Shown: piece by piece, positions 1-64,000 of the stretch
How the letters are laid out: every line of letters begins with the position of its first letter
Numbering within the stretch: the first letter of the stretch is position 1
Assembly (NCBI RefSeq): GCF_035084215.1
Contig: NC_090343.1
Span: 3,038,001 to 3,102,000, forward strand
DNA length: 64,000 nt
Direction of reading: 5' to 3'
Source: Heptranchias perlo
Lineage: Eukaryota
Translations under genes and position numbers: made by a program
The notes under the pieces: generated by a model
The model's input: the letters and a program-made list of their open reading frames with translations, nothing else
What the model was told of the DNA's origin: nothing
Databases searched by the model: none

Positions 1-740
1 TTGCCCTGGGCAGTGGGAGACCCCCCCGCTCTCTATTAGTGACCCCCCCCCCGCCGCCGCCACGGAGTGGTCCCTCTTGATGCGCGTGCACGCTCTTTGT
101 CTGCTCCCCAGCGCGCGCACGAGGCGCCGTCTCCCCCCTCGGAGAGGCCGGGCCGCCGCCACAGTGTGTAAAATAAAAAATAATTTTCTTTAAAAAAGGA
201 GGGATTAACTGTACAATCCGACCGCCAGTGATCGGAGCGGCCGAGCCCCCGGAGGAAGAAGAGAAGGAGGAGACGGCGATTGGGGGGGGGGGGGGGGGTG
301 GGGTTGGGAGGCCTACCCGGCCTGGTGCTGCCCCCGCGGCCTAGCTCCGGCTGCGAAACTCCGAGCGCCGAGGAAGAAGAAGAAAAAGAAAAGGCTTTTT
401 TTTTGGGGAGTGGGGGATATAAAAAAAAAGAATCAGCACAACATCCCGCCCGCACGGCCGCAGGAAGGTTAGTTACCGAGCCCTTACCGGTGACACGGGA
501 TAAAAGGCTAAAGACTGGGGGTGGGTCTGAGGTAACCGAGCGGACGCCCTGCTGCTCTCGCCGCTCCCGCTCGTTTTCCTCACTCGGCAATCATGGCGGC
601 GCTGCGGCCGGCTGGCCGGCGTCCTTACGTCATCGAGCTGCCCATACGTCATCGCGCTCTCCCCACCCCTCCCCTCCCCCCCCCCCCCACAGCCATGCTC
701 TTTCGGCTAGGCGTCATCCGGGAGGGTTGGCAACCCTGCA
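1..740 (-). promoter_or_regulatory. CpG island / promoter and non-coding first exon(s) of an unidentified gene running leftwards out of the window
   Basis: Very GC- and CpG-rich. Minus-strand donors CCG|GTAAGG (exon ends at 488) and CGG|GTAGGC (~317). CRE/ATF-like motifs TTACGTCA (625-632), TACGTCA (~645-651) and GGCGTCA (~710-716). Confidence 0.6.
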
Positions 741-769
741 ACAAGAGCAACAATAACTTGCATTTATGC

Positions 770-1620
770 AGCGCCTGCTTCCACCTCCATTGCATCGCCG
801 CTGAGACCCTCATCCATGTCTTTGTTTCCTCCAGACTGGACTATTTCCAATGCTCTCCTTGGCCGGCCTCCAACTTTCCACCCTCTTGAGCTCATCCAAA
901 AACTCTGCTGCCCCGTTTCCTAACTCGCGCCAATTTAAAACAGAAATAGACAGTTTCCTAGAAGTAAAGGGAATTAGGGGTTTCGGGGAGCGGGCAGGAA
1001 ATTGGACATGAAGCTGAGTTCGGATCGGTCAATGCCCTGTGGGTGGCAGAGCGGGCCCAGGGGCTGAGTGGCCGGGTCCTGCTCCTACTTCTTGTGTTCT
1101 TTAGATTTGAGGTTAGGATCAGATCAGCCCTGATCTTATTGAATGGCGGAGCAGGCTCGAGGGGCCGATTGGCCTACTCCTGCTCCTATTTCTTATGTTC
1201 TTATGTCCCGTTCACCCATCACCCCCCTGTGCTCGCTGACCTACGTTGGCTCCCGGTCCGGGAATGCTTCGATTTTAAAATTCTCATCCTTGTTTTCAAT
1301 TCGCTCCATGGCCTCGCCCCTCCCTACCTCCAGCCCTACAACCCTCCGAGATCTCTGCGCTCCTCCAAATTCTGGCCTTTTGCACATCCCCAATTTTAAT
1401 CGTTCCACGATTGGCGGCCGTGTCTTCAGCTGCCTAGGGGCCCTAAGCTCTGGAATTCCCTCCCTAAACCTCTCCGCCTCTCTCTCCTTTAAGATGCTCC
1501 TTAAAACCACCTTCTTTGACCAAGCCTGTCCTAATATCTCCTTATGTGGCTCAGTGTCAAATTGTGGTTGATAATTTTTACTACATTGAAGGCGCTATAT
1601 AAATGCAACTTGTTGTTGTT
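770..1620 (+). mobile_element. L2-type LINE 3' fragment interrupted by a CR1 3'-end insertion (~935-1205)
   Basis: L2 ORF2 C-terminal motifs (SRLDY; LRWLPV..FKIL) and 3' tail GCTATATAAATGCAA(GTT)n. The insert ends in the CR1 (TTCTTATG)n tail. Confidence 0.8.
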
Positions 1621-1842
1621 TAGGGAAGGAAACCTGCCTTCCTTACCCGGTCTGACCTATTCCAAAGTGGTTGACTCATAACTATCCTCTGAAGTGGCCT
1701 AGCAAACCCCTCAGTTGTATAGTTGTTCAACCGAATGGCTTGTTCCTTCAAGAAGAAGGCCCACCACCTTCTCGGGACAACTAGGGATGGGCAATAAATG
1801 CCAGCCTTGCCAGCGACACCCACATCCCCAGAATAAATAAAG
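1620..1842 (+). mobile_element. 5'-truncated SINE sharing its 3' end with the LINE at 60.9-63.0 kb
   Basis: GGGAAGGAAACCTGCC..CCTTACCCGGTCTG core plus tail GGGATGGGCAATAAATGCC..CCCACATCCC. The same sequence recurs at ~9955, 17505, 42895 and 52455. Confidence 0.75.
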
Positions 1843-2282
1843 AAACACAGGCTAGTAAATCAAAAATACATAAATTGGATATCAGGTGCCCAGGTATCAG
1901 ATTATCTGGTGGATCTCTGGGATCCTCTATGGGCTAGGACCCCAGTTAGAAAGCCCAACCCATAAACACCAGAAGACTGTGCCAATAGAAATCTTACCAA
2001 GTCAAAAGTGCACGCCAACCAGGCAAAGGCGTTAAAATCAGAGAGCCACCCGATGTAGTTGCTCACTCTTAAATGAACTGTTCGCAACTAATAACAGCAG
2101 TCAGTCAACTGTCCAGATTCATTAGGGCCTCTTTATATTTTTACAGAGAGAATACATGATCCAGTCTGATTGGGCCAATCTCTCATAACAGCATGTCCAG
2201 CCTATACCCAACAAAGTCACAGCCTGACGTCTGTGTGTGACAAACAGGAGAGGGTCCAGCTATCCATCTGTAAGTGGGTCTA

Positions 2283-3070
2283 AGCTCGACAACAACTTGC
2301 ATTTGTATAGCACCTTTTAACGTAATAAAATGCCCCAGGACGCCTCACATAGGAGAGCATTGACAGAGTGGTGATAGAAGAATTAGGAAAGTTCACCAAA
2401 TGCACAGCAGACTTTAGGGAGGGAAAGCAGTAGCACGGTGAACAGGGTGAGGGAGTGGGTTCCAAAGGGTAGGACCAAGATGGCTGAAAGCTCTGCCACT
2501 GAGGTGAGGTGTGTCCAGAGAATGGGTACAGGGGAGGGGTTTGTCCAGAGGGAGGGGTACAGGGGAGGGGTCTGTCCAGAGAAAGGGTACAGGGGAAGTG
2601 TCTGTCCAAAGTGGGGGGGGTACAGGGGAGGGGTCTGTCCAGAGAGAGGCTACAGGGGAGGGGTCTGTCCAGAGAGAGGCAGCCACGGTCAGGAACATAG
2701 GGCACAGGCTGGAAGAGATTGCAGACGGAGGGGGAAAGGCCATAGAGGGATCTGTAAACATGGACATGGTTTTTGAATTTGGTGCACTGGGGGACAGGGA
2801 GCCAGGGAGATCAATGAGTACATGGTGATGGGCAAAAGGGTCTTAGCTTGGGTCAGGGTCTGGACAAGTTGAAATTTATGTAGGGTGGAGCTCAGGAAGG
2901 CATTGGAGAAACCAAGTCCAGTAGTAATAGAAGCAAGGATAAGGATTTCAGTGGTTGTGAGGGTGAGATATGGACGGAGGTGAGCAGTGTTACAGAGGCG
3001 GATGTAAGTGGTTTCAGTGATGGATAGGATTTGAGGTTTGAAGCTCAGCTCAGGGTAAAGGGCAGACATT
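2283..3070 (-). mobile_element. Old L2 LINE fragment containing a ~31-bp minisatellite (2510-2680)
   Basis: Degenerate L2 motifs (LRPYL..., RAFSHLGPTLWNPLP) and ACAACAACTTGCATTT tail. Repeat unit ~GTACAGGGGAGGGGTCTGTCCAGAG. Confidence 0.65.
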
Positions 3071-3264
3071 TCTTTCAACTTACTTTACAATTTCCCCCTC
3101 TGATACGTTCTTCTATTTCCCCCCCCTGGTGTCCCAAAGGTGGCAACTCGTGAGTACAATTGCGTGGTTGGACTACACCTCTCTGGAACCTCACCCAAGT
3201 AGCCACCCTTCATTTGTAAGCTTGTTGGCCTATCCAAAACTGAACCTGTCCCAGGGTCCTCATT

Positions 3265-3765
3265 AGAACATAAGATATAGGAGCAGGAGTAGGCCATACG
3301 GCCCCTCGAGCCTGCTCCGCCATTCAATCAGATCATGGCTGATCTTCAACCTCAACTCCTCTTTCCTGCCCTATCCCCATATCCCTTGATTCCCTTAGTG
3401 TCCAAAAGTTTATCGATCTAAGTTTTGAATATACTCAATGACTGAGCTTCCACAGCCCTCTGGGTAGAGAATTCCAATGATTCACAACCCTCTGAGTGAA
3501 TAAATTCCTCCTCATCTCAGTCCTAAATGGCTGACCCCTTATCTTGAGACTATGACCCCTAGTTCTAGACTCTCCAGCCAGGGGAAACAGCCTCTCAGCA
3601 TCTACCCTGTCAAGCCCTATAAAAATTCTATACATTTCAATGAGATCACCTCTCAATTTTCTAAACTCCAGAGAGTATAGGCCCATTCAACTCAATCTTT
3701 CCTCATAGGACAACCCTTTCATCCCAGGAATCAATCTAGTGAACCTGCATTGCACCGCCTCTAAG
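3265..3765 (-). mobile_element. CR1 LINE 3' fragment
   Basis: [19 protein letters not shown]...FTQRVVNHWNSLP plus CR1 3' UTR hairpin and tail. Confidence 0.85.
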
Positions 3766-4054
3766 GGATACACTTTCTAGAGGAGTCATTGGGTAGCAAT
3801 CAGGAGTGGTCGCCGTAGTTGATTTTTTCCCCTTGTTTGTCCACTGCTTTATGTAAAATCAGCTAACTCCACACTAACAAGGCACTGAACCTTGGATCTT
3901 CTGGTCTGTTTGGCTCAAACCACACCTAATCAGCCACTTTTCTAATGGTCCACTGAGCTATTGGCCAGTATGAACAGATTGTAAGACAACACTGGAAGGA
4001 ACTGAGAAAGATGCCAACTCCGTTCTTTTACCCTAAATTCTGTTGCATCACTTC

Positions 4055-4318
4055 ATTACGGGCAGCAGTGGGATGGCCTGTGCCAATTACGGTCATCAGT
4101 GGGATGGCCTGTGCCCATTACAGGCAGCAGTGGGATGGCCTGTGCCCATTACAGGCAGCAGTGGGATGTCCTGTGCCCATTACAGGCAGCAGTGGAATGG
4201 CCTGTGCCCATTACGGGCAGCAGTGGGATGTCCTGTGCCCATTACAGGCAGCAGTGGGAGGCCCTGTGCCCATTACAGGCAGCAGTGGGATGTCCTGTGC
4301 CCATTACAGGCAGCAGTC
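4055..4318. repeat. 31-bp minisatellite (TGTGCCCATTACAGGCAGCAGTGGGATGTCC)n, ~8 copies
   Basis: Direct tandem repeat visible in the sequence. Confidence 0.95.
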
Positions 4319-4729
4319 TGCCTTTGCTCCAATCATTGGATTTCAACAAGGGAATGTCCTTTGTCATATCCAATTTCTTGACTTCATGCATCAAATTATT
4401 AATACCTTAGAGGATCAGATAATTGGATACACAAATGAGAGCATGCTGTTTCTTTCTAATTAAATTTCTGTCACAACGAGCTTCTGCAAATCAATCTCAC
4501 TGGTGATATATCCATAAACTGGAGCTTTGGGCAATATTCTGATATTTCATATTTAACACAAAAAGGCCCTCTCGCTGATAGCATGACCTTCTGTCAGCTC
4601 CACATTGCCTCATCATTTCTTTTACTGGCTTTCAAGTTGCTCAGCAAGTCAAACTGGTTGGAGTCATTATCGACCAAGAGCTCGCTCAACAACCACACCG
4701 TCTCAACATTTCAAGAAAAGAAAGTCAAG

Positions 4730-5070
4730 GAAAGAACTTGCATTTACAGAGTGCCTTTCACTACTTCAGGACGTCCCAAAGCGTTTCACAGCCAATGAAG
4801 TACTTTTGAAGTGTAGTCACTGTTGTTTTGTTGGTAAACACAGCAGTCAATTTGCGCACAGCAAGGTCCCACAAACAGCAATGAGATAAACGACCAGATA
4901 ATCTGTTTCTGGGAGTTGGTTGAGGGATAAATATTGTCCTGGACACCGGGGAGCACTCCCCTGCTGCTCTTCGAATAGTGCCGAGTGATCTTTTACACCA
5001 CCTGAGAGGGCAGACTCACTTGAAAGACAGCACCTCGGACAGTGTAGCACTCCCTCAGTACTGTGCTGAA
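4730..5070 (-). mobile_element. Deu-domain SINE (SacSINE1/AmnSINE1-like), partial
   Basis: Deu-core (…GTGTCCAGGACAATATTTATCCCTCAACC…GCTGTTTGTGGGA…) and L2-like tail. Confidence 0.75.
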
Positions 5071-5262
5071 GAAGATGACAAGAATAATATACATATATAA
5101 GGGGAGAGAAGTATACTGGATGGCAGGCTTAGTCAGCACACCTCTAGAACCAGGTTACAAATATAACTTTGAGTGACAGGGTGAAAGTTTCCTCTCACTC
5201 CTGGCTTTAGGAGACCTACATGAAATGAGTTGGGGCAGTCTCAAGACAGTTGTTGGAGAGTG

Positions 5263-6395
5263 TGGGGTAGAATTAGTCTGGGCGCATTTTGTGGCCCAGA
5301 CTTGGCGCTGCAAAAGAGGCAGGCACCTGAACAGAGCGGCCCGAGGCCGGCCCAAAATTGGGCCTCAGACCTCACCTCCCAGGTGCAGGCCCGACACTTG
5401 TCCCGCTCATCGGTATCATATTTTGTAGCGGGGTCTTTCATCAGGCGTCAAGACCCTCATTAACATATTTAAGGGGCCGGACACCTGTTTCGGGCTCCCG
5501 CCTGGGACGTTTAAACAAAATCTTCTCCACGAGTTTAGCAGTGGGACCAATGCCTGCGGCACAGGCCATCCCACTGCTAAATTGGTACGCTTTGTGTTGG
5601 ATAATTCCTTTACCCTTTAAACAGATTAGAAAAGCTAGAGACAGTGATATGTCTGATAATTCACTTCACTTATTATTGACAAAACATTAACCTTAAACAC
5701 CCATACAGAGCAGCCTTACGTCTAACACTCACTTGCATGGATTTACTGAGAAACGGTGAAGATGGCTTCTCCAAGCCTGTTCTCACTACTGGGTCTTGAA
5801 GGTAGGAAGAGGTCTCTTTTTTCTAAGTAAAGACACTGTATTGATTCTTTGTACCATTTTCTTTATGGGTCTGCTTCCAGCTGGATGCAACACCATCTGA
5901 TGTTTCATGACCACCCAGTTGTTTGAACTGAGCAGCGAGGCCTTCTCACACCGTACTGTTATTTCCTATCATTGCTTTCCTGTAAACAACCTTTGCTGTA
6001 AACCATAGCTTTGCTGTAAGCAACCTTTGATGCAAAGCTCTATAGCATCTTATCGCCTTTTATATTGCAGCAATCTCCTTCTCTTACACTACCCCCGCTG
6101 TAATGAAAAGCCTGTGTTTTAAAAGTCTACGTATTTCAATCTTAATAATTCTTTAAGCTCAATTATCATCCACTTTGCTTATTTATTCGTACATGCCTAT
6201 CTTTACAGTACAATGTACTTGTCCTGAAATTCATCCTCTCCAATGCACCATTGAGAGGAAAAGACAGGATTTGCGAGGACACAGTTTAAACCAATTCTGT
6301 CCTTGTTTGAAATAAAAGTAATGTAAAAACATATCTATATTCTTACACTTTGCACCCATTTTATGCCCAAAGAACGAGCAGAACAATTTCTACCC
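5263..6395. mobile_element. Possible non-autonomous DNA transposon (PIF/Harbinger-like) with short terminal inverted repeats
   Basis: GGGTAGAATT at ~5264 and AATTTCTACCC at ~6385 are approximate inverted termini. The interior is unique, decayed sequence. No TSD was confirmed. Confidence 0.35.
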
Positions 6396-7069
6396 TCGTG
6401 AGTCCAATACATTCAACTGATCATAGCGAGACCACAAGGATGGCCGATGTGGGAATGATGGTGCCGTACAGAGCATTTTTCTGAGAATGGGGCAGCGGAA
6501 AGAAGGCTGTTCTTTACCTGACCTGGGGGAGCTCACTGAGAGTGTAGCAGCAACCATGGAACTACAGCCAGTGAGAGAGACCAGAAACTCAGGAGGGGAT
6601 GGGCGACAAAATGGAGAGGTAACATATCTTTAAATTAGAATTCGTTCCGCTGCTCGAGTTATAAACCCTGACTTGGAGAACACTGCGGATTAAAAAAAAA
6701 TCTCAGCCATCTTTCCTACTGGCAGATTAGATCTGCTTTTCCTTAAGACATTGATTTTGATTTGCTGGACAATCAACTCAACACCAGCTTATCTCTTTCT
6801 GCCACACTTTATCATTTCAGATAATTACTTGTGGTTTGATTTGTCAGGCACCTTCAGTCCTGGGAACAATGAAGTTTTATCTCCATCAATTGCCTCTACC
6901 TCTGACCCTGAATTGCTCACTGTTTAAGCAGTCAGTTGCCAAGGCTCTCCTGCACATCAGCAACGTGCAATCATCTGAGCTTTATTTCATGAGATATGTG
7001 ATGACCTTTCAGCCACGGTATATGTGTGTGTGTGATCATTCACGTGAGTCATCTTTGCCATAACCTCCA

Positions 7070-7390
7070 GGATGCAGGGAGGATGTTTCCCCTGGCTGGG
7101 GGAAGGCCAGAACGAGGGGTCATAGTCTCAGGATACGGGGTAGGACATTTAGGACTGAGATTGAGGAGAAATTTCTTCACTCGGAGGGTGGTGAACTGTG
7201 GAATTCTCTACCACAGAAGGCTGTGGAGGCTAAGTCACTGAACTAGATAGATTTCTAGACACAAAAGGCATCAAGGGGTATGGGAAAGAGCAGGAATATG
7301 GTATTGAGATAGAGGATCAGCCATGATCATATTGAATGGTAGAGTAGGTTCGAATGGCCTACTCCTGCTCCTATTTTCTATGTTTCTGTG
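7070..7390 (+). mobile_element. CR1 LINE 3' fragment
   Basis: RRNFFTRRVVN motif and TTTCTATGTTTCT tail. Confidence 0.8.
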
Positions 7391-7804
7391 TTTCATGCAA
7401 GATCTCCGGGAGGACACAGACTGTAATTCAAGTTCCACACAGTATGCAGAGCTGCATTTATTTCTCAGAGTAAGGCACACAATAAAACTTAAATGTAATA
7501 AGACATACTGAATTTTTATTCAAACAAGAAATGAGCCAGGACTCATTAAACTGGCACGTGGATGCGATTTTTCAAATTGTGGAGTTTGCATATTTTCTGC
7601 AACGGAGCTTTGAGTTGCATCGATTCTCATGTTAACAGACGTTCTAGCGAGTAACTGATCAGCTTCCAGTTTCTACCTTCTCTGTTGGCTGGATGGATGC
7701 TTGAGTTTTACCATCCTACTTAACGGATAAGTATGAACGACAATTTAAAAAAAAGAGCTGAGAATCACATTAAAATATCAGGTGAGTGGACTTCTTTCTC
7801 TTGG

Positions 7805-8195
7805 TGTTAGCCGAGGCTCAGTGGGTCGCACTCTCTCTCGCCTCTGAGTCAGAAGGTAGTGGGTTCAACTCCCACTCCAGAGACTTGAGCACAAAATCTA
7901 GGCTGACATTCCCATGCAATACTGAGGGAGTGTTGCACTGTCGGAGGGTCAGTACTGAGGGAGCGTTGCACCGTCGAGGGTCAATACTGCGAGGGTGCTG
8001 CACCGTTGGAGGGTCAGTACTGAGGGAGCGTTGCACCGTCGGAGGGTCAGTACCGAGGGAGCGTTGCACCGTCGGAGGGTCAGTACCGAGGGAGCGTTGC
8101 ACCGTCGGAGGGTCAGTACCGAGGGAGCGTTGCACCGTTGGAGGGTCAGTACTGTGAGGGTGCTGCACTGTCAGAGGGTCAGTACTGAGGGAGTG
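7805..8195 (+). mobile_element. tRNA-derived SINE head with internal 33-bp tandem expansion (~7920-8195)
   Basis: A-box GGCTCAGTGG and B-box GGTTCAACTCC, followed by (AGTACCGAGGGAGCGTTGCACCGTCGGAGGGTC)n. Confidence 0.85.
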
Positions 8196-8989
8196 CGGGA
8201 AGCAGGGGGAGGGGGGGGGGATGAGATTGGGAAGAGGTGGGGGTGAGCGGTAGCCGGCAATGTTAATGCAGAGCTGGGAGGAACATGTATGGTCCTCCTG
8301 CTCCGCAATCAGGTTAAGTAATAAATTTCACACACAGTTTTTTGGTGGCAGCCTCCAGTGGTCCCTTTAAAGACGCCGGTTTGACCGCTCTGCACCTGGG
8401 AGATCTGTCGGCAGTACGCACGGCGCACACTGGCGCTAACCAATTTCGGGAATGGGCCTGAAACAGGTGTTGGGCCCCCAATCTGCATTGGCAATGGGCC
8501 TGACACCTGTTTCAGGGGGATGCCCTTGATGGCTAGAGGGCACTCTGACCAATGGCGCATGGTGTATACCTGGCCTGGTTTGAGCATGCGCACGCCATTT
8601 TTGATCCTTCAGTGCTTGTTTTCCACCTGAAAACCTGTGCTGCACGATCCAATTTCTAGGGCCAGATGTTTAGTTATGAGAGGTATCGCCTTCCACTCCC
8701 CTTCTCTTCCCAATGGTCTCCCCCAGGCATATCCTGGGTTAGATTCATGGTCTGTGCTGAGTTACCAGATCTCAGGCAAGGCAATGATTAGGCACGTTAC
8801 GTTTATCTTCAATCCCCCGAGCCAGGGAGACATGCTCCTTAATACGATCTTGTGGGACACATGTGAGTGTCAGGTGAGGACAGGAGAAGATCTGCCTGTG
8901 ACTCGGACAATATCACGCAGCAGACTACACGGTGAGAATTATGGGATTTGTCATCGGATGTTACCCCTTGGCAGATTTCTGGCCCTCTC

Positions 8990-9170
8990 CAAAATATACA
9001 CAGGGGCTGTTATTCTCCAAAATATACACAGGGGCTGCTGTTCCCTACAATATACACAGGGGCTGCTGTTCCCTACAATATACACAGGGGCTGCTGTTCC
9101 CTATGATATACACAGGGGCTGCTGTTCCCTACAATATACACAGGGGCTGCTGTTCTTTATGATATACATA
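8990..9170. repeat. 28-bp minisatellite (AATATACACAGGGGCTGCTGTTCCCTAC)n, same family as 55190-56730
   Basis: Tandem repeat visible. The unit matches the larger array. Confidence 0.9.
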
Positions 9171-9573
9171 TATATTATGCTGGGAGTCGGTGTTAAAGTC
9201 CATCACGGACCGGGAACCAGGAATACAAACACTGATATCAGCCCTGCGCGCCCTGATACCGGCCCTGCCGCGCTGATATCTCTCCTGTGCACGCAGACCA
9301 TTTCCCCTTGTTGTTAAAGCACGTTGAGATTTACAGCAGTCTGTGTTTATCCATTCAATGACAACCTGTGAGACCTAAAGTCAGCTGCTGGGACATGACA
9401 CAAAAATTTGCATATCTGACTAAATCAGCCCACACGGTTTCGAGTCAGCGGGCTTTAGAATGCAGGGAGCGGAAGCTCCAGGTTCACGGTGGCAGTTCAA
9501 ACACGACTGGGGTTTAGTCACACTCTGGATTAAGAAGCAAGAATTGGAAAAGTCAAGGCAGCAACGAAAAGCA

Positions 9574-9740
9574 TCAAAGATTTTCCAGAACATTCCGTAG
9601 TTGTTCAAACGATGGCCGTCTCCAAGGATGCTCCTCCCAGCACATCGACATAACACGATACACCTCCTCTGTGCACCCCACTGGACGTTGCATGCGAAGT
9701 CCACACTCCAGGAAGTCAACAGTTTGTGCAAAGGTTAGAC
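9574..9740 (-). CDS. Divergent SrcB-like kinase, last coding exon (GLTFAQTVDFLECGLRMQRPVGC...CWEEHPWRRPSFEQLRNVLENL*)
   Basis: TTTCTTTCAG acceptor. Matches tyrosine kinase subdomains X-XI (M..CW...P..RPSF). Phase matches the upstream exon. Confidence 0.88.
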
Positions 9741-9954
9741 CTGAAAGAAATGAGACATCATTGGAAGTGCAGTGAACAGTGAGGAGGATAGTGATAGACT
9801 TCAAGAGGATATAGACAGGCTGGTGGAATGGGCGGACATGTGGCAGATGAAACTTAACGCAGAGAAATGCGAAGTGATACATTTCGGGAGGAGGAGAGAG
9901 ATTTAGGGGAACATGTACAGAAATCACTAAAAGCTGGTGGACAGGTACAAAAAG

Positions 9955-10248
9955 CTGTCGGATTGTCGTAAAAACCCAACTGGTTCACTAATGTCCTTTA
10001 GGGAAGGAAACCTGCCGTCCTTACCCGGTCTGGGCCTATATGTGACTCCAGTCCCACACCAGTGTGGTTGATTTTTAACTGCCTTTTAAAGGTGGTCTAG
10101 CAGCCACTCAGTTGTATCAAAATCGCTGCACTAGGAAAATTGCAGCAGTTCAAGGTGGCAGCTCACCACCACCTTCTCAGGGCAACTAGGGATGGGCAAT
10201 AAATGCCGGCCTTGCCAGCCCATATCCCGAAAATGATTAAAGAAAAAA
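9955..10248 (+). mobile_element. SINE (partner of the 60.9-63.0 kb LINE), partial
   Basis: Shared core and GGGCAATAAATGCCGGCC tail. Confidence 0.75.
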
Positions 10249-10349
10249 ACACACAAACTTGGGCCAAAGTCGGTTCTGAGAAATCCATGTGCCAATAAAA
10301 ATTCCCATCATGACTTCACACCAAGTGATGCCAAATGAGGTCTCCTTGA

Positions 10350-11232
10350 TATATTGGGACAGACTGTCGCTGTCTGATTGACGTATTGGGACAGACCGTC
10401 GCTGTCTGATTGACGTATTGGGACAGACCGTCGCTGTCTGATTGACGTATTGGGACAGACCGTCGCTGTCTGATTGACGTATTGGGACTGACCGTCGCTG
10501 TCTGATTGACGTATTGGGACTGACCGTCGCTGTCTGATTGACGTATTGGGACTGACCGTCGCTGTCTGATTGACGTATTGGGACTGACCGTCACTGTCTG
10601 ATTGACGTATTGGGACTGACCGTCGCTGTCTGATTGACGTATTGGGACTGACCGTCGCTGTCTGATTGACGTATTGGGACTGACCGTCGCTGTCTGATTG
10701 ACGTATTGGGACTGACCGTCGCTGTCTGATTGACGTATTGGGACAGACCGTCGCTGTCTGATTGACGTATTGGGACAGACCGTCGCTGTCTGATTGACGT
10801 ATTGGGACAGACCGTCGCTGTCTGATTGACGTATTGGGACAGACCGTCGCTGTCTGATTGACGTATTGGGACAGACCGTCGCTGTCTGATTGACGTGTTG
10901 GGACTGACCGTCGCTGTCTGATTGACGTATTGGGACTGACCGTCGCTGTCTGATTGACGTATTGGGACTGACCGTCGCTGTCTGATTGATGTATTGGGAC
11001 TGACCGTCGCTGTCTGATTGATGTATTGGGACTGACCGTCGCTGTCTGATTGATGTATTGGGACTGACCGACTGTCTGATTGATGTATTGGGACTGACTG
11101 ACTCTGTCTGATTGACGTATTGGGACTGACCGTCGCTGTCTGATTGATGTATTGGGACTGACCGTCACTGTCTGATTGATATTTTGGGACTGACTCTGTC
11201 TGATTGACGTATTGGGACTGACTCTGTCTGAT
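10350..11232. repeat. 32-bp minisatellite (ACGTATTGGGAC[A/T]GACCGTCGCTGTCTGATTG)n, ~27 copies, in the last kinase intron
   Basis: Tandem repeat visible. Confidence 0.95.
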
Positions 11233-11639
11233 TCATGCAGCAATTAAATTTGTTTCCTTTTACTCCCATGAGACTTATTGATATTAATCGCTGGAAAGGT
11301 GAAGTATCTATTTCATTTCTTTCTATTGGTTCTTGGGATTTATTGCCCTGTTTGCCTTGAGTAGTTGCCACACACTGCGCCACTGATGTCACACGTAGGC
11401 CAGACTGGGTAAGGGTGTCTGGTTCCTTGTCTGCAGGACATTAGTTGGGTTTTAAACAACAAACCAGCAACTTTCATGATGATTGATCCCCAGGCCAATG
11501 AGGCCAATTGTGAAACCTACTGCTGTCCTGGTGACATCAACTAAATCCTCACAGACCAGCGTTTGAACTTGGGACCCTCCTGGTTTGTACAACTCATTCT
11601 CCTGAACTGACTATTTTGAATGGTCTCTTATGATGTCAA

Positions 11640-12000
11640 ATAAGTATGTCCATCCATACAGATTCCACATCGTGATTTTCCGAGCCAATATCCTTCCTCA
11701 CTATTGCATTGATTTCCTCCTTTACTAACAACGCTACCCCACCTCCTTTCCCTTTTTGCCTGTCCTTCCTAAATATTGAATACCCCTGGATGTTCAGTTC
11801 CCATCCTTGGTCACCCTGCAGCCATGTCTCCGTAATCGCAACTAAATCATAACAGTTAATATCTAGCTACGTTGTTAATTCATCTAGCTTATTGTGAATG
11901 CTCCCTGCATTAAGACACAATGCCTTTAGACTTGTCTTTTTAAGATTGCTAGTCATCTTCGTTTTATTTTGCACTATGGCCCTATTTGTTTTTCGCCCTT
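11640..12000 (-). mobile_element. CR1 ORF2 endonuclease-region fragment
   Basis: LKALCLNAGSIHNKLDEL...ITETW...GGGVAL motifs. Confidence 0.8.
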
Positions 12001-12169
12001 GTGTTTCTATGTATGGAGCTTTACCCAGCACCCAAGTCAATGGTTGGTGCATCGATGGCCAATGATGCGTCAGTGCTGGTTGAGGCTAACGTTGGGCTCT
12101 TGTAGGCCAGTAATTGGGAGCGCAGCATCTCCCAACTGGGAATATTAGCTCCTCGACTTAAAGGCGTCA

Positions 12170-12322
<153 letters not shown>

Positions 12323-12699
12323 TTAATATTTAAATCAGTGAGGGCCAATTGGACAGCTCGTTCAAAGAGCCAGCACAGGCACAATGGGCCGAGTGGCCTC
12401 CTTCTGTGCTGTGAGATTCTATAATTCTATGAATGGCCGCCTTGCCAGTGGATCCACGGTGTGGTGCGTTACTGAGATATATGGGGGTGGATTACGAGGC
12501 CTCCCACCTGGCAGGAATCGGGGCGGTAACACCCTGAAAATGGCGGGCAATGACCTATCGCCCGGTTGCTGTTGTCGCGGCAATGCTCCCTCCTGCCCCC
12601 ACCCCCCGCCCTCATGGGGCCTATCGCTGGCAGCCAGAGCGGCCCCTTGAGTCAAGCTGTAGGGCCCATTTAAAATGTAAATCGGGGTTCCATGAACGA

Positions 12700-13540
12700 A
12701 AGACAGACTTATATTTCTACAGCGCCTTTCACCACCTCAGGACGTCCCAAAGGGCTTTACATCCAATGAAGTACTTTTTTGAAGTGTAGTTACTGTCATG
12801 ATGTAGGAAACGCGGCAGCCAATTTATGCACAGCAAGATCCCACAAACCGCAATGAGATAATGACCAGATAATCTGTTTTTAGTGATGTTGATTGAGGGA
12901 TAACTATTGGCCCAGGACACAGGGGAGAACGCCCACCCCCCCACCCCCCTCTTCAAATAGAGGTTGTGGGATCTTTTACATCTACCCGAGAGGGCAGACA
13001 GGGCCTCGTTTTAACATCTCATTCGAAAGTCGGCACCTCCGACAGCGCAGCGCTCCCTCGGTGCTGGCCCTCCGACAGCGCAGCGCTCCCTCGGTGCTGG
13101 CCCTCCGACAGCGCAGCGCTCCCTCGGTGCTGGCCCTCCGACAGCGCAGCGCTCCCTCGGTGCTGGCCCTCCGACAGCGCAGCGCTCCCTCGGTGCTGGC
13201 CCTCCGACAGCGCAGCGCTCCCTCGGTGCTGGCCCTCCGACAGCGCAGCGCTCCCTCGGTGCTGGCCCTCCCACAGCGCAGCGCTCCCTCGGTGCTGGCC
13301 CTCCCACAGCGCAGCGCTCCCTCGGTGCTGGCCCTCCCACAGCGCAGCGCTCCCTCGGTGCTGGCCCTCCCACAGCGCAGCGCTCCCTCGGTGCTGGCCC
13401 TCCCACAGCGCAGCGCTCCCTCGGTGCTGCACTGGGAGTGTCAGCCTAGATTTTGTGCTCAAGTCTCTGGAGTGGGACTCGAACCCACGACCTTCTGATT
13501 CAAGAGGCGAGAGTGTTACCAACCGAGCCATGGCTGACAC
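12700..13540 (-). mobile_element. Deu-domain SINE with internal 33-bp minisatellite expansion (~13030-13430)
   Basis: tRNA-like head at ~13480-13540, Deu core and L2-like tail. Internal (CCGACAGCGCAGCGCTCCCTCGGTGCTGGCCCT)n, ~12 copies. Confidence 0.88.
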
Positions 13541-13917
13541 AAGTGGCTATAATTAGTGCGTGACCCCATGCACTCAATGTCAGTCGGGTATTTGACTGTG
13601 GGAGGCCTCACATCCTGCTCATGCCTTTTCTGGTCTCCACACAAGTGCACTTTCCAGCAGGCTACCTGGGCAATCAGGAGCAGGAAGCCTGGATGATTTA
13701 TTTTCCGCTCCCTAGCCCAAGGGAGCTGAGGCTAACTCCACAGGTGTACCGATACCCCGGCTGAGGTCAGGCAATTCAGCATGGAGCGGAGATGAAACCT
13801 GGACCTTCTCGATCTGCCCCCCCTCAGCTATACATTGGATACGTTTGCTAAGCCTCTTGGAAGTATTTTATTAATGTGTTTCTGCATTTTTCACTAAATA
13901 ATCTCAGCTGCACGTAC

Positions 13918-14071
13918 CTTTGAGGAGGACGTATCTGTGGCCTTCGAGTTTCTGAGTTAGGCTGAAATCTCCGATTTTGCACTCCAGTGTTTGGGTCAGA
14001 AGAATGTTGGCTGACCGTAGATCGCAATGTACGTAGCCGTTCTCTTCCATGTAAAGCATTCCATCCACAAT
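13918..14071 (-). CDS. Divergent SrcB-like kinase, 154-bp catalytic-loop exon (IVDGMLYMEENGYVHCDLRSANILLTQTLECKIGDFSLTQKLEGHRYVLLK)
   Basis: TTTTCTGCAG acceptor and GTACGT donor. HxDLRxAN and KIxDF motifs. 154 bp is the canonical Src-family size. Confidence 0.93.
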
Positions 14072-14179
14072 CTGCAGAAAAGGGACCATTATTCAACATG
14101 CTTCTGCTCCATTCTCTCCCGCAGTGTCCTCTTCAACCGGGAGCGTGCCCCTCCCCACCCAGGAATAAGAAACGTGTAC

Positions 14180-14256
14180 CTGCATTGCAAAGCCAATCAT
14201 CTGCACCAACTCCAACTGCCTGCCTAGGTCGCTCCTTAAGTAACTGTTTAAATTCC
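14180..14256 (-). CDS. Divergent SrcB-like kinase, 77-bp exon (GNLNSYLRSDLGRQLELVQMIGFAMQ)
   Basis: AG/GT boundaries, 77-bp canonical Src-family exon size and compatible phases. Confidence 0.9.
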
Positions 14257-14599
14257 CTTCAGAAAAAAGGAGATCAGTTATCACTAGAGTGCCTCGAGAC
14301 ATCATTTTCCACGTTTAAGGCGATGACTTTAGACTGAATAGCACTTGGCCCAAATCCCCCACGACCCAGTACAGAAACAAAAGACTTGCATTTATAAATC
14401 ATCTTATTGCTGCAGCACCCTCCCCCCACTGGCAGAGCCATGTAATTACAGTGTGACAAGTTTACATACGCATTTTCCATTATTAATATAGACATACAAA
14501 TTTATCATGGAAATATATAAAATTAAAGACAGAATGTATACAACTTTAAAATGGGGACTGAAAGCCGTGATCCAATTAACCCCACCCTCCTCTAACCCC

Positions 14600-14895
14600 A
14601 ATAAACCAGAGGACACAGATTTAAGGAGATTTGCAAAAGAACCAGAGGCGATATGAGGAAACATTTTTTTACACAGTGAGTTGTTATGATCTGGAATGCG
14701 CTGCCTGAAAGGGCGGTGGAAGTAGATTCAATGGTAATTTCCAAAAGGGAATTGGATAAATACTTGAAGGGAAATAATTTACAGGGCTATGGGGAAAGAG
14801 CAGGGGAGTGGGACTAATTGGATAGCTCTTTCAAAGAGCCGGCACAGGCACAATGGGCCGAATGGCTTCCTTCTGTGCTGCACCTACTACGATAC
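14600..14895 (+). mobile_element. CR1 LINE 3' fragment
   Basis: FFTQ..V..IWNALPE motif plus 3' UTR. Confidence 0.75.
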
Positions 14896-15569
14896 CTGAA
14901 GACTACATTCAGTGTTAACTCTCCGTATATAAAGCCATGGGGGATCGACTAGTAAGCAATTGTTTTTGAAGTTGGCAAAAATTCTAAAGATTAAGAAGAT
15001 GATTTTGTACTTTTAATTAGTCATTAATCTGTGAAAAAGGGGAGCTGGTTTGTCTGGGTCTAATGACCTTTCTCCTGTTCCTAAAAACCCTAAGGTTCTA
15101 ATTTATGGGCAACGGAGGAGGGGAGAGGGACAGTAGGTGAACACATTGCTCGTTCACCTCAAGGTCACAGGTTCAAATCCAGCCCAGACGGTTGTGGCAG
15201 ATGCAATCCTTCATTCCGTTAAATATAGAAGCCGAACGACCAACTTATCGACCTGGATCTTGTCGTGCTCAGTATCTGGTCCATTTCAGACTTGTGTCAG
15301 TAATTTACCTCAATATTACTGCCAGAATTCAAACTTTTTTCCTTCAGTTCCTCAACAGTGGAGATAATAACTTCCAAGGATTTTCATTGATTTACAGAAA
15401 TTAAATGCCCAACATCCTGTGCTATTGTTGTCAAGGAAATATTGGATAGAATGTTAAGTGATGATTCAGTCCTTTATAAACTGGCCACAGGTAAAGACTG
15501 TCCGGATAAAGGCCAACTGTAAGTAGACATTTAACTTCCGTGGAACTATGGAAAACCACGGAGATTTTT

Positions 15570-15900
15570 AAAAATTCATTCTGGGAATGTGGGCGTCGCT
15601 GGCAAGGCCGGCATTGATTGCCCGTCCTTAGTTGCCCCTTGAGAAGGTGGTGGTGAGCCTTCTTCTTGAACCGCTGCAGTCCGTGTGGTGAAGGTTCTCT
15701 CACTGTGCTGTTAGGGAGGGAGTTCCAGGATTTTGACCCAGCGACGATGAAGGAACGGTCGATATATGTGCAAGTCAGGATGGTGTGTGCCTTGGAGGGG
15801 AACATGCAGGTGGTGGTGTTCCCATGCAGCTGATGCCCTTGTCCTTCTAGGTGGTAGAGGTCGCAGGTTTGGGAGGTGCTGTCGGAGAAGCCTTGACGAG
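15570..15900 (-). mobile_element. 3' fragment of the LINE family seen at 60.9-63.0 kb
   Basis: KSWNSLPNSTV..PSPHGLQRFKK.AHHHLLKG motif. Confidence 0.8.
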
Positions 15901-16337
15901 TTGATGTCCATCATTGAGTTGGATTCTGTTTTTGTTTCCAGTTTTCTCCCATTTCCCATCAGACAGCACGGTCTTTTATTGGGGTTCAGTTGTATTTGTG
16001 CGGGAACCCTTTGGTACCTCACCCAATTGGCTATTCCTCATATGGAGGCCCAGAAAGTAAGCACCTGGAGACTATTCAACAATGGGGAGAGGCATCAGAC
16101 TCAAGATCGATCTGGTCATCACCTAACATCCAAACTCAAGCACTTCTAAGTGAGGATATGAACGATGATTAGCAGATCTTCCCTAACTTGAGACTGTAGA
16201 AACCAATTGCAGCTTGCTGGCTCAGCACAGGCCAGGCATAGAGCCTGCTCCAAATGGCCTAGTACCACACCAGGCAGCGCGTGTGGTACATTGACATTGG
16301 AGACTCCCAAATGACACCAGAGGGCTGCAGGAATTAC

Positions 16338-16520
16338 CTTTGCTCATGAACTCCGTGATGATGAGCATGGGCTCAGACCTTGTCACCACTCCGAGAAGCT
16401 GCACCAGTCGGTCATGTTGAAGAGTTTTCCTAATACTAACCTCCCTGAGGAAGGAGTCTACAGAGGTGCATTCCGGATTCCTCACCTTTACAGACACTTT
16501 GATACAGCTGTTATTCAAAT
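16338..16520 (-). CDS. Divergent SrcB-like kinase, 183-bp exon (DLNNSCIKVSVKVRNPECTSVDSFLREVSIRKTLQHDRLVQLLGVVTRSEPMLIITEFMSK)
   Basis: AG/GTAATT boundaries. The beta3 Lys (VSVK) and alphaC Glu (FLRE) are present. KTLQHD.LV.L..VVT..EP..IITEFM resembles Lyn/Hck. Confidence 0.92.
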
Positions 16521-16985
16521 CTAAAGAAAGAAAGACAGACTTGCATTTATATAGCAACTTTCATGACCTCAGGACGTCCCAAAGTGCTTTATAGCCAATG
16601 AAGTACTTTTGAAGTGAAGTCACTGTTGTAATGTAGGAAATGCAGCAGCCAATTTGCACACAGCAAGATCCCACAAACAGTAATATGGTAATGACCAGAT
16701 AATCTGTTTTAGTGATGTTGGTTTAGGGATAAATATCGGCCAGGACACTGGGGAGGACTTCTTCCAATAGTGCCATGGGATCTTTTACGTCCACCCGAGA
16801 GGGCAGATGGGGCCTCGGTTTAACATCACAGCCAAAAGACGGCACCTCCGACAGTGCAGCACTCCCCCAGTACGGGCACTGGGAGTGTCAGCTTGGATTT
16901 TGTGCTCAAGTCTCTGAAGTGGGACTTGAACCCACGACCTTCTGACTCAGAGGGGAGAGTGATACCACTGAGCCACGGCTGACAC
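16521..16985 (-). mobile_element. Full-length Deu-domain SINE whose 3' tail abuts the kinase exon acceptor
   Basis: Head GTGTCAGCCGTGGCTCAGTGG...GGTTCAAGTCCC and tail GCTATATAAATGCAAGTCTGTCTTTCTTTCTTTAG. Confidence 0.88.
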
Positions 16986-17504
16986 CCGCCTGACGCGTTT
17001 ATAACAGTGGGCCGGAGAAACCTCTTCACACAGAGAGCTGTGAGGCTGCGGAATTCACTTCCAGGGTTAGTGGTTGAGGAAGAAACTATGTCAACATTCA
17101 AGATTAGATTTTTTTTTTATTCGTTCATGGGATGTGGGCGTCGCTGGTGAGGCCGGCATTTATTGCCCGTCCCTAATTGCCCTTGTGAAGGTGGTGGTGA
17201 GCCGCTTTCTTAAACCGCTGCAGTCCGTGTGGTGAAGGTTCTCCCACAGTGCTGTTGGGAAGGGAGTTCCAGGATTTTGGAGAGGTGGATGAAGGAAAAG
17301 AGGTTGAACGGATACAGTAACAGAGCGGTAAATGGGATTGGAAATACTTACATGCGGGTAAACGGCAACACCGACTGGTTGGGCCAAATGGCCTGTTTCT
17401 ATGCTGCAACTTCTATGTGTAGTTAGACATTGGGCAATATGGTAAGATACGGGTACCATTCACAGGTACTGCAGGGCTGGTCATTCCTAACAGAGTAACT
17501 GAGA

Positions 17505-18150
17505 GGTACAGTAGTGTTGTGGTTATGATACAGGACTAGTAATCCAGGGAATGTGAGTTCAAATCCCACCATGGCAGTTTTGATAAAACAATAAAAAGCT
17601 AGGCTCAGTAAAAGTGACCACAAAGCTATCATAGAAGAATCATAGAAGTTACAACATGGAAACAGGCCCTTCGGCCCAACATGTCCATGTCGCCCAGTTT
17701 ATACCACTAAGCTAGTCCCAATTGCCTGCACTTGGCCCATATCCCTCTATACCCATCTTACCCATGTAACTGTCCAAATGCTTTTTAAAAGACAAAATTG
17801 TACCCGCCTCTACTACTGCCTCTGGCAGCTCGTTCCAGACACTCACCACCCTTTGAGTGAAAAAATTGCCCCTCTGGACCCTTTTGTATCTCTCACCTAT
17901 CGGATTGTCATAAAAACCCAGCTGGTTCACTGATGCTCTTTAGGGAAGGAAACCTGCCGTCCTTACTCAGTCTGGGCCTATATGGATTCCAGTCCCACAC
18001 CAACATGGTTGACTCTGAAGTGGCCTAGCAAACCACTCAATTGCATCAAACCCCCTACCATCTGTGGTTCAATAAGAAGGCCCACCACCGCCTTCTCAGG
18101 GCAATGAGGGATTGCCAGCGATGCCCACATCCAGGATTGAATTTTTAAAA
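17505..18150 (+). mobile_element. tRNA-derived SINE interrupted by a minus-strand CR1 3' fragment (~17631-17896)
   Basis: B-box GAGTTCAAATCCC. The SINE resumes after the insert, and CTATC is present on both sides. Confidence 0.75.
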
Positions 18151-18190
18151 AATCTAAGGCAAGACCCTAATCTTGTAAATCATTACGTAC

Positions 18191-18343
18191 CCATCCTCGC
18201 CTTGGCAAGATGTCCAACTTCAAGTTGGCTTTCCAGTGTAATGGACTTTCTTGGAATCTCAAAGCCATCAGCTTCCAAAATATTTTGAGTCTTCTTTTTG
18301 ATCGAGGGACTTGCCAGTCTTTGGCACAGACCATCTGCATCTT
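18191..18343 (-). CDS. Divergent SrcB-like kinase, 153-bp exon: SH2 end, linker and degenerate Gly loop (KDADGLCQRLASPSIKKKTQNILEADGFEIPRKSITLESQLEVGHLAKARM)
   Basis: CTCTTCAG acceptor and GTACGT donor. ADGLC..L..P and EIPR.SI.L motifs. Phases are compatible on both sides. Confidence 0.9.
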
Positions 18344-18504
18344 CTGAAGAGTTAGGTAGAGTTCCAACATGTTAGTTGCCTTGATCGTCCAATGCTGGGA
18401 CTCTCAGCCACCACCCACACTTCCAGATACACTAGGAAACTCCGCCTAATATTGCTCTGCAGCTCCCCCAATGGCCCAATTAGTAAATACACTGAGCAGT
18501 GTGA

Positions 18505-19722
18505 GAGCTTGGCTCAGTGGGTAGCACTCTCACCTCTGTGTCAGAAGGTCGTGGGTTCAAGTCCCACTCCAGAGACTTGAACATGCAATCTAGGCTGACA
18601 CTCCAAGTGTAACACTGAGTAAAAGTGTTAAATTGTCAGAGGTGAGATATTAAACTAAGGCCCCATCTATCTGTTCAGGTGAACGTAACAGATCCCCTGG
18701 TCCTTTGAAGAGCTGGTGTCCTGGACAATATTTATCTCTCAATCAACAGAGATTGATAGTGAGGAAGAAAACTGTAGACTGCAGGAAGATATCAATGGAC
18801 TGGTCAGGTGGGCAGAAAAGTGGCAAATGGAATTCAATCTGAAGAAGTGGGAGGTAATGCATTTGGGGAGGGCAAACAAGGCAAGGGAATACACAATAAA
18901 TGGGAGGATACTGAGAGGTGTAGAGGAACAAAATGACCTTGGAGTGCATGTCCACAGATCCCTGAAGGTAGCAGGACAGGTAGATAAGGTGGTTACTTTC
19001 CTTTATTAGCCAAGGCATAGGATATAAGAGCAGGGGGGTTATGCTGGAACTGTATAAAACACCAGTTAGGCCACAGCTAGAGTACTGTGTACAGTTCTGG
19101 TCACCACATTACCGGAAAGATGTGATTGCACTAGAGAGGGTACAGAGGAGATTTACGAGGATGTTGCCAGGACTGGAGAATTTTAGCTATGAGGAAAGAT
19201 TGGATAGGCTGGGGTTGTTTTCTTTGGAACAGAGGAGGCTGAGGGGAGATTTAATTGAGGTGTATAAAATTATGAGCTCCTAGATAGAGTGGATAGGGAG
19301 GACCTATTTCCCTTAGCAGTGAGGTCAATAACCAGGGGGTATAGATTTAAAATGTCTGGTAGAAGGATTAGAGGGGAGCTGAGGAGAAATGTTTTCACCC
19401 AGAGGGTGGTGGGGGTCTGGAACTCACTGCCTGAAAGGGTGGTAGAGGCAGAAACCCTCAACTCATTTAAAAAGTACTTGGATGCGCACCTGAAGAGCCG
19501 TAACCTACAGGGCTACGGACCAAGTGCTAGAGAGTGGGATTAGGCTGGATAGCTCTTTTATTGGCCAGCACGGACACAATGGGCCAAACGGCCTCCTTCT
19601 GTGCCGTAAATTTCTATGATTCTATGATTAACAGGTGATTTATCTCATTGCTGTTTATGGGAACTTTTTGTATCCAAGTTGGCTGCCAAAGTTTATATAA
19701 CAACAGTGACTATGCTTCAAAA
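18505..19722 (+). mobile_element. Deu-domain SINE split by a ~0.9-kb CR1 3' fragment (18745-19630)
   Basis: SINE head at 18505-18740 and continuation at 19630-19722. The insert carries CR1 RT C-terminal ORFs ([21 protein letters not shown]) and a (TTCTATGA)n tail. Confidence 0.85.
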
Positions 19723-20152
19723 GTAATAAGAGCAGGGGGAGTGGAAGTATTTGGATAGCTCTTTCAAAGAGCCAGCACAGGCACGATGGGCCGAATGGCC
19801 TACTTCTGTGCTGTATGATTCTCGAAGAAGGTGTTGGAGTCAGAAGCTCGCTCCATGAGGCCACCTAATGGCCAGAACCTGCAACTACATTGTGACAGTT
19901 GACATTGCAAAATTGAATTGAGAAATGTTGACGTAGCATTTACAATGGTAACAGAAAATCCTGACTACAGGAAGTAAGGTTTGAGGACAGGAAGTCTGTA
20001 TCCTATGCAGGATTTTTAATATAATATGTGGATTACTATTATGCTTTGGTTGATGACAGACTTTGTTCACACTTTACCACTGACAGCAATTCTGCTTAAT
20101 TCCTGCTAGCGGTTATGCCTCTTCATAAAAGGTGAAGAACACCAAGACTTAC

Positions 20153-20299
20153 TGTGGTAATACTTGACCAACTCTTGCAGGGCAATGAACTTGACTCGTG
20201 GATTGATGTAATAGCCACTGGGACTGCTCAATATTTTGTAATGCACCACTCTGACACCCAGCTTGGGATCCCAGTGCCTGACCAACAAGGCATAGCAAC
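20153..20299 (-). CDS. Divergent SrcB-like kinase, SH2 exon 2 (GCYALLVRHWDPKLGVRVVHYKILSSPSGYYINPRVKFIALQELVKYYH)
   Basis: TAG acceptor and GTAAGT donor. HYKI and GYYI.PR..F..L.ELV..Y motifs typical of the Lyn/Hck/Blk/Lck SH2 domain. Confidence 0.92.
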
Positions 20300-20394
20300 C
20301 TAATCGAACAAAAGGAAAAGAAATGTTTCAGGAGATCTGAGAAACCAAATGCGATTCTATCTGCTTCCTCTCTAAGGTCCTCAGATGCATCATC

Positions 20395-21862
20395 ACCCAC
20401 CACTGGCCAGCTCCTCGCTCACCTCACCCACCACTGGCCAGCTCCTCGCTCCCCTCACCCACCACTGGCCAGCTCCTCGCTCACCTCACCCGTCATTCCC
20501 CAGCTCCTCGCTCCCCTCACCCGTCACTCCCCAGCTCCTCGCTCCCCTCACCCGTCACTCCCCAGCTCCTCGCTCCCCTCACCCGTCACTCCCCAGCTCC
20601 TCGCTCCCCTCACCCGTCACTCCCCAGCTCCTCGCTCCCCTCACCCGTCACTCCCCAGCTCCTCGCTCCCCTCACCCGCCACTCCCCAGCTCCTCGCTCC
20701 CCTCACCCGCCACTGGCCAGCTCCTCGCTCCCCTCACCCACCACTGGCCAGCTCCTCGCTTCCCTCACCCGTCATTCCCCAGCTCCTCGCTCCCCTCACC
20801 CGTCACTACCCAGCTCCGAGCTCACCTCACCCACCACTGGCCAGCTCCTCGCTTCCCTCACCCGTCACTCCCCAGCTCCTCGCTCCCCTCACCCGTCACT
20901 CCCCAGCTCCTCGCTCCCCTCACCCACCACTAGCCAGCTCCTCGCTCCCCTCACCCGTCACTCCCCAGCTCCTCGCTCCCCTCACCCGTCACTCCCCAGC
21001 TCCTCGCTCCCCTCACCCGTCACTCCCCAGCTCCTCGCTCCCCTCACCCGTCACTCCCCAGCTCCTCGCTCCCCTCACCCGTCACTCCCCAGCTCCTCGC
21101 TCCCCTCACCCGTCACTCCCCAGCTCCTCGCTCCCCTCACCCGTCACTCCCCAGCTCCTCGCTCCCCTCACCCGTCACTCCCCAGCTCCTCGCTCCCCTC
21201 ACCCGTCACTCCCCAGCTCCTCGCTCCCCTCACCCGTCACTCCCCAGCTCCTCGCTCCCCTCACCCGCCACTGGCCAGCTCCTCGCTCCCCTCACCCGTC
21301 ACTCCCCAGCTCCTCGCTCCCCTCACCCGTCACTCCCCAGCTCCTCGCTCCCCTCACCCGCCACTGGCCAGCTCCTCGCTCCCCTCACCCGCCACTGGCC
21401 AGCTCCTCGCTCCCCTCACCCGCCACTGGCCAGCTCCTCGCTCACCTCACCCGTCACTCCCCAGCTCCTCGCTTCCCTCACCCGTCATTCCCCAGCTCCT
21501 CGCTCCCCTCACCCGTCACTACCCAGCTCCTAGCTCACCTCACCCACCACTGGCCAGCTCCTCGCTTCCCTCACCCGTCACTCCCCAGCTCCTCGCTCCC
21601 CTCACCCGTCACTCCCCAGCTCCTCGCTCCCCTCACCCACCACTGGCCAGCTCCTCGCTCCCCTCACCCGTCACTCCCCAGCTCCTCGCTCCCCTCACCA
21701 GCTCCTCGCTCCCCTCACCCGTCACACCCCAGCTCCTCGCTCCCCTCACCCGTCACTCCCCAGCTCCTCGCTCCCCTCACCCGTCACTCCCCAGCTCCTC
21801 GCTCCCCTCACCCGTCACTCCCCAGCTCCTCGCTCCCCTCACCCGTCACTCCCCAGCTCCTC
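20395..21862. repeat. 31-bp C-rich minisatellite (CCCAGCTCCTCGCTCCCCTCACCCGTCACTC)n, ~47 copies
   Basis: Tandem repeat with interspersed variant units. Confidence 0.95.
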
Positions 21863-23088
21863 GCACCGAGGGGGGGGAGGGGCGCACCGAGGGGGGGGGA
21901 GGGGCGCACCGAGGGGGGGGGAGGGGCGCACCGAGGGGGGGGGAGGGGCGCACCGAGGGGGGGGGAGGGGCGCACCGAGGGGGGGGGGAGGGGCGCACCG
22001 AGGGGGGGGGAGGGGCGCACCGAGGGGGGGGGAGGGGCGCACCGAGGGGGGGGGAGGGGCGCACCGAGGGGGGGGGAGGGGCGCACCGAGGGGGGGGGAG
22101 GGGCGCACCGAGGGGGGGGAGGGGCGCACCGAGGGGGGGGAGGGGCGCACCGAGGGGGGGGAGGGGCGCACCGAGGGGGGGGAGGGGCGCACCGAGGGGG
22201 GGGAGGGGCGCACCGAGGGGGGGGAGGGGCGCACCGAGGGGGGGGAGGGGCGCACCGAGGGGGGGGAGGGGCGCACCGAGGGGGGGGAGGGGCGCACCGA
22301 GGGGGGGGAGGGGCGCACCGAGGGGGGGGAGGGGCGCACCGAGGGGGGGGAGGGGCGCACCGAGGGGGGGGAGGGGCGCACCGAGGGGGGGGAGGGGCGC
22401 ACCGAGGGGGGGGAGGGGCGCACCGAGGGGGGGGAGGGGCGCACCGAGGGGGGGGAGGGGCGCACCGAGGGGGGGGAGGGGCGCACCGAGGGGGGGGAGG
22501 GGCGCACCGAGGGGGGGGAGGGGCGCACCGAGGGGGGGGAGGGGCGCACCGAGGGGGGGGAGGGGCGCACCGAGGGGGGGGGAGGGGCGCACCGAGGGGG
22601 GGGAGGGGCGCACCGAGGGGGGGGAGGGGCGCACCGAGGGGGGGGAGGGGCGCACCGAGGGGGGGGAGGGGCGCACCGAGGGGGGGGGAGGGGCGCACCG
22701 AGGGGGGGAGGGGCGTACCGAGGGGGGGAGGGGCGTACCGAGGGGGGGAGGGGCGTACCGAGGGGGGGAGGGGCGTACCGAGGGGGGGAGGGGCGTACCG
22801 AGGGGGGGAGGGGCGTACCGAGGGGGGGAGGGGCGTACCGAGGGGGGGGAGGGGCGTACCGAGGGGGGGAGGGGCGTACCGAGGGGGGGAGGGGCGTACC
22901 GAGGGGGGGAGGGGCGTACCGAGGGGGGGAGGGGCGTACCGAGAGGGGGAGGGGCGTACCGAGAGGGGGAGGGGCGTACCGAGGGGGGAGGGGCGTACCG
23001 AGGGGGGGAGGGGCGTACCGAGGGGGGAGGGGCTTACCGAGAGGGGGAGGGGCGTACCGAGAGGGGGAGGGGCGTACCGAGGGGGGGT
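21863..23088. repeat. G-rich 19-23-bp minisatellite (GC[G]CACCGAG6-9AGGG)n grading to GCGTACCGA units
   Basis: Tandem repeat with variable G-run length. It abuts the preceding array and the CR1 5' end. Confidence 0.95.
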
Positions 23089-23089
23089 C

Positions 23090-26000
23090 ACAGCAACAAA
23101 ACAAATCTGCAGTGTGACGTCACAGGTTAGGCAGGTCGGTGGTTGGTGGGGAGAATCTCTTCTGTTTTCTTCTTTCTTCGGACTGTGGGCTCAGTAACTT
23201 CGAGCAAAAAACTACATTTAAATATAAACTAAACTTAATTTAATAAATTAAACAAGGCCAGTACTTGGTTCAACATAAAAGTAATTTGATTGGCATTGTA
23301 GTAATGAATTAAATAAATAAAATAGTTATGACAGGGCAGGAGATGTGTTGCAGCTGCAATATGTGGGAGCGACTGGACAGTTTTGTCCAGGGCGACTACA
23401 TCTGCGGGAAGTGTCTGCAGCTCGAGGAACTTTGGCTCCGAGTCGAGGGGCTGGAGTCCGAGCTGCAGACATTGCGAGGCATCAGGGAGGGAGAAAGTTA
23501 CCTGGACACTCTGATCCAGGAGGCAGTCACACCCCTTAGACTAAATACTGTAGAATTGGCCCGTGGTCAGGGACAGGAGGCTGTGACTGGAGTGAGGCAG
23601 GTACGGGGGTCCAGGAGGGAGCATCGCAGGAGCCTCAGCCTCTGCACTTGTCCAATGGATACGAGGTTCTTGCAGCCCTTGTGGACGAGCGCAGGGACTG
23701 CAGGGAGGATGAGCAAACTGGCCACGGCACCGTGGTTCAGGGGGCCATTCAAGTGGGGGGAGTAAAAAGGAATGTGGTTGTAGTAGGCAACAGTATAGTT
23801 AGAGGGATAGACACTGTTCTCTGCAGCCAAGAGCGAGAGTCCTGAAGGCTGTGTTGCCTACCCGGTGCCAGGGTTAAGGACACCTCCTCAGGGCTGGAGA
23901 GAAACTTGGAGTGGGAGGGGGAGGATCCAGTTGTCGTGGTTCACGTAGGTACCAACGACATAGGTAGGACTAAGAAAGAGGTTCTGCTGAGGGAGTTTGA
24001 GCAGCTAGGGACTAAATTAAAAAGCAGAACCACAAAGGTGATAATCTACTGATTATTACCTAAGCCACGAGCAAATTGGCACAGGGTAAATCAGATCAGG
24101 GAGATGAATGTGTGGCTCAAAGATTGGTGTGGGAGAAGTGGGTTTCGATTCATGGGGCACTGGCACCAGTACTGGGGAAAGAGGGAGCTGTTCCGTTGGG
24201 ATGGGCTTCACCTGAACCATCCTGGGACCAGTGTTCTGGCAAACCGAATAACTAGGGCGGTAGAAAAGGCTTTAAACTAAATGGAGGGGGGGAGGGCTCA
24301 GGTGAGGCGAAGTTTAGATTGATAAAGAGAAAAGACAAGGAAGTAGTACAGGAAAGTGATGGGGGTAATGATAAACAGAGTGTGTCAGGAAGGGACAGAG
24401 CGTACAAACATAAGAGTGCACCAGCAAATGGGGCCAGGGGAGGAAAGAATGGTAAAAATGCAAAATTAAAGGTTCTTTATCTGAATGCGCGCAGCATTCG
24501 TAATAAGATAGATGAATTGACGGCACAAATAGAAACAAATGGGTATGATCTCGTGGCCATTACAGAGACGTGATTGCAAGGTGACCAAGGTTGGGAGCTA
24601 AATATTCAGGGTTATTTAACATTTCGGAAGGATAGGAAAAAAGGCAAAGGTGGTGGGGTAGCTCTGTTAATAAAGGATGAAATTGGTATAATAGTGAGAA
24701 ATGATCTTGGCTCAGAAGATCAAGATGTCGAATCAATTTGGGTGGAGGTAAGAAATAGCAAGGGAAAGAAATCACTGGTGGGAGTAGTACATAGGTCCCC
24801 TAACAGTAGCTACACTGTAGGGCAATATATAAATCAGGAAATAAGGGGGGCTTGTAAAAAAGGTAATGCAATAATCATGGGCAATTTTAACTTTCACATA
24901 GATTAGACAAATCAAATTGGCAAAAATAGCCCTGAGGAGGAGTTCATAGAGTGTATTAGGGACTGTTTCTTAGACCAATACATTGGGGAACCAACCAGGG
25001 AACAGGCCATTTTGGATCTGGTAATGGGTAACGAAACAGGATTAATTAATGATCTCAAAGTAAAGGATCCCTTGGGAAGCAGTGATCATAACATGATAGA
25101 ATTTCACATCCAGTTTGAGAGCGAGGATCTTGGGTCTGAAACTACTGTATTAAACTTAAATAAGGGCAATTATAAAGGAATGAGGGCGGAATTGGCTAAA
25201 GTGGACTGGGTAAACAGATTAGATGGTATGATGGTAGATAAGCAGTGGCAAACATTTAAAAAGATATTTTATGACTTGCAACAAAAATATATCCCTGTGA
25301 GGAGGAAAGATTCCACAAAAAGGGTGAACCAACCATGGCTAACTAAGGAAGTCAAGGATGGTATCAGGTTAAAAGAAAAAGCATACAACATGGCAAAGAT
25401 TATGAAAACTTTAAAAACCAGCAAAGGATGACTAAAAGAATAATAAAGAGGGAGAAAATAAATTATGAGAGTAAACTAGCAAGAAATATAAAAACTGACA
25501 GTAAAAGCTTCTACAAGTATATAAAAAGGAAGAGGGTAGCTAAAGTAAACATTGGTCCCTTAGAGGATGAGACTGGGGAAATAATAATGGAAAACAAGGA
25601 AATGGCAGAGGAATTGAACAGATATTTTGTATCTGTCTTCACAGTAGAAGACACTAATAATATACCAATAATAGTAGAAAATCAAGGGGCAAAGGGGAGG
25701 GAGGAACTAAAAACAATCACTATCACTAGAGAAAATGTACTAGGTAAATTAATGGGTCTAAAGGCTGACAAGCCCCCTGGACCTGATGGCTTGCATCCGA
25801 GGGTCTTAAAGGAAGTGGCTACAGAGATAGTGGATGCATTGGTTGTAATCTTCCAGAATTCACTAGATTCTGGAAAGCTCCCAGCGGATTGGAAAACCGC
25901 AAACATAACACCCCTATTCAAGAAGGGACTGAGACAGAAAGCAGGTAACTATAGACCAGTTAGCCTAACATCTGTCATTGGGAAAATGCTAGAATCCATT

Positions 26001-27340
26001 ATTAAGGAAGTAGTAGCAGGACATTTGGAGACTCATCATACAATCAAGGAGAGTCAACATGGTTTTATGAAGGGGAAATCGTGTCTGACAAATTTATTAG
26101 AGTTCTTTGAGGAAGTAACGGGCAGGGTGGATAAAGGGGAACTAATGCATGCAGTATATTTGGATTTCCAAAAGGCATTTGATAAGGTGCCACATAAAAG
26201 ATCACTGCACAAGATAAGAGCTCATGGTGTTGGGGGTAATATACTGGCATGGATAGAGGATTGGCTAACTAACAGAAAACAAAGAGTCGGGATAAAGGTC
26301 ATTTTCAAAATGGCAATCTTTAACTAGTGGGGTGCCGCAGGGATCAGTGCTGGGGCCTCAACTATTTACAATATATATCAATGACTTGGATGAAGGAACA
26401 GAGTGTCTTGTGGCCAAATTTGCTGATGATACAAAGATAGGTGGAAAAGCAAGTTGCGATGAGGACACAAAGTGTCTGCAAAGGGATATTGACAGGTTAA
26501 GTGAATGGGCAAAAATCTGGCAGATGGAATATAATGTGGGAAAATGTGAAGTCATCCACTTTGGGAGGAAAAATAAAAAAGCAAAATATTATTTGAATGG
26601 AGAAATACTACAGAATGCTGCGGTACAGAGGGATCTGGGTGTCCTCGTACATGAAACACAAAAAGTCAACATACAGGTGCAGCAGGTAATCCGGAAGGCA
26701 AACGGAATATTGGCCTTTATTTCGAGGGGGATGGAGTATAAAAGCTGGGAAGTCATGCTACAACTGTACAGGGTGCTGGTGAGACCACACCTGGAGTACT
26801 GCGTACAGTTCTGGTGCCCTTATTTAAGGAAGGATATACTTGCATTGGAGGCAGTTCAGAGAAGGTTCACTAGGTTGATTCCGGGTATGGGAGGGTTGTC
26901 TTATGAGGAAAGATTGAACAGGTTGGGTCTATACTCATTGGAGTTTAGAAGAATGAGAGGAGATCTTATTGAAACATACAAGATTCTGAGGGGAGATGCT
27001 GAGAGGATGTTACCCCTCATGGGGGAATCTAAAACTAGGGGGCATAGTCTCAGACTAAGGGGTCGCCCATTTAAGACAGAAATGAGGAGGAATTTCTTCT
27101 CCCAGAGGGTCGTGAATCTTTGGAATTCTTTACCCCAAAAAGCTGTGGAGGCTGAGTCATTGAATACATTCAAGGCTGAGTTCGACAAATTTTGATCAGC
27201 GAGGGAGTCAAAGGATAAGGGGAAAGGGCGGGAAAGTGGAGTTGAGGTAAAAATCAGATCAGCCATGATCTCATTAAATGGCGGAGCAGGCTCGAGGGGC
27301 CGAATGGCCTGCTCCTGCTCCTATCTCTTATGGTCTTATT
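23090..27340 (+). mobile_element. Near-full-length decayed CR1 LINE: ORF1 (zinc finger/leucine zipper + SGNH esterase, ~23328-24279) and ORF2 (APE endonuclease + RT, ~24280-27195), with stops and frameshifts
   Basis: CCSC..YICGKC; VVVGNSIVRG, HVGTND, DGLHLN; LNARSIRNK, ITET, SDHN; PGPDG, NYRPVSLTS, YLDFQKAFDKV, PQGSVLGP, KFADDTK; 3' UTR tail. Confidence 0.95.
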
Positions 27341-27910
27341 ATTTATATAGCGCCTTTAACATATAAAGACATCCCAAGGTGCATCACGGAGATGTAATCA
27401 GATAAAAATGGTTACCAAGCTAAAGGAGGAGATATTAGGAGGGATTGGTCAAAGAGCTGGGTTTTAAGAAGGGTCTTAAAGGAGGTGAGAGAGGCGGAGA
27501 GGTTTAGGAAGGGAATTCTGGAGCGTATGTCCTAGACAGCTGAAGGCACGGCCACCAATGGTGGGACGAAGCAAGGGGTAAGCACAAGTAGTCATAATTG
27601 GAGGGGAGAACGAAGAGTTCGGGGGTGGGAGGAGGTTACAGAGATAGGGAGGGGCGAGGGCCATGGAGGGATCTGAAAACAAGGGTGAGAATTTTAAAAT
27701 CGAGGCGTTGCCAGACTGGGAGCCAATGTCGGTCAGCGCACACAGGGGTGATGGGTGAACGGGACTTGGTCCGAGTTAGGATACGGGCAGCAGAGTTTTG
27801 GATGAGCTGAAGTTTATGGAGGGTGGAGGAAACGTGCAAGTGGTCTACAGACTGGAATGTTCCTGCACCTTCGCACATCTGCAGAGGTGAGACCAGAAGC
27901 CTAGCTTGCA
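27340..27910 (-). mobile_element. L2 3' fragment with a non-L2 5' extension
   Basis: LQLIQNSAARILT..., HWLPVWQRLDFKIL, RAFSCLG..L.NSLP motifs. Confidence 0.8.
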
Positions 27911-28086
27911 GGGGATCATAGATATACTGTCACTCTGTCACAGTGAGTAAGTGCCACCCACTATACTGAGGTGCAAGGCCACGTAGGGATTTAAACAGGT
28001 TCTGTCCATCCCTACGCTCTTGTCTCCTACAGCTTTCTAGGTCATGTTCACACGGTTTAATCGGAGATTGAAAACTCGATGCTGAC

Positions 28087-28190
28087 CTTTTCTTGTCCGA
28101 CTCTCTCTGATCAGGAAGGATCCCACTTTATTTTCTGGTTGCAGAATTGTTCTCTGTGCTTCTTTGCCACTTATTGCTTCAAAGAACCAT
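28087..28190 (-). CDS. Divergent SrcB-like kinase, SH2 exon 1, 104 bp (WFFEAISGKEAQRTILQPENKVGSFLIRESRTRK)
   Basis: TTTTCTCACAG acceptor and GTCAGC donor. WFF and GSFLIRES motifs. 104 bp is the canonical Src-family size. Confidence 0.92.
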
Positions 28191-28259
28191 CTGTGAGAAA
28201 ACGAACACAAACCATATTATCAGTTCTGATAGTTTCAGATTTGCTGTTGTCCGATGTTT

Positions 28260-28690
28260 AAGAACTCACATTTATATCATGTCCTCAAGACATTCCAAAG
28301 TGGTTCATAGCCAGATAATTACCTTTGAAGTGCAGTCACTGTTGTTATGTCGATAAACGTGACAACCAATTTGTGCATAGCAAGATCCCACAATGAGATT
28401 AATGACCAGTTAATGTGTTTTAGTGATGTTGGTTGAGGGCTAAATATTGGCCAGGACACCGGGGAGAACTCCGCTGCTCTACTTCGAATTGTGGCCGTGA
28501 GATCTTTTACATCCACCCGAGAGGGCAGGCAGGAACTCAGTTTAACGTCTCATCCGAAAGACGGCACCTCTGACAGTGCAGCACTCCCTCGGTATTGGCA
28601 CTGGGAGTGTCAGCCTGAATTACATGCTCAAGTCGCTGGAGTGGGACTCAAACCCATGACCTTCTGACCTCTGAGCCAAGCTGACACTTA
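28260..28690 (-). mobile_element. Deu-domain SINE
   Basis: Same core as 16521-16985. Confidence 0.8.
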
Positions 28691-28844
28691 TTGTGGGATT
28701 TTAGCAATGTATTGATTGGGCTAAACTGCGACAAACACAAATTTTACTCAATCATTTCAGTTAGGCTACAGGTAATAACAAATACCTAGAGAGAGTTACA
28801 GGATGGAATCCAATCACAACAAACTCAGGCTGGTAGCTCATGGA

Positions 28845-29975
28845 ATCATAGAATGATACGGCACAGGAGGAGGCCATTCGGCCCATCGTGCCTGTGCCAG
28901 CTCTTTGAAAGAGCTATCCAATTAATCCCACTCCCTTACTCTTTCCCCACAGCCCTGCAGATTATTCCTTTTCAAGTATTTATCCAATTCCCTTCTGAAA
29001 GTTATTATTGAATCTGCTTCCACCGCCCTTTCAGGCAGCGCATTCCAGATCAGAACAACTCGCTGCGTAAAAAAAGTTCTCCTCATCTCACCTCTGGTTC
29101 TTGGCCAATTATCTTAAATTTGTGTCCTCTGGTTACCGACCCTCCTGCCGCTGGATTTGGTCTATTCTATCCAACCCCCCAATTTTCTGAATACCTCTAT
29201 TAAATCTCCCCTTAACCTCCTCTGCTCTAAGGAGAACAATCCCGGCCTCTCTAATCTCACTGCTTAACTCTTTTACACAGAGGAGTGTGAGGCTGTGGAA
29301 TCCACTAGAGGAGTTAGCTATTGAAGCAGAGACCATGTCAGCATTTAATAGGTTAGATAGGTGGTTGAAGGAAAGGGGGATAAAGGGAAACGCGGAACAG
29401 GGTGAGGTACACGGGATTAGGATGCTGCTCATGTGGAGGATAAACACCAACACGGACTGGATAGGCCGAATGGCCTGTTTCTGTGTTGTAATCCCTGTGT
29501 AATCTGCTTAGTGAAAGGTGCGTCTGACTCTCCTTACCTGGCCTGTCCTGGTAAAATGATTAAACACTGTTGGGCGCTGCATTGCAGCGTGACCCTGACC
29601 ACCTCCTGCTTTGCTCCTCTCCTCCTGTGAATCCCAAGCGATGCCTCCCTCCTCTGCTTTATAAATGGAACTTGAAGCTGCTCAAACACCTTCACACACT
29701 GCATTTACTCAAGCCATTCAGGAGAGAAATTTGGAAACACTTCTTCACACAAAGGGTGGTAGAAGTGTGGAACTCTCTCCCACAAAAAGCACTAGATGCT
29801 GGCTCAATTAATAATTTTAAATACTGAGATCGATAGATTTTTGCTAGCTAAGGGTATCGAGGGATATGGAGCCAAGGTGGGTGAATGGAATTTGGATGCA
29901 GATCAGCCATGAATCTCATTGAATGGTGGAACAGGCTTGAGGGGCTGAATGGCCTCCTCCTGTTCCTATGTTCAG
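28845..29975. mobile_element. Cluster of CR1 3' fragments (28845-29260 -, 29270-29500 +, 29710-29975 +)
   Basis: FFTQRVV..WN.LP motifs and CR1 3' UTRs. Confidence 0.7.
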
Positions 29976-30018
29976 GGTGTATTTAAATTAGTTTGGCTAA
30001 CAGCAGCCAATCACCTAC

Positions 30019-30108
30019 TTTTCCTCCTCCAGGCGTGGGATATCTGCACTGTAGTCACTCATAGTCTCTGTCCTGGTCAGAGGCCTTGTGGGCCGATAGT
30101 CTTCTAAT
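30019..30108 (-). CDS. Putative 90-bp phase-2/2 exon upstream of SH2 (LEDYRPTRPLTRTETMSDYSADIPRLEEEK), possibly a degenerate SH3 C-half exon
   Basis: TTTCAG acceptor and GTAGGT donor. Joins in frame to WFF. Ends LEEE like the Src-family SH3-SH2 connector (LE.EE). Confidence 0.55.
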
Positions 30109-31014
30109 CTGAAATATGGAAATCAGAACTATAAACATTACACAGAATGTACAGCACGGAAACAGGCCATTCGGCCCAACAGGTCTATACCGGCGTTTAT
30201 ACTCCACACGAGCCTCCTCCCTCCCTACTTCATCTCACCCCATCAGCATATCCTTCTATTCCTTTCTCCCTCATGTGTTTATCCAGCTTCCCCTGAAATG
30301 TATCTATGCTATTCGCCTCAACTACTCCTTGTGGGAGCGAGTTCCACATTCCAACCACTCTCTGGGTAAAGAAGTTTCTCCTGAATTCCCTATTGGATTT
30401 ATTAGTGACTATCTTATATTTACATCTATAGACATAGATTTATATTTAGTCAGCACCTTACTGCATAGGAAGGCTTCAAAGAGTTTCACATAATTAATTT
30501 TTTTGGAGAGCAGTGACTGTTGTTATGGAGGTAACAGTGTCAGCAACGTGCTGGAAACGGCAGTGAGTTGAACAAGCAGTTAATCTGTTTTTGGAGGTCT
30601 GGTTGAGGAAGGAATGTTGGCCAAGGACTCCGGGAGAACTCTCTCCTCTTCAACACCCGCCTGGACTGGCAAGCGGAGCCTTGGTTACACCGAAGGATGG
30701 CACCTCCAACAATGCAGCACTCCCTCCGACTGAGCCAGAGTGTGAGCCTGGGTTATGGGTCAGTCTATGGGTCCTTACCCATGATCTCAGTGTTGTGGAA
30801 ATTCTTACTTTGCTCAGCCTTCTCCTCCACCTACAACCTACAGACTTGTAATACCCACAAACTCATTACTTGCAATTAACCTCACCTTCTCTCCTGCTCT
30901 CTAACCCAAATGCTGTCCTTCAATGTGGGCCTTTGTCCTTCACCTGGTCTTCTGAATCAAAGTACTAGACACAGTCATAAACTGGATAACAAAGGCAGGG
31001 TCACAGGAACCTAC

Positions 31015-31142
31015 CACGCCTCATTCTCCTCCTTCCCATCCAGTGGCCCCTCTTGCTCTTCCTCCAGTATACTCATGTAGTCACTTGGATGAAACCTTCT
31101 CTTCTGGTTATCAGAGAGACTGGGAACCACCAGTCATCAGAT
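31015..31142 (-). pseudogene. SH3 C-half exon of the kinase with an apparent 1-nt deletion (SDDWWFPVSLITRREGFI[fs]PSDYMSILEEE...)
   Basis: TTTTAG acceptor. WW...SL.T..EGFIPS.Y is the Src-family SH3 signature, but the sequence reads ATC CA AGT where ATC CCA AGT would be needed. Confidence 0.7.
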
Positions 31143-31372
31143 CTAAAATGGAGAAAAGTCAGTCTTTTCTCAGGTATTTGTCACAGTCGGTGGAAGACCT
31201 GAATTTCCCTCCATAATGTATTCACAAAATCAAACGGTGAGTGTGAGTGTGCACGTTTGTGTGTGAGAGTATGCGAGTGTATGTGTGAATGTGCGTGTGT
31301 AAATACTCGCCTATGGATGTGTGTATGCTTGAGAACGCACGTGTGTATGTGAGTGAGTGTGAGTATGTGTGA

Positions 31373-31967
31373 GCGCGGGCTCCGGGCTCCCCGTCTGCGG
31401 AGGGCGGGCTCCGGGCTCCCCGTCTGCGGAGGGCGGGCTCCGGGCTCCCCGTCTGCGGAGGGCGGGCTCCGGGCTCCCCGTCTGCGGAGGGCGGGCTCCG
31501 GGCTCCCCGTCTGCGGAGGGCGGGCTCCGGGCTCCCCGTCTGCGGAGGGCGGGCTCCGGGCTCCCCGTCTGCGGAGGGCGGGCTCCGGGCTCCCCGTCTG
31601 CGGAGGGCGGGCTCCGGGCTCCCCGTCTGCGGAGGGCGGGCTCCGGGCTCCCCGTCTGCGGAGGGCGGGCTCCGGGCTCCCCGTCTGCGGAGGGCGGGCT
31701 CCGGGCTCCCCGTCTGCGGAGGGCGGGCTCCGGGCTCCCCGTCTGCGGAGGGCGGGCTCCGGGCTCCCCGTCTGCGGAGGGCGGGCTCCGGGCTCCCCGT
31801 CTGCGGAGGGCGGGCTCCGGGCTCCCCGTCTGCGGAGGGCGGGCTCCGGGCTCCCCGTCTGCGGAGGGCGGGCTCCGGGCTCCCCGTCTGCGGAGGGCGG
31901 GCTCCGGGCTCCCCGTCTGCGGAGGGCGGGCTCCGGGCTCCCCGTCTGCGGAGGGCGGGCTCCGGGC
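31373..31967. repeat. 29-bp GC-rich minisatellite (GGGCTCCGGGCTCCCCGTCTGCGGAGGGC)n, ~20 near-identical copies, preceded by a (GT)n-like tract (31230-31372)
   Basis: Tandem repeat visible. Confidence 0.95.
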
Positions 31968-32244
31968 ACTCTATTCGCCTGGATACCCTGCCAGGACCCC
32001 TTGTGCCAACGGCAGAGTACGACACACAAAATGCCAGCTCCAAACTTGTTTTCACCAAACCCTAAACATTTTCCCAACTAGGAACATAGGTAGGCCATTC
32101 AGCCCCTCGAGCCTTTCTGCTACGAACAAGACGGAAAAAAAACACAGTTCTTTTACTAATGGGGTGGGTGGGGGGAGAGGGAGGGAAGAAAGGAGGGAGG
32201 GAGGGAGGAGGGAAGGAAGAAAGGGAAAAAGGGAGGGAAGAAAA

Positions 32245-33040
32245 AGAACTTGCATTTATATAGCACCTTTCACAACCTCAGGACGTCCCAAAGGGCTTTA
32301 CGGCCATCAAAGTATTTATGGAGTGTAGTCACTGTTGTAATGTAGGAAACGTGGCAGCCAATTTGCGCACAAATGAGCGCAGCTCCAACAACATTCAAGA
32401 AGCTCGACACCATCCAGGACAAAGCAGCCCGCTTGATTGGCACCCCATCCACCACCCTAAACATTCACTCCCTTCACCACCGGCGCACTGTGGCTGCAGT
32501 GTGTACCATCCACAGGATGCACTGCAGCAACTCGCCAAGGCTTCTTCGACAACCGCAACCTCTACCACCTAGAAGGACAAGAGCAGCAGGCACATGGGAA
32601 CACCACCACCTGCACGTTCCCCTCCAAGTCACACACCATGCCGACTTGGAAATATGTCGCCGTTCCTTCATCGTCGCTGGGTCAAAATCCTGGAACTCCC
32701 TTCCTAACAGCACTGTGGGAGAACCTTCACCACACGGACTGCGGTGGTTCAAGAAGGCGGCTCACCACCACCTTCTCAAGGGCAATTAGGGATGGGCAAT
32801 AAATGCCGGCCTCGCCAGCGACGCCCACATCCCATGAACGAATAAAAAAAGTGGGATTTTTATGCCCACTTGAGCAGGCAGACGGGGCCTCGGTTTAGCG
32901 TCTCATTCAAAAGACAGCACCTCTGACAGTCCAGCAGTCCCTCAGTACTGCACTGTCAGCCTGGATTGTGTGCTCAAGTCACTGGAGTAGGGCTCAAACC
33001 AATGACCTTCTGACTCAAGAAGCAAGTGTGGTACCCAGTG
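32245..33040 (-). mobile_element. Deu-domain SINE split by a plus-strand LINE 3' fragment (32373-32850)
   Basis: SINE tail at 32245-32372 and head at 32850-33040. The insert has LDTIQDKAARLIG...WNSLP...AHHHLLKGN and an A-rich tail. Confidence 0.8.
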
Positions 33041-33439
33041 TAGTGTAGAGCGGACAGCTCTTGGGGGGGGGTGGGGGGACTGAGATAGATTCCTGATTTC
33101 TGCTGAATGTGCTAATCTCTGTCAGGACAGCAATTGGCCTCAGTGCCCGCAAAGAAAATCAGCTCGAGTTCCTGCTCCAGGGTAGCTAACCGGTGCATGT
33201 TGGGTAAGGCCAGGATTGGCTTGGACGCGATGCTGCCCATGGTCGATCAGTCCGCCAGGACTCTCATGTGAAGAGTGGCTGATAGGGCGAGACAGCGGAG
33301 GGCAGCAATGGCAGTGTATCCGAGCAAGATCAGCACCTCCAGCAGAGAAACTGGTATCAAAAATGAATTGAGAAGATGGTAGCTTCTGAAAAGATTAAAT
33401 TCCAGTAAATCGTATGGGCTGTGTGTAATGAATCTCAGA

Positions 33440-33710
33440 GGGAGAGAGGGAAAGAAAGAGAGAGAGCGCGCGGAGAGAGAGGAACAGAGGGAAGAGGGGA
33501 AAGAGAGAGCAGGGGAAAGAAAAAGGGGGGTAGAGCAATAAGGAGGGAGAAAGAGAGAAAGGGGGAGGGAGAGAGAGACACACAGAAAGAGAGGGTGAGA
33601 GAAAGGAGGGGTGATAGAGAGATAAGGAGGGAGAAAGAGAGAGGCAGACAGACAGAGAAAGATAAAGAGGGAGAGAGAGGGAGGGGGAAAAGGGAGAGGG
33701 GGAGCGAGCC
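33440..33710. repeat. GA-rich low-complexity purine tract
   Basis: Degenerate (GA)n. Confidence 0.85.
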
Positions 33711-35344
33711 AGTGGGTAGTGGAGTCATTTGGAGCCGGGCAGGTAGGTCGAGTGGGGAAACGGCCTGAGGGGAAGTTTGGGCATTGAGCGGCTGGAGGGC
33801 AGGGAAAGACTCTCAATCACAACGGATATGTATTTTTGAAAACGTATCTCTAAACTTCCCCGTCTCTCCACCTCTCTCCCCTCCATAAAACCCACTTCTT
33901 TGACCGAGCTGTTTTTTCGCCCCTCCTATTGTCTGCTGATCCCTCTGTGAAGTGCCTTCGGATGTTTTACCTGCGGTAAAGGCCAAGTCTAAATGCAAGT
34001 CTCTCTTTCTTTAATTGCAAGCTGTTCTTGCTGCTTCACTTAACACAAGCTGATTATATTTTCTCAGGAACAGATTTCTCTTTGACCTTATTGTATGTGA
34101 ATGTTGAAAGTACTCGTGAAATCGAAATGGTTGCAGGGGAGTGGCTAAAGGTTCATTGGGAGATTAATTGTTCAGAAACAGGACTGATAAAATAAGACAA
34201 ATGGGATTGTAATATCGTTTGGAATATTTCTAACTGGTAATTGTGCAGGAAACTCCCATTTTTGCAACTAATTGCCTTTTTTTAAAAAACCTGAATCAGC
34301 CATGGCCCCGTTGATTGCGGCTCTGATATAATCTCCACTGTATAGAGCCAAACAGAATTAAAAATAAATAACACAAGGACTGGAGGTCGCTGTGAACTCA
34401 CCGTTGACTGGCTCACCTCGGAATGGGAGCCCGCACAATCCCAGATATTCCCGAGCCTCTGAATCAGTCCCAGAACTAGCCCGACTCTGACACTGAAACG
34501 GTGTACACATTCACACTGAAATAATGAGCAGTCACTCGAGAACAAAACCTATCTTATCAGTGCACAGAAAGTGCAAAGTACACCAGACTTTAGCTGGGGG
34601 CGGAAGAAAGTAACAAGTTTCAGAAGGTTTGTCTCTGAACTGAGCAAACACTCCGACAGGCTGGGAAGATGTTTAGGCGAGCAGAGATTTCCTGAACCCT
34701 GCACTGCACTGTCCAATGAAACCAGACTCGCTGTGAGAGCCACACTCGGACAGTGCCATTACTCAGGGTGTGGACATTCTTGGAGCGGAGCAGAGCAGCT
34801 TGTTGTTTCAAAGAGGGTAAATGGAACACCTGCTGGCTTCCATCTCCTCAATGTGTAAACAGGACTGTGCATCCTGAGCAATAGCACGGGACCCTGAGCA
34901 GGTCGGGTGAGAAGTTCAAAGCTTGAGGTAAATCGAGCTCGACTTCATTAATCATTAACGATTTTTTTTTTATATTACCTATTGCAAACATGACTTTTCA
35001 TGATCGCAGCATTCAGTATCATTGTCTAGTAAACTGTAGGGCCCCAAACTGAACCTTTGCACAGGGCCTCCTGCAAGGCAAACACCTACCTTATGTGTAA
35101 TAATACGAAGGATCACTCCAGCTCAGCTCCCAGTCTGGCGGCAGAGTGGAGTGGTGTGAAATGAAACTCCTTGGGAACAGCTGTCCCACACATTTGGGTG
35201 TGACACTTGTAGAGGGTATAGCGCCAGTGTGATATAAACTGGGCGTAAAAACTCACACACACACTGGGTCAAACTGTTTGAGAAAGCACATGATCCTGCC
35301 TACATCCTTAAAACACTTACACTCCGTTTCATGGCACTGTAGTT

Positions 35345-36065
35345 TAGTGGTTGTGGCTTTACAGCCAATGAAGTACTTCGTGAAGTGTAGTCACTGTTGT
35401 ATCGTAGGAAATGCAGCAGATAATTTGCACACAGCAAGATCCCACAAACAGCAATCAACAACAACTTGCATTTATATAGCACCTTTAACGTAGTAAAACG
35501 TCCCAAAGGCGTATCACAGGAGCGATTATCAAACAAAATTTGACACCAAAATACATTAGGAGATATTAGGACAGGTGACCAAAACCTCCGTCAAAGAGGT
35601 AGGTTTTAAGGAGCGTCTTAAAGGAGAGAGAGTTGGAGAGGTTTAGGGAGGGAATTCCAGAGCTTAGGGCCTAGGCAGCTGAAGGCACGGCCGCCAATGG
35701 TGGGGCAAAAGGAGTGGGAGATGCACAAGAGGCCAATGTTGGAGGAATGCAGAGATCTTGGAGGCTTGTAGGGCTGGAGGAGGTTCCAGAGAGAGGGAGG
35801 AGCGAGGCCTTGGGGGGATACGAACAGCAGGATGAGAATTTTAAAATCGAGGCATTGATGGACTAATGCAGGTCAGCGAGCACAGGGGGTGATGGGGTGG
35901 AGATCAGTTTTCCAAATGTGGCACTATGGAAGCTGGACTTCTGGTCTCACCTCTGCAGATGTGCGAAGGTGCAGGAACATTCCAGTCTGTAGACCACTCG
36001 CACATTTCCTCCACCCTCCATAAACTTCAGCTCATTCAAAACTCTGCTGCCCGTACCCTTACCCT
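35345..36065. mobile_element. SINE tail, L2 3' fragment (35455-35897, -) and its inverted 5' piece (35925-36065, +)
   Basis: L2 tail and ORF motifs. The 35925-36065 piece matches 27780-27905 in reverse orientation. Confidence 0.7.
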
Positions 36066-38366
36066 GCTACTGTCATACGATTCACTGGGAATTAGTATTA
36101 CACATGTAAGGCTGCATTTATTACTCAACCCTAGTTGCCCTGATTGGCAGGACATTAAGAGTCAACTACAGTGTTGCACAGGAGTTTTATATATATGTAG
36201 GCCAGATGGGGTAGGGAAGGAGTAACAGGCATTGTTCCCTGAAGATTAGTGAATCATTTGGGTTTTTACAACATTCCGATAGTTTTCATGGGTCAATTTT
36301 TTTCTGGTGCCAATTTATAAATCACCAGATTTATTGAATTCAATTTCACAACTTTCCTATGCTGGAATTCATGACCTCTGGGTTGTGAGTCCAGCACCAT
36401 AAACTTTGACCCCAATGTGTGTCCTCTCTCTCTCTCTCACTGGTCTATATACGTCTTGGGCACTGGTCTACAGGTACCACCTCGACAGCACCCATTACCC
36501 CATTACTACGCACCCCCCCCCCCAACAACTATCCTGTACCCCAATGTATTTCACCCTAGTGTTACACGGCTTCAAAGGTGCTGTCCGGATAATGTTCCAA
36601 GTTCAGAGGCACAAAACTATTTGCACTGATGAGTGTTTTCAGAGTTCACAAGATCATTTTGGATAAAGAAACCCTTCAGCCCATTTTGAACTCACCCATC
36701 CAAATCCTACCTGCCCATTGGAGCTGAGAGAACCTTCTGACCATGTTATTCGATGTAACTTGGTAGTGTTTACCCGCACGGGGCAGCGCCAAGCTTGGAG
36801 AAGTGATTGCGACTGTAAGGAATGGGTTAATATTGATTTCTTTTATATTCATTTCTGGCTTTTGTTTGCTGAGTGAGGAGGCTGTAAATATCAGTTTCAT
36901 TTCCGGTGAAATGTTCAGTGGGAATTAAAAGAGACTTTAGCATTCGGCTACAAGCTTGTCCAAGTCCCGTAGATATCTCAGCTGTCCTCCTGGGGATTAA
37001 CTCCTCCAAGGACACATCTGTGCAGAGGCCGGTGATAACTCGCCTGTAGGAGAGTCTTGGGTCCCTGTAACTGTCTCCAGTTGAATGACGTAATTGTCAA
37101 CTCAGTCAAGGTAAAGCCTTGATAAGGTGTAGGGGAGACCTTCGTGTTAAAACTGAAATTCATTAAGTGAATAACGGGATGAGGTAATCCTGTGAAACCT
37201 GCGGATTCTCCCGGAGCCAGAGTGAAAGGAAGGTTTAAAAAGAGGGGGTTGGAACAGATACTTCAGAATTCGACAAGGCTTCGGCCAACCCATCCCCTCG
37301 TCATCAAAACCTGTGACGTGGTGAATTCTCCGGTCTTGTATTGTAAGTATGAGCCTGAGTGTAATTATTAATAATAATGGTTATTATTGTAAGGCTTAAT
37401 ACCCTTGAAAGCCAATAAATGCAGTTGAACCCTTTCATCTTGTGGAATAACTTATAAAATTATAAGTGAGACCATCTATTCCCTAGTGACACAACAGTGA
37501 CGCCAATGTTTTAAATTTACACAGAGCCCTCCTTAAAATAAACAAGTCCAAAATATTTTTCATGAAAGGGGACATCATCTCCACATAAAAGCTGATCACC
37601 AGATGAGAAAATAATATCAATCAGGTTATACACGTCGCTGTAACACTGCGATGAAACACACTGACAGACCCCACCTCTCCAGATCACACTGGGCCCCTTT
37701 AAATTTCACAACACCATTACAAAAGACATTTTCAATCTGGTTTTAATATGAAATTCTTGGAAAAATGCATCCATACCTAGTTATCATAATATAACTCGAA
37801 ATAACGGCTGAACAGAATAAGGCTACAATGAGAGATCCGCCTGGCTCCATCACAGAGTTTCGGATATTCCAGGACTTTCACGAGTCGAGAAAGGGAGCCA
37901 AACAGTTCATGGCAATTGATTCCCTGCTCCAACATCGCAGCCGATCGAAAGGAATTTGCTGACGAGCTTAAAAAGGTCACTTGGAGCGTTTTGTAAGATC
38001 ACGGGCTGCAACTAACAAATAAAAACAGGAGGATGACAACAGACAAGAGTGTACTTACCCTGTGGCCGTTACGGCCCGTGGTCTTTATGCAGCCACTACA
38101 GGTCAAGCAATTATTGCAGTCTGGAAAACTCTGGCCAGCTACACACAAGTATTTTACAATCGTTCTGCAGTTGCTACTGTCTGTTGCAAGAAGTTGGTTC
38201 TCCCCCCTCACTTCCTCTTCCCCCCCCCACACCTGCTGCAGGTTAACTGTAGATTCCCAACGTGCCGATTTCTCCACACTCAGCACCGGGTCCTCTCTGC
38301 ACCAGCTGATCGCACGGTGACGGTGATGACGACGACGCCCCCCCTCCCCCAACTGCTGCGCGGCAC

Positions 38367-38539
38367 CTAAACCCTCCTGCGCTTGGCTCCGCTGGGGCTG
38401 GACGGGTTACTGTTCACACTGAGGAGGCTGGCAGTGGCTCGGTTCCTTTTCCGCTTGTCGATCACCTCCTTCGTCCCGGCCTCTCCGGGAGCCAGCGCTT
38501 TCTCCTTCACCACGGGCTTCTCCGCCATCTTCGCATTAC
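38367..38539 (-). CDS. MRGBP: MRGBP exon 5 (…DKRKRNRATASLLSVNSNPSSPSGAKRRRV*)
   Basis: CTCCAG acceptor. The C-terminal NSNPSSPS.AKRRR motif is conserved in MRGBP. Confidence 0.93.
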
Positions 38540-38837
38540 CTGGAGATGCAAGAATCTAAACAGATCATTGTTAAAATGAAACGGACAATCACCATAAGCT
38601 GCACAGAAACACAATCACCCGCAGCGAGAACTCGCTGGTTTACTGTTAGCAGAATGTCACAGCATTAAATAATGGAACACAACTCACCAAAACCAAAGCC
38701 CAGTGTCACCGAGTCACAACTGCCCAATTTACCGTCTCTTCTCCTTTACTATTTTTAACCACAATCGTGTCTTGCACTATGGGCTTTCACCATTCTCAAT
38801 AACAAAAAAAATGTGTATATATCTACATTAATAAATA

Positions 38838-39262
38838 TCAGCCGTGCTCAGTGGGCAGCACTCTCATCCCTGCGTCAAAAGGTTGTGGGTTCAAGTCCCA
38901 GTCTAGGGACTCGAGAACATAATCCAGGCTAACACTCCCCGTGGAGTACTGAGTGAGCACTGCACTGTCGGAGGTGTCATCTTTTGGATAGGACATTAAA
39001 CCAAGGCCCCGTCTGCCCTCTCAGGTGGAGGTAAAAGATCCCACGGCCACAATTCGGGAGTTCTCCCCGGTGTCCTGGGCCAACATTTATCTCTCAACCA
39101 ACATCATCAAAACCAGGTGATCTGACCATTTATCTAATTGCTGTTTGTGGGAGCTTGCTGTGCGCAAATTGGCTGCCTACATTACAATAGTGACTAACTT
39201 CTGCTTTGGAAAGTCTTGATGGCGTGAAAGGTGCAACATAAATGCAAACTCTTTCTTTCTTC
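38838..39262 (+). mobile_element. Deu-domain SINE
   Basis: tRNA-like head, Deu core and TCTTTCTTTC tail. Confidence 0.85.
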
Positions 39263-40123
39263 ATATTAAAAATCATATCTCTGTGCACACTTACTGTCAA
39301 TTTCTTTCCCATTATTAATTCCTATGACCACACCAATAATGGAAACTGCCTATGTAAACTTGTCACACTGTAATTACACTCTCGATCCAGTGGAGGCACT
39401 GTACAGGTATCCACCAACTCACTGAGCAACACCATAGGAGTAATTTATGGAGCACCGGATACCTGTGGCTAGCGCCTCTCAGATCTCAGTTCCAATTCAG
39501 TCTGTACCAATAGGATGAAATATCCTCCCTTAGCTTACTGTAGGGGGCTGATTGCAAATCAGTTTGAGTCGCCTTGACCCAGTTCCTAATGGGCATGAAT
39601 CTACAGCATTAAACTACACACAGTTAACAAAGCAATGGCAAGACAGCTGGTGTGGGGAATGGAAACACCGCCCTCATTACGGAGTACTCCTCGAGTTAAT
39701 GAGGCACATCGTTCTCTGCCCCTCTCAGGTGAGGGTGTTGATCCCTCCCTGGGGTCCTTGCACTGGGGTCCGTCATGCCTGAGCCTTATGCTGAGAGTCA
39801 GCAGGCTTTGAAGGCAGGAGCTGAGCCTGTTCCAGTCGTCACCGACATCTCGACATTCAGGGCACACCGAACAATCGTCAGCAGAGGCTACTCTGGCCGA
39901 CTGACCACTCCTGAACCCAGTGTAGAGTCCCTACCTCTGCCCTGTCAGCTAATTCAGCACAACAAACGTGAACTTTGACTGAACAGTCAACAGTCACTGA
40001 CTGGGTAAATTCGCAAAGCCTTTTAAGCAATGTTAAACCTGGCCTGACGCTAGTATTAGGTTCCACTCCCGCTCACCTGGACACAAACACAAAAACTGAG
40101 CATTACATGTACTGGATACTCAC

Positions 40124-40198
40124 CCTCGTCAGTAAGAGTCTGCTCAGGCAACTCCTCCTTGTGCTCCTCCTTCAGTTCTTCCTCCGTTCCGCTCTTCC
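40124..40198 (-). CDS. MRGBP: MRGBP exon 4 (GKSGTEEELKEEHKEELPEQTLTDE)
   Basis: CACAG acceptor and GTGAGT donor, phase 1/1, acidic segment. Keeps the frame between exons 3 and 5. Confidence 0.85.
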
Positions 40199-40259
40199 CT
40201 GTGACAGAAGATCATCAAAATGTCACACACGGAATTCACAAATTCACTTAAAAAGTGAA

Positions 40260-41285
40260 ACTAGTCTCCAGCCCGAGAGTGACCGGTACCTGTGGAACGG
40301 GTCTCCAGCCCCAGAGAGTGACCGATACCTGTGGAACTAGTCTCCAGCCCCAGGGAGTGACCGATACCTGTGGAACTAGTCTCCAGAACAAGAGAGTAAC
40401 CGGTACCTGTGGAACCAGACCCCAGCTCCAGTGAGTGACCGGTACCTGTGGAACCAGACTCCAGCCCCAGGGAGTGACCGGTACCTGTGGAACTAGACTC
40501 CAGCCCCAAAGAGTGACCGGTACCTGTGGAACCAGACTCCAGCCCCAGGGAGTGACCGGTACCCGTGGAACCAGACTCCAGCCCCAGGGAGTGACCAGTA
40601 CCTGTGGAACCAGACTCCAGCCCCAGGGAGTGACCGGTACCTGTGGAACTAGACCCCAGCCCCAGGGAGTGACCGGTACCCGTGGAACCAGACTCCAGCC
40701 CCAGGGAGTGACCGGTACCTGTGGAACTAGACCCCAGCCCCAGAGAGTGACCGGTACCTGTGGAACTAGACCCCAGCCCCAGGGAGTGACCGGTACCCGT
40801 GGAACCAGACTCCAGCCCCAGGGAGTGACCGGTACCTGTGGAACTAGACCCCAGCCCCAGGGAGTGACCGGTACCTGTGGAACCAGACTCCAGCCCCAGG
40901 GAGTGACCGGTACCTGTGGAACTAGTCTCCAGCCCCAAAGAGTGACCAGTACCCGTGGAACCAGACTCCAGCCCCAGGGAGTGACCGGTACCTGTGGAAC
41001 TAGACTCCAGCCCGAGGGAGTGACCGGTACCTGTGGAACCAGACTCCAGCCCCAGGGAGTGGCCGGTACCTGTGGAACCAGACTCCAGCCCGAGGGAGTG
41101 ACCGGTACCTGTGGAACCAGGCTCCAGCCCCAGGGAGTGACCGGTACCTGTGGAACCAGGCTCCAGCCCCAGGGAGTGACCGGTACCTGTGGAACCAGGC
41201 TCCAGCCCCAGGGAGTGACCGGTACCTGTGGAACCAGGCTCCAGCCCCAGAGAGTGACCGGTACCTGTGGAACCAGACTCCTGCA
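40260..41285. repeat. 39-bp minisatellite (CCAGCCCCAGGGAGTGACCGGTACCTGTGGAACCAGACT)n, ~26 copies, in MRGBP intron 3
   Basis: Tandem repeat visible. Confidence 0.95.
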
Positions 41286-41673
41286 CCAATCATCGTTGCT
41301 GGGATAGAGGAACGACTGGACAAAGAGATGTACAATGTACAAATTCAGTAATAAACCAATTATAACAAAACTTATTTGTTTTAAAATACAAAACCACAAA
41401 TCTGGGTACCCTGTCCCTTTGGCGGTTCCTCTGAAGGACACCCAGTGGGACGTAGGTGGGACACGACTCTCTCACACCACTGGAGAGAGGTGCAGAGTGT
41501 GCACGATACACATTGTGCAGGCAGGGTGACATGTTCAGCCATTGCTAAGAGCTCCAGTTTCTCCTGCGGAGGAAGGTGACTGAGGAAGGTTAGGATTTCA
41601 ATCACAGAGTTTAAACTTTAGCAGGAGACGTTAGCCCCCAAGGAAGGAACTCTGCTAGGTCACAACTCGGTAC

Positions 41674-41755
41674 CTTCTTTCACTTCGTGAATAATATCTT
41701 CGGGTAGAACAAAATTCCGCTCGCCATTTGGGAAAGGCAGGATTTCTGACTCGTG
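41674..41755 (-). CDS. MRGBP: MRGBP exon 3 ([27 protein letters not shown])
   Basis: TTTTCCAG/GTACC boundaries. The [18 protein letters not shown] motif includes the FxLP MRG-binding motif. Confidence 0.95.
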
Positions 41756-42894
41756 CTGGAAAAGAGACACAACAGCCAATAAACAAGAGAACCCAAACAC
41801 AGAAAATAACAGTTTCACATTCGTGTGAAATCTAACGTGGAAAATCGTCCCAAAGTACTTCACAGAGACGGGAGGAGGAAAATAACATATAGCAAAGGAG
41901 GAGAGATATGGGGAGGTGATTAAAAGCTCGGTCAAAGAGGTGGGTTTTAAGGAGGGGCTTAAAGGAGGTGGAGAGATTTAGGAAGGAAATTGCAGAGTGC
42001 GGAGCCCAGGAGGCTGAAAGCACGGCCACTGATGGTGCGACAGAGTGGGGGGGAAAGGAAGTGCACCGGAGGTCAGAATCAGAGGAAGCAGAGTTCAGGA
42101 TAGACCATGCATTCAGCTCCGCGGCCCTCAGCTCTCGAATTCCCTCCCTAGACCTCCATGCCTCTCCACCTCTCTCTCCTCCTTAAAACCTCTCTCTTTA
42201 ACCAAGTGGTCACCTGTCCTAATATCTCCTTATGTGGCTCAGTGTCAAATTTTTGTTAATCGCTCCTGCGAAGCGCCTTGGGAGGTTTTACTGCGTATAA
42301 ATACAAGTTGTTGCTGTTAGTGAGAGAGGGGTGAGGCCATGGAAGGGGGGGGGGGTGGAATTTAAACACAAGGATGAGTGTTTTAAATTTGAGGCATTGG
42401 GGATGGGCTGAGAGCCAATTCTTTTAAAACAAAGAACTCAATTCTGCGCCCCTCCCCCCACATCACTCACTGGACAACCACATTCCCTCATGCACTGAGC
42501 CATACAGACAAATCCCCAGCTCCGTCACCACTCTGCACCAAGTTAGCTGATGCCAGGCAGGGCGTAGTCCCCCTGGGCTGGGGAACGGAAAATCCAGCAG
42601 GGTCCCTGACAGTAACCGCAGTTCCTGCTCCCAACCATCCTCCAATGACGCTGCTGGAATAGCACCCTGTGAGCGGATGTCGGGAGAGTATATGATCGGG
42701 CTTCGCTGCGATTCCCCAACGTTGGCATTACTAGTTTTTAAAAAGTCTTTTTAAAATTAATTCGGGGGATGTGGGCGTTGCTGGCAAGGCCGGCATTTAT
42801 TGCCCGTCCCGAGTTGCCCCTTGGAAAGGTGGTGGTGAATTGCCTTCTCGGACCACTGCCCCTCCGTGTCCATTAACACAACCAGTACACCAAA

Positions 42895-43352
42895 TAAAAA
42901 GAGGTTATGTTACGGGAATAGTAATCCAGAGGCTTGGGCTAATAATCCAGAGGCAAATCCCACCATGACGGTTTGAGAATTGGAATTCAATATAAAAAAA
43001 TCTGGAAATAAAAATCTGGTCCCAGTAAAAGTGACCATGAAGCTGTCGGATTGTCGAAAAAACCCAACTGGTCCTTTAGGGAAGGAAACCTGCCGTCCTT
43101 ACCCGGTCTGGGCCTATTTGTGACTCCAGTCCCACACCAACATGGTTGACTCTTAACTGCCCTCTGAAGTGGCCCAGCAAACCCCTCAGTTGTGCAAAGA
43201 ATAACTAGCACTGTGGGAGCACCTTCCCCACACGGACTGCAGTGGTTCAAGGAGCAGGCTCACCACCGCCTTCTCAAGGGGCAACTAGGGACGGGCAATA
43301 AATGCCGGCCTCGCCAACGATGCCCACATCCCGAGAACGAATAATGAAAAAA
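42895..43352 (+). mobile_element. Near-complete tRNA-derived SINE with a 3' tail homologous to the 60.9-63.0 kb LINE
   Basis: Head GGTTATGTTAC..TAGTAATCCAGAGG, core, and LINE-like tail (GCACTGTGGGAG..CACACGGACTGCAG..GGGCAATAAATGCC). Confidence 0.8.
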
Positions 43353-44411
43353 ACATTATCTCAGCTCAGACTTGAAAAATAGACACTCGTGAGGTGAGAG
43401 AGCTGTCGAACTGCACCCTGCTTAGAACAGTGGATTCAGGAGAGTGAGGGAACAGAAGGAATCTGGGAGATTGGGGGAAGACAAAGCTACTTTTTAAAAG
43501 TAGATTGAGATATAAATGCTATTAATACTTCAAATGGCCCTAAACCAAGATTGGGTGAATCACAGGAACAGAAAACAGCCTAACCAGCTCACATGCACCA
43601 GCCATTTTTCTAGCAGAAAGTTATTAAAATTAATGTACTCCAAACATGCCCTTTAATCAAACATCAACAGTGCAAATTACTCTGCATTTAGTTCTAACTC
43701 ATGTATGGGTTGTATTCCTGTTATTTATAATCACTATCTGTTTACCCACTGGACTGTGTGGAGAATTTTTGTGCAAAACATCTTTAAGAGTCCAAACACT
43801 TAAAGGAGCATCATCCTCAGAAAAGGTGCAGAGCAAACCATTTTTTTCTTTCAAAGAGCCGGCACAGGCATGATGGGCCGAATGGCCTCCTCCTTCTGTG
43901 GTGTAAGATTCTATGACAAGAGTAGACAGAAGTAGGCTGTTCCCAGTGATTGAAGGGTGTAGAATGACGGGACATAGAGAGAAGATTAAATGTACTTTGC
44001 GAACAGGAGAAACCCTTTAACACAGAGGGCCGTGGAATGCACTCCCAGTGTTAGTGATTGAAGCAGAGACCGTATCAACATTTAATGGGTTAGACAGGTG
44101 GGTGAAGGAAAGGGGGATAAAGGGATACGGGAACAGGGCGGGTACACGGGATTAGGATACTGCTCGTGTGAAGGACAAACACCAACACAGACTGATTGGG
44201 CTGAAAGACCCTCTTTCCGGTTTGCAATTTCTGTGTAGCTCTCTGACCGCTTGCGTGCAACACAATGAAAGACTGACTGGGTATCAAACGCAACGGTGCC
44301 TGTGACGCAATTAGTGTCATCATGTGGGTGTAAACCGACTTCTCCATGACGAGTGACCCTTCAACTGGCCAGGCCCCGCCCCCAAAACCAAATTTGTGAC
44401 CAGCTGCATAC

Positions 44412-44533
44412 CAGTGCTTGCATGTCATACATGACATTCAGATGTTCCCAAACTATTCTTGAGGAGACCTGCCGTCCGATATTCTGACTGAACTTGTCCC
44501 GGATACAGATCATGTGGAAATGCCGGTTAACTC
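44412..44533 (-). CDS. MRGBP: MRGBP exon 2 ([41 protein letters not shown])
   Basis: (TC)n-TACAG acceptor and GTATGC donor. Eaf7/MRGBP domain core. Confidence 0.96.
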
Positions 44534-45404
44534 CTGTAGAGAGAGAGAGAGAGAAATCGGCATTTATTGAGCAATAAAATGAATGGCCGGTTTTTAGTGA
44601 TGTTGGTTGAGGGATAAATATTGGCCCAGGACACCGGGGAGAACTCCTCTGCTCTTCCTCCAATAGTGGCCGTGGGGTCTTTTATATCCACCCGAACGTG
44701 CGACCAGGTCTTAGTTTAAGGTTGCACTCCCTGAGGACTGCACTGGGAGTGTCAGTCCAGATTCTGTGCTCAAGTCTCTGGAGTGGGCCTTAAGCCAACA
44801 ACCTTTTGACTCAGGAGGCGAGAATGATCGAGTCAAACTGACACGATCAATGGAAAGAGAAGCTCACAGTTCCACACCAGTATATCTCAGTCACCCCACA
44901 CTCAGCCCGTAAGCCACGGGATCGCCATCACTTTACACCGTGCTCAATTTCCCACGGTCAGGGAATGGGAGAGTCAAACGGGCAGGAGCTTTATTTAAAC
45001 ATGAATTTGAGGCTTGGGATGTCCTGCTCATCTGACCCAACATTCGGCCGTGCAGAACATCCTCTTACATGAAATGGGGGTCCAGGATTACCGGGTGCTG
45101 TTAAGCATTCACAAGTTGGTGGAAAGGACACAGTTCCGTTAAGGTTAAGTTGTTTTTAAGTCACTCTTAAACTGCTTTTCTTTTTCCGCCCTGTTGGCAG
45201 GATGGATTCTCAGGACCATTGTGTCAAGTGTTCTCAAATAAAACTTCTGACCTCGTACCATTCTGGCATGAACTGAGATAAATGGATGAGGGCCAAAGAA
45301 AGGAGTGGCGGGGGCCATGCCAGACCAAGCCAGGCCAGACCACCTGACAGCTTCGCTCTGCCCAGCCGGTGGTACCTCACACCTACATCTGCGAACAGAG
45401 GCGA

Positions 45405-48400
45405 ACATAAGAAATAGGAGCAGGAGCAGGCCATTCGGCCCCTCGAGCCTGTTCCGCCATTCAATAAGATCATGGCTGATCTTCTACCTCAACTCCACTT
45501 TCCCGCCCTATCCCCATTTCCCTTGATTCCCTTAGAGTCCAAAAATCTATCAATCTCAGCCTTGAATATATTCAACGACTGAGCATCCACAGCACTCTGG
45601 GGCAGAGAATTCCAAAGATACACAACCCTCTGCGTGAAGAAATTCCTCATCTCAGTCCTAAATGTCCGACCCCTTATCCTGAGACTATATCCCCTAGTTT
45701 TAGATTCTCCAGCCAGGGAAACATCATAAGAACATAAGAAACAGGAGCAGGAGTAGGCCATACGGCCCCTCGAGCCTGCTCCACCATTCAATAAGATCAT
45801 GGCTGATCTTCGACCTCAACTCCACTTTCCCGTCCAATCCCCATATAATCCTCTCAGCATCTACCCTGTCAAGCCCTCTCAGAATCTTATATGTTTCAAT
45901 GAGGTCACCTCATTCTTCTGAATTCCAGAGAGTATAGGCCCATTCTACTCAACCTCTCCTCATAGGACAACCCTCTCATCCCAGGAATCAATCTCGTGAA
46001 CCTTCGTTGCACCGCCTCTAAGGTAAGTATATCCTTCCTTAGGTAAGGAGACCAAAACTGTACACAGTACTCCAGGTGAGGTCTCACCAAAGCCCTGTAC
46101 AATTGTATAAGACTTCCTTATTCTTGTACTCCAACCCCCTTGCAATAAAGGCCAACATAGCATTTGCCTTCCTAATTGCTTGCTGTACCTGCATGTTAAC
46201 TTTCTGTGTTTCGTATTCAAGGACAGAATCTGAAATCCCTCTGATCACCAGCATTTAATAGTTTCTCACCATTTAAAAAATATTCCGTTTTTCTATTTTT
46301 CCCACCAAAGTGAATAACCTCACATTTCCCCACATTACACTCCATCTGCCTCCTTCTTGCCCACTCACTTAACCTGTCTATATCCCTTTGCAGACTCTTT
46401 GTGTCCTCCTCACAGCTTACTTTCCCACCTAGATTTGCATCATCAGCAAACTTGGATACATTACACTCGGTCCCTTCATCTAAGTCATTAATATAGATTG
46501 TAAATAGCTGAGGCCCGAGCACCGATCCCTGTGGCCCCCCACTAGTTACAGCCTGCCAACCTGAGAATGACCCGTTTATTCCTACTCTCTGTTTTCTGTC
46601 CGTTAACCAATCCTCTATCCATGATAATATATTATCCCCAATCCCATGAGCCCTTATCTTGTGTAACAACCTTTTGTGTGGCACCTTATCGAATGCCTTT
46701 TGAAAATCCAAATATACTACATCCACTGGTTTCCCTCTATCTACCCTGTTAGTTACATCCTCAAAAAATTCTAATAGATTTGTTAAACACAATTTCCCTT
46801 TCATCAAACCATGTTGACTCTGCCTAATCAAATGATGATTTTCTAAGTGCCCTGTTACCACTTCCTTAATAATAGATTCCAGCATTTTCCCAAAAACCGA
46901 TGTCAGGCTAACTGGCCTGTAGTTCCCTGTTTTCTCTCTCCCTCTTTAATAGCGGGGTGACATTTGCTACCTTCCAATCCATTGGGACCGCACTGGAATC
47001 TAGGGAATTTTGGAAGATCACAACCCATGCATCCATTATATCTGCTGCCACCTCTTTTAGAACCCTAGGATGTAGGCCATCAGGTCCAGGGGATTTGTCG
47101 GCTTTTAGTCCCATTAATTTCTCCAGTACTTTTTCTTTACTAATATTAATTATTTTAAGTTCCTCACTCTCATTAACCCCCTGGTTCCCCTCTATTACTG
47201 CTATGTTTTTTGTGTCTTTTACTGTGAAGTCAGATACAAAATTGTCAACGAACATATATTTCCATTTCCATTTAACATCTCTGCCATTTCCTGATTCCCC
47301 ATTATAATTTCTCCTGTCTCAGCCTCTAAGGGACCCACGTTTACTTTCGCTAATCTCTTTTTTTACATACTTGTAGAAGCTCTTACAATCTGTTTTTATA
47401 TTTCTTGCACGTTTACTCTCATTCTATTTTCTCCCTTTTTATCTATTTTTTGGTCATCCTTTGCTGGTTTCTGAAACTCTCCCAATCCTCAGGCTTATTA
47501 CTCTTCTTGGCAACATTACAGGCCTCTTCTTTTAATCTAATACTATCCTTAACTTCTTTAGTTAGCCATGGATGGATCACTTTTCCTGTGGAATTTTTAT
47601 TTCTCAATGGAAATATATGTTCGTTGACAATTTTGAAATATTTCTTTAAATGTTTGCCATTGCTTATCTACCATCATACCCTTTAATCTAATTTCCCAAT
47701 CTACCTTAGCCAACTTGCCCCTCATACCTATGTAATTTGCTTTATTTAAGTTTAAGATTCTGGTTTCGGACTCAAGTACATCACTCTCAAACTCAATGTG
47801 AAATTGTATCATATTATGATCACTCTTCCCCAGAGGATCCTTTATTATGAGATTACTAATTAACCCCGTGTCATTAGTCAAGACGAGATCTGGAATAGCC
47901 TGTTCCCTGGTTGGTTCCACGACATATAGTTCTAGGAAACTGTCTCGAATACATGCCATTAATTCGTCCTCCAAACTACTTTTGCCAATTTAATTTGTCC
48001 AGTCTATATGAAGATTAAAGTCCCCCACGATTATCACATTTTCTTTGTTACATCTCCTATTATTTCTTGATTAATACTTTGTCCAACACTATAGCTACTA
48101 TTAAGGGGCCTATAAACTACTCCCACCAGTGTTTCCTGCCCCTTGTTATTTCTTATTTCCACCCATACTGATTCTACTTCCTGATCCTCCAAGCCAAGAT
48201 CTTTTCTCACCACTGTCCTTATCTCATCCTTTATTGTTCGGGCTCCACCCCCTCCTTTTCCATTCTGCCTGTCTTTTCTAAACGTCAAGTACCCTGGAAT
48301 ATTTAGTTCCCAAACTTGGTCACCTTGCAACCGTGTCTCTGTAACGGTAAGATCAAACCCATTTATCTCTATCTGTGCCTTTAATTTGTCTATCTTGTTA

Positions 48401-49215
48401 CGAATGCTTTGTGCATTCCGATAAAGCGCCTTTAATTTTAATTTTTTACCATTTTTCCCTGCTTTGACCTTATTCGCTGATGCGCTATTACCATTAAACT
48501 CTCTGTCCTGTCCTGCCACACTCTGCTTATCTTTACCCAAATCACTACACTGATCTGTTGCCTTGACTTTTCTCTTTAGATTTCTAAATTTCCCCTCACC
48601 TGATCCCTTCTCCCCCACTTTTTAGTTTAAAGCCCTATCTACAGCCCTAGTTATTCGATTCGCCAGGACACTGGTCCCAGCCCGGTTTAAGTGGAGCCCG
48701 TCCCAACGGAACAGCTCCCTCTTTCCCCAGTCCTGGTGCCACTGCCCCATGAATTGTAACCCCTGTCTCCCACACCACTCTTTGAGCCACACATTTAACT
48801 CTCTGATCTGTTTGACCCTATGTCAATTTGCGTGTGGCTCAGGTAGTAATCCAGAGATTATTACCTTTGAGGTTCTGCTTATTAATTTGGACCCTCGCTC
48901 CTCGAACTCCCTCAGCAGAATCTCATTCCTAGTTCAACCTGTCTCGTTGGTTCCTACGTGACCCACGACAACTGGATCCTCCCCCTCATGCTCCAAGTTC
49001 TTTTCCAGCCGCGAGGAGATGTCCTTAACCCTGGCACCGGGCAGGCAACACAGCCTTCGGGACTCTCGGTCGTGGCTGCAGAGAACAGTATCTATCCCCC
49101 TGACTATACTGTCCCCCAAGACTACCACATTCCTTTTTACTCCCCCCACTTCAGTGGCCTCCTGTACCACGGTACCATGGTCAGTTTACCCATCCTCCCT
49201 GCAGGCATTGCTCTA
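45405..49215 (-). mobile_element. Second near-full-length decayed CR1 LINE (ORF1 esterase part, EN, RT, 3' UTR) in MRGBP intron 1, with a nested short CR1 3' piece (~45726-45847)
   Basis: VVVLGDSIVRG, HVGTN; NAQSIRNKID, SDHN; PGPDG, YLDFQKAFDKV, PQGSVLGP, KFADD; fragmented by stops. Confidence 0.93.
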
Positions 49216-50589
49216 ACGTACGTTAGAGTGGGCTCCTATTCCCAAAGGTAGCTGAGACAACAGATCCAATGACTTCAGGAAGATACACAGATGCCTGACT
49301 TACTGTAATGTCGTTAATACTTCTGCGTAAGGTGCCCAATTACAGTATGCCATGCTTTCAGTGGCACTCTAGTGAAAGAGGGCACGACCAGCGTACGTTG
49401 ATCGGCCACACCTGCCTCCAATCATACCTCTGCCCGACCTGACACACCCCCCTGGCAATGACGATAGGGAAATGGGTCATCAGGAGGCAGGTGCAGAACA
49501 GTGCCATCTGCTGCAAGGGCAACCGCAGCTACCATGCAGCACAGGGTTGGCAGAGTGACAGCAATGGCCAAGTTGTGATCCGTACCTCGACCCCACCACC
49601 TGCCAGCCAGGCTGACCCACGAGGGTGGCGTTGTGGAGTGGCACAGAAGGCAACACTCCTTATGCAGCACCAACTGCTCCTTAGCAGCCAGTGCTGGGCT
49701 GCTCCTCGCTCGCGTACACACTCACACCTGCACCGTGGGTTTTCCTTTCCGTTCACTCCTCCCCCTCAGTCTTTCGCTCTTCTCCTCCCTTCTGCCCTGG
49801 AAAAGGCTGCCCCGTGGGTGGAAAGAATCTTTGTCGCCCAATCCCTTCAACTGTCTCCAGCCCTCGTTTCATCCACACACAATTTTCCACTGCCAGTGCG
49901 CTGTCCAAATCTGCACCTGGAGCAGGGAATCATTATGATAACGTGGTAACTGTGCAAAGCTGGGCACAAGCTTCCCATAGGGGAAAAATGAGGAAATACA
50001 GGGCGAGAATACTGAGCGCTGCTAGGAGAGAGTGACCCCAATCCCAGGGATTCAATACCCACACAGACACCAGCCCCCATTCCTGGGAATCCAATACCAC
50101 TCATCATTGACGGAATAGAGCGGGATGGTGAGAAGACTACAATGTGTGGAGAATTGGCAGAACAATCGCCTTCCAATGTGATGAAGTGGCTCAGAAGGAG
50201 GAAAGGATAAGGTCAAAGGTAGAAGGCTCAACCTGGCCTCACTCTTTCAGTCAGGGTGGGACCCCGTGGGGCTCCTGCCGGGACTGGGCTCCAGATGTGC
50301 CGGCGAAGAATGATGTAAATCCAGGAGGTTACTTCAAACTAAACTGTGAAGGTTTGGGGCAGAGCCACGGGTTCAGACCAGGTAAAGGACAGGGTGAGGG
50401 CTGAGGGGAGGGAGCTCTTCACACACACACACACACACACAGATGGACATTCGGAATGGGGCTGGGCGGCATGGCCATGTGGGGATTGCAGGATGTCGCG
50501 CGATGGGCAGAACGGCCTCCATCCTCTGTAATTACCCTGTGATCGGGAGAGGGGACGGGTGGGGAGTGATGGAGAATCTACCCAAGGAA

Positions 50590-51155
50590 TGGGGTCAGTG
50601 TCTGGGGGGAATCCCTGGGGGGTGGGGTCAGAGTCTGGGGGGGAATCGCCGGGGTTGGGGGGGGGGGGGGGGGGTCAGCGTCCAGGGGGTGGGATCCCCG
50701 GGGATGGGGTCAGCGTCCGGGCGGGGGTGTGGACAGTGTCCGGGGGGATGGGGTCAGTGTCCGGGGGGATGGGGTCAGTGTCCGGGGGGATGGGGTCAGT
50801 GTCCGGGGGGATGGGGTCAGTGTCCGGGGGGATGGGGTCAGTGTCCGGGGGATGGGGTCAGTGTCCGGGGGATGGGGTCAGGGGGTGGGGTCAGTGTCTT
50901 GGTGGGGGGGGGTCAGTGTCCGGGGGGATGGGGTCAGTGTCCGAGGGGGGGGCTTCAGTGTCTTGGGGGGGGGGGGGTCAGTGTCTTGGGGGGGGGGGGG
51001 TCAGTGTCTTGGGGGGGGGGGGGTCAGTGTCTTGGGGGGGGGGGGTCAGTGTCTTGGGGGGGGGGGGTCAGTGTCTTGGGGGGGGGGGGGTCAGTGTCTT
51101 GGGGGGGGGGGGGTCAGTGTCTTGGGGGGGGGGGGTCAGTGTCCGAGGGGGGGGT
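50590..51155. repeat. G-rich minisatellite (GGGGTCAGTGTC[C/TT]Gn) at the start of MRGBP intron 1
   Basis: Tandem repeat with long G runs. Confidence 0.9.
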
Positions 51156-51210
51156 TTTGCCTCCGCCCCGCCGCCGGAGTCGCTCTCCCAGATCCGGGCC
51201 CCGAACTCAC

Positions 51211-51343
51211 CCACGGGCTTGTGCCCCAGCATGGCGTGGAAAAGGCAAACCTCCACCTCGGGGGTCCAGGCCACCGTCTCCTCCTCCCGCTCCCGCTCCC
51301 GCTCCCGCTCCTTCTCCGCCGCCGCCGCCTGAATTTCGGCCAT
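51211..51343 (-). CDS. MRGBP: MRGBP exon 1 ([44 protein letters not shown])
   Basis: ATG at 51343 and GTGAGT donor. [19 protein letters not shown] is diagnostic. The five exons total 585 nt, i.e. 194 aa plus stop. Confidence 0.96.
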
Positions 51344-51620
51344 AACCGTCCCGCCGCTCCGAGGCCTGAGGCCCGCCAGGAATCCCAGCGGCCCCCGCGC
51401 TCGCCAGGAATCCCAGCGGCCCCCGCGCTCGCCAGGAATCCCAGCGGCCCCCGCGCCCGCCAGGAATCCCAGCGGCCCCCGCGCTCGCCAGGAATCCCAG
51501 CGGCCCCCGCGCCCGCCAGGAATCCCAGCGGTCCCCGCGCGAAGCAGTTTGGATTGTGACCACCAGAGGGCGGCAGAGCCGCGGTCACTGGAGGCTAAAC
51601 GTCACTCAAGGCGGTGCTTC
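51344..51620 (-). promoter_or_regulatory. MRGBP CpG promoter/5' UTR with six 28-bp repeats (51373-51540) and a CTCF-like motif (TGACCACCAGAGGGCGGCA, ~51557-51575)
   Basis: GC-rich sequence directly upstream of the ATG. The motif matches the CTCF core CCACCAGRGGGCG. Confidence 0.6.
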
Positions 51621-51621
51621 T

Positions 51622-52271
51622 GGGGGTTGCCAACCCTCCAGGACTGGCCTGGAGTCTCCCGGAATTAAAGGACACAGCTGGCAGCAAACTGGAAGAAAAA
51701 GCACAGGGGGAATAAAAAAAAGTGTATTTTTAATTTTCTTTGAACATTTTGGAAGGGTCAAGAACCAGAGGACATATTTAAGGTGATTGGCAAAAGATCC
51801 AAAGGTGAAATGAGGAACAACTTTTTTACACAGCGAGTGGTTGGGATCTGGAATGCACTGCCCGAGGGAGTGGTGGAGGCAGATTCAATCATGGCCTTCA
51901 AAAGGGAACTGGATAAGGACTTGAAAGGAAAAAAATTGCAGGGATAGGGCGGGGGAGTGGGACTAGCTGGATTGCTCTTGCATAGGGCCGGCATGGCCTC
52001 GATGGGCCGAATGTCCTCCTTCCATGCTGTAACCTTTCTATGACATTTGTTTATTAGTTACAACAATATTGGCATTGGGTAAACAGGCTGTTTGCCGGAG
52101 AGTCAAGAATCATCCAACGGGGTAATGAAGAGTCTGTTCACTTTCCAATTGGCTGTGGGGGCAGGGCACCGATGGGGTGGATGTGTCGGGTGACCAATGG
52201 CGGGAGAGTGGAGGCGGGGGGTCATGTGACGAAGCCTCCAGGAATACGTCCAACCAGAGTTGGCGACCCTG
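51622..52271. mobile_element. MITE-like DNA transposon with GGGTTGCCAAC...GTTGGCGACCC termini, interrupted by a CR1 fragment (~51755-52045)
   Basis: Terminal inverted repeats. A second copy lies at 59367-59638. Confidence 0.65.
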
Positions 52272-52929
52272 GCAGTGGAGGCAGATTCAATAGTAACTTT
52301 CAAAAGGGAATTGGATAAATACTTGAAGGGAAAAAATCTGCAGGGTTATGGGGAAAGAGCCGGGGAGTGGGACTAATTGGATAGCTCTTTCAAAGAGCCT
52401 GCACAGGCATGATGGGCTGAACGGCCTCCTCCTGTGCTGTAAGATTTTGTGAACCAAGAGGTCATGAGTTCAAATCCCACCAATTGATTTCAACAAATCT
52501 ATCTAGAAACTTCTCAAAACCCAACTGGTTCACTGATCTCCTTCAGGGAAGGAAACCTGCCGTCCTTACCCGGTCTGGGCCTATACGTGACTCCAGTCCC
52601 CACACTATGTGTTTCACTCTTAACTGCCCTTTGAAGTGAGCCAGCAAACCACTCAGTTGTTGTTTTTTTCGTATCTTCACTCTCTTCCCTTGGAGAACAG
52701 AGTGAGGCAGTGGGAGGATTCTCAGGGTGATTAACAGTCTGACAGGCCGTGACGTGATCGCACCTTCCATGGCCGTAACCATCTTTACACCAGCCAATAG
52801 GGGGGTTAGTCCTGTATGGGGGGGAAGGGTTTTATGGGCTCCCACAACCCATACAATGAGGGGGGGCACCCACGCCCACCGGACACGAGAATCCCGCTGG
52901 ATGTCAACCCAGAATTCAGAGCCACAGCT

Positions 52930-53735
52930 CCGGCCTCCGCTCCCCGGGACTGTCCGGAGCCCTGGTCTCCGCTCCCCGGGGACTGTCCGGAGCTCTGGCC
53001 TCCGCTCCCCGGGACTGTCCGGAGCTCTGGCCTCCGCTCCCCGGGACTGTCCGGAGCTCCGGTCTCCACTCCCCGGGGACTGTCCGGAGCTCTGGCCTCC
53101 GCTCCCCGGGACTGTCCGGAGCTCCGGTCTCCACTCCCCGGGACTGTCCGGAGCTCCGGTCTCTGCTCCCCGGGACTGTCTGGAGCTCCGGTCTCCACTC
53201 CCCGGGCGGGACTGTCTGGAGCTCCGGCATCCCCGGGACTGTCTGGAGCTCCGGTCTCCACTCCCCGGGACTGTCCGGAGCCCCGGTCTCCGCTCCTCGG
53301 GACTGTCCGGAGCCCCGGTCTCCGCTCCCCGGGACTGTCCGGAGCTCCGGTCTCCGGTCTCCGCTCCCCGGGACTGTCCGGAGCTCCAGTCTCCGCTCCC
53401 CGGGACTGTCCGGAGCTCCGGTCTCCGCTCCCCGGGACTGTCCGGAGCTCCGGTCTCCGCTCCCCGGGACTGTCCGGAGCTCCGGTCTCCGCTCCCCGGG
53501 ACTGTCCGGAGCTCCGGTCTCCGCTGCCCGGGACTGTCCGGAGCTCCGGTCTCCGCTCCCCGGGACTGTCCGGAGCTCCGGTCTCCGCTCCCCGGGACTG
53601 TCCGGAGCTCCGGTCTCCGCTCCCCGGGACTGTCCGGAGCTCCGGTCTCCGCTCCCCGGGACTGTCCGGAGCTCCGGTCTCCGCTCCCCGGGACTGTCCG
53701 GAGCTCCGGTCTCCACTCCCCGGGACTGTCTGGAG
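52930..53735. repeat. 32-bp minisatellite (CCCCGGGACTGTCCGGAGCTCCGGTCTCCGCT)n, ~25 copies, expanded just 3' of a minus-strand SINE head (53735-53795)
   Basis: Tandem repeat. The adjacent CTTAGTGG...GAGTCAGAAG..GTTCAAACCC is a tRNA-like head. Confidence 0.92.
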
Positions 53736-53834
53736 CACGGGGTTTGAACTTTGCATCTTCTGACTCAGAGGCAGGAATGGCTGCCACTAAGCAAAAGGCT
53801 GGCTCCCAGACCACTCGATTGTAAGCAGGACACC

Positions 53835-54230
53835 GACAACAACAACTTGCATTTATATAGCGCCTTTAACATAGTAAAACGTTCCAAGGCGCTTCACAGG
53901 AGCGATTATCAGGCAAAATTTAACACCGAGCCACATAAGGAGATATTAGGACAGGTGACCAAAAGCTTGGTCAAAGAGGTAGGTTTTAAGGAGCGTCTTA
54001 AAGGAGAGAGAGGTGGAGAGACGGAGAGGTTTAGGGAGGGAATTCCAGAGCTTTGGGCCAAGGCAGCTGAAGGCACGGCCATCAATGGTGGAGAGATTAA
54101 AATAGAGGATGCGCGAGAGGCCAGAATTGGAGGAGCGCAGAGACCTTGGAGGGTTGTAGGGCTGGAGGAGGTTACAGAGATAGGGAGGGGGGCGAGGCCA
54201 CGGAGGGATTGGAAAACAAGGATGAGGACA
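53835..54230 (-). mobile_element. L2 LINE 3' fragment
   Basis: RAFSCLGPKLWNSLP...FKTLLKTYLF and (GTT)n tail. Confidence 0.85.
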
Positions 54231-55189
54231 ACTAGGAACGGCGATAAATGCAGATTTGCCCACATCCCGAAAACAAAACTCAATTTAAAAAAGCAATCGT
54301 TCACCCCCACCCTGAGGGACAGAGAGATTATTTGGAGGTAAAGCAAGAGCTGAATTGGCAGTGTCACATTTCAAAACAGCTGCTTCTCCTAGAAACAGGT
54401 CAAGTGGTGATCACATGTACAGGGTAATGCGAGGCCCTGACACTGAAACCCTCACTGAGAGCCGGCACTCAGCTCAATCCACACATTTCCCTGATTAAGA
54501 AATTAATTCCCTGCAACTAAATCCAGGATGGAGAGCAGCCAGTGAGAGAGAAGGATTTCACGCAGCAGCTCCCTGGCACTGCAGACCTGCCCTCAGCCCC
54601 ACCACCCTGAGCCACAATCGTTTCTATCTCACTCACTTGTGCCACTGCACAGAAAGGGAGGCCATTCTGCCCATCGAGCCTGGGCCGGCTCTTTGAAGAA
54701 ACGATTCAATTCGTCCCACTTAGTGACGCATTGATATATTTCTATGATGTGAACAAATTTTAGGAAGGGGAATTGGATAAACACTTGAAAAGGAGAAATT
54801 TGCAGGACTGTGGGGAACGAACAGGGGGAGTGGTACTAATGGGATAGCTCTTTCAAAGAGCCGGCACAGGCATGATGGGCCGAATGGCCTCCTTCTGTGC
54901 TGTATGATTGTATTATTCTATTGTCAATACACTCACACCAAGGCCATGCAGTAAGAATAATTAATGTGCAAGGAAGCAAAATGAAAAACACTTTAAAAAT
55001 AGAAATCTAAAAATAAAAATAAAATGGTTGGTGGCCATGGTCTTGTGAGGATCTGATTGGTCCATGCTGCCATGTGATTAGAACACACCAATGCTGGCAT
55101 CTGATAGGCTCACTAATCTATTACACCCACAGGATCACGTACATAGATTCTCTGTGTTAATATAATTCATAACATGAAACATACACAGA

Positions 55190-56732
55190 ATATACACAGA
55201 GACTACTATTCCCTTAAATATACACAGGAGCTGCTAACTACAATATACACAGGGGCTGCTATTCTCCATAATATACACAGGGGCTGCTATTCTCCATAAT
55301 ATACACAGGCGCACTATTCTCTGTAATATACACAGGGGCTGCTATTCTCCATAATATACATAGGTGCTACTATTCTCCATAATATACACAGAGGCTGCTA
55401 TTCTCTACAATATACACAGGGGCTGTTATTCTCTACAATATACACAGGAGCTGTTATTCCCTATAATATACACAGGGGCTGCTATTCTCCATAATATACA
55501 CAGGGGCTGCTATTCTCCATAATATACACAGGAGCTGCTATTCTCCATAATATACACAGGGGCTGCTATTCTCCATAATATACACAGGAGCTGCTATTCT
55601 CCATAATATACACAGGGGCTGCTATTCTCTGTAATATACACAGGGGCTGCTATTCTCTGTAATATACACAGGGGCTGCTATTCTCCATAATATACACAGG
55701 AGCTGCTATTCTCTGTAATATAAACAGGGGCTGCTATTCTCCATAATATACACAGGAGCTGCTACTCTCTGTAATATACACAGGGGCTGCTATTCTCCAT
55801 AATATACACAGGAGCTGCTATTCTCTATAATATACACAGGGGCTGCTATTCTCTACAATATACACAGGGGCTGCTATTCTCTACAATATACACAGGGACT
55901 GCTATTCTCTACAATATACACAGGGGCTGCTATTCTCTACAATATACACAGTGGCTGCTATTCTCTATAATATACACAGGGGCTGTTATTCCCTACAATA
56001 TACACAGGAGCTGTTATTTTCTATAATATACACAGGAGCTGTTATTCCCTACAATATACACAGGAGCTGTTATTCCCTACAATATACACAGGAGCTGTTA
56101 TTCCCTACAATATACACAGGAGCTGTTATTTTCTATAATATACACAGAAGCTGCTATTCTCTATAACATACACAGGAGCTGTTATTCTCTATAATATACA
56201 CAGGGGCTGTTATTCCCTACAATATACACAGTTGTTATTATCTATAATACACACAGGGGCTGTTATTCTCTATGACATACACAGGGGCTGTTATTCTCTA
56301 TAATATACACAGGGGCTGTTATTCCCTACAATATACACAGGAGCTGTTATTCCCTACAATATACACAGGAGCTGTTATTTTCTATAATATACACAGGGGC
56401 TGTTATTCCCTACAATATACACAGGAGCTGTTATTCCCTACAATATACACAGGAGCTGTTATTCCCTACAATATACACAGGAGCTGTTATTCCCTACAAT
56501 ATACACAGGAGCTGTTATTCCCTACAATATACACAGGAGCTGTTATTTTCTATAACATACACAGAAGCTGCTATTCTCTATAACATACACAGGAGCTGTT
56601 ATTCTCTATAATATACACAGGAGCTGTTATTCTCTATAATATACACAGGGGCTGTTATTCCCTACAATATACACAGTTGTTATTATCTATAATATACACA
56701 GGAGCTGTTATTCTCTATAATATACACAGGGG
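55190..56732. repeat. 28-bp AT-rich minisatellite (AATATACACAGG[G/A]GCTG[C/T]TATTCTCYAY)n, ~55 copies, between MRGBP and eEF1A
   Basis: Tandem repeat visible. Confidence 0.95.
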
Positions 56733-56899
56733 CATTACTCCCTATAATAGACAGAGTGTGTTATACTCTCTCTTGCTCCCTCTGTGCCCCCTCTCTCCTT
56801 TCCCTCTCATACCTGCTCCTCACCCTCTTGCCCCCTCTCTCTTTCATTCCCTCCATCCATGCCCCTCCTTTTTCCCTCTTGCCCCCTCTGCAGTCTCTC

Positions 56900-57065
56900 C
56901 CTCTCTCCGCAGTACCTTATTTTGCTTGCAATACTCTTTACCGCATTGCTGTAGGAGGCGGAGGGCGGTGGCTGCATTGCGCAGCGGCAGCTCAGTGCAG
57001 TACCGCCCTCCCTCCCGCAATAAAAAGCAGCGAGAGGCAGCGCCGGGCCCCTGAAGCAGAGGCAG
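56900..57065 (+). promoter_or_regulatory. Putative promoter/non-coding exon 1 of the eEF1A gene
   Basis: Local GC-rich island ending in a strong donor CAG|GTAAGA (57065/57066), about 930 bp upstream of the coding-exon acceptor. Vertebrate eEF1A genes have a non-coding exon 1. Confidence 0.5.
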
Positions 57066-57239
57066 GTAAGAGAGGGGAAGGAAGGCTGCAATTAAAACGG
57101 GGCAAAACCCAGGGGTCTGGGCAGCAACAAGGGGCAGAATATAATATACAGGATACAGGTCAATAAAAGGGCAGTTATTACAGGGAGAGGGATAGAGAGG
57201 GAGATAGATAGAGAGAGACAGAGAGAAGGGGATAGAGAC

Positions 57240-57450
57240 NNNNNNNNNNNNNNNNNNNNNNNNNNNNNNNNNNNNNNNNNNNNNNNNNNNNNNNNNNNNN
57301 NNNNNNNNNNNNNNNNNNNNNNNNNNNNNNNNNNNNNNNNNNNNNNNNNNNNNNNNNNNNNNNNNNNNNNNNNNNNNNNNNNNNNNNNNNNNNNNNNNNN
57401 NNNNNNNNNNNNNNNNNNNNNNNNNNNNNNNNNNNNNNNNNNNNNNNNNN
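57240..57450. other. Assembly gap (Ns) flanked by GA-rich sequence
   Basis: Run of N. Confidence 1.
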
Positions 57451-57921
57451 GACAGAGAGAAAAGGGTAGCGACACTGAATGCAATAATGACAATACACAG
57501 AGACAGGAAAGATTAGAGTCAGAGAGAGGGAGCTAGAAATAGAGAGAGGAAGAGATGGACGGGGCTGGTGGGGAATTAATGGGGATATAATAGAAAAAAA
57601 TAAATAATCAGAGGGGGAAAATATTACAGACCAAAAAAAGGGGACAAAGTGAAAAATAAAAGTTATTTTTGCATAATTCCCATCAGCGAGAGAATGGAAT
57701 CAGACTGGAATTATATTTAGAACAAGATTCTCTCTTAAATAAAATCAGGGAGCGATCGGCTCCTTTTCATTATTCCCAGGGTCGGGGCTCTGGATCCGGG
57801 AGAGTGAACGGGGAATATTCTATTTAAAATGCATTAATATTCTGTTAGAATAAAGACTGGGCTCATTTTATAAAACATTTCAAGGTTGCAAATGAAAATA
57901 GATTTGGGCAGATTGCTTTGA

Positions 57922-59238
<1,317 letters not shown>

Positions 59239-59366
59239 TAAAATGTATATTAAAAAACTTCTGAACCTTCATTTCCCTTTTATGAAACAGGATCTGTCTT
59301 CGGTTGGAATGAGAGGGCCTTTTTCTAGAAGCGAGCTTGTGGGCCCCACAATTCATGTGCCTGTCT

Positions 59367-59638
59367 AGGGGTTGCCAACCCTCCAGGATTAGCCCTGGAG
59401 TCTCCAGGAATTGGAGATTAATCTCCAGGACACCGCTGGGAGCAAAAACTCGGAGGGAAAAAAAATCACAGGGGCGTTAAAAAAAGACTGTGATTTTTTT
59501 TCGTTTTCATTGAACACCTGAGTTATAAAAATATTGGAGATGGGAGAAAAAAGGCTATTTGACCGATTGGGCCGGTTGGAGACGGGAGGTCATGTGATGA
59601 AACCTCCAGGAATAGGTCCAACCAGTGTTGGCAACCAA
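59367..59638. mobile_element. MITE-like element (second copy of the 51622 family)
   Basis: GGGGTTGCCAACCCTCCAGGA...CTCCAGGAATA.GTCCAACCAG.GTTGGCAACC. Confidence 0.65.
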
Positions 59639-59789
59639 TGCCTGTCACGTACACTGATTGGAATTCTGCCCAGCCCGACAGGCAGCAACAAATAAGGACG
59701 GCAGAGAGCAGCACTATGGATTGGTCACATGGTGTGGTTTGGCAGCTGTCTATGGAATCGACCTGACGATACAAGACTGTCGTATCCAG

Positions 59790-60422
59790 CATGGAGTCCG
59801 TCCTTCAAAAAGGCTTCTCCCCACCTGGTCATTACTTTTGTTACCTCTTAGACTATTCCAACGCTCTCCTGGCTGCCCTCCTGTCTTCCACCCTCTGTAA
59901 ACTTGAGCTCTTCCAAATCTCTGCTGCCTTTTTCCATCTCACACCATGTCCCATTCACCCATCACCCCCTGTGCTCTCTGACCTACATTGGCTCCCGGTC
60001 TGGGAACGCCTCGATTTTAAAATTCTCATCCTTGTTTTCAAATCCCTCCATGGCCTCGCCCCCTCCCTCTCTCTGTAACCTCCTCCAGCCCTACAACCCT
60101 CCGAGATCTCTGCACTCCTCCAATTCTGGCCTCTTGCACAACCCCCTGATTTTAATCGCTCCACCATTGGCGGCCGTGCCTTCAGCTGCCTCGGCCCTAA
60201 GCTCTGGAATTCCCTCCCTAAACCTCTCCGCCTCTCTCTCCTCCTTTAAGATGCTCCTTAAAACCTACCTCTTTGACCGAGCTTTTGGTCACCTGTCCTA
60301 ATATCTCCTTATGTGGCTCGGTGTCAAACTTCTGTTTGATAATCGTTCCTGCGAAGCGCCTTGGGACATCTTACTGCATTAAAGGCGCTATATAAATGCA
60401 AGTTGTTGTTGTTGTCGTCGTC
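59790..60422 (+). mobile_element. L2 LINE 3' fragment
   Basis: LDYSNALLA.L, LHWLPV..RLDFKIL and GCTATATAAATGCAA(GTT)n tail. Confidence 0.85.
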
Positions 60423-60939
60423 GTCCTTGGTTTCCATGGCGACCCATTCCAGGGCCTGTGGCTTTGCTGACTCACAGGGTCGATACTGAAGTCACTGTGA
60501 TTGCTCAAACTTTTTTTGGCTTCAAGTCTCCAGGCATTTTGGATATTTCAGTGATATGAGTGTGAGGTTTAGAGGGGGTTTAATTCAATATATGACCATC
60601 AAACACCTGCTATTGTCTCTTAAGGCTCGTGTTCTCTGCAGTTAACTGTGAATGAAGGGCATTAGAAACCATTCCCATATAACACATTTGTGACCATAAT
60701 TCCACCCACTGTGTTGAGTTTGGATCTCTCTGATAAAGGCTCAGAGTTCCAAGCTCACTGCATTTTATCTTTGTTTAATCGGAAATTCATTTAAAAAAAA
60801 ATCCAGTCAGTGATTCTTTAGATGCAGAGATTGTTAGAGTGTGCAGCGAAAATAAATTGAAATGTCACAGATCGTTCTAGAAACTAAGAGGCACCCACTG
60901 CTATCAGGGAGTCGTGGGAGGTTTGGAGGGAGGAACTTT

Positions 60940-62980
60940 CTTTTAATTATTCGTTCATGGGATGTGGGCGTCACTGGTGAGGCCAGCATTTATTGCCCAT
61001 CCCTAATTGCCTTTGAGAAGGTGGTGGTGAGCCGCCTTCTTGAACCGCTGCAGTCCGTGTGGTGAAGGTTCTCCCACAGTGCTGTTAGGAAGGGAGTTCC
61101 AGGATTTTGACCCAGTGACGATGAAGGAACGGCGATATATTTCCAAGTCGGGATGGTGTGTGACTTGGAGGGGAACGTGCAGGTGGTGTTGTTCCCATGT
61201 ACCTGCTGCTCTTGTCCTTCTAGGTGGTAGAGGTCGCGGGTTTGGGAGGTGCTGTCGAAGAAGCCTTGGCGATTGCTGCAGTGCATCCTGTGGATGGTAC
61301 ACACTGCAGCTACAGTGCGCCGGTGGTGAAGGGAGTGAATGTTTAGGGTGGTGGATGGGGTGCCAATCAAGCGGGCTGCTTTGTCCTGGATGGTGTCAAG
61401 CTTCTTGAGTGTTGTTGGAGCTGCACTCATCCAGGCAAGTGGATTCCATCACACTCCTGATTTGTGCCTTGTAGATGGTGGAAAGGCTTTGGGGAGTCAG
61501 GAGGTGAGTCACTCGCCGCAGAATACCCAGCCTCTGACCTGCTCTAGTAGCCACAGTATTTATATGGCTGGTCCAGTTAAGTTTCTGTTCAATGGTGACC
61601 CCCAGGATGTTGATGTTGGGGGATTCGGTGATGGTAATGCCGTTGAATGTCAAGGGGAGGTGGTTAGACGCTCTCTTGTTGGAGATGGTCATTGCCTGGC
61701 ACTTGTCTGGTGCAAATGTTACTTGCCACTTATCAGCCTAAGCCTGGATGTTGTCCAGGTCTTGCTGCATGCGGGCTCGGACTGCTTCATTATCTGAGGG
61801 GTTGCGAATGGAACTGAACACTGTGCAATCATCAGCGAACATCCCCATTTCTGACCTTATGATGGAGGGAAGGTCATTGATGAAGCAGCTGAAGATGGTT
61901 GGGCCTAGGACACTGCCCTGAGGAACTCCTGCAGCATTGTTCTGGGGCTGAGATGATTGGCCTCCAACAACCACTACCATCTTCCTTTGTACTAGGTATG
62001 ACTCCAGCCACTGGAGAGTTTTCCCCCTGATTCCCATTGACTTCAATTTTACTAGGGCTCCTTGGTGCCACACTCGGTCAAATGCTGCCTTGATGTCAAG
62101 GGCAGTCACTCTCACCTCACCTCTGGAATTCAGCTCTTTAGTCCATGTTTGGACCAAGGCTGTAATGAGGTCTGGAGCCGAGTGGTCCTGGCAGAACCCA
62201 AACTGAGCATCGGTGAGCAGGTTATTGGTGAGTAAGTGCCACTTGATAGCACTGTCGACGACACCTTCCATCACTTTGCTGATGATTGAGAGTAGACTGA
62301 TGGGGCGGTAATTGGCCGGATTGGATTTGTCCTGCGTTTTGTGGACAGGACATACCTGGACAATTTTCCACATTGTCGGGTAGATGCCAGTGTTGTAGCT
62401 GTACTGGAACAGCTTGGCTAGAGGCGCAGCTAGTTCTGGAGCACAAGTCTTCAGCACTACAGCCGGGATGTTGTCGGGGCCCATAGCCTTTGCTGTGTCC
62501 AGTGCACTCAGCCGTTTCTTGATATCACGTGGAGTGAATCGAATTGGCTGAAGATTGGCTTTTGTGATGGTGGGGATATCGGGAGGAGGCCGAGATAGAT
62601 CATCCACTCGGCATTTCTGGCTGAAGACGGTTGCAAACGCTTCAGCCTTGTCTTTTGCACTCACGTGCTAGACTCCGCCATCATTGAGGATGGGGATGTT
62701 TGCAAAGCCTCCTCCTCCCGTTAGTTGTTTAATTGTCCACCACCATTCACGACTGGATGTGGCAGGACTGCAGAGCTTTGATCTGATCCGTTGGTTGTGG
62801 AATCGCTTAGCTCTGTCTATAGCATGTTGCTTCCGCTGTTTAGCATGCATGTAGTCCTGAGTTGCAGCTTCACCAGGTTGGCACCTCATTTTTAGGTACG
62901 CCTGGTGCTGCTCCTGGCATGCTCTTCTACACTCCTCATTGAACCAGGGTTGATCCCCTGGCTTTATTCGAAGAGCCAAG
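60940..62980 (-). mobile_element. 5'-truncated non-LTR retrotransposon (CR1/L2-group, distinct from the CR1 above): RT domain and 3' end
   Basis: QPWFNEEC, KAMGPDNIP, NYRPISLLS, ALDIKAAFDRVWH, GVPQGSVLGP, FADD; a few stops and frameshifts. Confidence 0.93.
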
Positions 62981-63002
62981 GTGCCCTGTGTCTATTTTAC
63001 TA

Positions 63003-63172
63003 CATGATGTGGAGATGCCGGTGATGGACTGGGGTTGACAATTGTAAACAATTTTACAACACCAAGTTATAGTCCAGCAATTTTATTTTAAATTCACAAG
63101 CTTTCGGAGGCTTCCTCCTTCCTCATTTTCATTTCAAGGATTTCATTTCCAACAACGTTCACCTGAGGAAGG
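63003..63172. mobile_element. Penelope-like element terminal fragment, rearranged, with a hammerhead-ribozyme-like motif
   Basis: Minus strand TGAGGAAGGAGGAAGCCTCCGAAAGCTTGTGAA followed by AATAAA..GGACTATAAC.TGGTGTTGT. Plus strand TTCACCTGAGGAAGG. Confidence 0.6.
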
Positions 63173-63189
63173 TGAATGGCCAAGCTCTA

Positions 63190-63650
63190 ATTTTAAGGTT
63201 ATGCCCCCTTGTTTTGGACTCCTCCCACCAGAGGGAATAGTTTCTCTCTATCTACCCTATCAAATCCTTTAGTCATCTTAAACATCTCAATTAGATCACC
63301 CCTTAATCTTCTATACTTTTTGGAATACAAGCCTCGTCTATGCAACTTGTCCTCATAATTTAACCCTTTTAGCCCCGGTATCATTCTGGTGAATCTGCAC
63401 TGTACCTTCTCCAAGGTCAGTATATCCTTCCTGAGGTGCGGTGCCCAGAACTGATGGGATCTGACCAAGGCTCTGTACAACTGAAGCATCACTGCCTCAC
63501 CTTTGTATTCCAGCCCTCTTGAGATAAGGCCAACATTCCATTAGCTTTTAAATTATTTTTTGTATCTGTCCACTAATTTTTAGTGATTCCTGTACTTGGA
63601 CCCCTAAATCTCTCTGCTCCTCCTCAGTTCCGAGCTTCTCACCATTTAAA
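63190..63650 (-). mobile_element. CR1 ORF2 C-terminal fragment
   Basis: [20 protein letters not shown]...RRLRGDLIE. Confidence 0.85.
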
Positions 63651-63761
63651 AAATCAATAATATTGACAACATGACTCGGGTTTGTTTAGGAAACACCATC
63701 AGGAGATCACCATGCTCATCATATACTGACTGCTAGCATCAACCCACCAATACATCAACAT

Positions 63762-63882
63762 TTGGGAGTTTTGGGAGGTCTGGGAGTTTTGGGAGGTCTG
63801 GGAGTTTTGGGAGGTCTGGGAGTTTTGGGAGGTCTGGGAGTTTTGGGAGATTGGGAGATTGGGAGCTCTGGGAGTTTTGGGC
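63762..63882. repeat. 18-bp repeat (GGGAGTTTTGGGAGGTCT)n
   Basis: Tandem repeat visible. Confidence 0.85.
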
Positions 63883-64000
63883 CAGCATCTTACACTGAAA
63901 TATTCCCTTGTTGTAAGTTGTGCCACAAGTGGATCAATCAGAAGGTTGGAGTTTGGTTCCCGCACTTTCAAGTTACCTGAGTTCAGATGCTAGAGTTGTA

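Follow-up and report, generated by a model that had tools for sequence, protein, structure and literature searches.

The Src-type gene on the minus strand of the window (the whole stretch of 64,000 nucleotides from Heptranchias perlo analysed here) raises the question of whether a protein with an open frame and degenerate catalytic motifs still works as a kinase, serves as an adaptor or is decaying. The preliminary description had assembled it from eight exons, and splicing at their coordinates reproduced the sizes of 104, 147, 153, 183, 77, 154, 132 and 167 nt, GT-AG borders at 7/7 introns with matching phases, and a stop-free SH2-linker-kinase frame of 371 codons. This set of exons is not a product of chance because two RefSeq models, XP_067856279.1 and XP_067856280.1 (H. 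perlo 'HCK-like' isoforms X2 and X3), match it letter for letter, minus one skipped exon each. Both models begin translation in a further coding exon at 30019–30108 (90 nt, phase 2-2), whose likely start codon at 30062–30060 adds 15 residues, so that the gene is longer than described and encodes 386 amino acids. This linker exon is 55% identical to the corresponding exon of Heterodontus and Pristiophorus. Also missed before were a broken SH3 exon (31142–31015), the lack of a regulatory Tyr at the C-terminus and the loss of further residues.

The unusual motifs are all present in the spliced protein: a Gly loop reading LEVGHLAKARM, HCD for HRD, DFS for DFG, and FEIPR in the linker. The retention of the β3 Lys, the αC Glu, the catalytic Asp and Asn, and the activation-loop Tyr was likewise confirmed; here and below, the labels given to individual residues follow the Src structure. 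In the order of the transcript, the exon for the first half of the SH2 domain (28087–28190, 104 nt) carries Gly in place of the αA2 Arg and keeps the βB5 Arg and the βB7 Ser, and that for the second half (20153–20299, 147 nt) is one codon shorter than in HCK. The SH2-kinase linker, with Phe for Trp, and the degenerate Gly loop share an exon (18191–18343, 153 nt) that is skipped in several isoform models. The N-lobe exon (16338–16520, 183 nt) reads VSVK, the Ala being replaced by Ser and the Lys kept; it retains the αC Glu and the gatekeeper Thr, and has Arg for the spine Met. Helices D to E (14180–14256, 77 nt) are followed by the catalytic loop exon (13918–14071, 154 nt), which contains HCD (Cys codon at 14026–14024), DFS from 13969 and the activation loop with its Tyr. 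The exon for the P+1 loop (Pro to Ala), APE and helix F (12175–12306, 132 nt) is the best conserved one, with 86–93% identity to other sharks. In the last coding exon (9574–9740, 167 nt including the stop), the stop codon follows directly after helix I and there is no regulatory tail Tyr.

The 5′ end of the gene has lost a domain. The segment at 31015–31142 (minus strand, 128 nt, where a symmetric exon would have 129) encodes the second half of an SH3 domain, recognizable by its SH3-like WW...EGFI, and it was the top SH3-profile match among 3106 six-frame segments of the window (E 2.8e-5; next match 0.41). Pfam assigned no family to the isolated piece of 20 amino acids. It aligns to the intact SH3-linker region of Callorhinchus, and its frame breaks near 31087. 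An assembly slip does not explain the break because a 708-nt contig of a DNA run (X1, possibly the sample behind the genome assembly) crosses it with 0 differences. An exon for the first SH3 half was not found in the window, where the profile gave this one significant match among the 3106 segments. The Pristiophorus model reads on through the remnant exon after the shift of frame (E 8e-4); this protein evidence suggests that the frameshift is old and common to the two species. Private to H. perlo are a stop codon formed across the junction by the last two bases of the remnant exon and the next exon, and the loss of an upstream Met that other sharks have. The broken exon is now probably a 5′ leader with short upstream open reading frames. 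Pfam found no SH3 domain in 7/7 shark models scanned, the domain is intact in Callorhinchus, and a Met-Gly myristoylation start is absent from the predicted N-termini of all models save one aberrant Pristiophorus isoform.

The kinase exons match this locus once, that is, the gene is single-copy. Downstream lies an open reading frame of 837 amino acids that we take to be RBM12; upstream are an Eaf7/MRGBP gene and then an EF-Tu-type EEF1A gene. The best paralogue is HCK, located at 20.66–20.69 Mb on the same contig, whose catalytic exon is 94% identical to that of chimaera HCK. Eight further loci gave strong matches to the N-lobe exon. We read these loci as the canonical Src-family set; exons of six of them were examined (HCK, SRC-like, YES-like, BLK-like, LCK-like and FGR/YRK-like). 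Brk-like loci are found elsewhere on the contig near 22.35–22.41 Mb, and SLA2-like and SLA-like genes, which are less similar to the gene described here, are located separately. Orthology to PTK6 or SRMS, at which the EEF1A neighbour hints, can be rejected from the exon structure, the tree and the existence of separate loci, and neither the exon structure nor the clade of the Brk/Frk/SRMS family was found. The gene is not an orthologue of SLA or SLA2 either, because those have loci of their own in this genome; moreover, it contains a kinase fold.

Is the gene peculiar to H. perlo? Profile search and cluster members delineated an HCK-like family in 13 shark species, which belong to six orders, and in Callorhinchus milii, the latter represented by a 26-kb scaffold of one assembly; the SH2-kinase frames are open throughout. 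A word search with one exon returned 11 matches from 17 candidates, all of them shark proteins. Among the best 120 of 1189 profile matches were 22 shark models of the family, one two-kinase Brk-like model, the Callorhinchus protein (473 bits, 56%) and 96 canonical HCK, LYN, LCK and BLK proteins scoring at most 428 bits (42–47%). Orthologues from rays, skates or bony vertebrates were absent from the 11 word matches, the best 120 of 1189 and the best 150 representatives, and an Atlas search gave nothing beyond generic SH2-kinase clusters. Loss of the gene in rays is likely because the same word search did recover rays for another kinase used as a control.

A tree of 50 rows and 384 columns united all 14 orthologues in one clade (100/100), placed Callorhinchus as its first branch and joined the clade to HCK and LYN at 73/92 (not starred); the stem of the clade measures 1.2 changes per site. 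A 24-row subset placed the clade with HCK at 87/75 and with HCK plus LYN at 88/89 (not starred). In topology tests on the same 24 rows, joining with LYN was not rejected (p-AU 0.22). The idea of an additional SrcB-type paralogue is supported: the clade is nearest to HCK/LYN, and the contig holds HCK as well; Src-type exon structure and a moderately supported position on the HCK/LYN branch go together. We consider it very improbable that the family stems from the SrcA, Brk/Frk or SLA lineage instead. Such an origin could hide behind the long stem (0.9–1.2 changes per site across trees), of which the tree program warns, and behind the unstarred placement, and RefSeq names the chimaera protein Yes-like. 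Against it speak the marginal rejection of a SrcA grouping (p-AU 0.043), the separate SLA-type genes, the exon sizes of 104, 153 and 183 nt, which are those of the genome's own HCK, and the length of the β4-β5 segment, which agrees with LYN (8/8) and non-mammalian HCK (5/5 scored) and not with LCK (0/6), BLK (0/6) or SrcA (0/3). We infer that the gene arose by duplication of HCK in the stem of the cartilaginous fishes, probably on the same chromosome.

Comparison of 14 family rows with 99 canonical SrcB rows separated changes common to the family from those of single lineages, the changed positions being invariant in 99/99 canonical proteins. All 14 family members have Ser for the DFG Gly, Arg for the αC spine Met and Ala for the P+1 Pro; all have lost the SH2 αA2 Arg, and all have replaced the β3 Ala (by Ser in 11, Leu in two and Phe in one). 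The linker Trp and the β2 Val are changed in 13/13 models containing the exon, and the C-terminal Csk-site Tyr is absent in 14/14, the Rhincodon model having an aberrant end. Thus, of the oddities noted at the outset, DFS and the missing linker Trp proved to be family features and the degenerate Gly loop one of sharks, which lost the first Gly in 12/12 and the third in 11/12. By contrast, HCD occurs in 1/14 species, H. perlo itself; 12/13 sharks keep HRD. Callorhinchus kept GxGxxG along with its SH3 domain, and it carries Arg for the β3 Lys, Phe for the β3 Ala, and GLS for DFG. Retained in 14/14 are the βB5 Arg of the SH2 domain, the αC Glu, the catalytic His, Asp, Arg and Asn, the APE Glu and the helix F Asp, and the activation-loop Tyr persists in 13/14 species.

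A pseudokinase is usually defined by loss of the β3 Lys, the HRD Asp or the DFG Asp, as set out in a passage of PMC4718504. The protein encoded in the window and those of the other sharks fall outside this definition because all three residues are kept (13/13), whereas Callorhinchus, with Arg for Lys and GLS for DFG, falls within it. It is conceivable, though on balance unlikely, that the shark proteins are still weak or specialized kinases, uncoupled from SH3 and tail control and reshaped at the ATP and substrate site, and that the chimaera copy alone is dead. Consistent with residual catalysis, the β3 Lys, αC Glu, catalytic Asp and Asn, and DF Asp are invariant in 13/13 sharks and the gatekeeper Thr is present in 12/13, conservation in sharks peaks in the catalytic and P+1 exons (74–93% identity), and the fold is predicted to be intact. 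The five invariant sites are modest evidence, however, because about half of all sites (182/368) are invariant in sharks. Besides, the Arg for the spine Met, the Ala for the P+1 Pro and the Ser for the DFG Gly are already common to the dead-looking chimaera copy, and in sharks the Gly loop is lost. Nor does a complete triad guarantee activity, because ROR1/2 are pseudokinases that keep it: according to a section of PMC13259870, ROR1/2 and RYK retain the Lys and both Asp yet have no activity.

The conservation pattern among sharks bears on the third answer, decay. Across 368 sites in 12 sharks (Rhincodon was left out because of its aberrant C-terminus), 109/168 canonical-conserved sites were invariant versus 73/200 others (odds ratio 3.2, p 7.8e-8), and 27 canonical-conserved sites, many of them in the activation and P+1 loops, were fixed at a new residue. 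Under neutrality the shark tree should have accumulated roughly 25 stop codons, and the SH2-kinase frames contain 0; the estimate is rough and favoured by models biased to open frames. For Heterodontus a structure predicted from a 141-row alignment dominated by active kinases reached pLDDT 88 with HCK as best fold match, versus pLDDT 35 with 8 sequences only, and we regard a kinase fold as plausible. The three 5′ exons are covered by contigs of two sequencing runs from the same organism that we guess to be RNA (X5, depth about 160–400; X20, about 11–27), and three unique intron bins had 0 coverage in both and were covered in the DNA run. Isoform models that skip exons usually rest on transcripts; here, models from several species leave out entire in-frame exons, among them the Gly-loop exon and that with the Lys and αC.

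A recent inactivation, as had been considered, is not supported: orthologues in 14 species form one clade, with open frames in 13 sharks and the chimaera, and the pattern of conservation mirrors the kinase fold, so that neither a disabled frame nor neutral decay is evident in the relatives. A subtler variant holds that a transcribed gene of little function is decaying slowly, its frames appearing open owing to slow shark evolution and to annotation that admits open frames only. The SH3 frameshift, the junction stop, the lost upstream start and HCD in H. perlo would fit, as would the many exon-skipping models, the long branches and the lack of a ray or skate orthologue among the word matches or the best 120 of 1189. 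Given the missing stops, a conservation that follows the fold, and a chimaera copy that is open too, we nevertheless judge slow decay to be quite improbable. In the 50-row tree the HCK-like family changes at several times the rate of LYN; this pace and the additional damage in H. perlo (HCD, lost upstream start, junction stop) count against an adaptor, as does the retention of Lys, Glu, Asp, Asn and DF Asp in 13/13 and HRD in 12/13 sharks.

Taking these data together, we propose as the probable answer that the gene encodes a conserved, catalytically impaired SH2-pseudokinase adaptor derived from an HCK (or HCK/LYN) duplicate that predates the split of sharks and chimaeras. The earlier suggestion of a low-activity kinase or scaffold would accordingly hold in its general sense, with the qualification that the Lys/Asp/Asp triad is intact in sharks. 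The residues that hold the adenine between them, complete the regulatory spine, act as the hinge of the DFG and seat the substrate Tyr had changed before the split of the two lineages, as had the tail Tyr and linker Trp, which enforce autoinhibition. Later, separate losses affected the Gly loop and SH3 domain in sharks and the β3 Lys and DFG Asp in the chimaera; such divergent damage to the active site is as expected if catalysis was already dispensable. The protein may bind ATP poorly or unproductively, phosphorylate little or nothing, and escape Csk and SH3 control, and it is presumably not myristoylated because the models lack a Met-Gly start, the aberrant Pristiophorus isoform apart. Its SH2 domain, with the βB5 Arg in place, could dock on phosphotyrosine sites, and the conserved C-lobe with its rebuilt activation loop might offer a protein-binding surface. 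By analogy with SLA/SLA2, it would most likely act as an adaptor or as a competitor that dampens Src-family (HCK/LYN) signalling. Two published points temper this proposal: nucleotide binding is not reliably predicted from sequence (a passage of PMC4718504), and Ala or Gly at the β2 position lies within the kinome consensus (an excerpt of PMC7586955), which counts against a pseudokinase.

RefSeq and UniProt carry the proteins under the automatic names HCK-like, Lyn-like and Yes-like; with such labels the databases wrongly present the gene as a normal kinase of the HCK-like or Yes-like type. The vertebrate Src family is regarded as a closed set of eight active kinases, and to our knowledge none of them is a pseudokinase. 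No description of the gene was found in the full-text literature, a search that took in few subscription papers and no supplements; a tree-of-life pseudokinase survey might list the proteins. Term look-ups gave no mention of sharks in the matching text of two tyrosine-kinase surveys (PMC8662651, PMC5630953), and PMC7249569, which uses elephant shark, did not note the gene under the terms looked up. Judged by its sequence, the gene is of SrcB descent, yet without the SH3 (in sharks), tail and myristoylation features that define this group. In other words, an additional copy of an enzyme of immune-cell signalling persists in sharks and a chimaera and is probably a docking protein rather than an enzyme. 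A ninth Src-family gene, retained in six shark orders and a chimaera despite the loss of its off-switch and of a large part of its active site, would be a natural experiment in kinase-independent HCK/LYN functions; it would show how enzymes turn into adaptors and is directly testable. It is tempting to go further, on odds that we put slightly below even, and to see in it the first pseudokinase to have arisen naturally in the Src family: a duplicate of HCK made into an SH2-pseudokinase adaptor about 400 million years ago, with an active site dismantled complementarily in sharks and chimaeras, and an extant form that stands between a Src kinase and an SLA-type adaptor without a kinase domain, within the most ancient immune system of jawed vertebrates.

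Among known systems, HCK and LYN are the closest. They share with the family the exon-intron pattern, the order of SH2, linker and kinase domains and about 45% identity, HCK lies on the same contig, and the best sequence and fold matches are HCK structures (1qcf, E 9e-112; 9byj). In contrast to them, the HCK-like family lacks the tail Tyr, the linker Trp and the Met-Gly start, has lost SH3 in sharks, shows an altered Gly loop (sharks), spines, DFG and P+1 loop, and sits on a stem branch more than five times longer. SLA and SLA2 are modules derived from the Src family that act without catalysis, and in this they resemble the proposed adaptor; however, they keep SH3 and SH2 and have no kinase domain, whereas the protein described here keeps SH2 and the kinase fold. 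ROR1, ROR2, RYK and PTK7 are, according to part of PMC13259870, inactive tyrosine-kinase folds with an altered Gly loop or DFG, a likeness to the HCK-like protein that extends to the fold itself. They differ in being receptors of another lineage whose occluded pockets were shown structurally, whereas the HCK-like protein, known from its sequence, is cytoplasmic and carries an SH2 domain. Finally, the β3 Ala to Phe exchange by which PKC and Akt were experimentally deprived of their activity (an excerpt of PMC12721161) introduces the very residue that Callorhinchus carries naturally.

On its upstream side the kinase gene is directly preceded by MRGBP/Eaf7, which is encoded on the same, minus strand (window 51343-38365) and of which one exon matches Pfam Eaf7. 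Next comes EEF1A on the plus strand, starting at window 58042, running past the window end into the stretch L008 and spanning more than 20 kb; the identical translation of its initial 47 codons was found at four sites in the Heptranchias perlo genome (G000). Past EEF1A, a minus-strand exon on the window's contig, C22 (G000:C22:3141576-3141440; L010), appears DENND3-like. Downstream, the sole two AATAAA motifs within 2.5 kb 3' of the kinase stop (window 7520 and 7462, minus strand) are candidate polyadenylation sites. A CpG-rich, promoter-like stretch occupies window 1-800, and 22 kb past it lies a single-exon ORF of 837 amino acids on the minus strand (L003:5915-8428) which we take to be RBM12.

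Two near full-length CR1-type LINEs with broken frames reside in the window, one within kinase intron 1 (24256-27200, plus strand) and the other within MRGBP (about 45900-49250, minus strand). Long GC-rich tandem repeats in introns (window 10360-11230, 13040-13430, 20400-23100, 31380-31980, and 40260-41300) create spurious long ORFs.

In the Callorhinchus orthologue P0129, the SH3-SH2 linker exon appears to be duplicated in tandem (residues about 90-145).

Further kinases were located elsewhere in the genome. Two of Brk type cluster with PPDPF at G000:C22:22.35-22.47 Mb, separated from the window by 19 Mb; in Scyliorhinus torazame, both kinases appear to be fused in the single model P0030. On contig C5 (61,020,000-61,060,000; L016, L021-L024), a Frk/Src42A-type kinase, P0304, is arranged tail to tail with a BLK-like gene. 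Its phosphotyrosine-binding SH2 βB5 arginine is replaced by tryptophan (motif FLVW), as in the shark and ray orthologues listed, while the kinase motifs look intact. With its SH2 arginine lost and its kinase motifs apparently preserved, P0304 is the mirror image of the window kinase gene.
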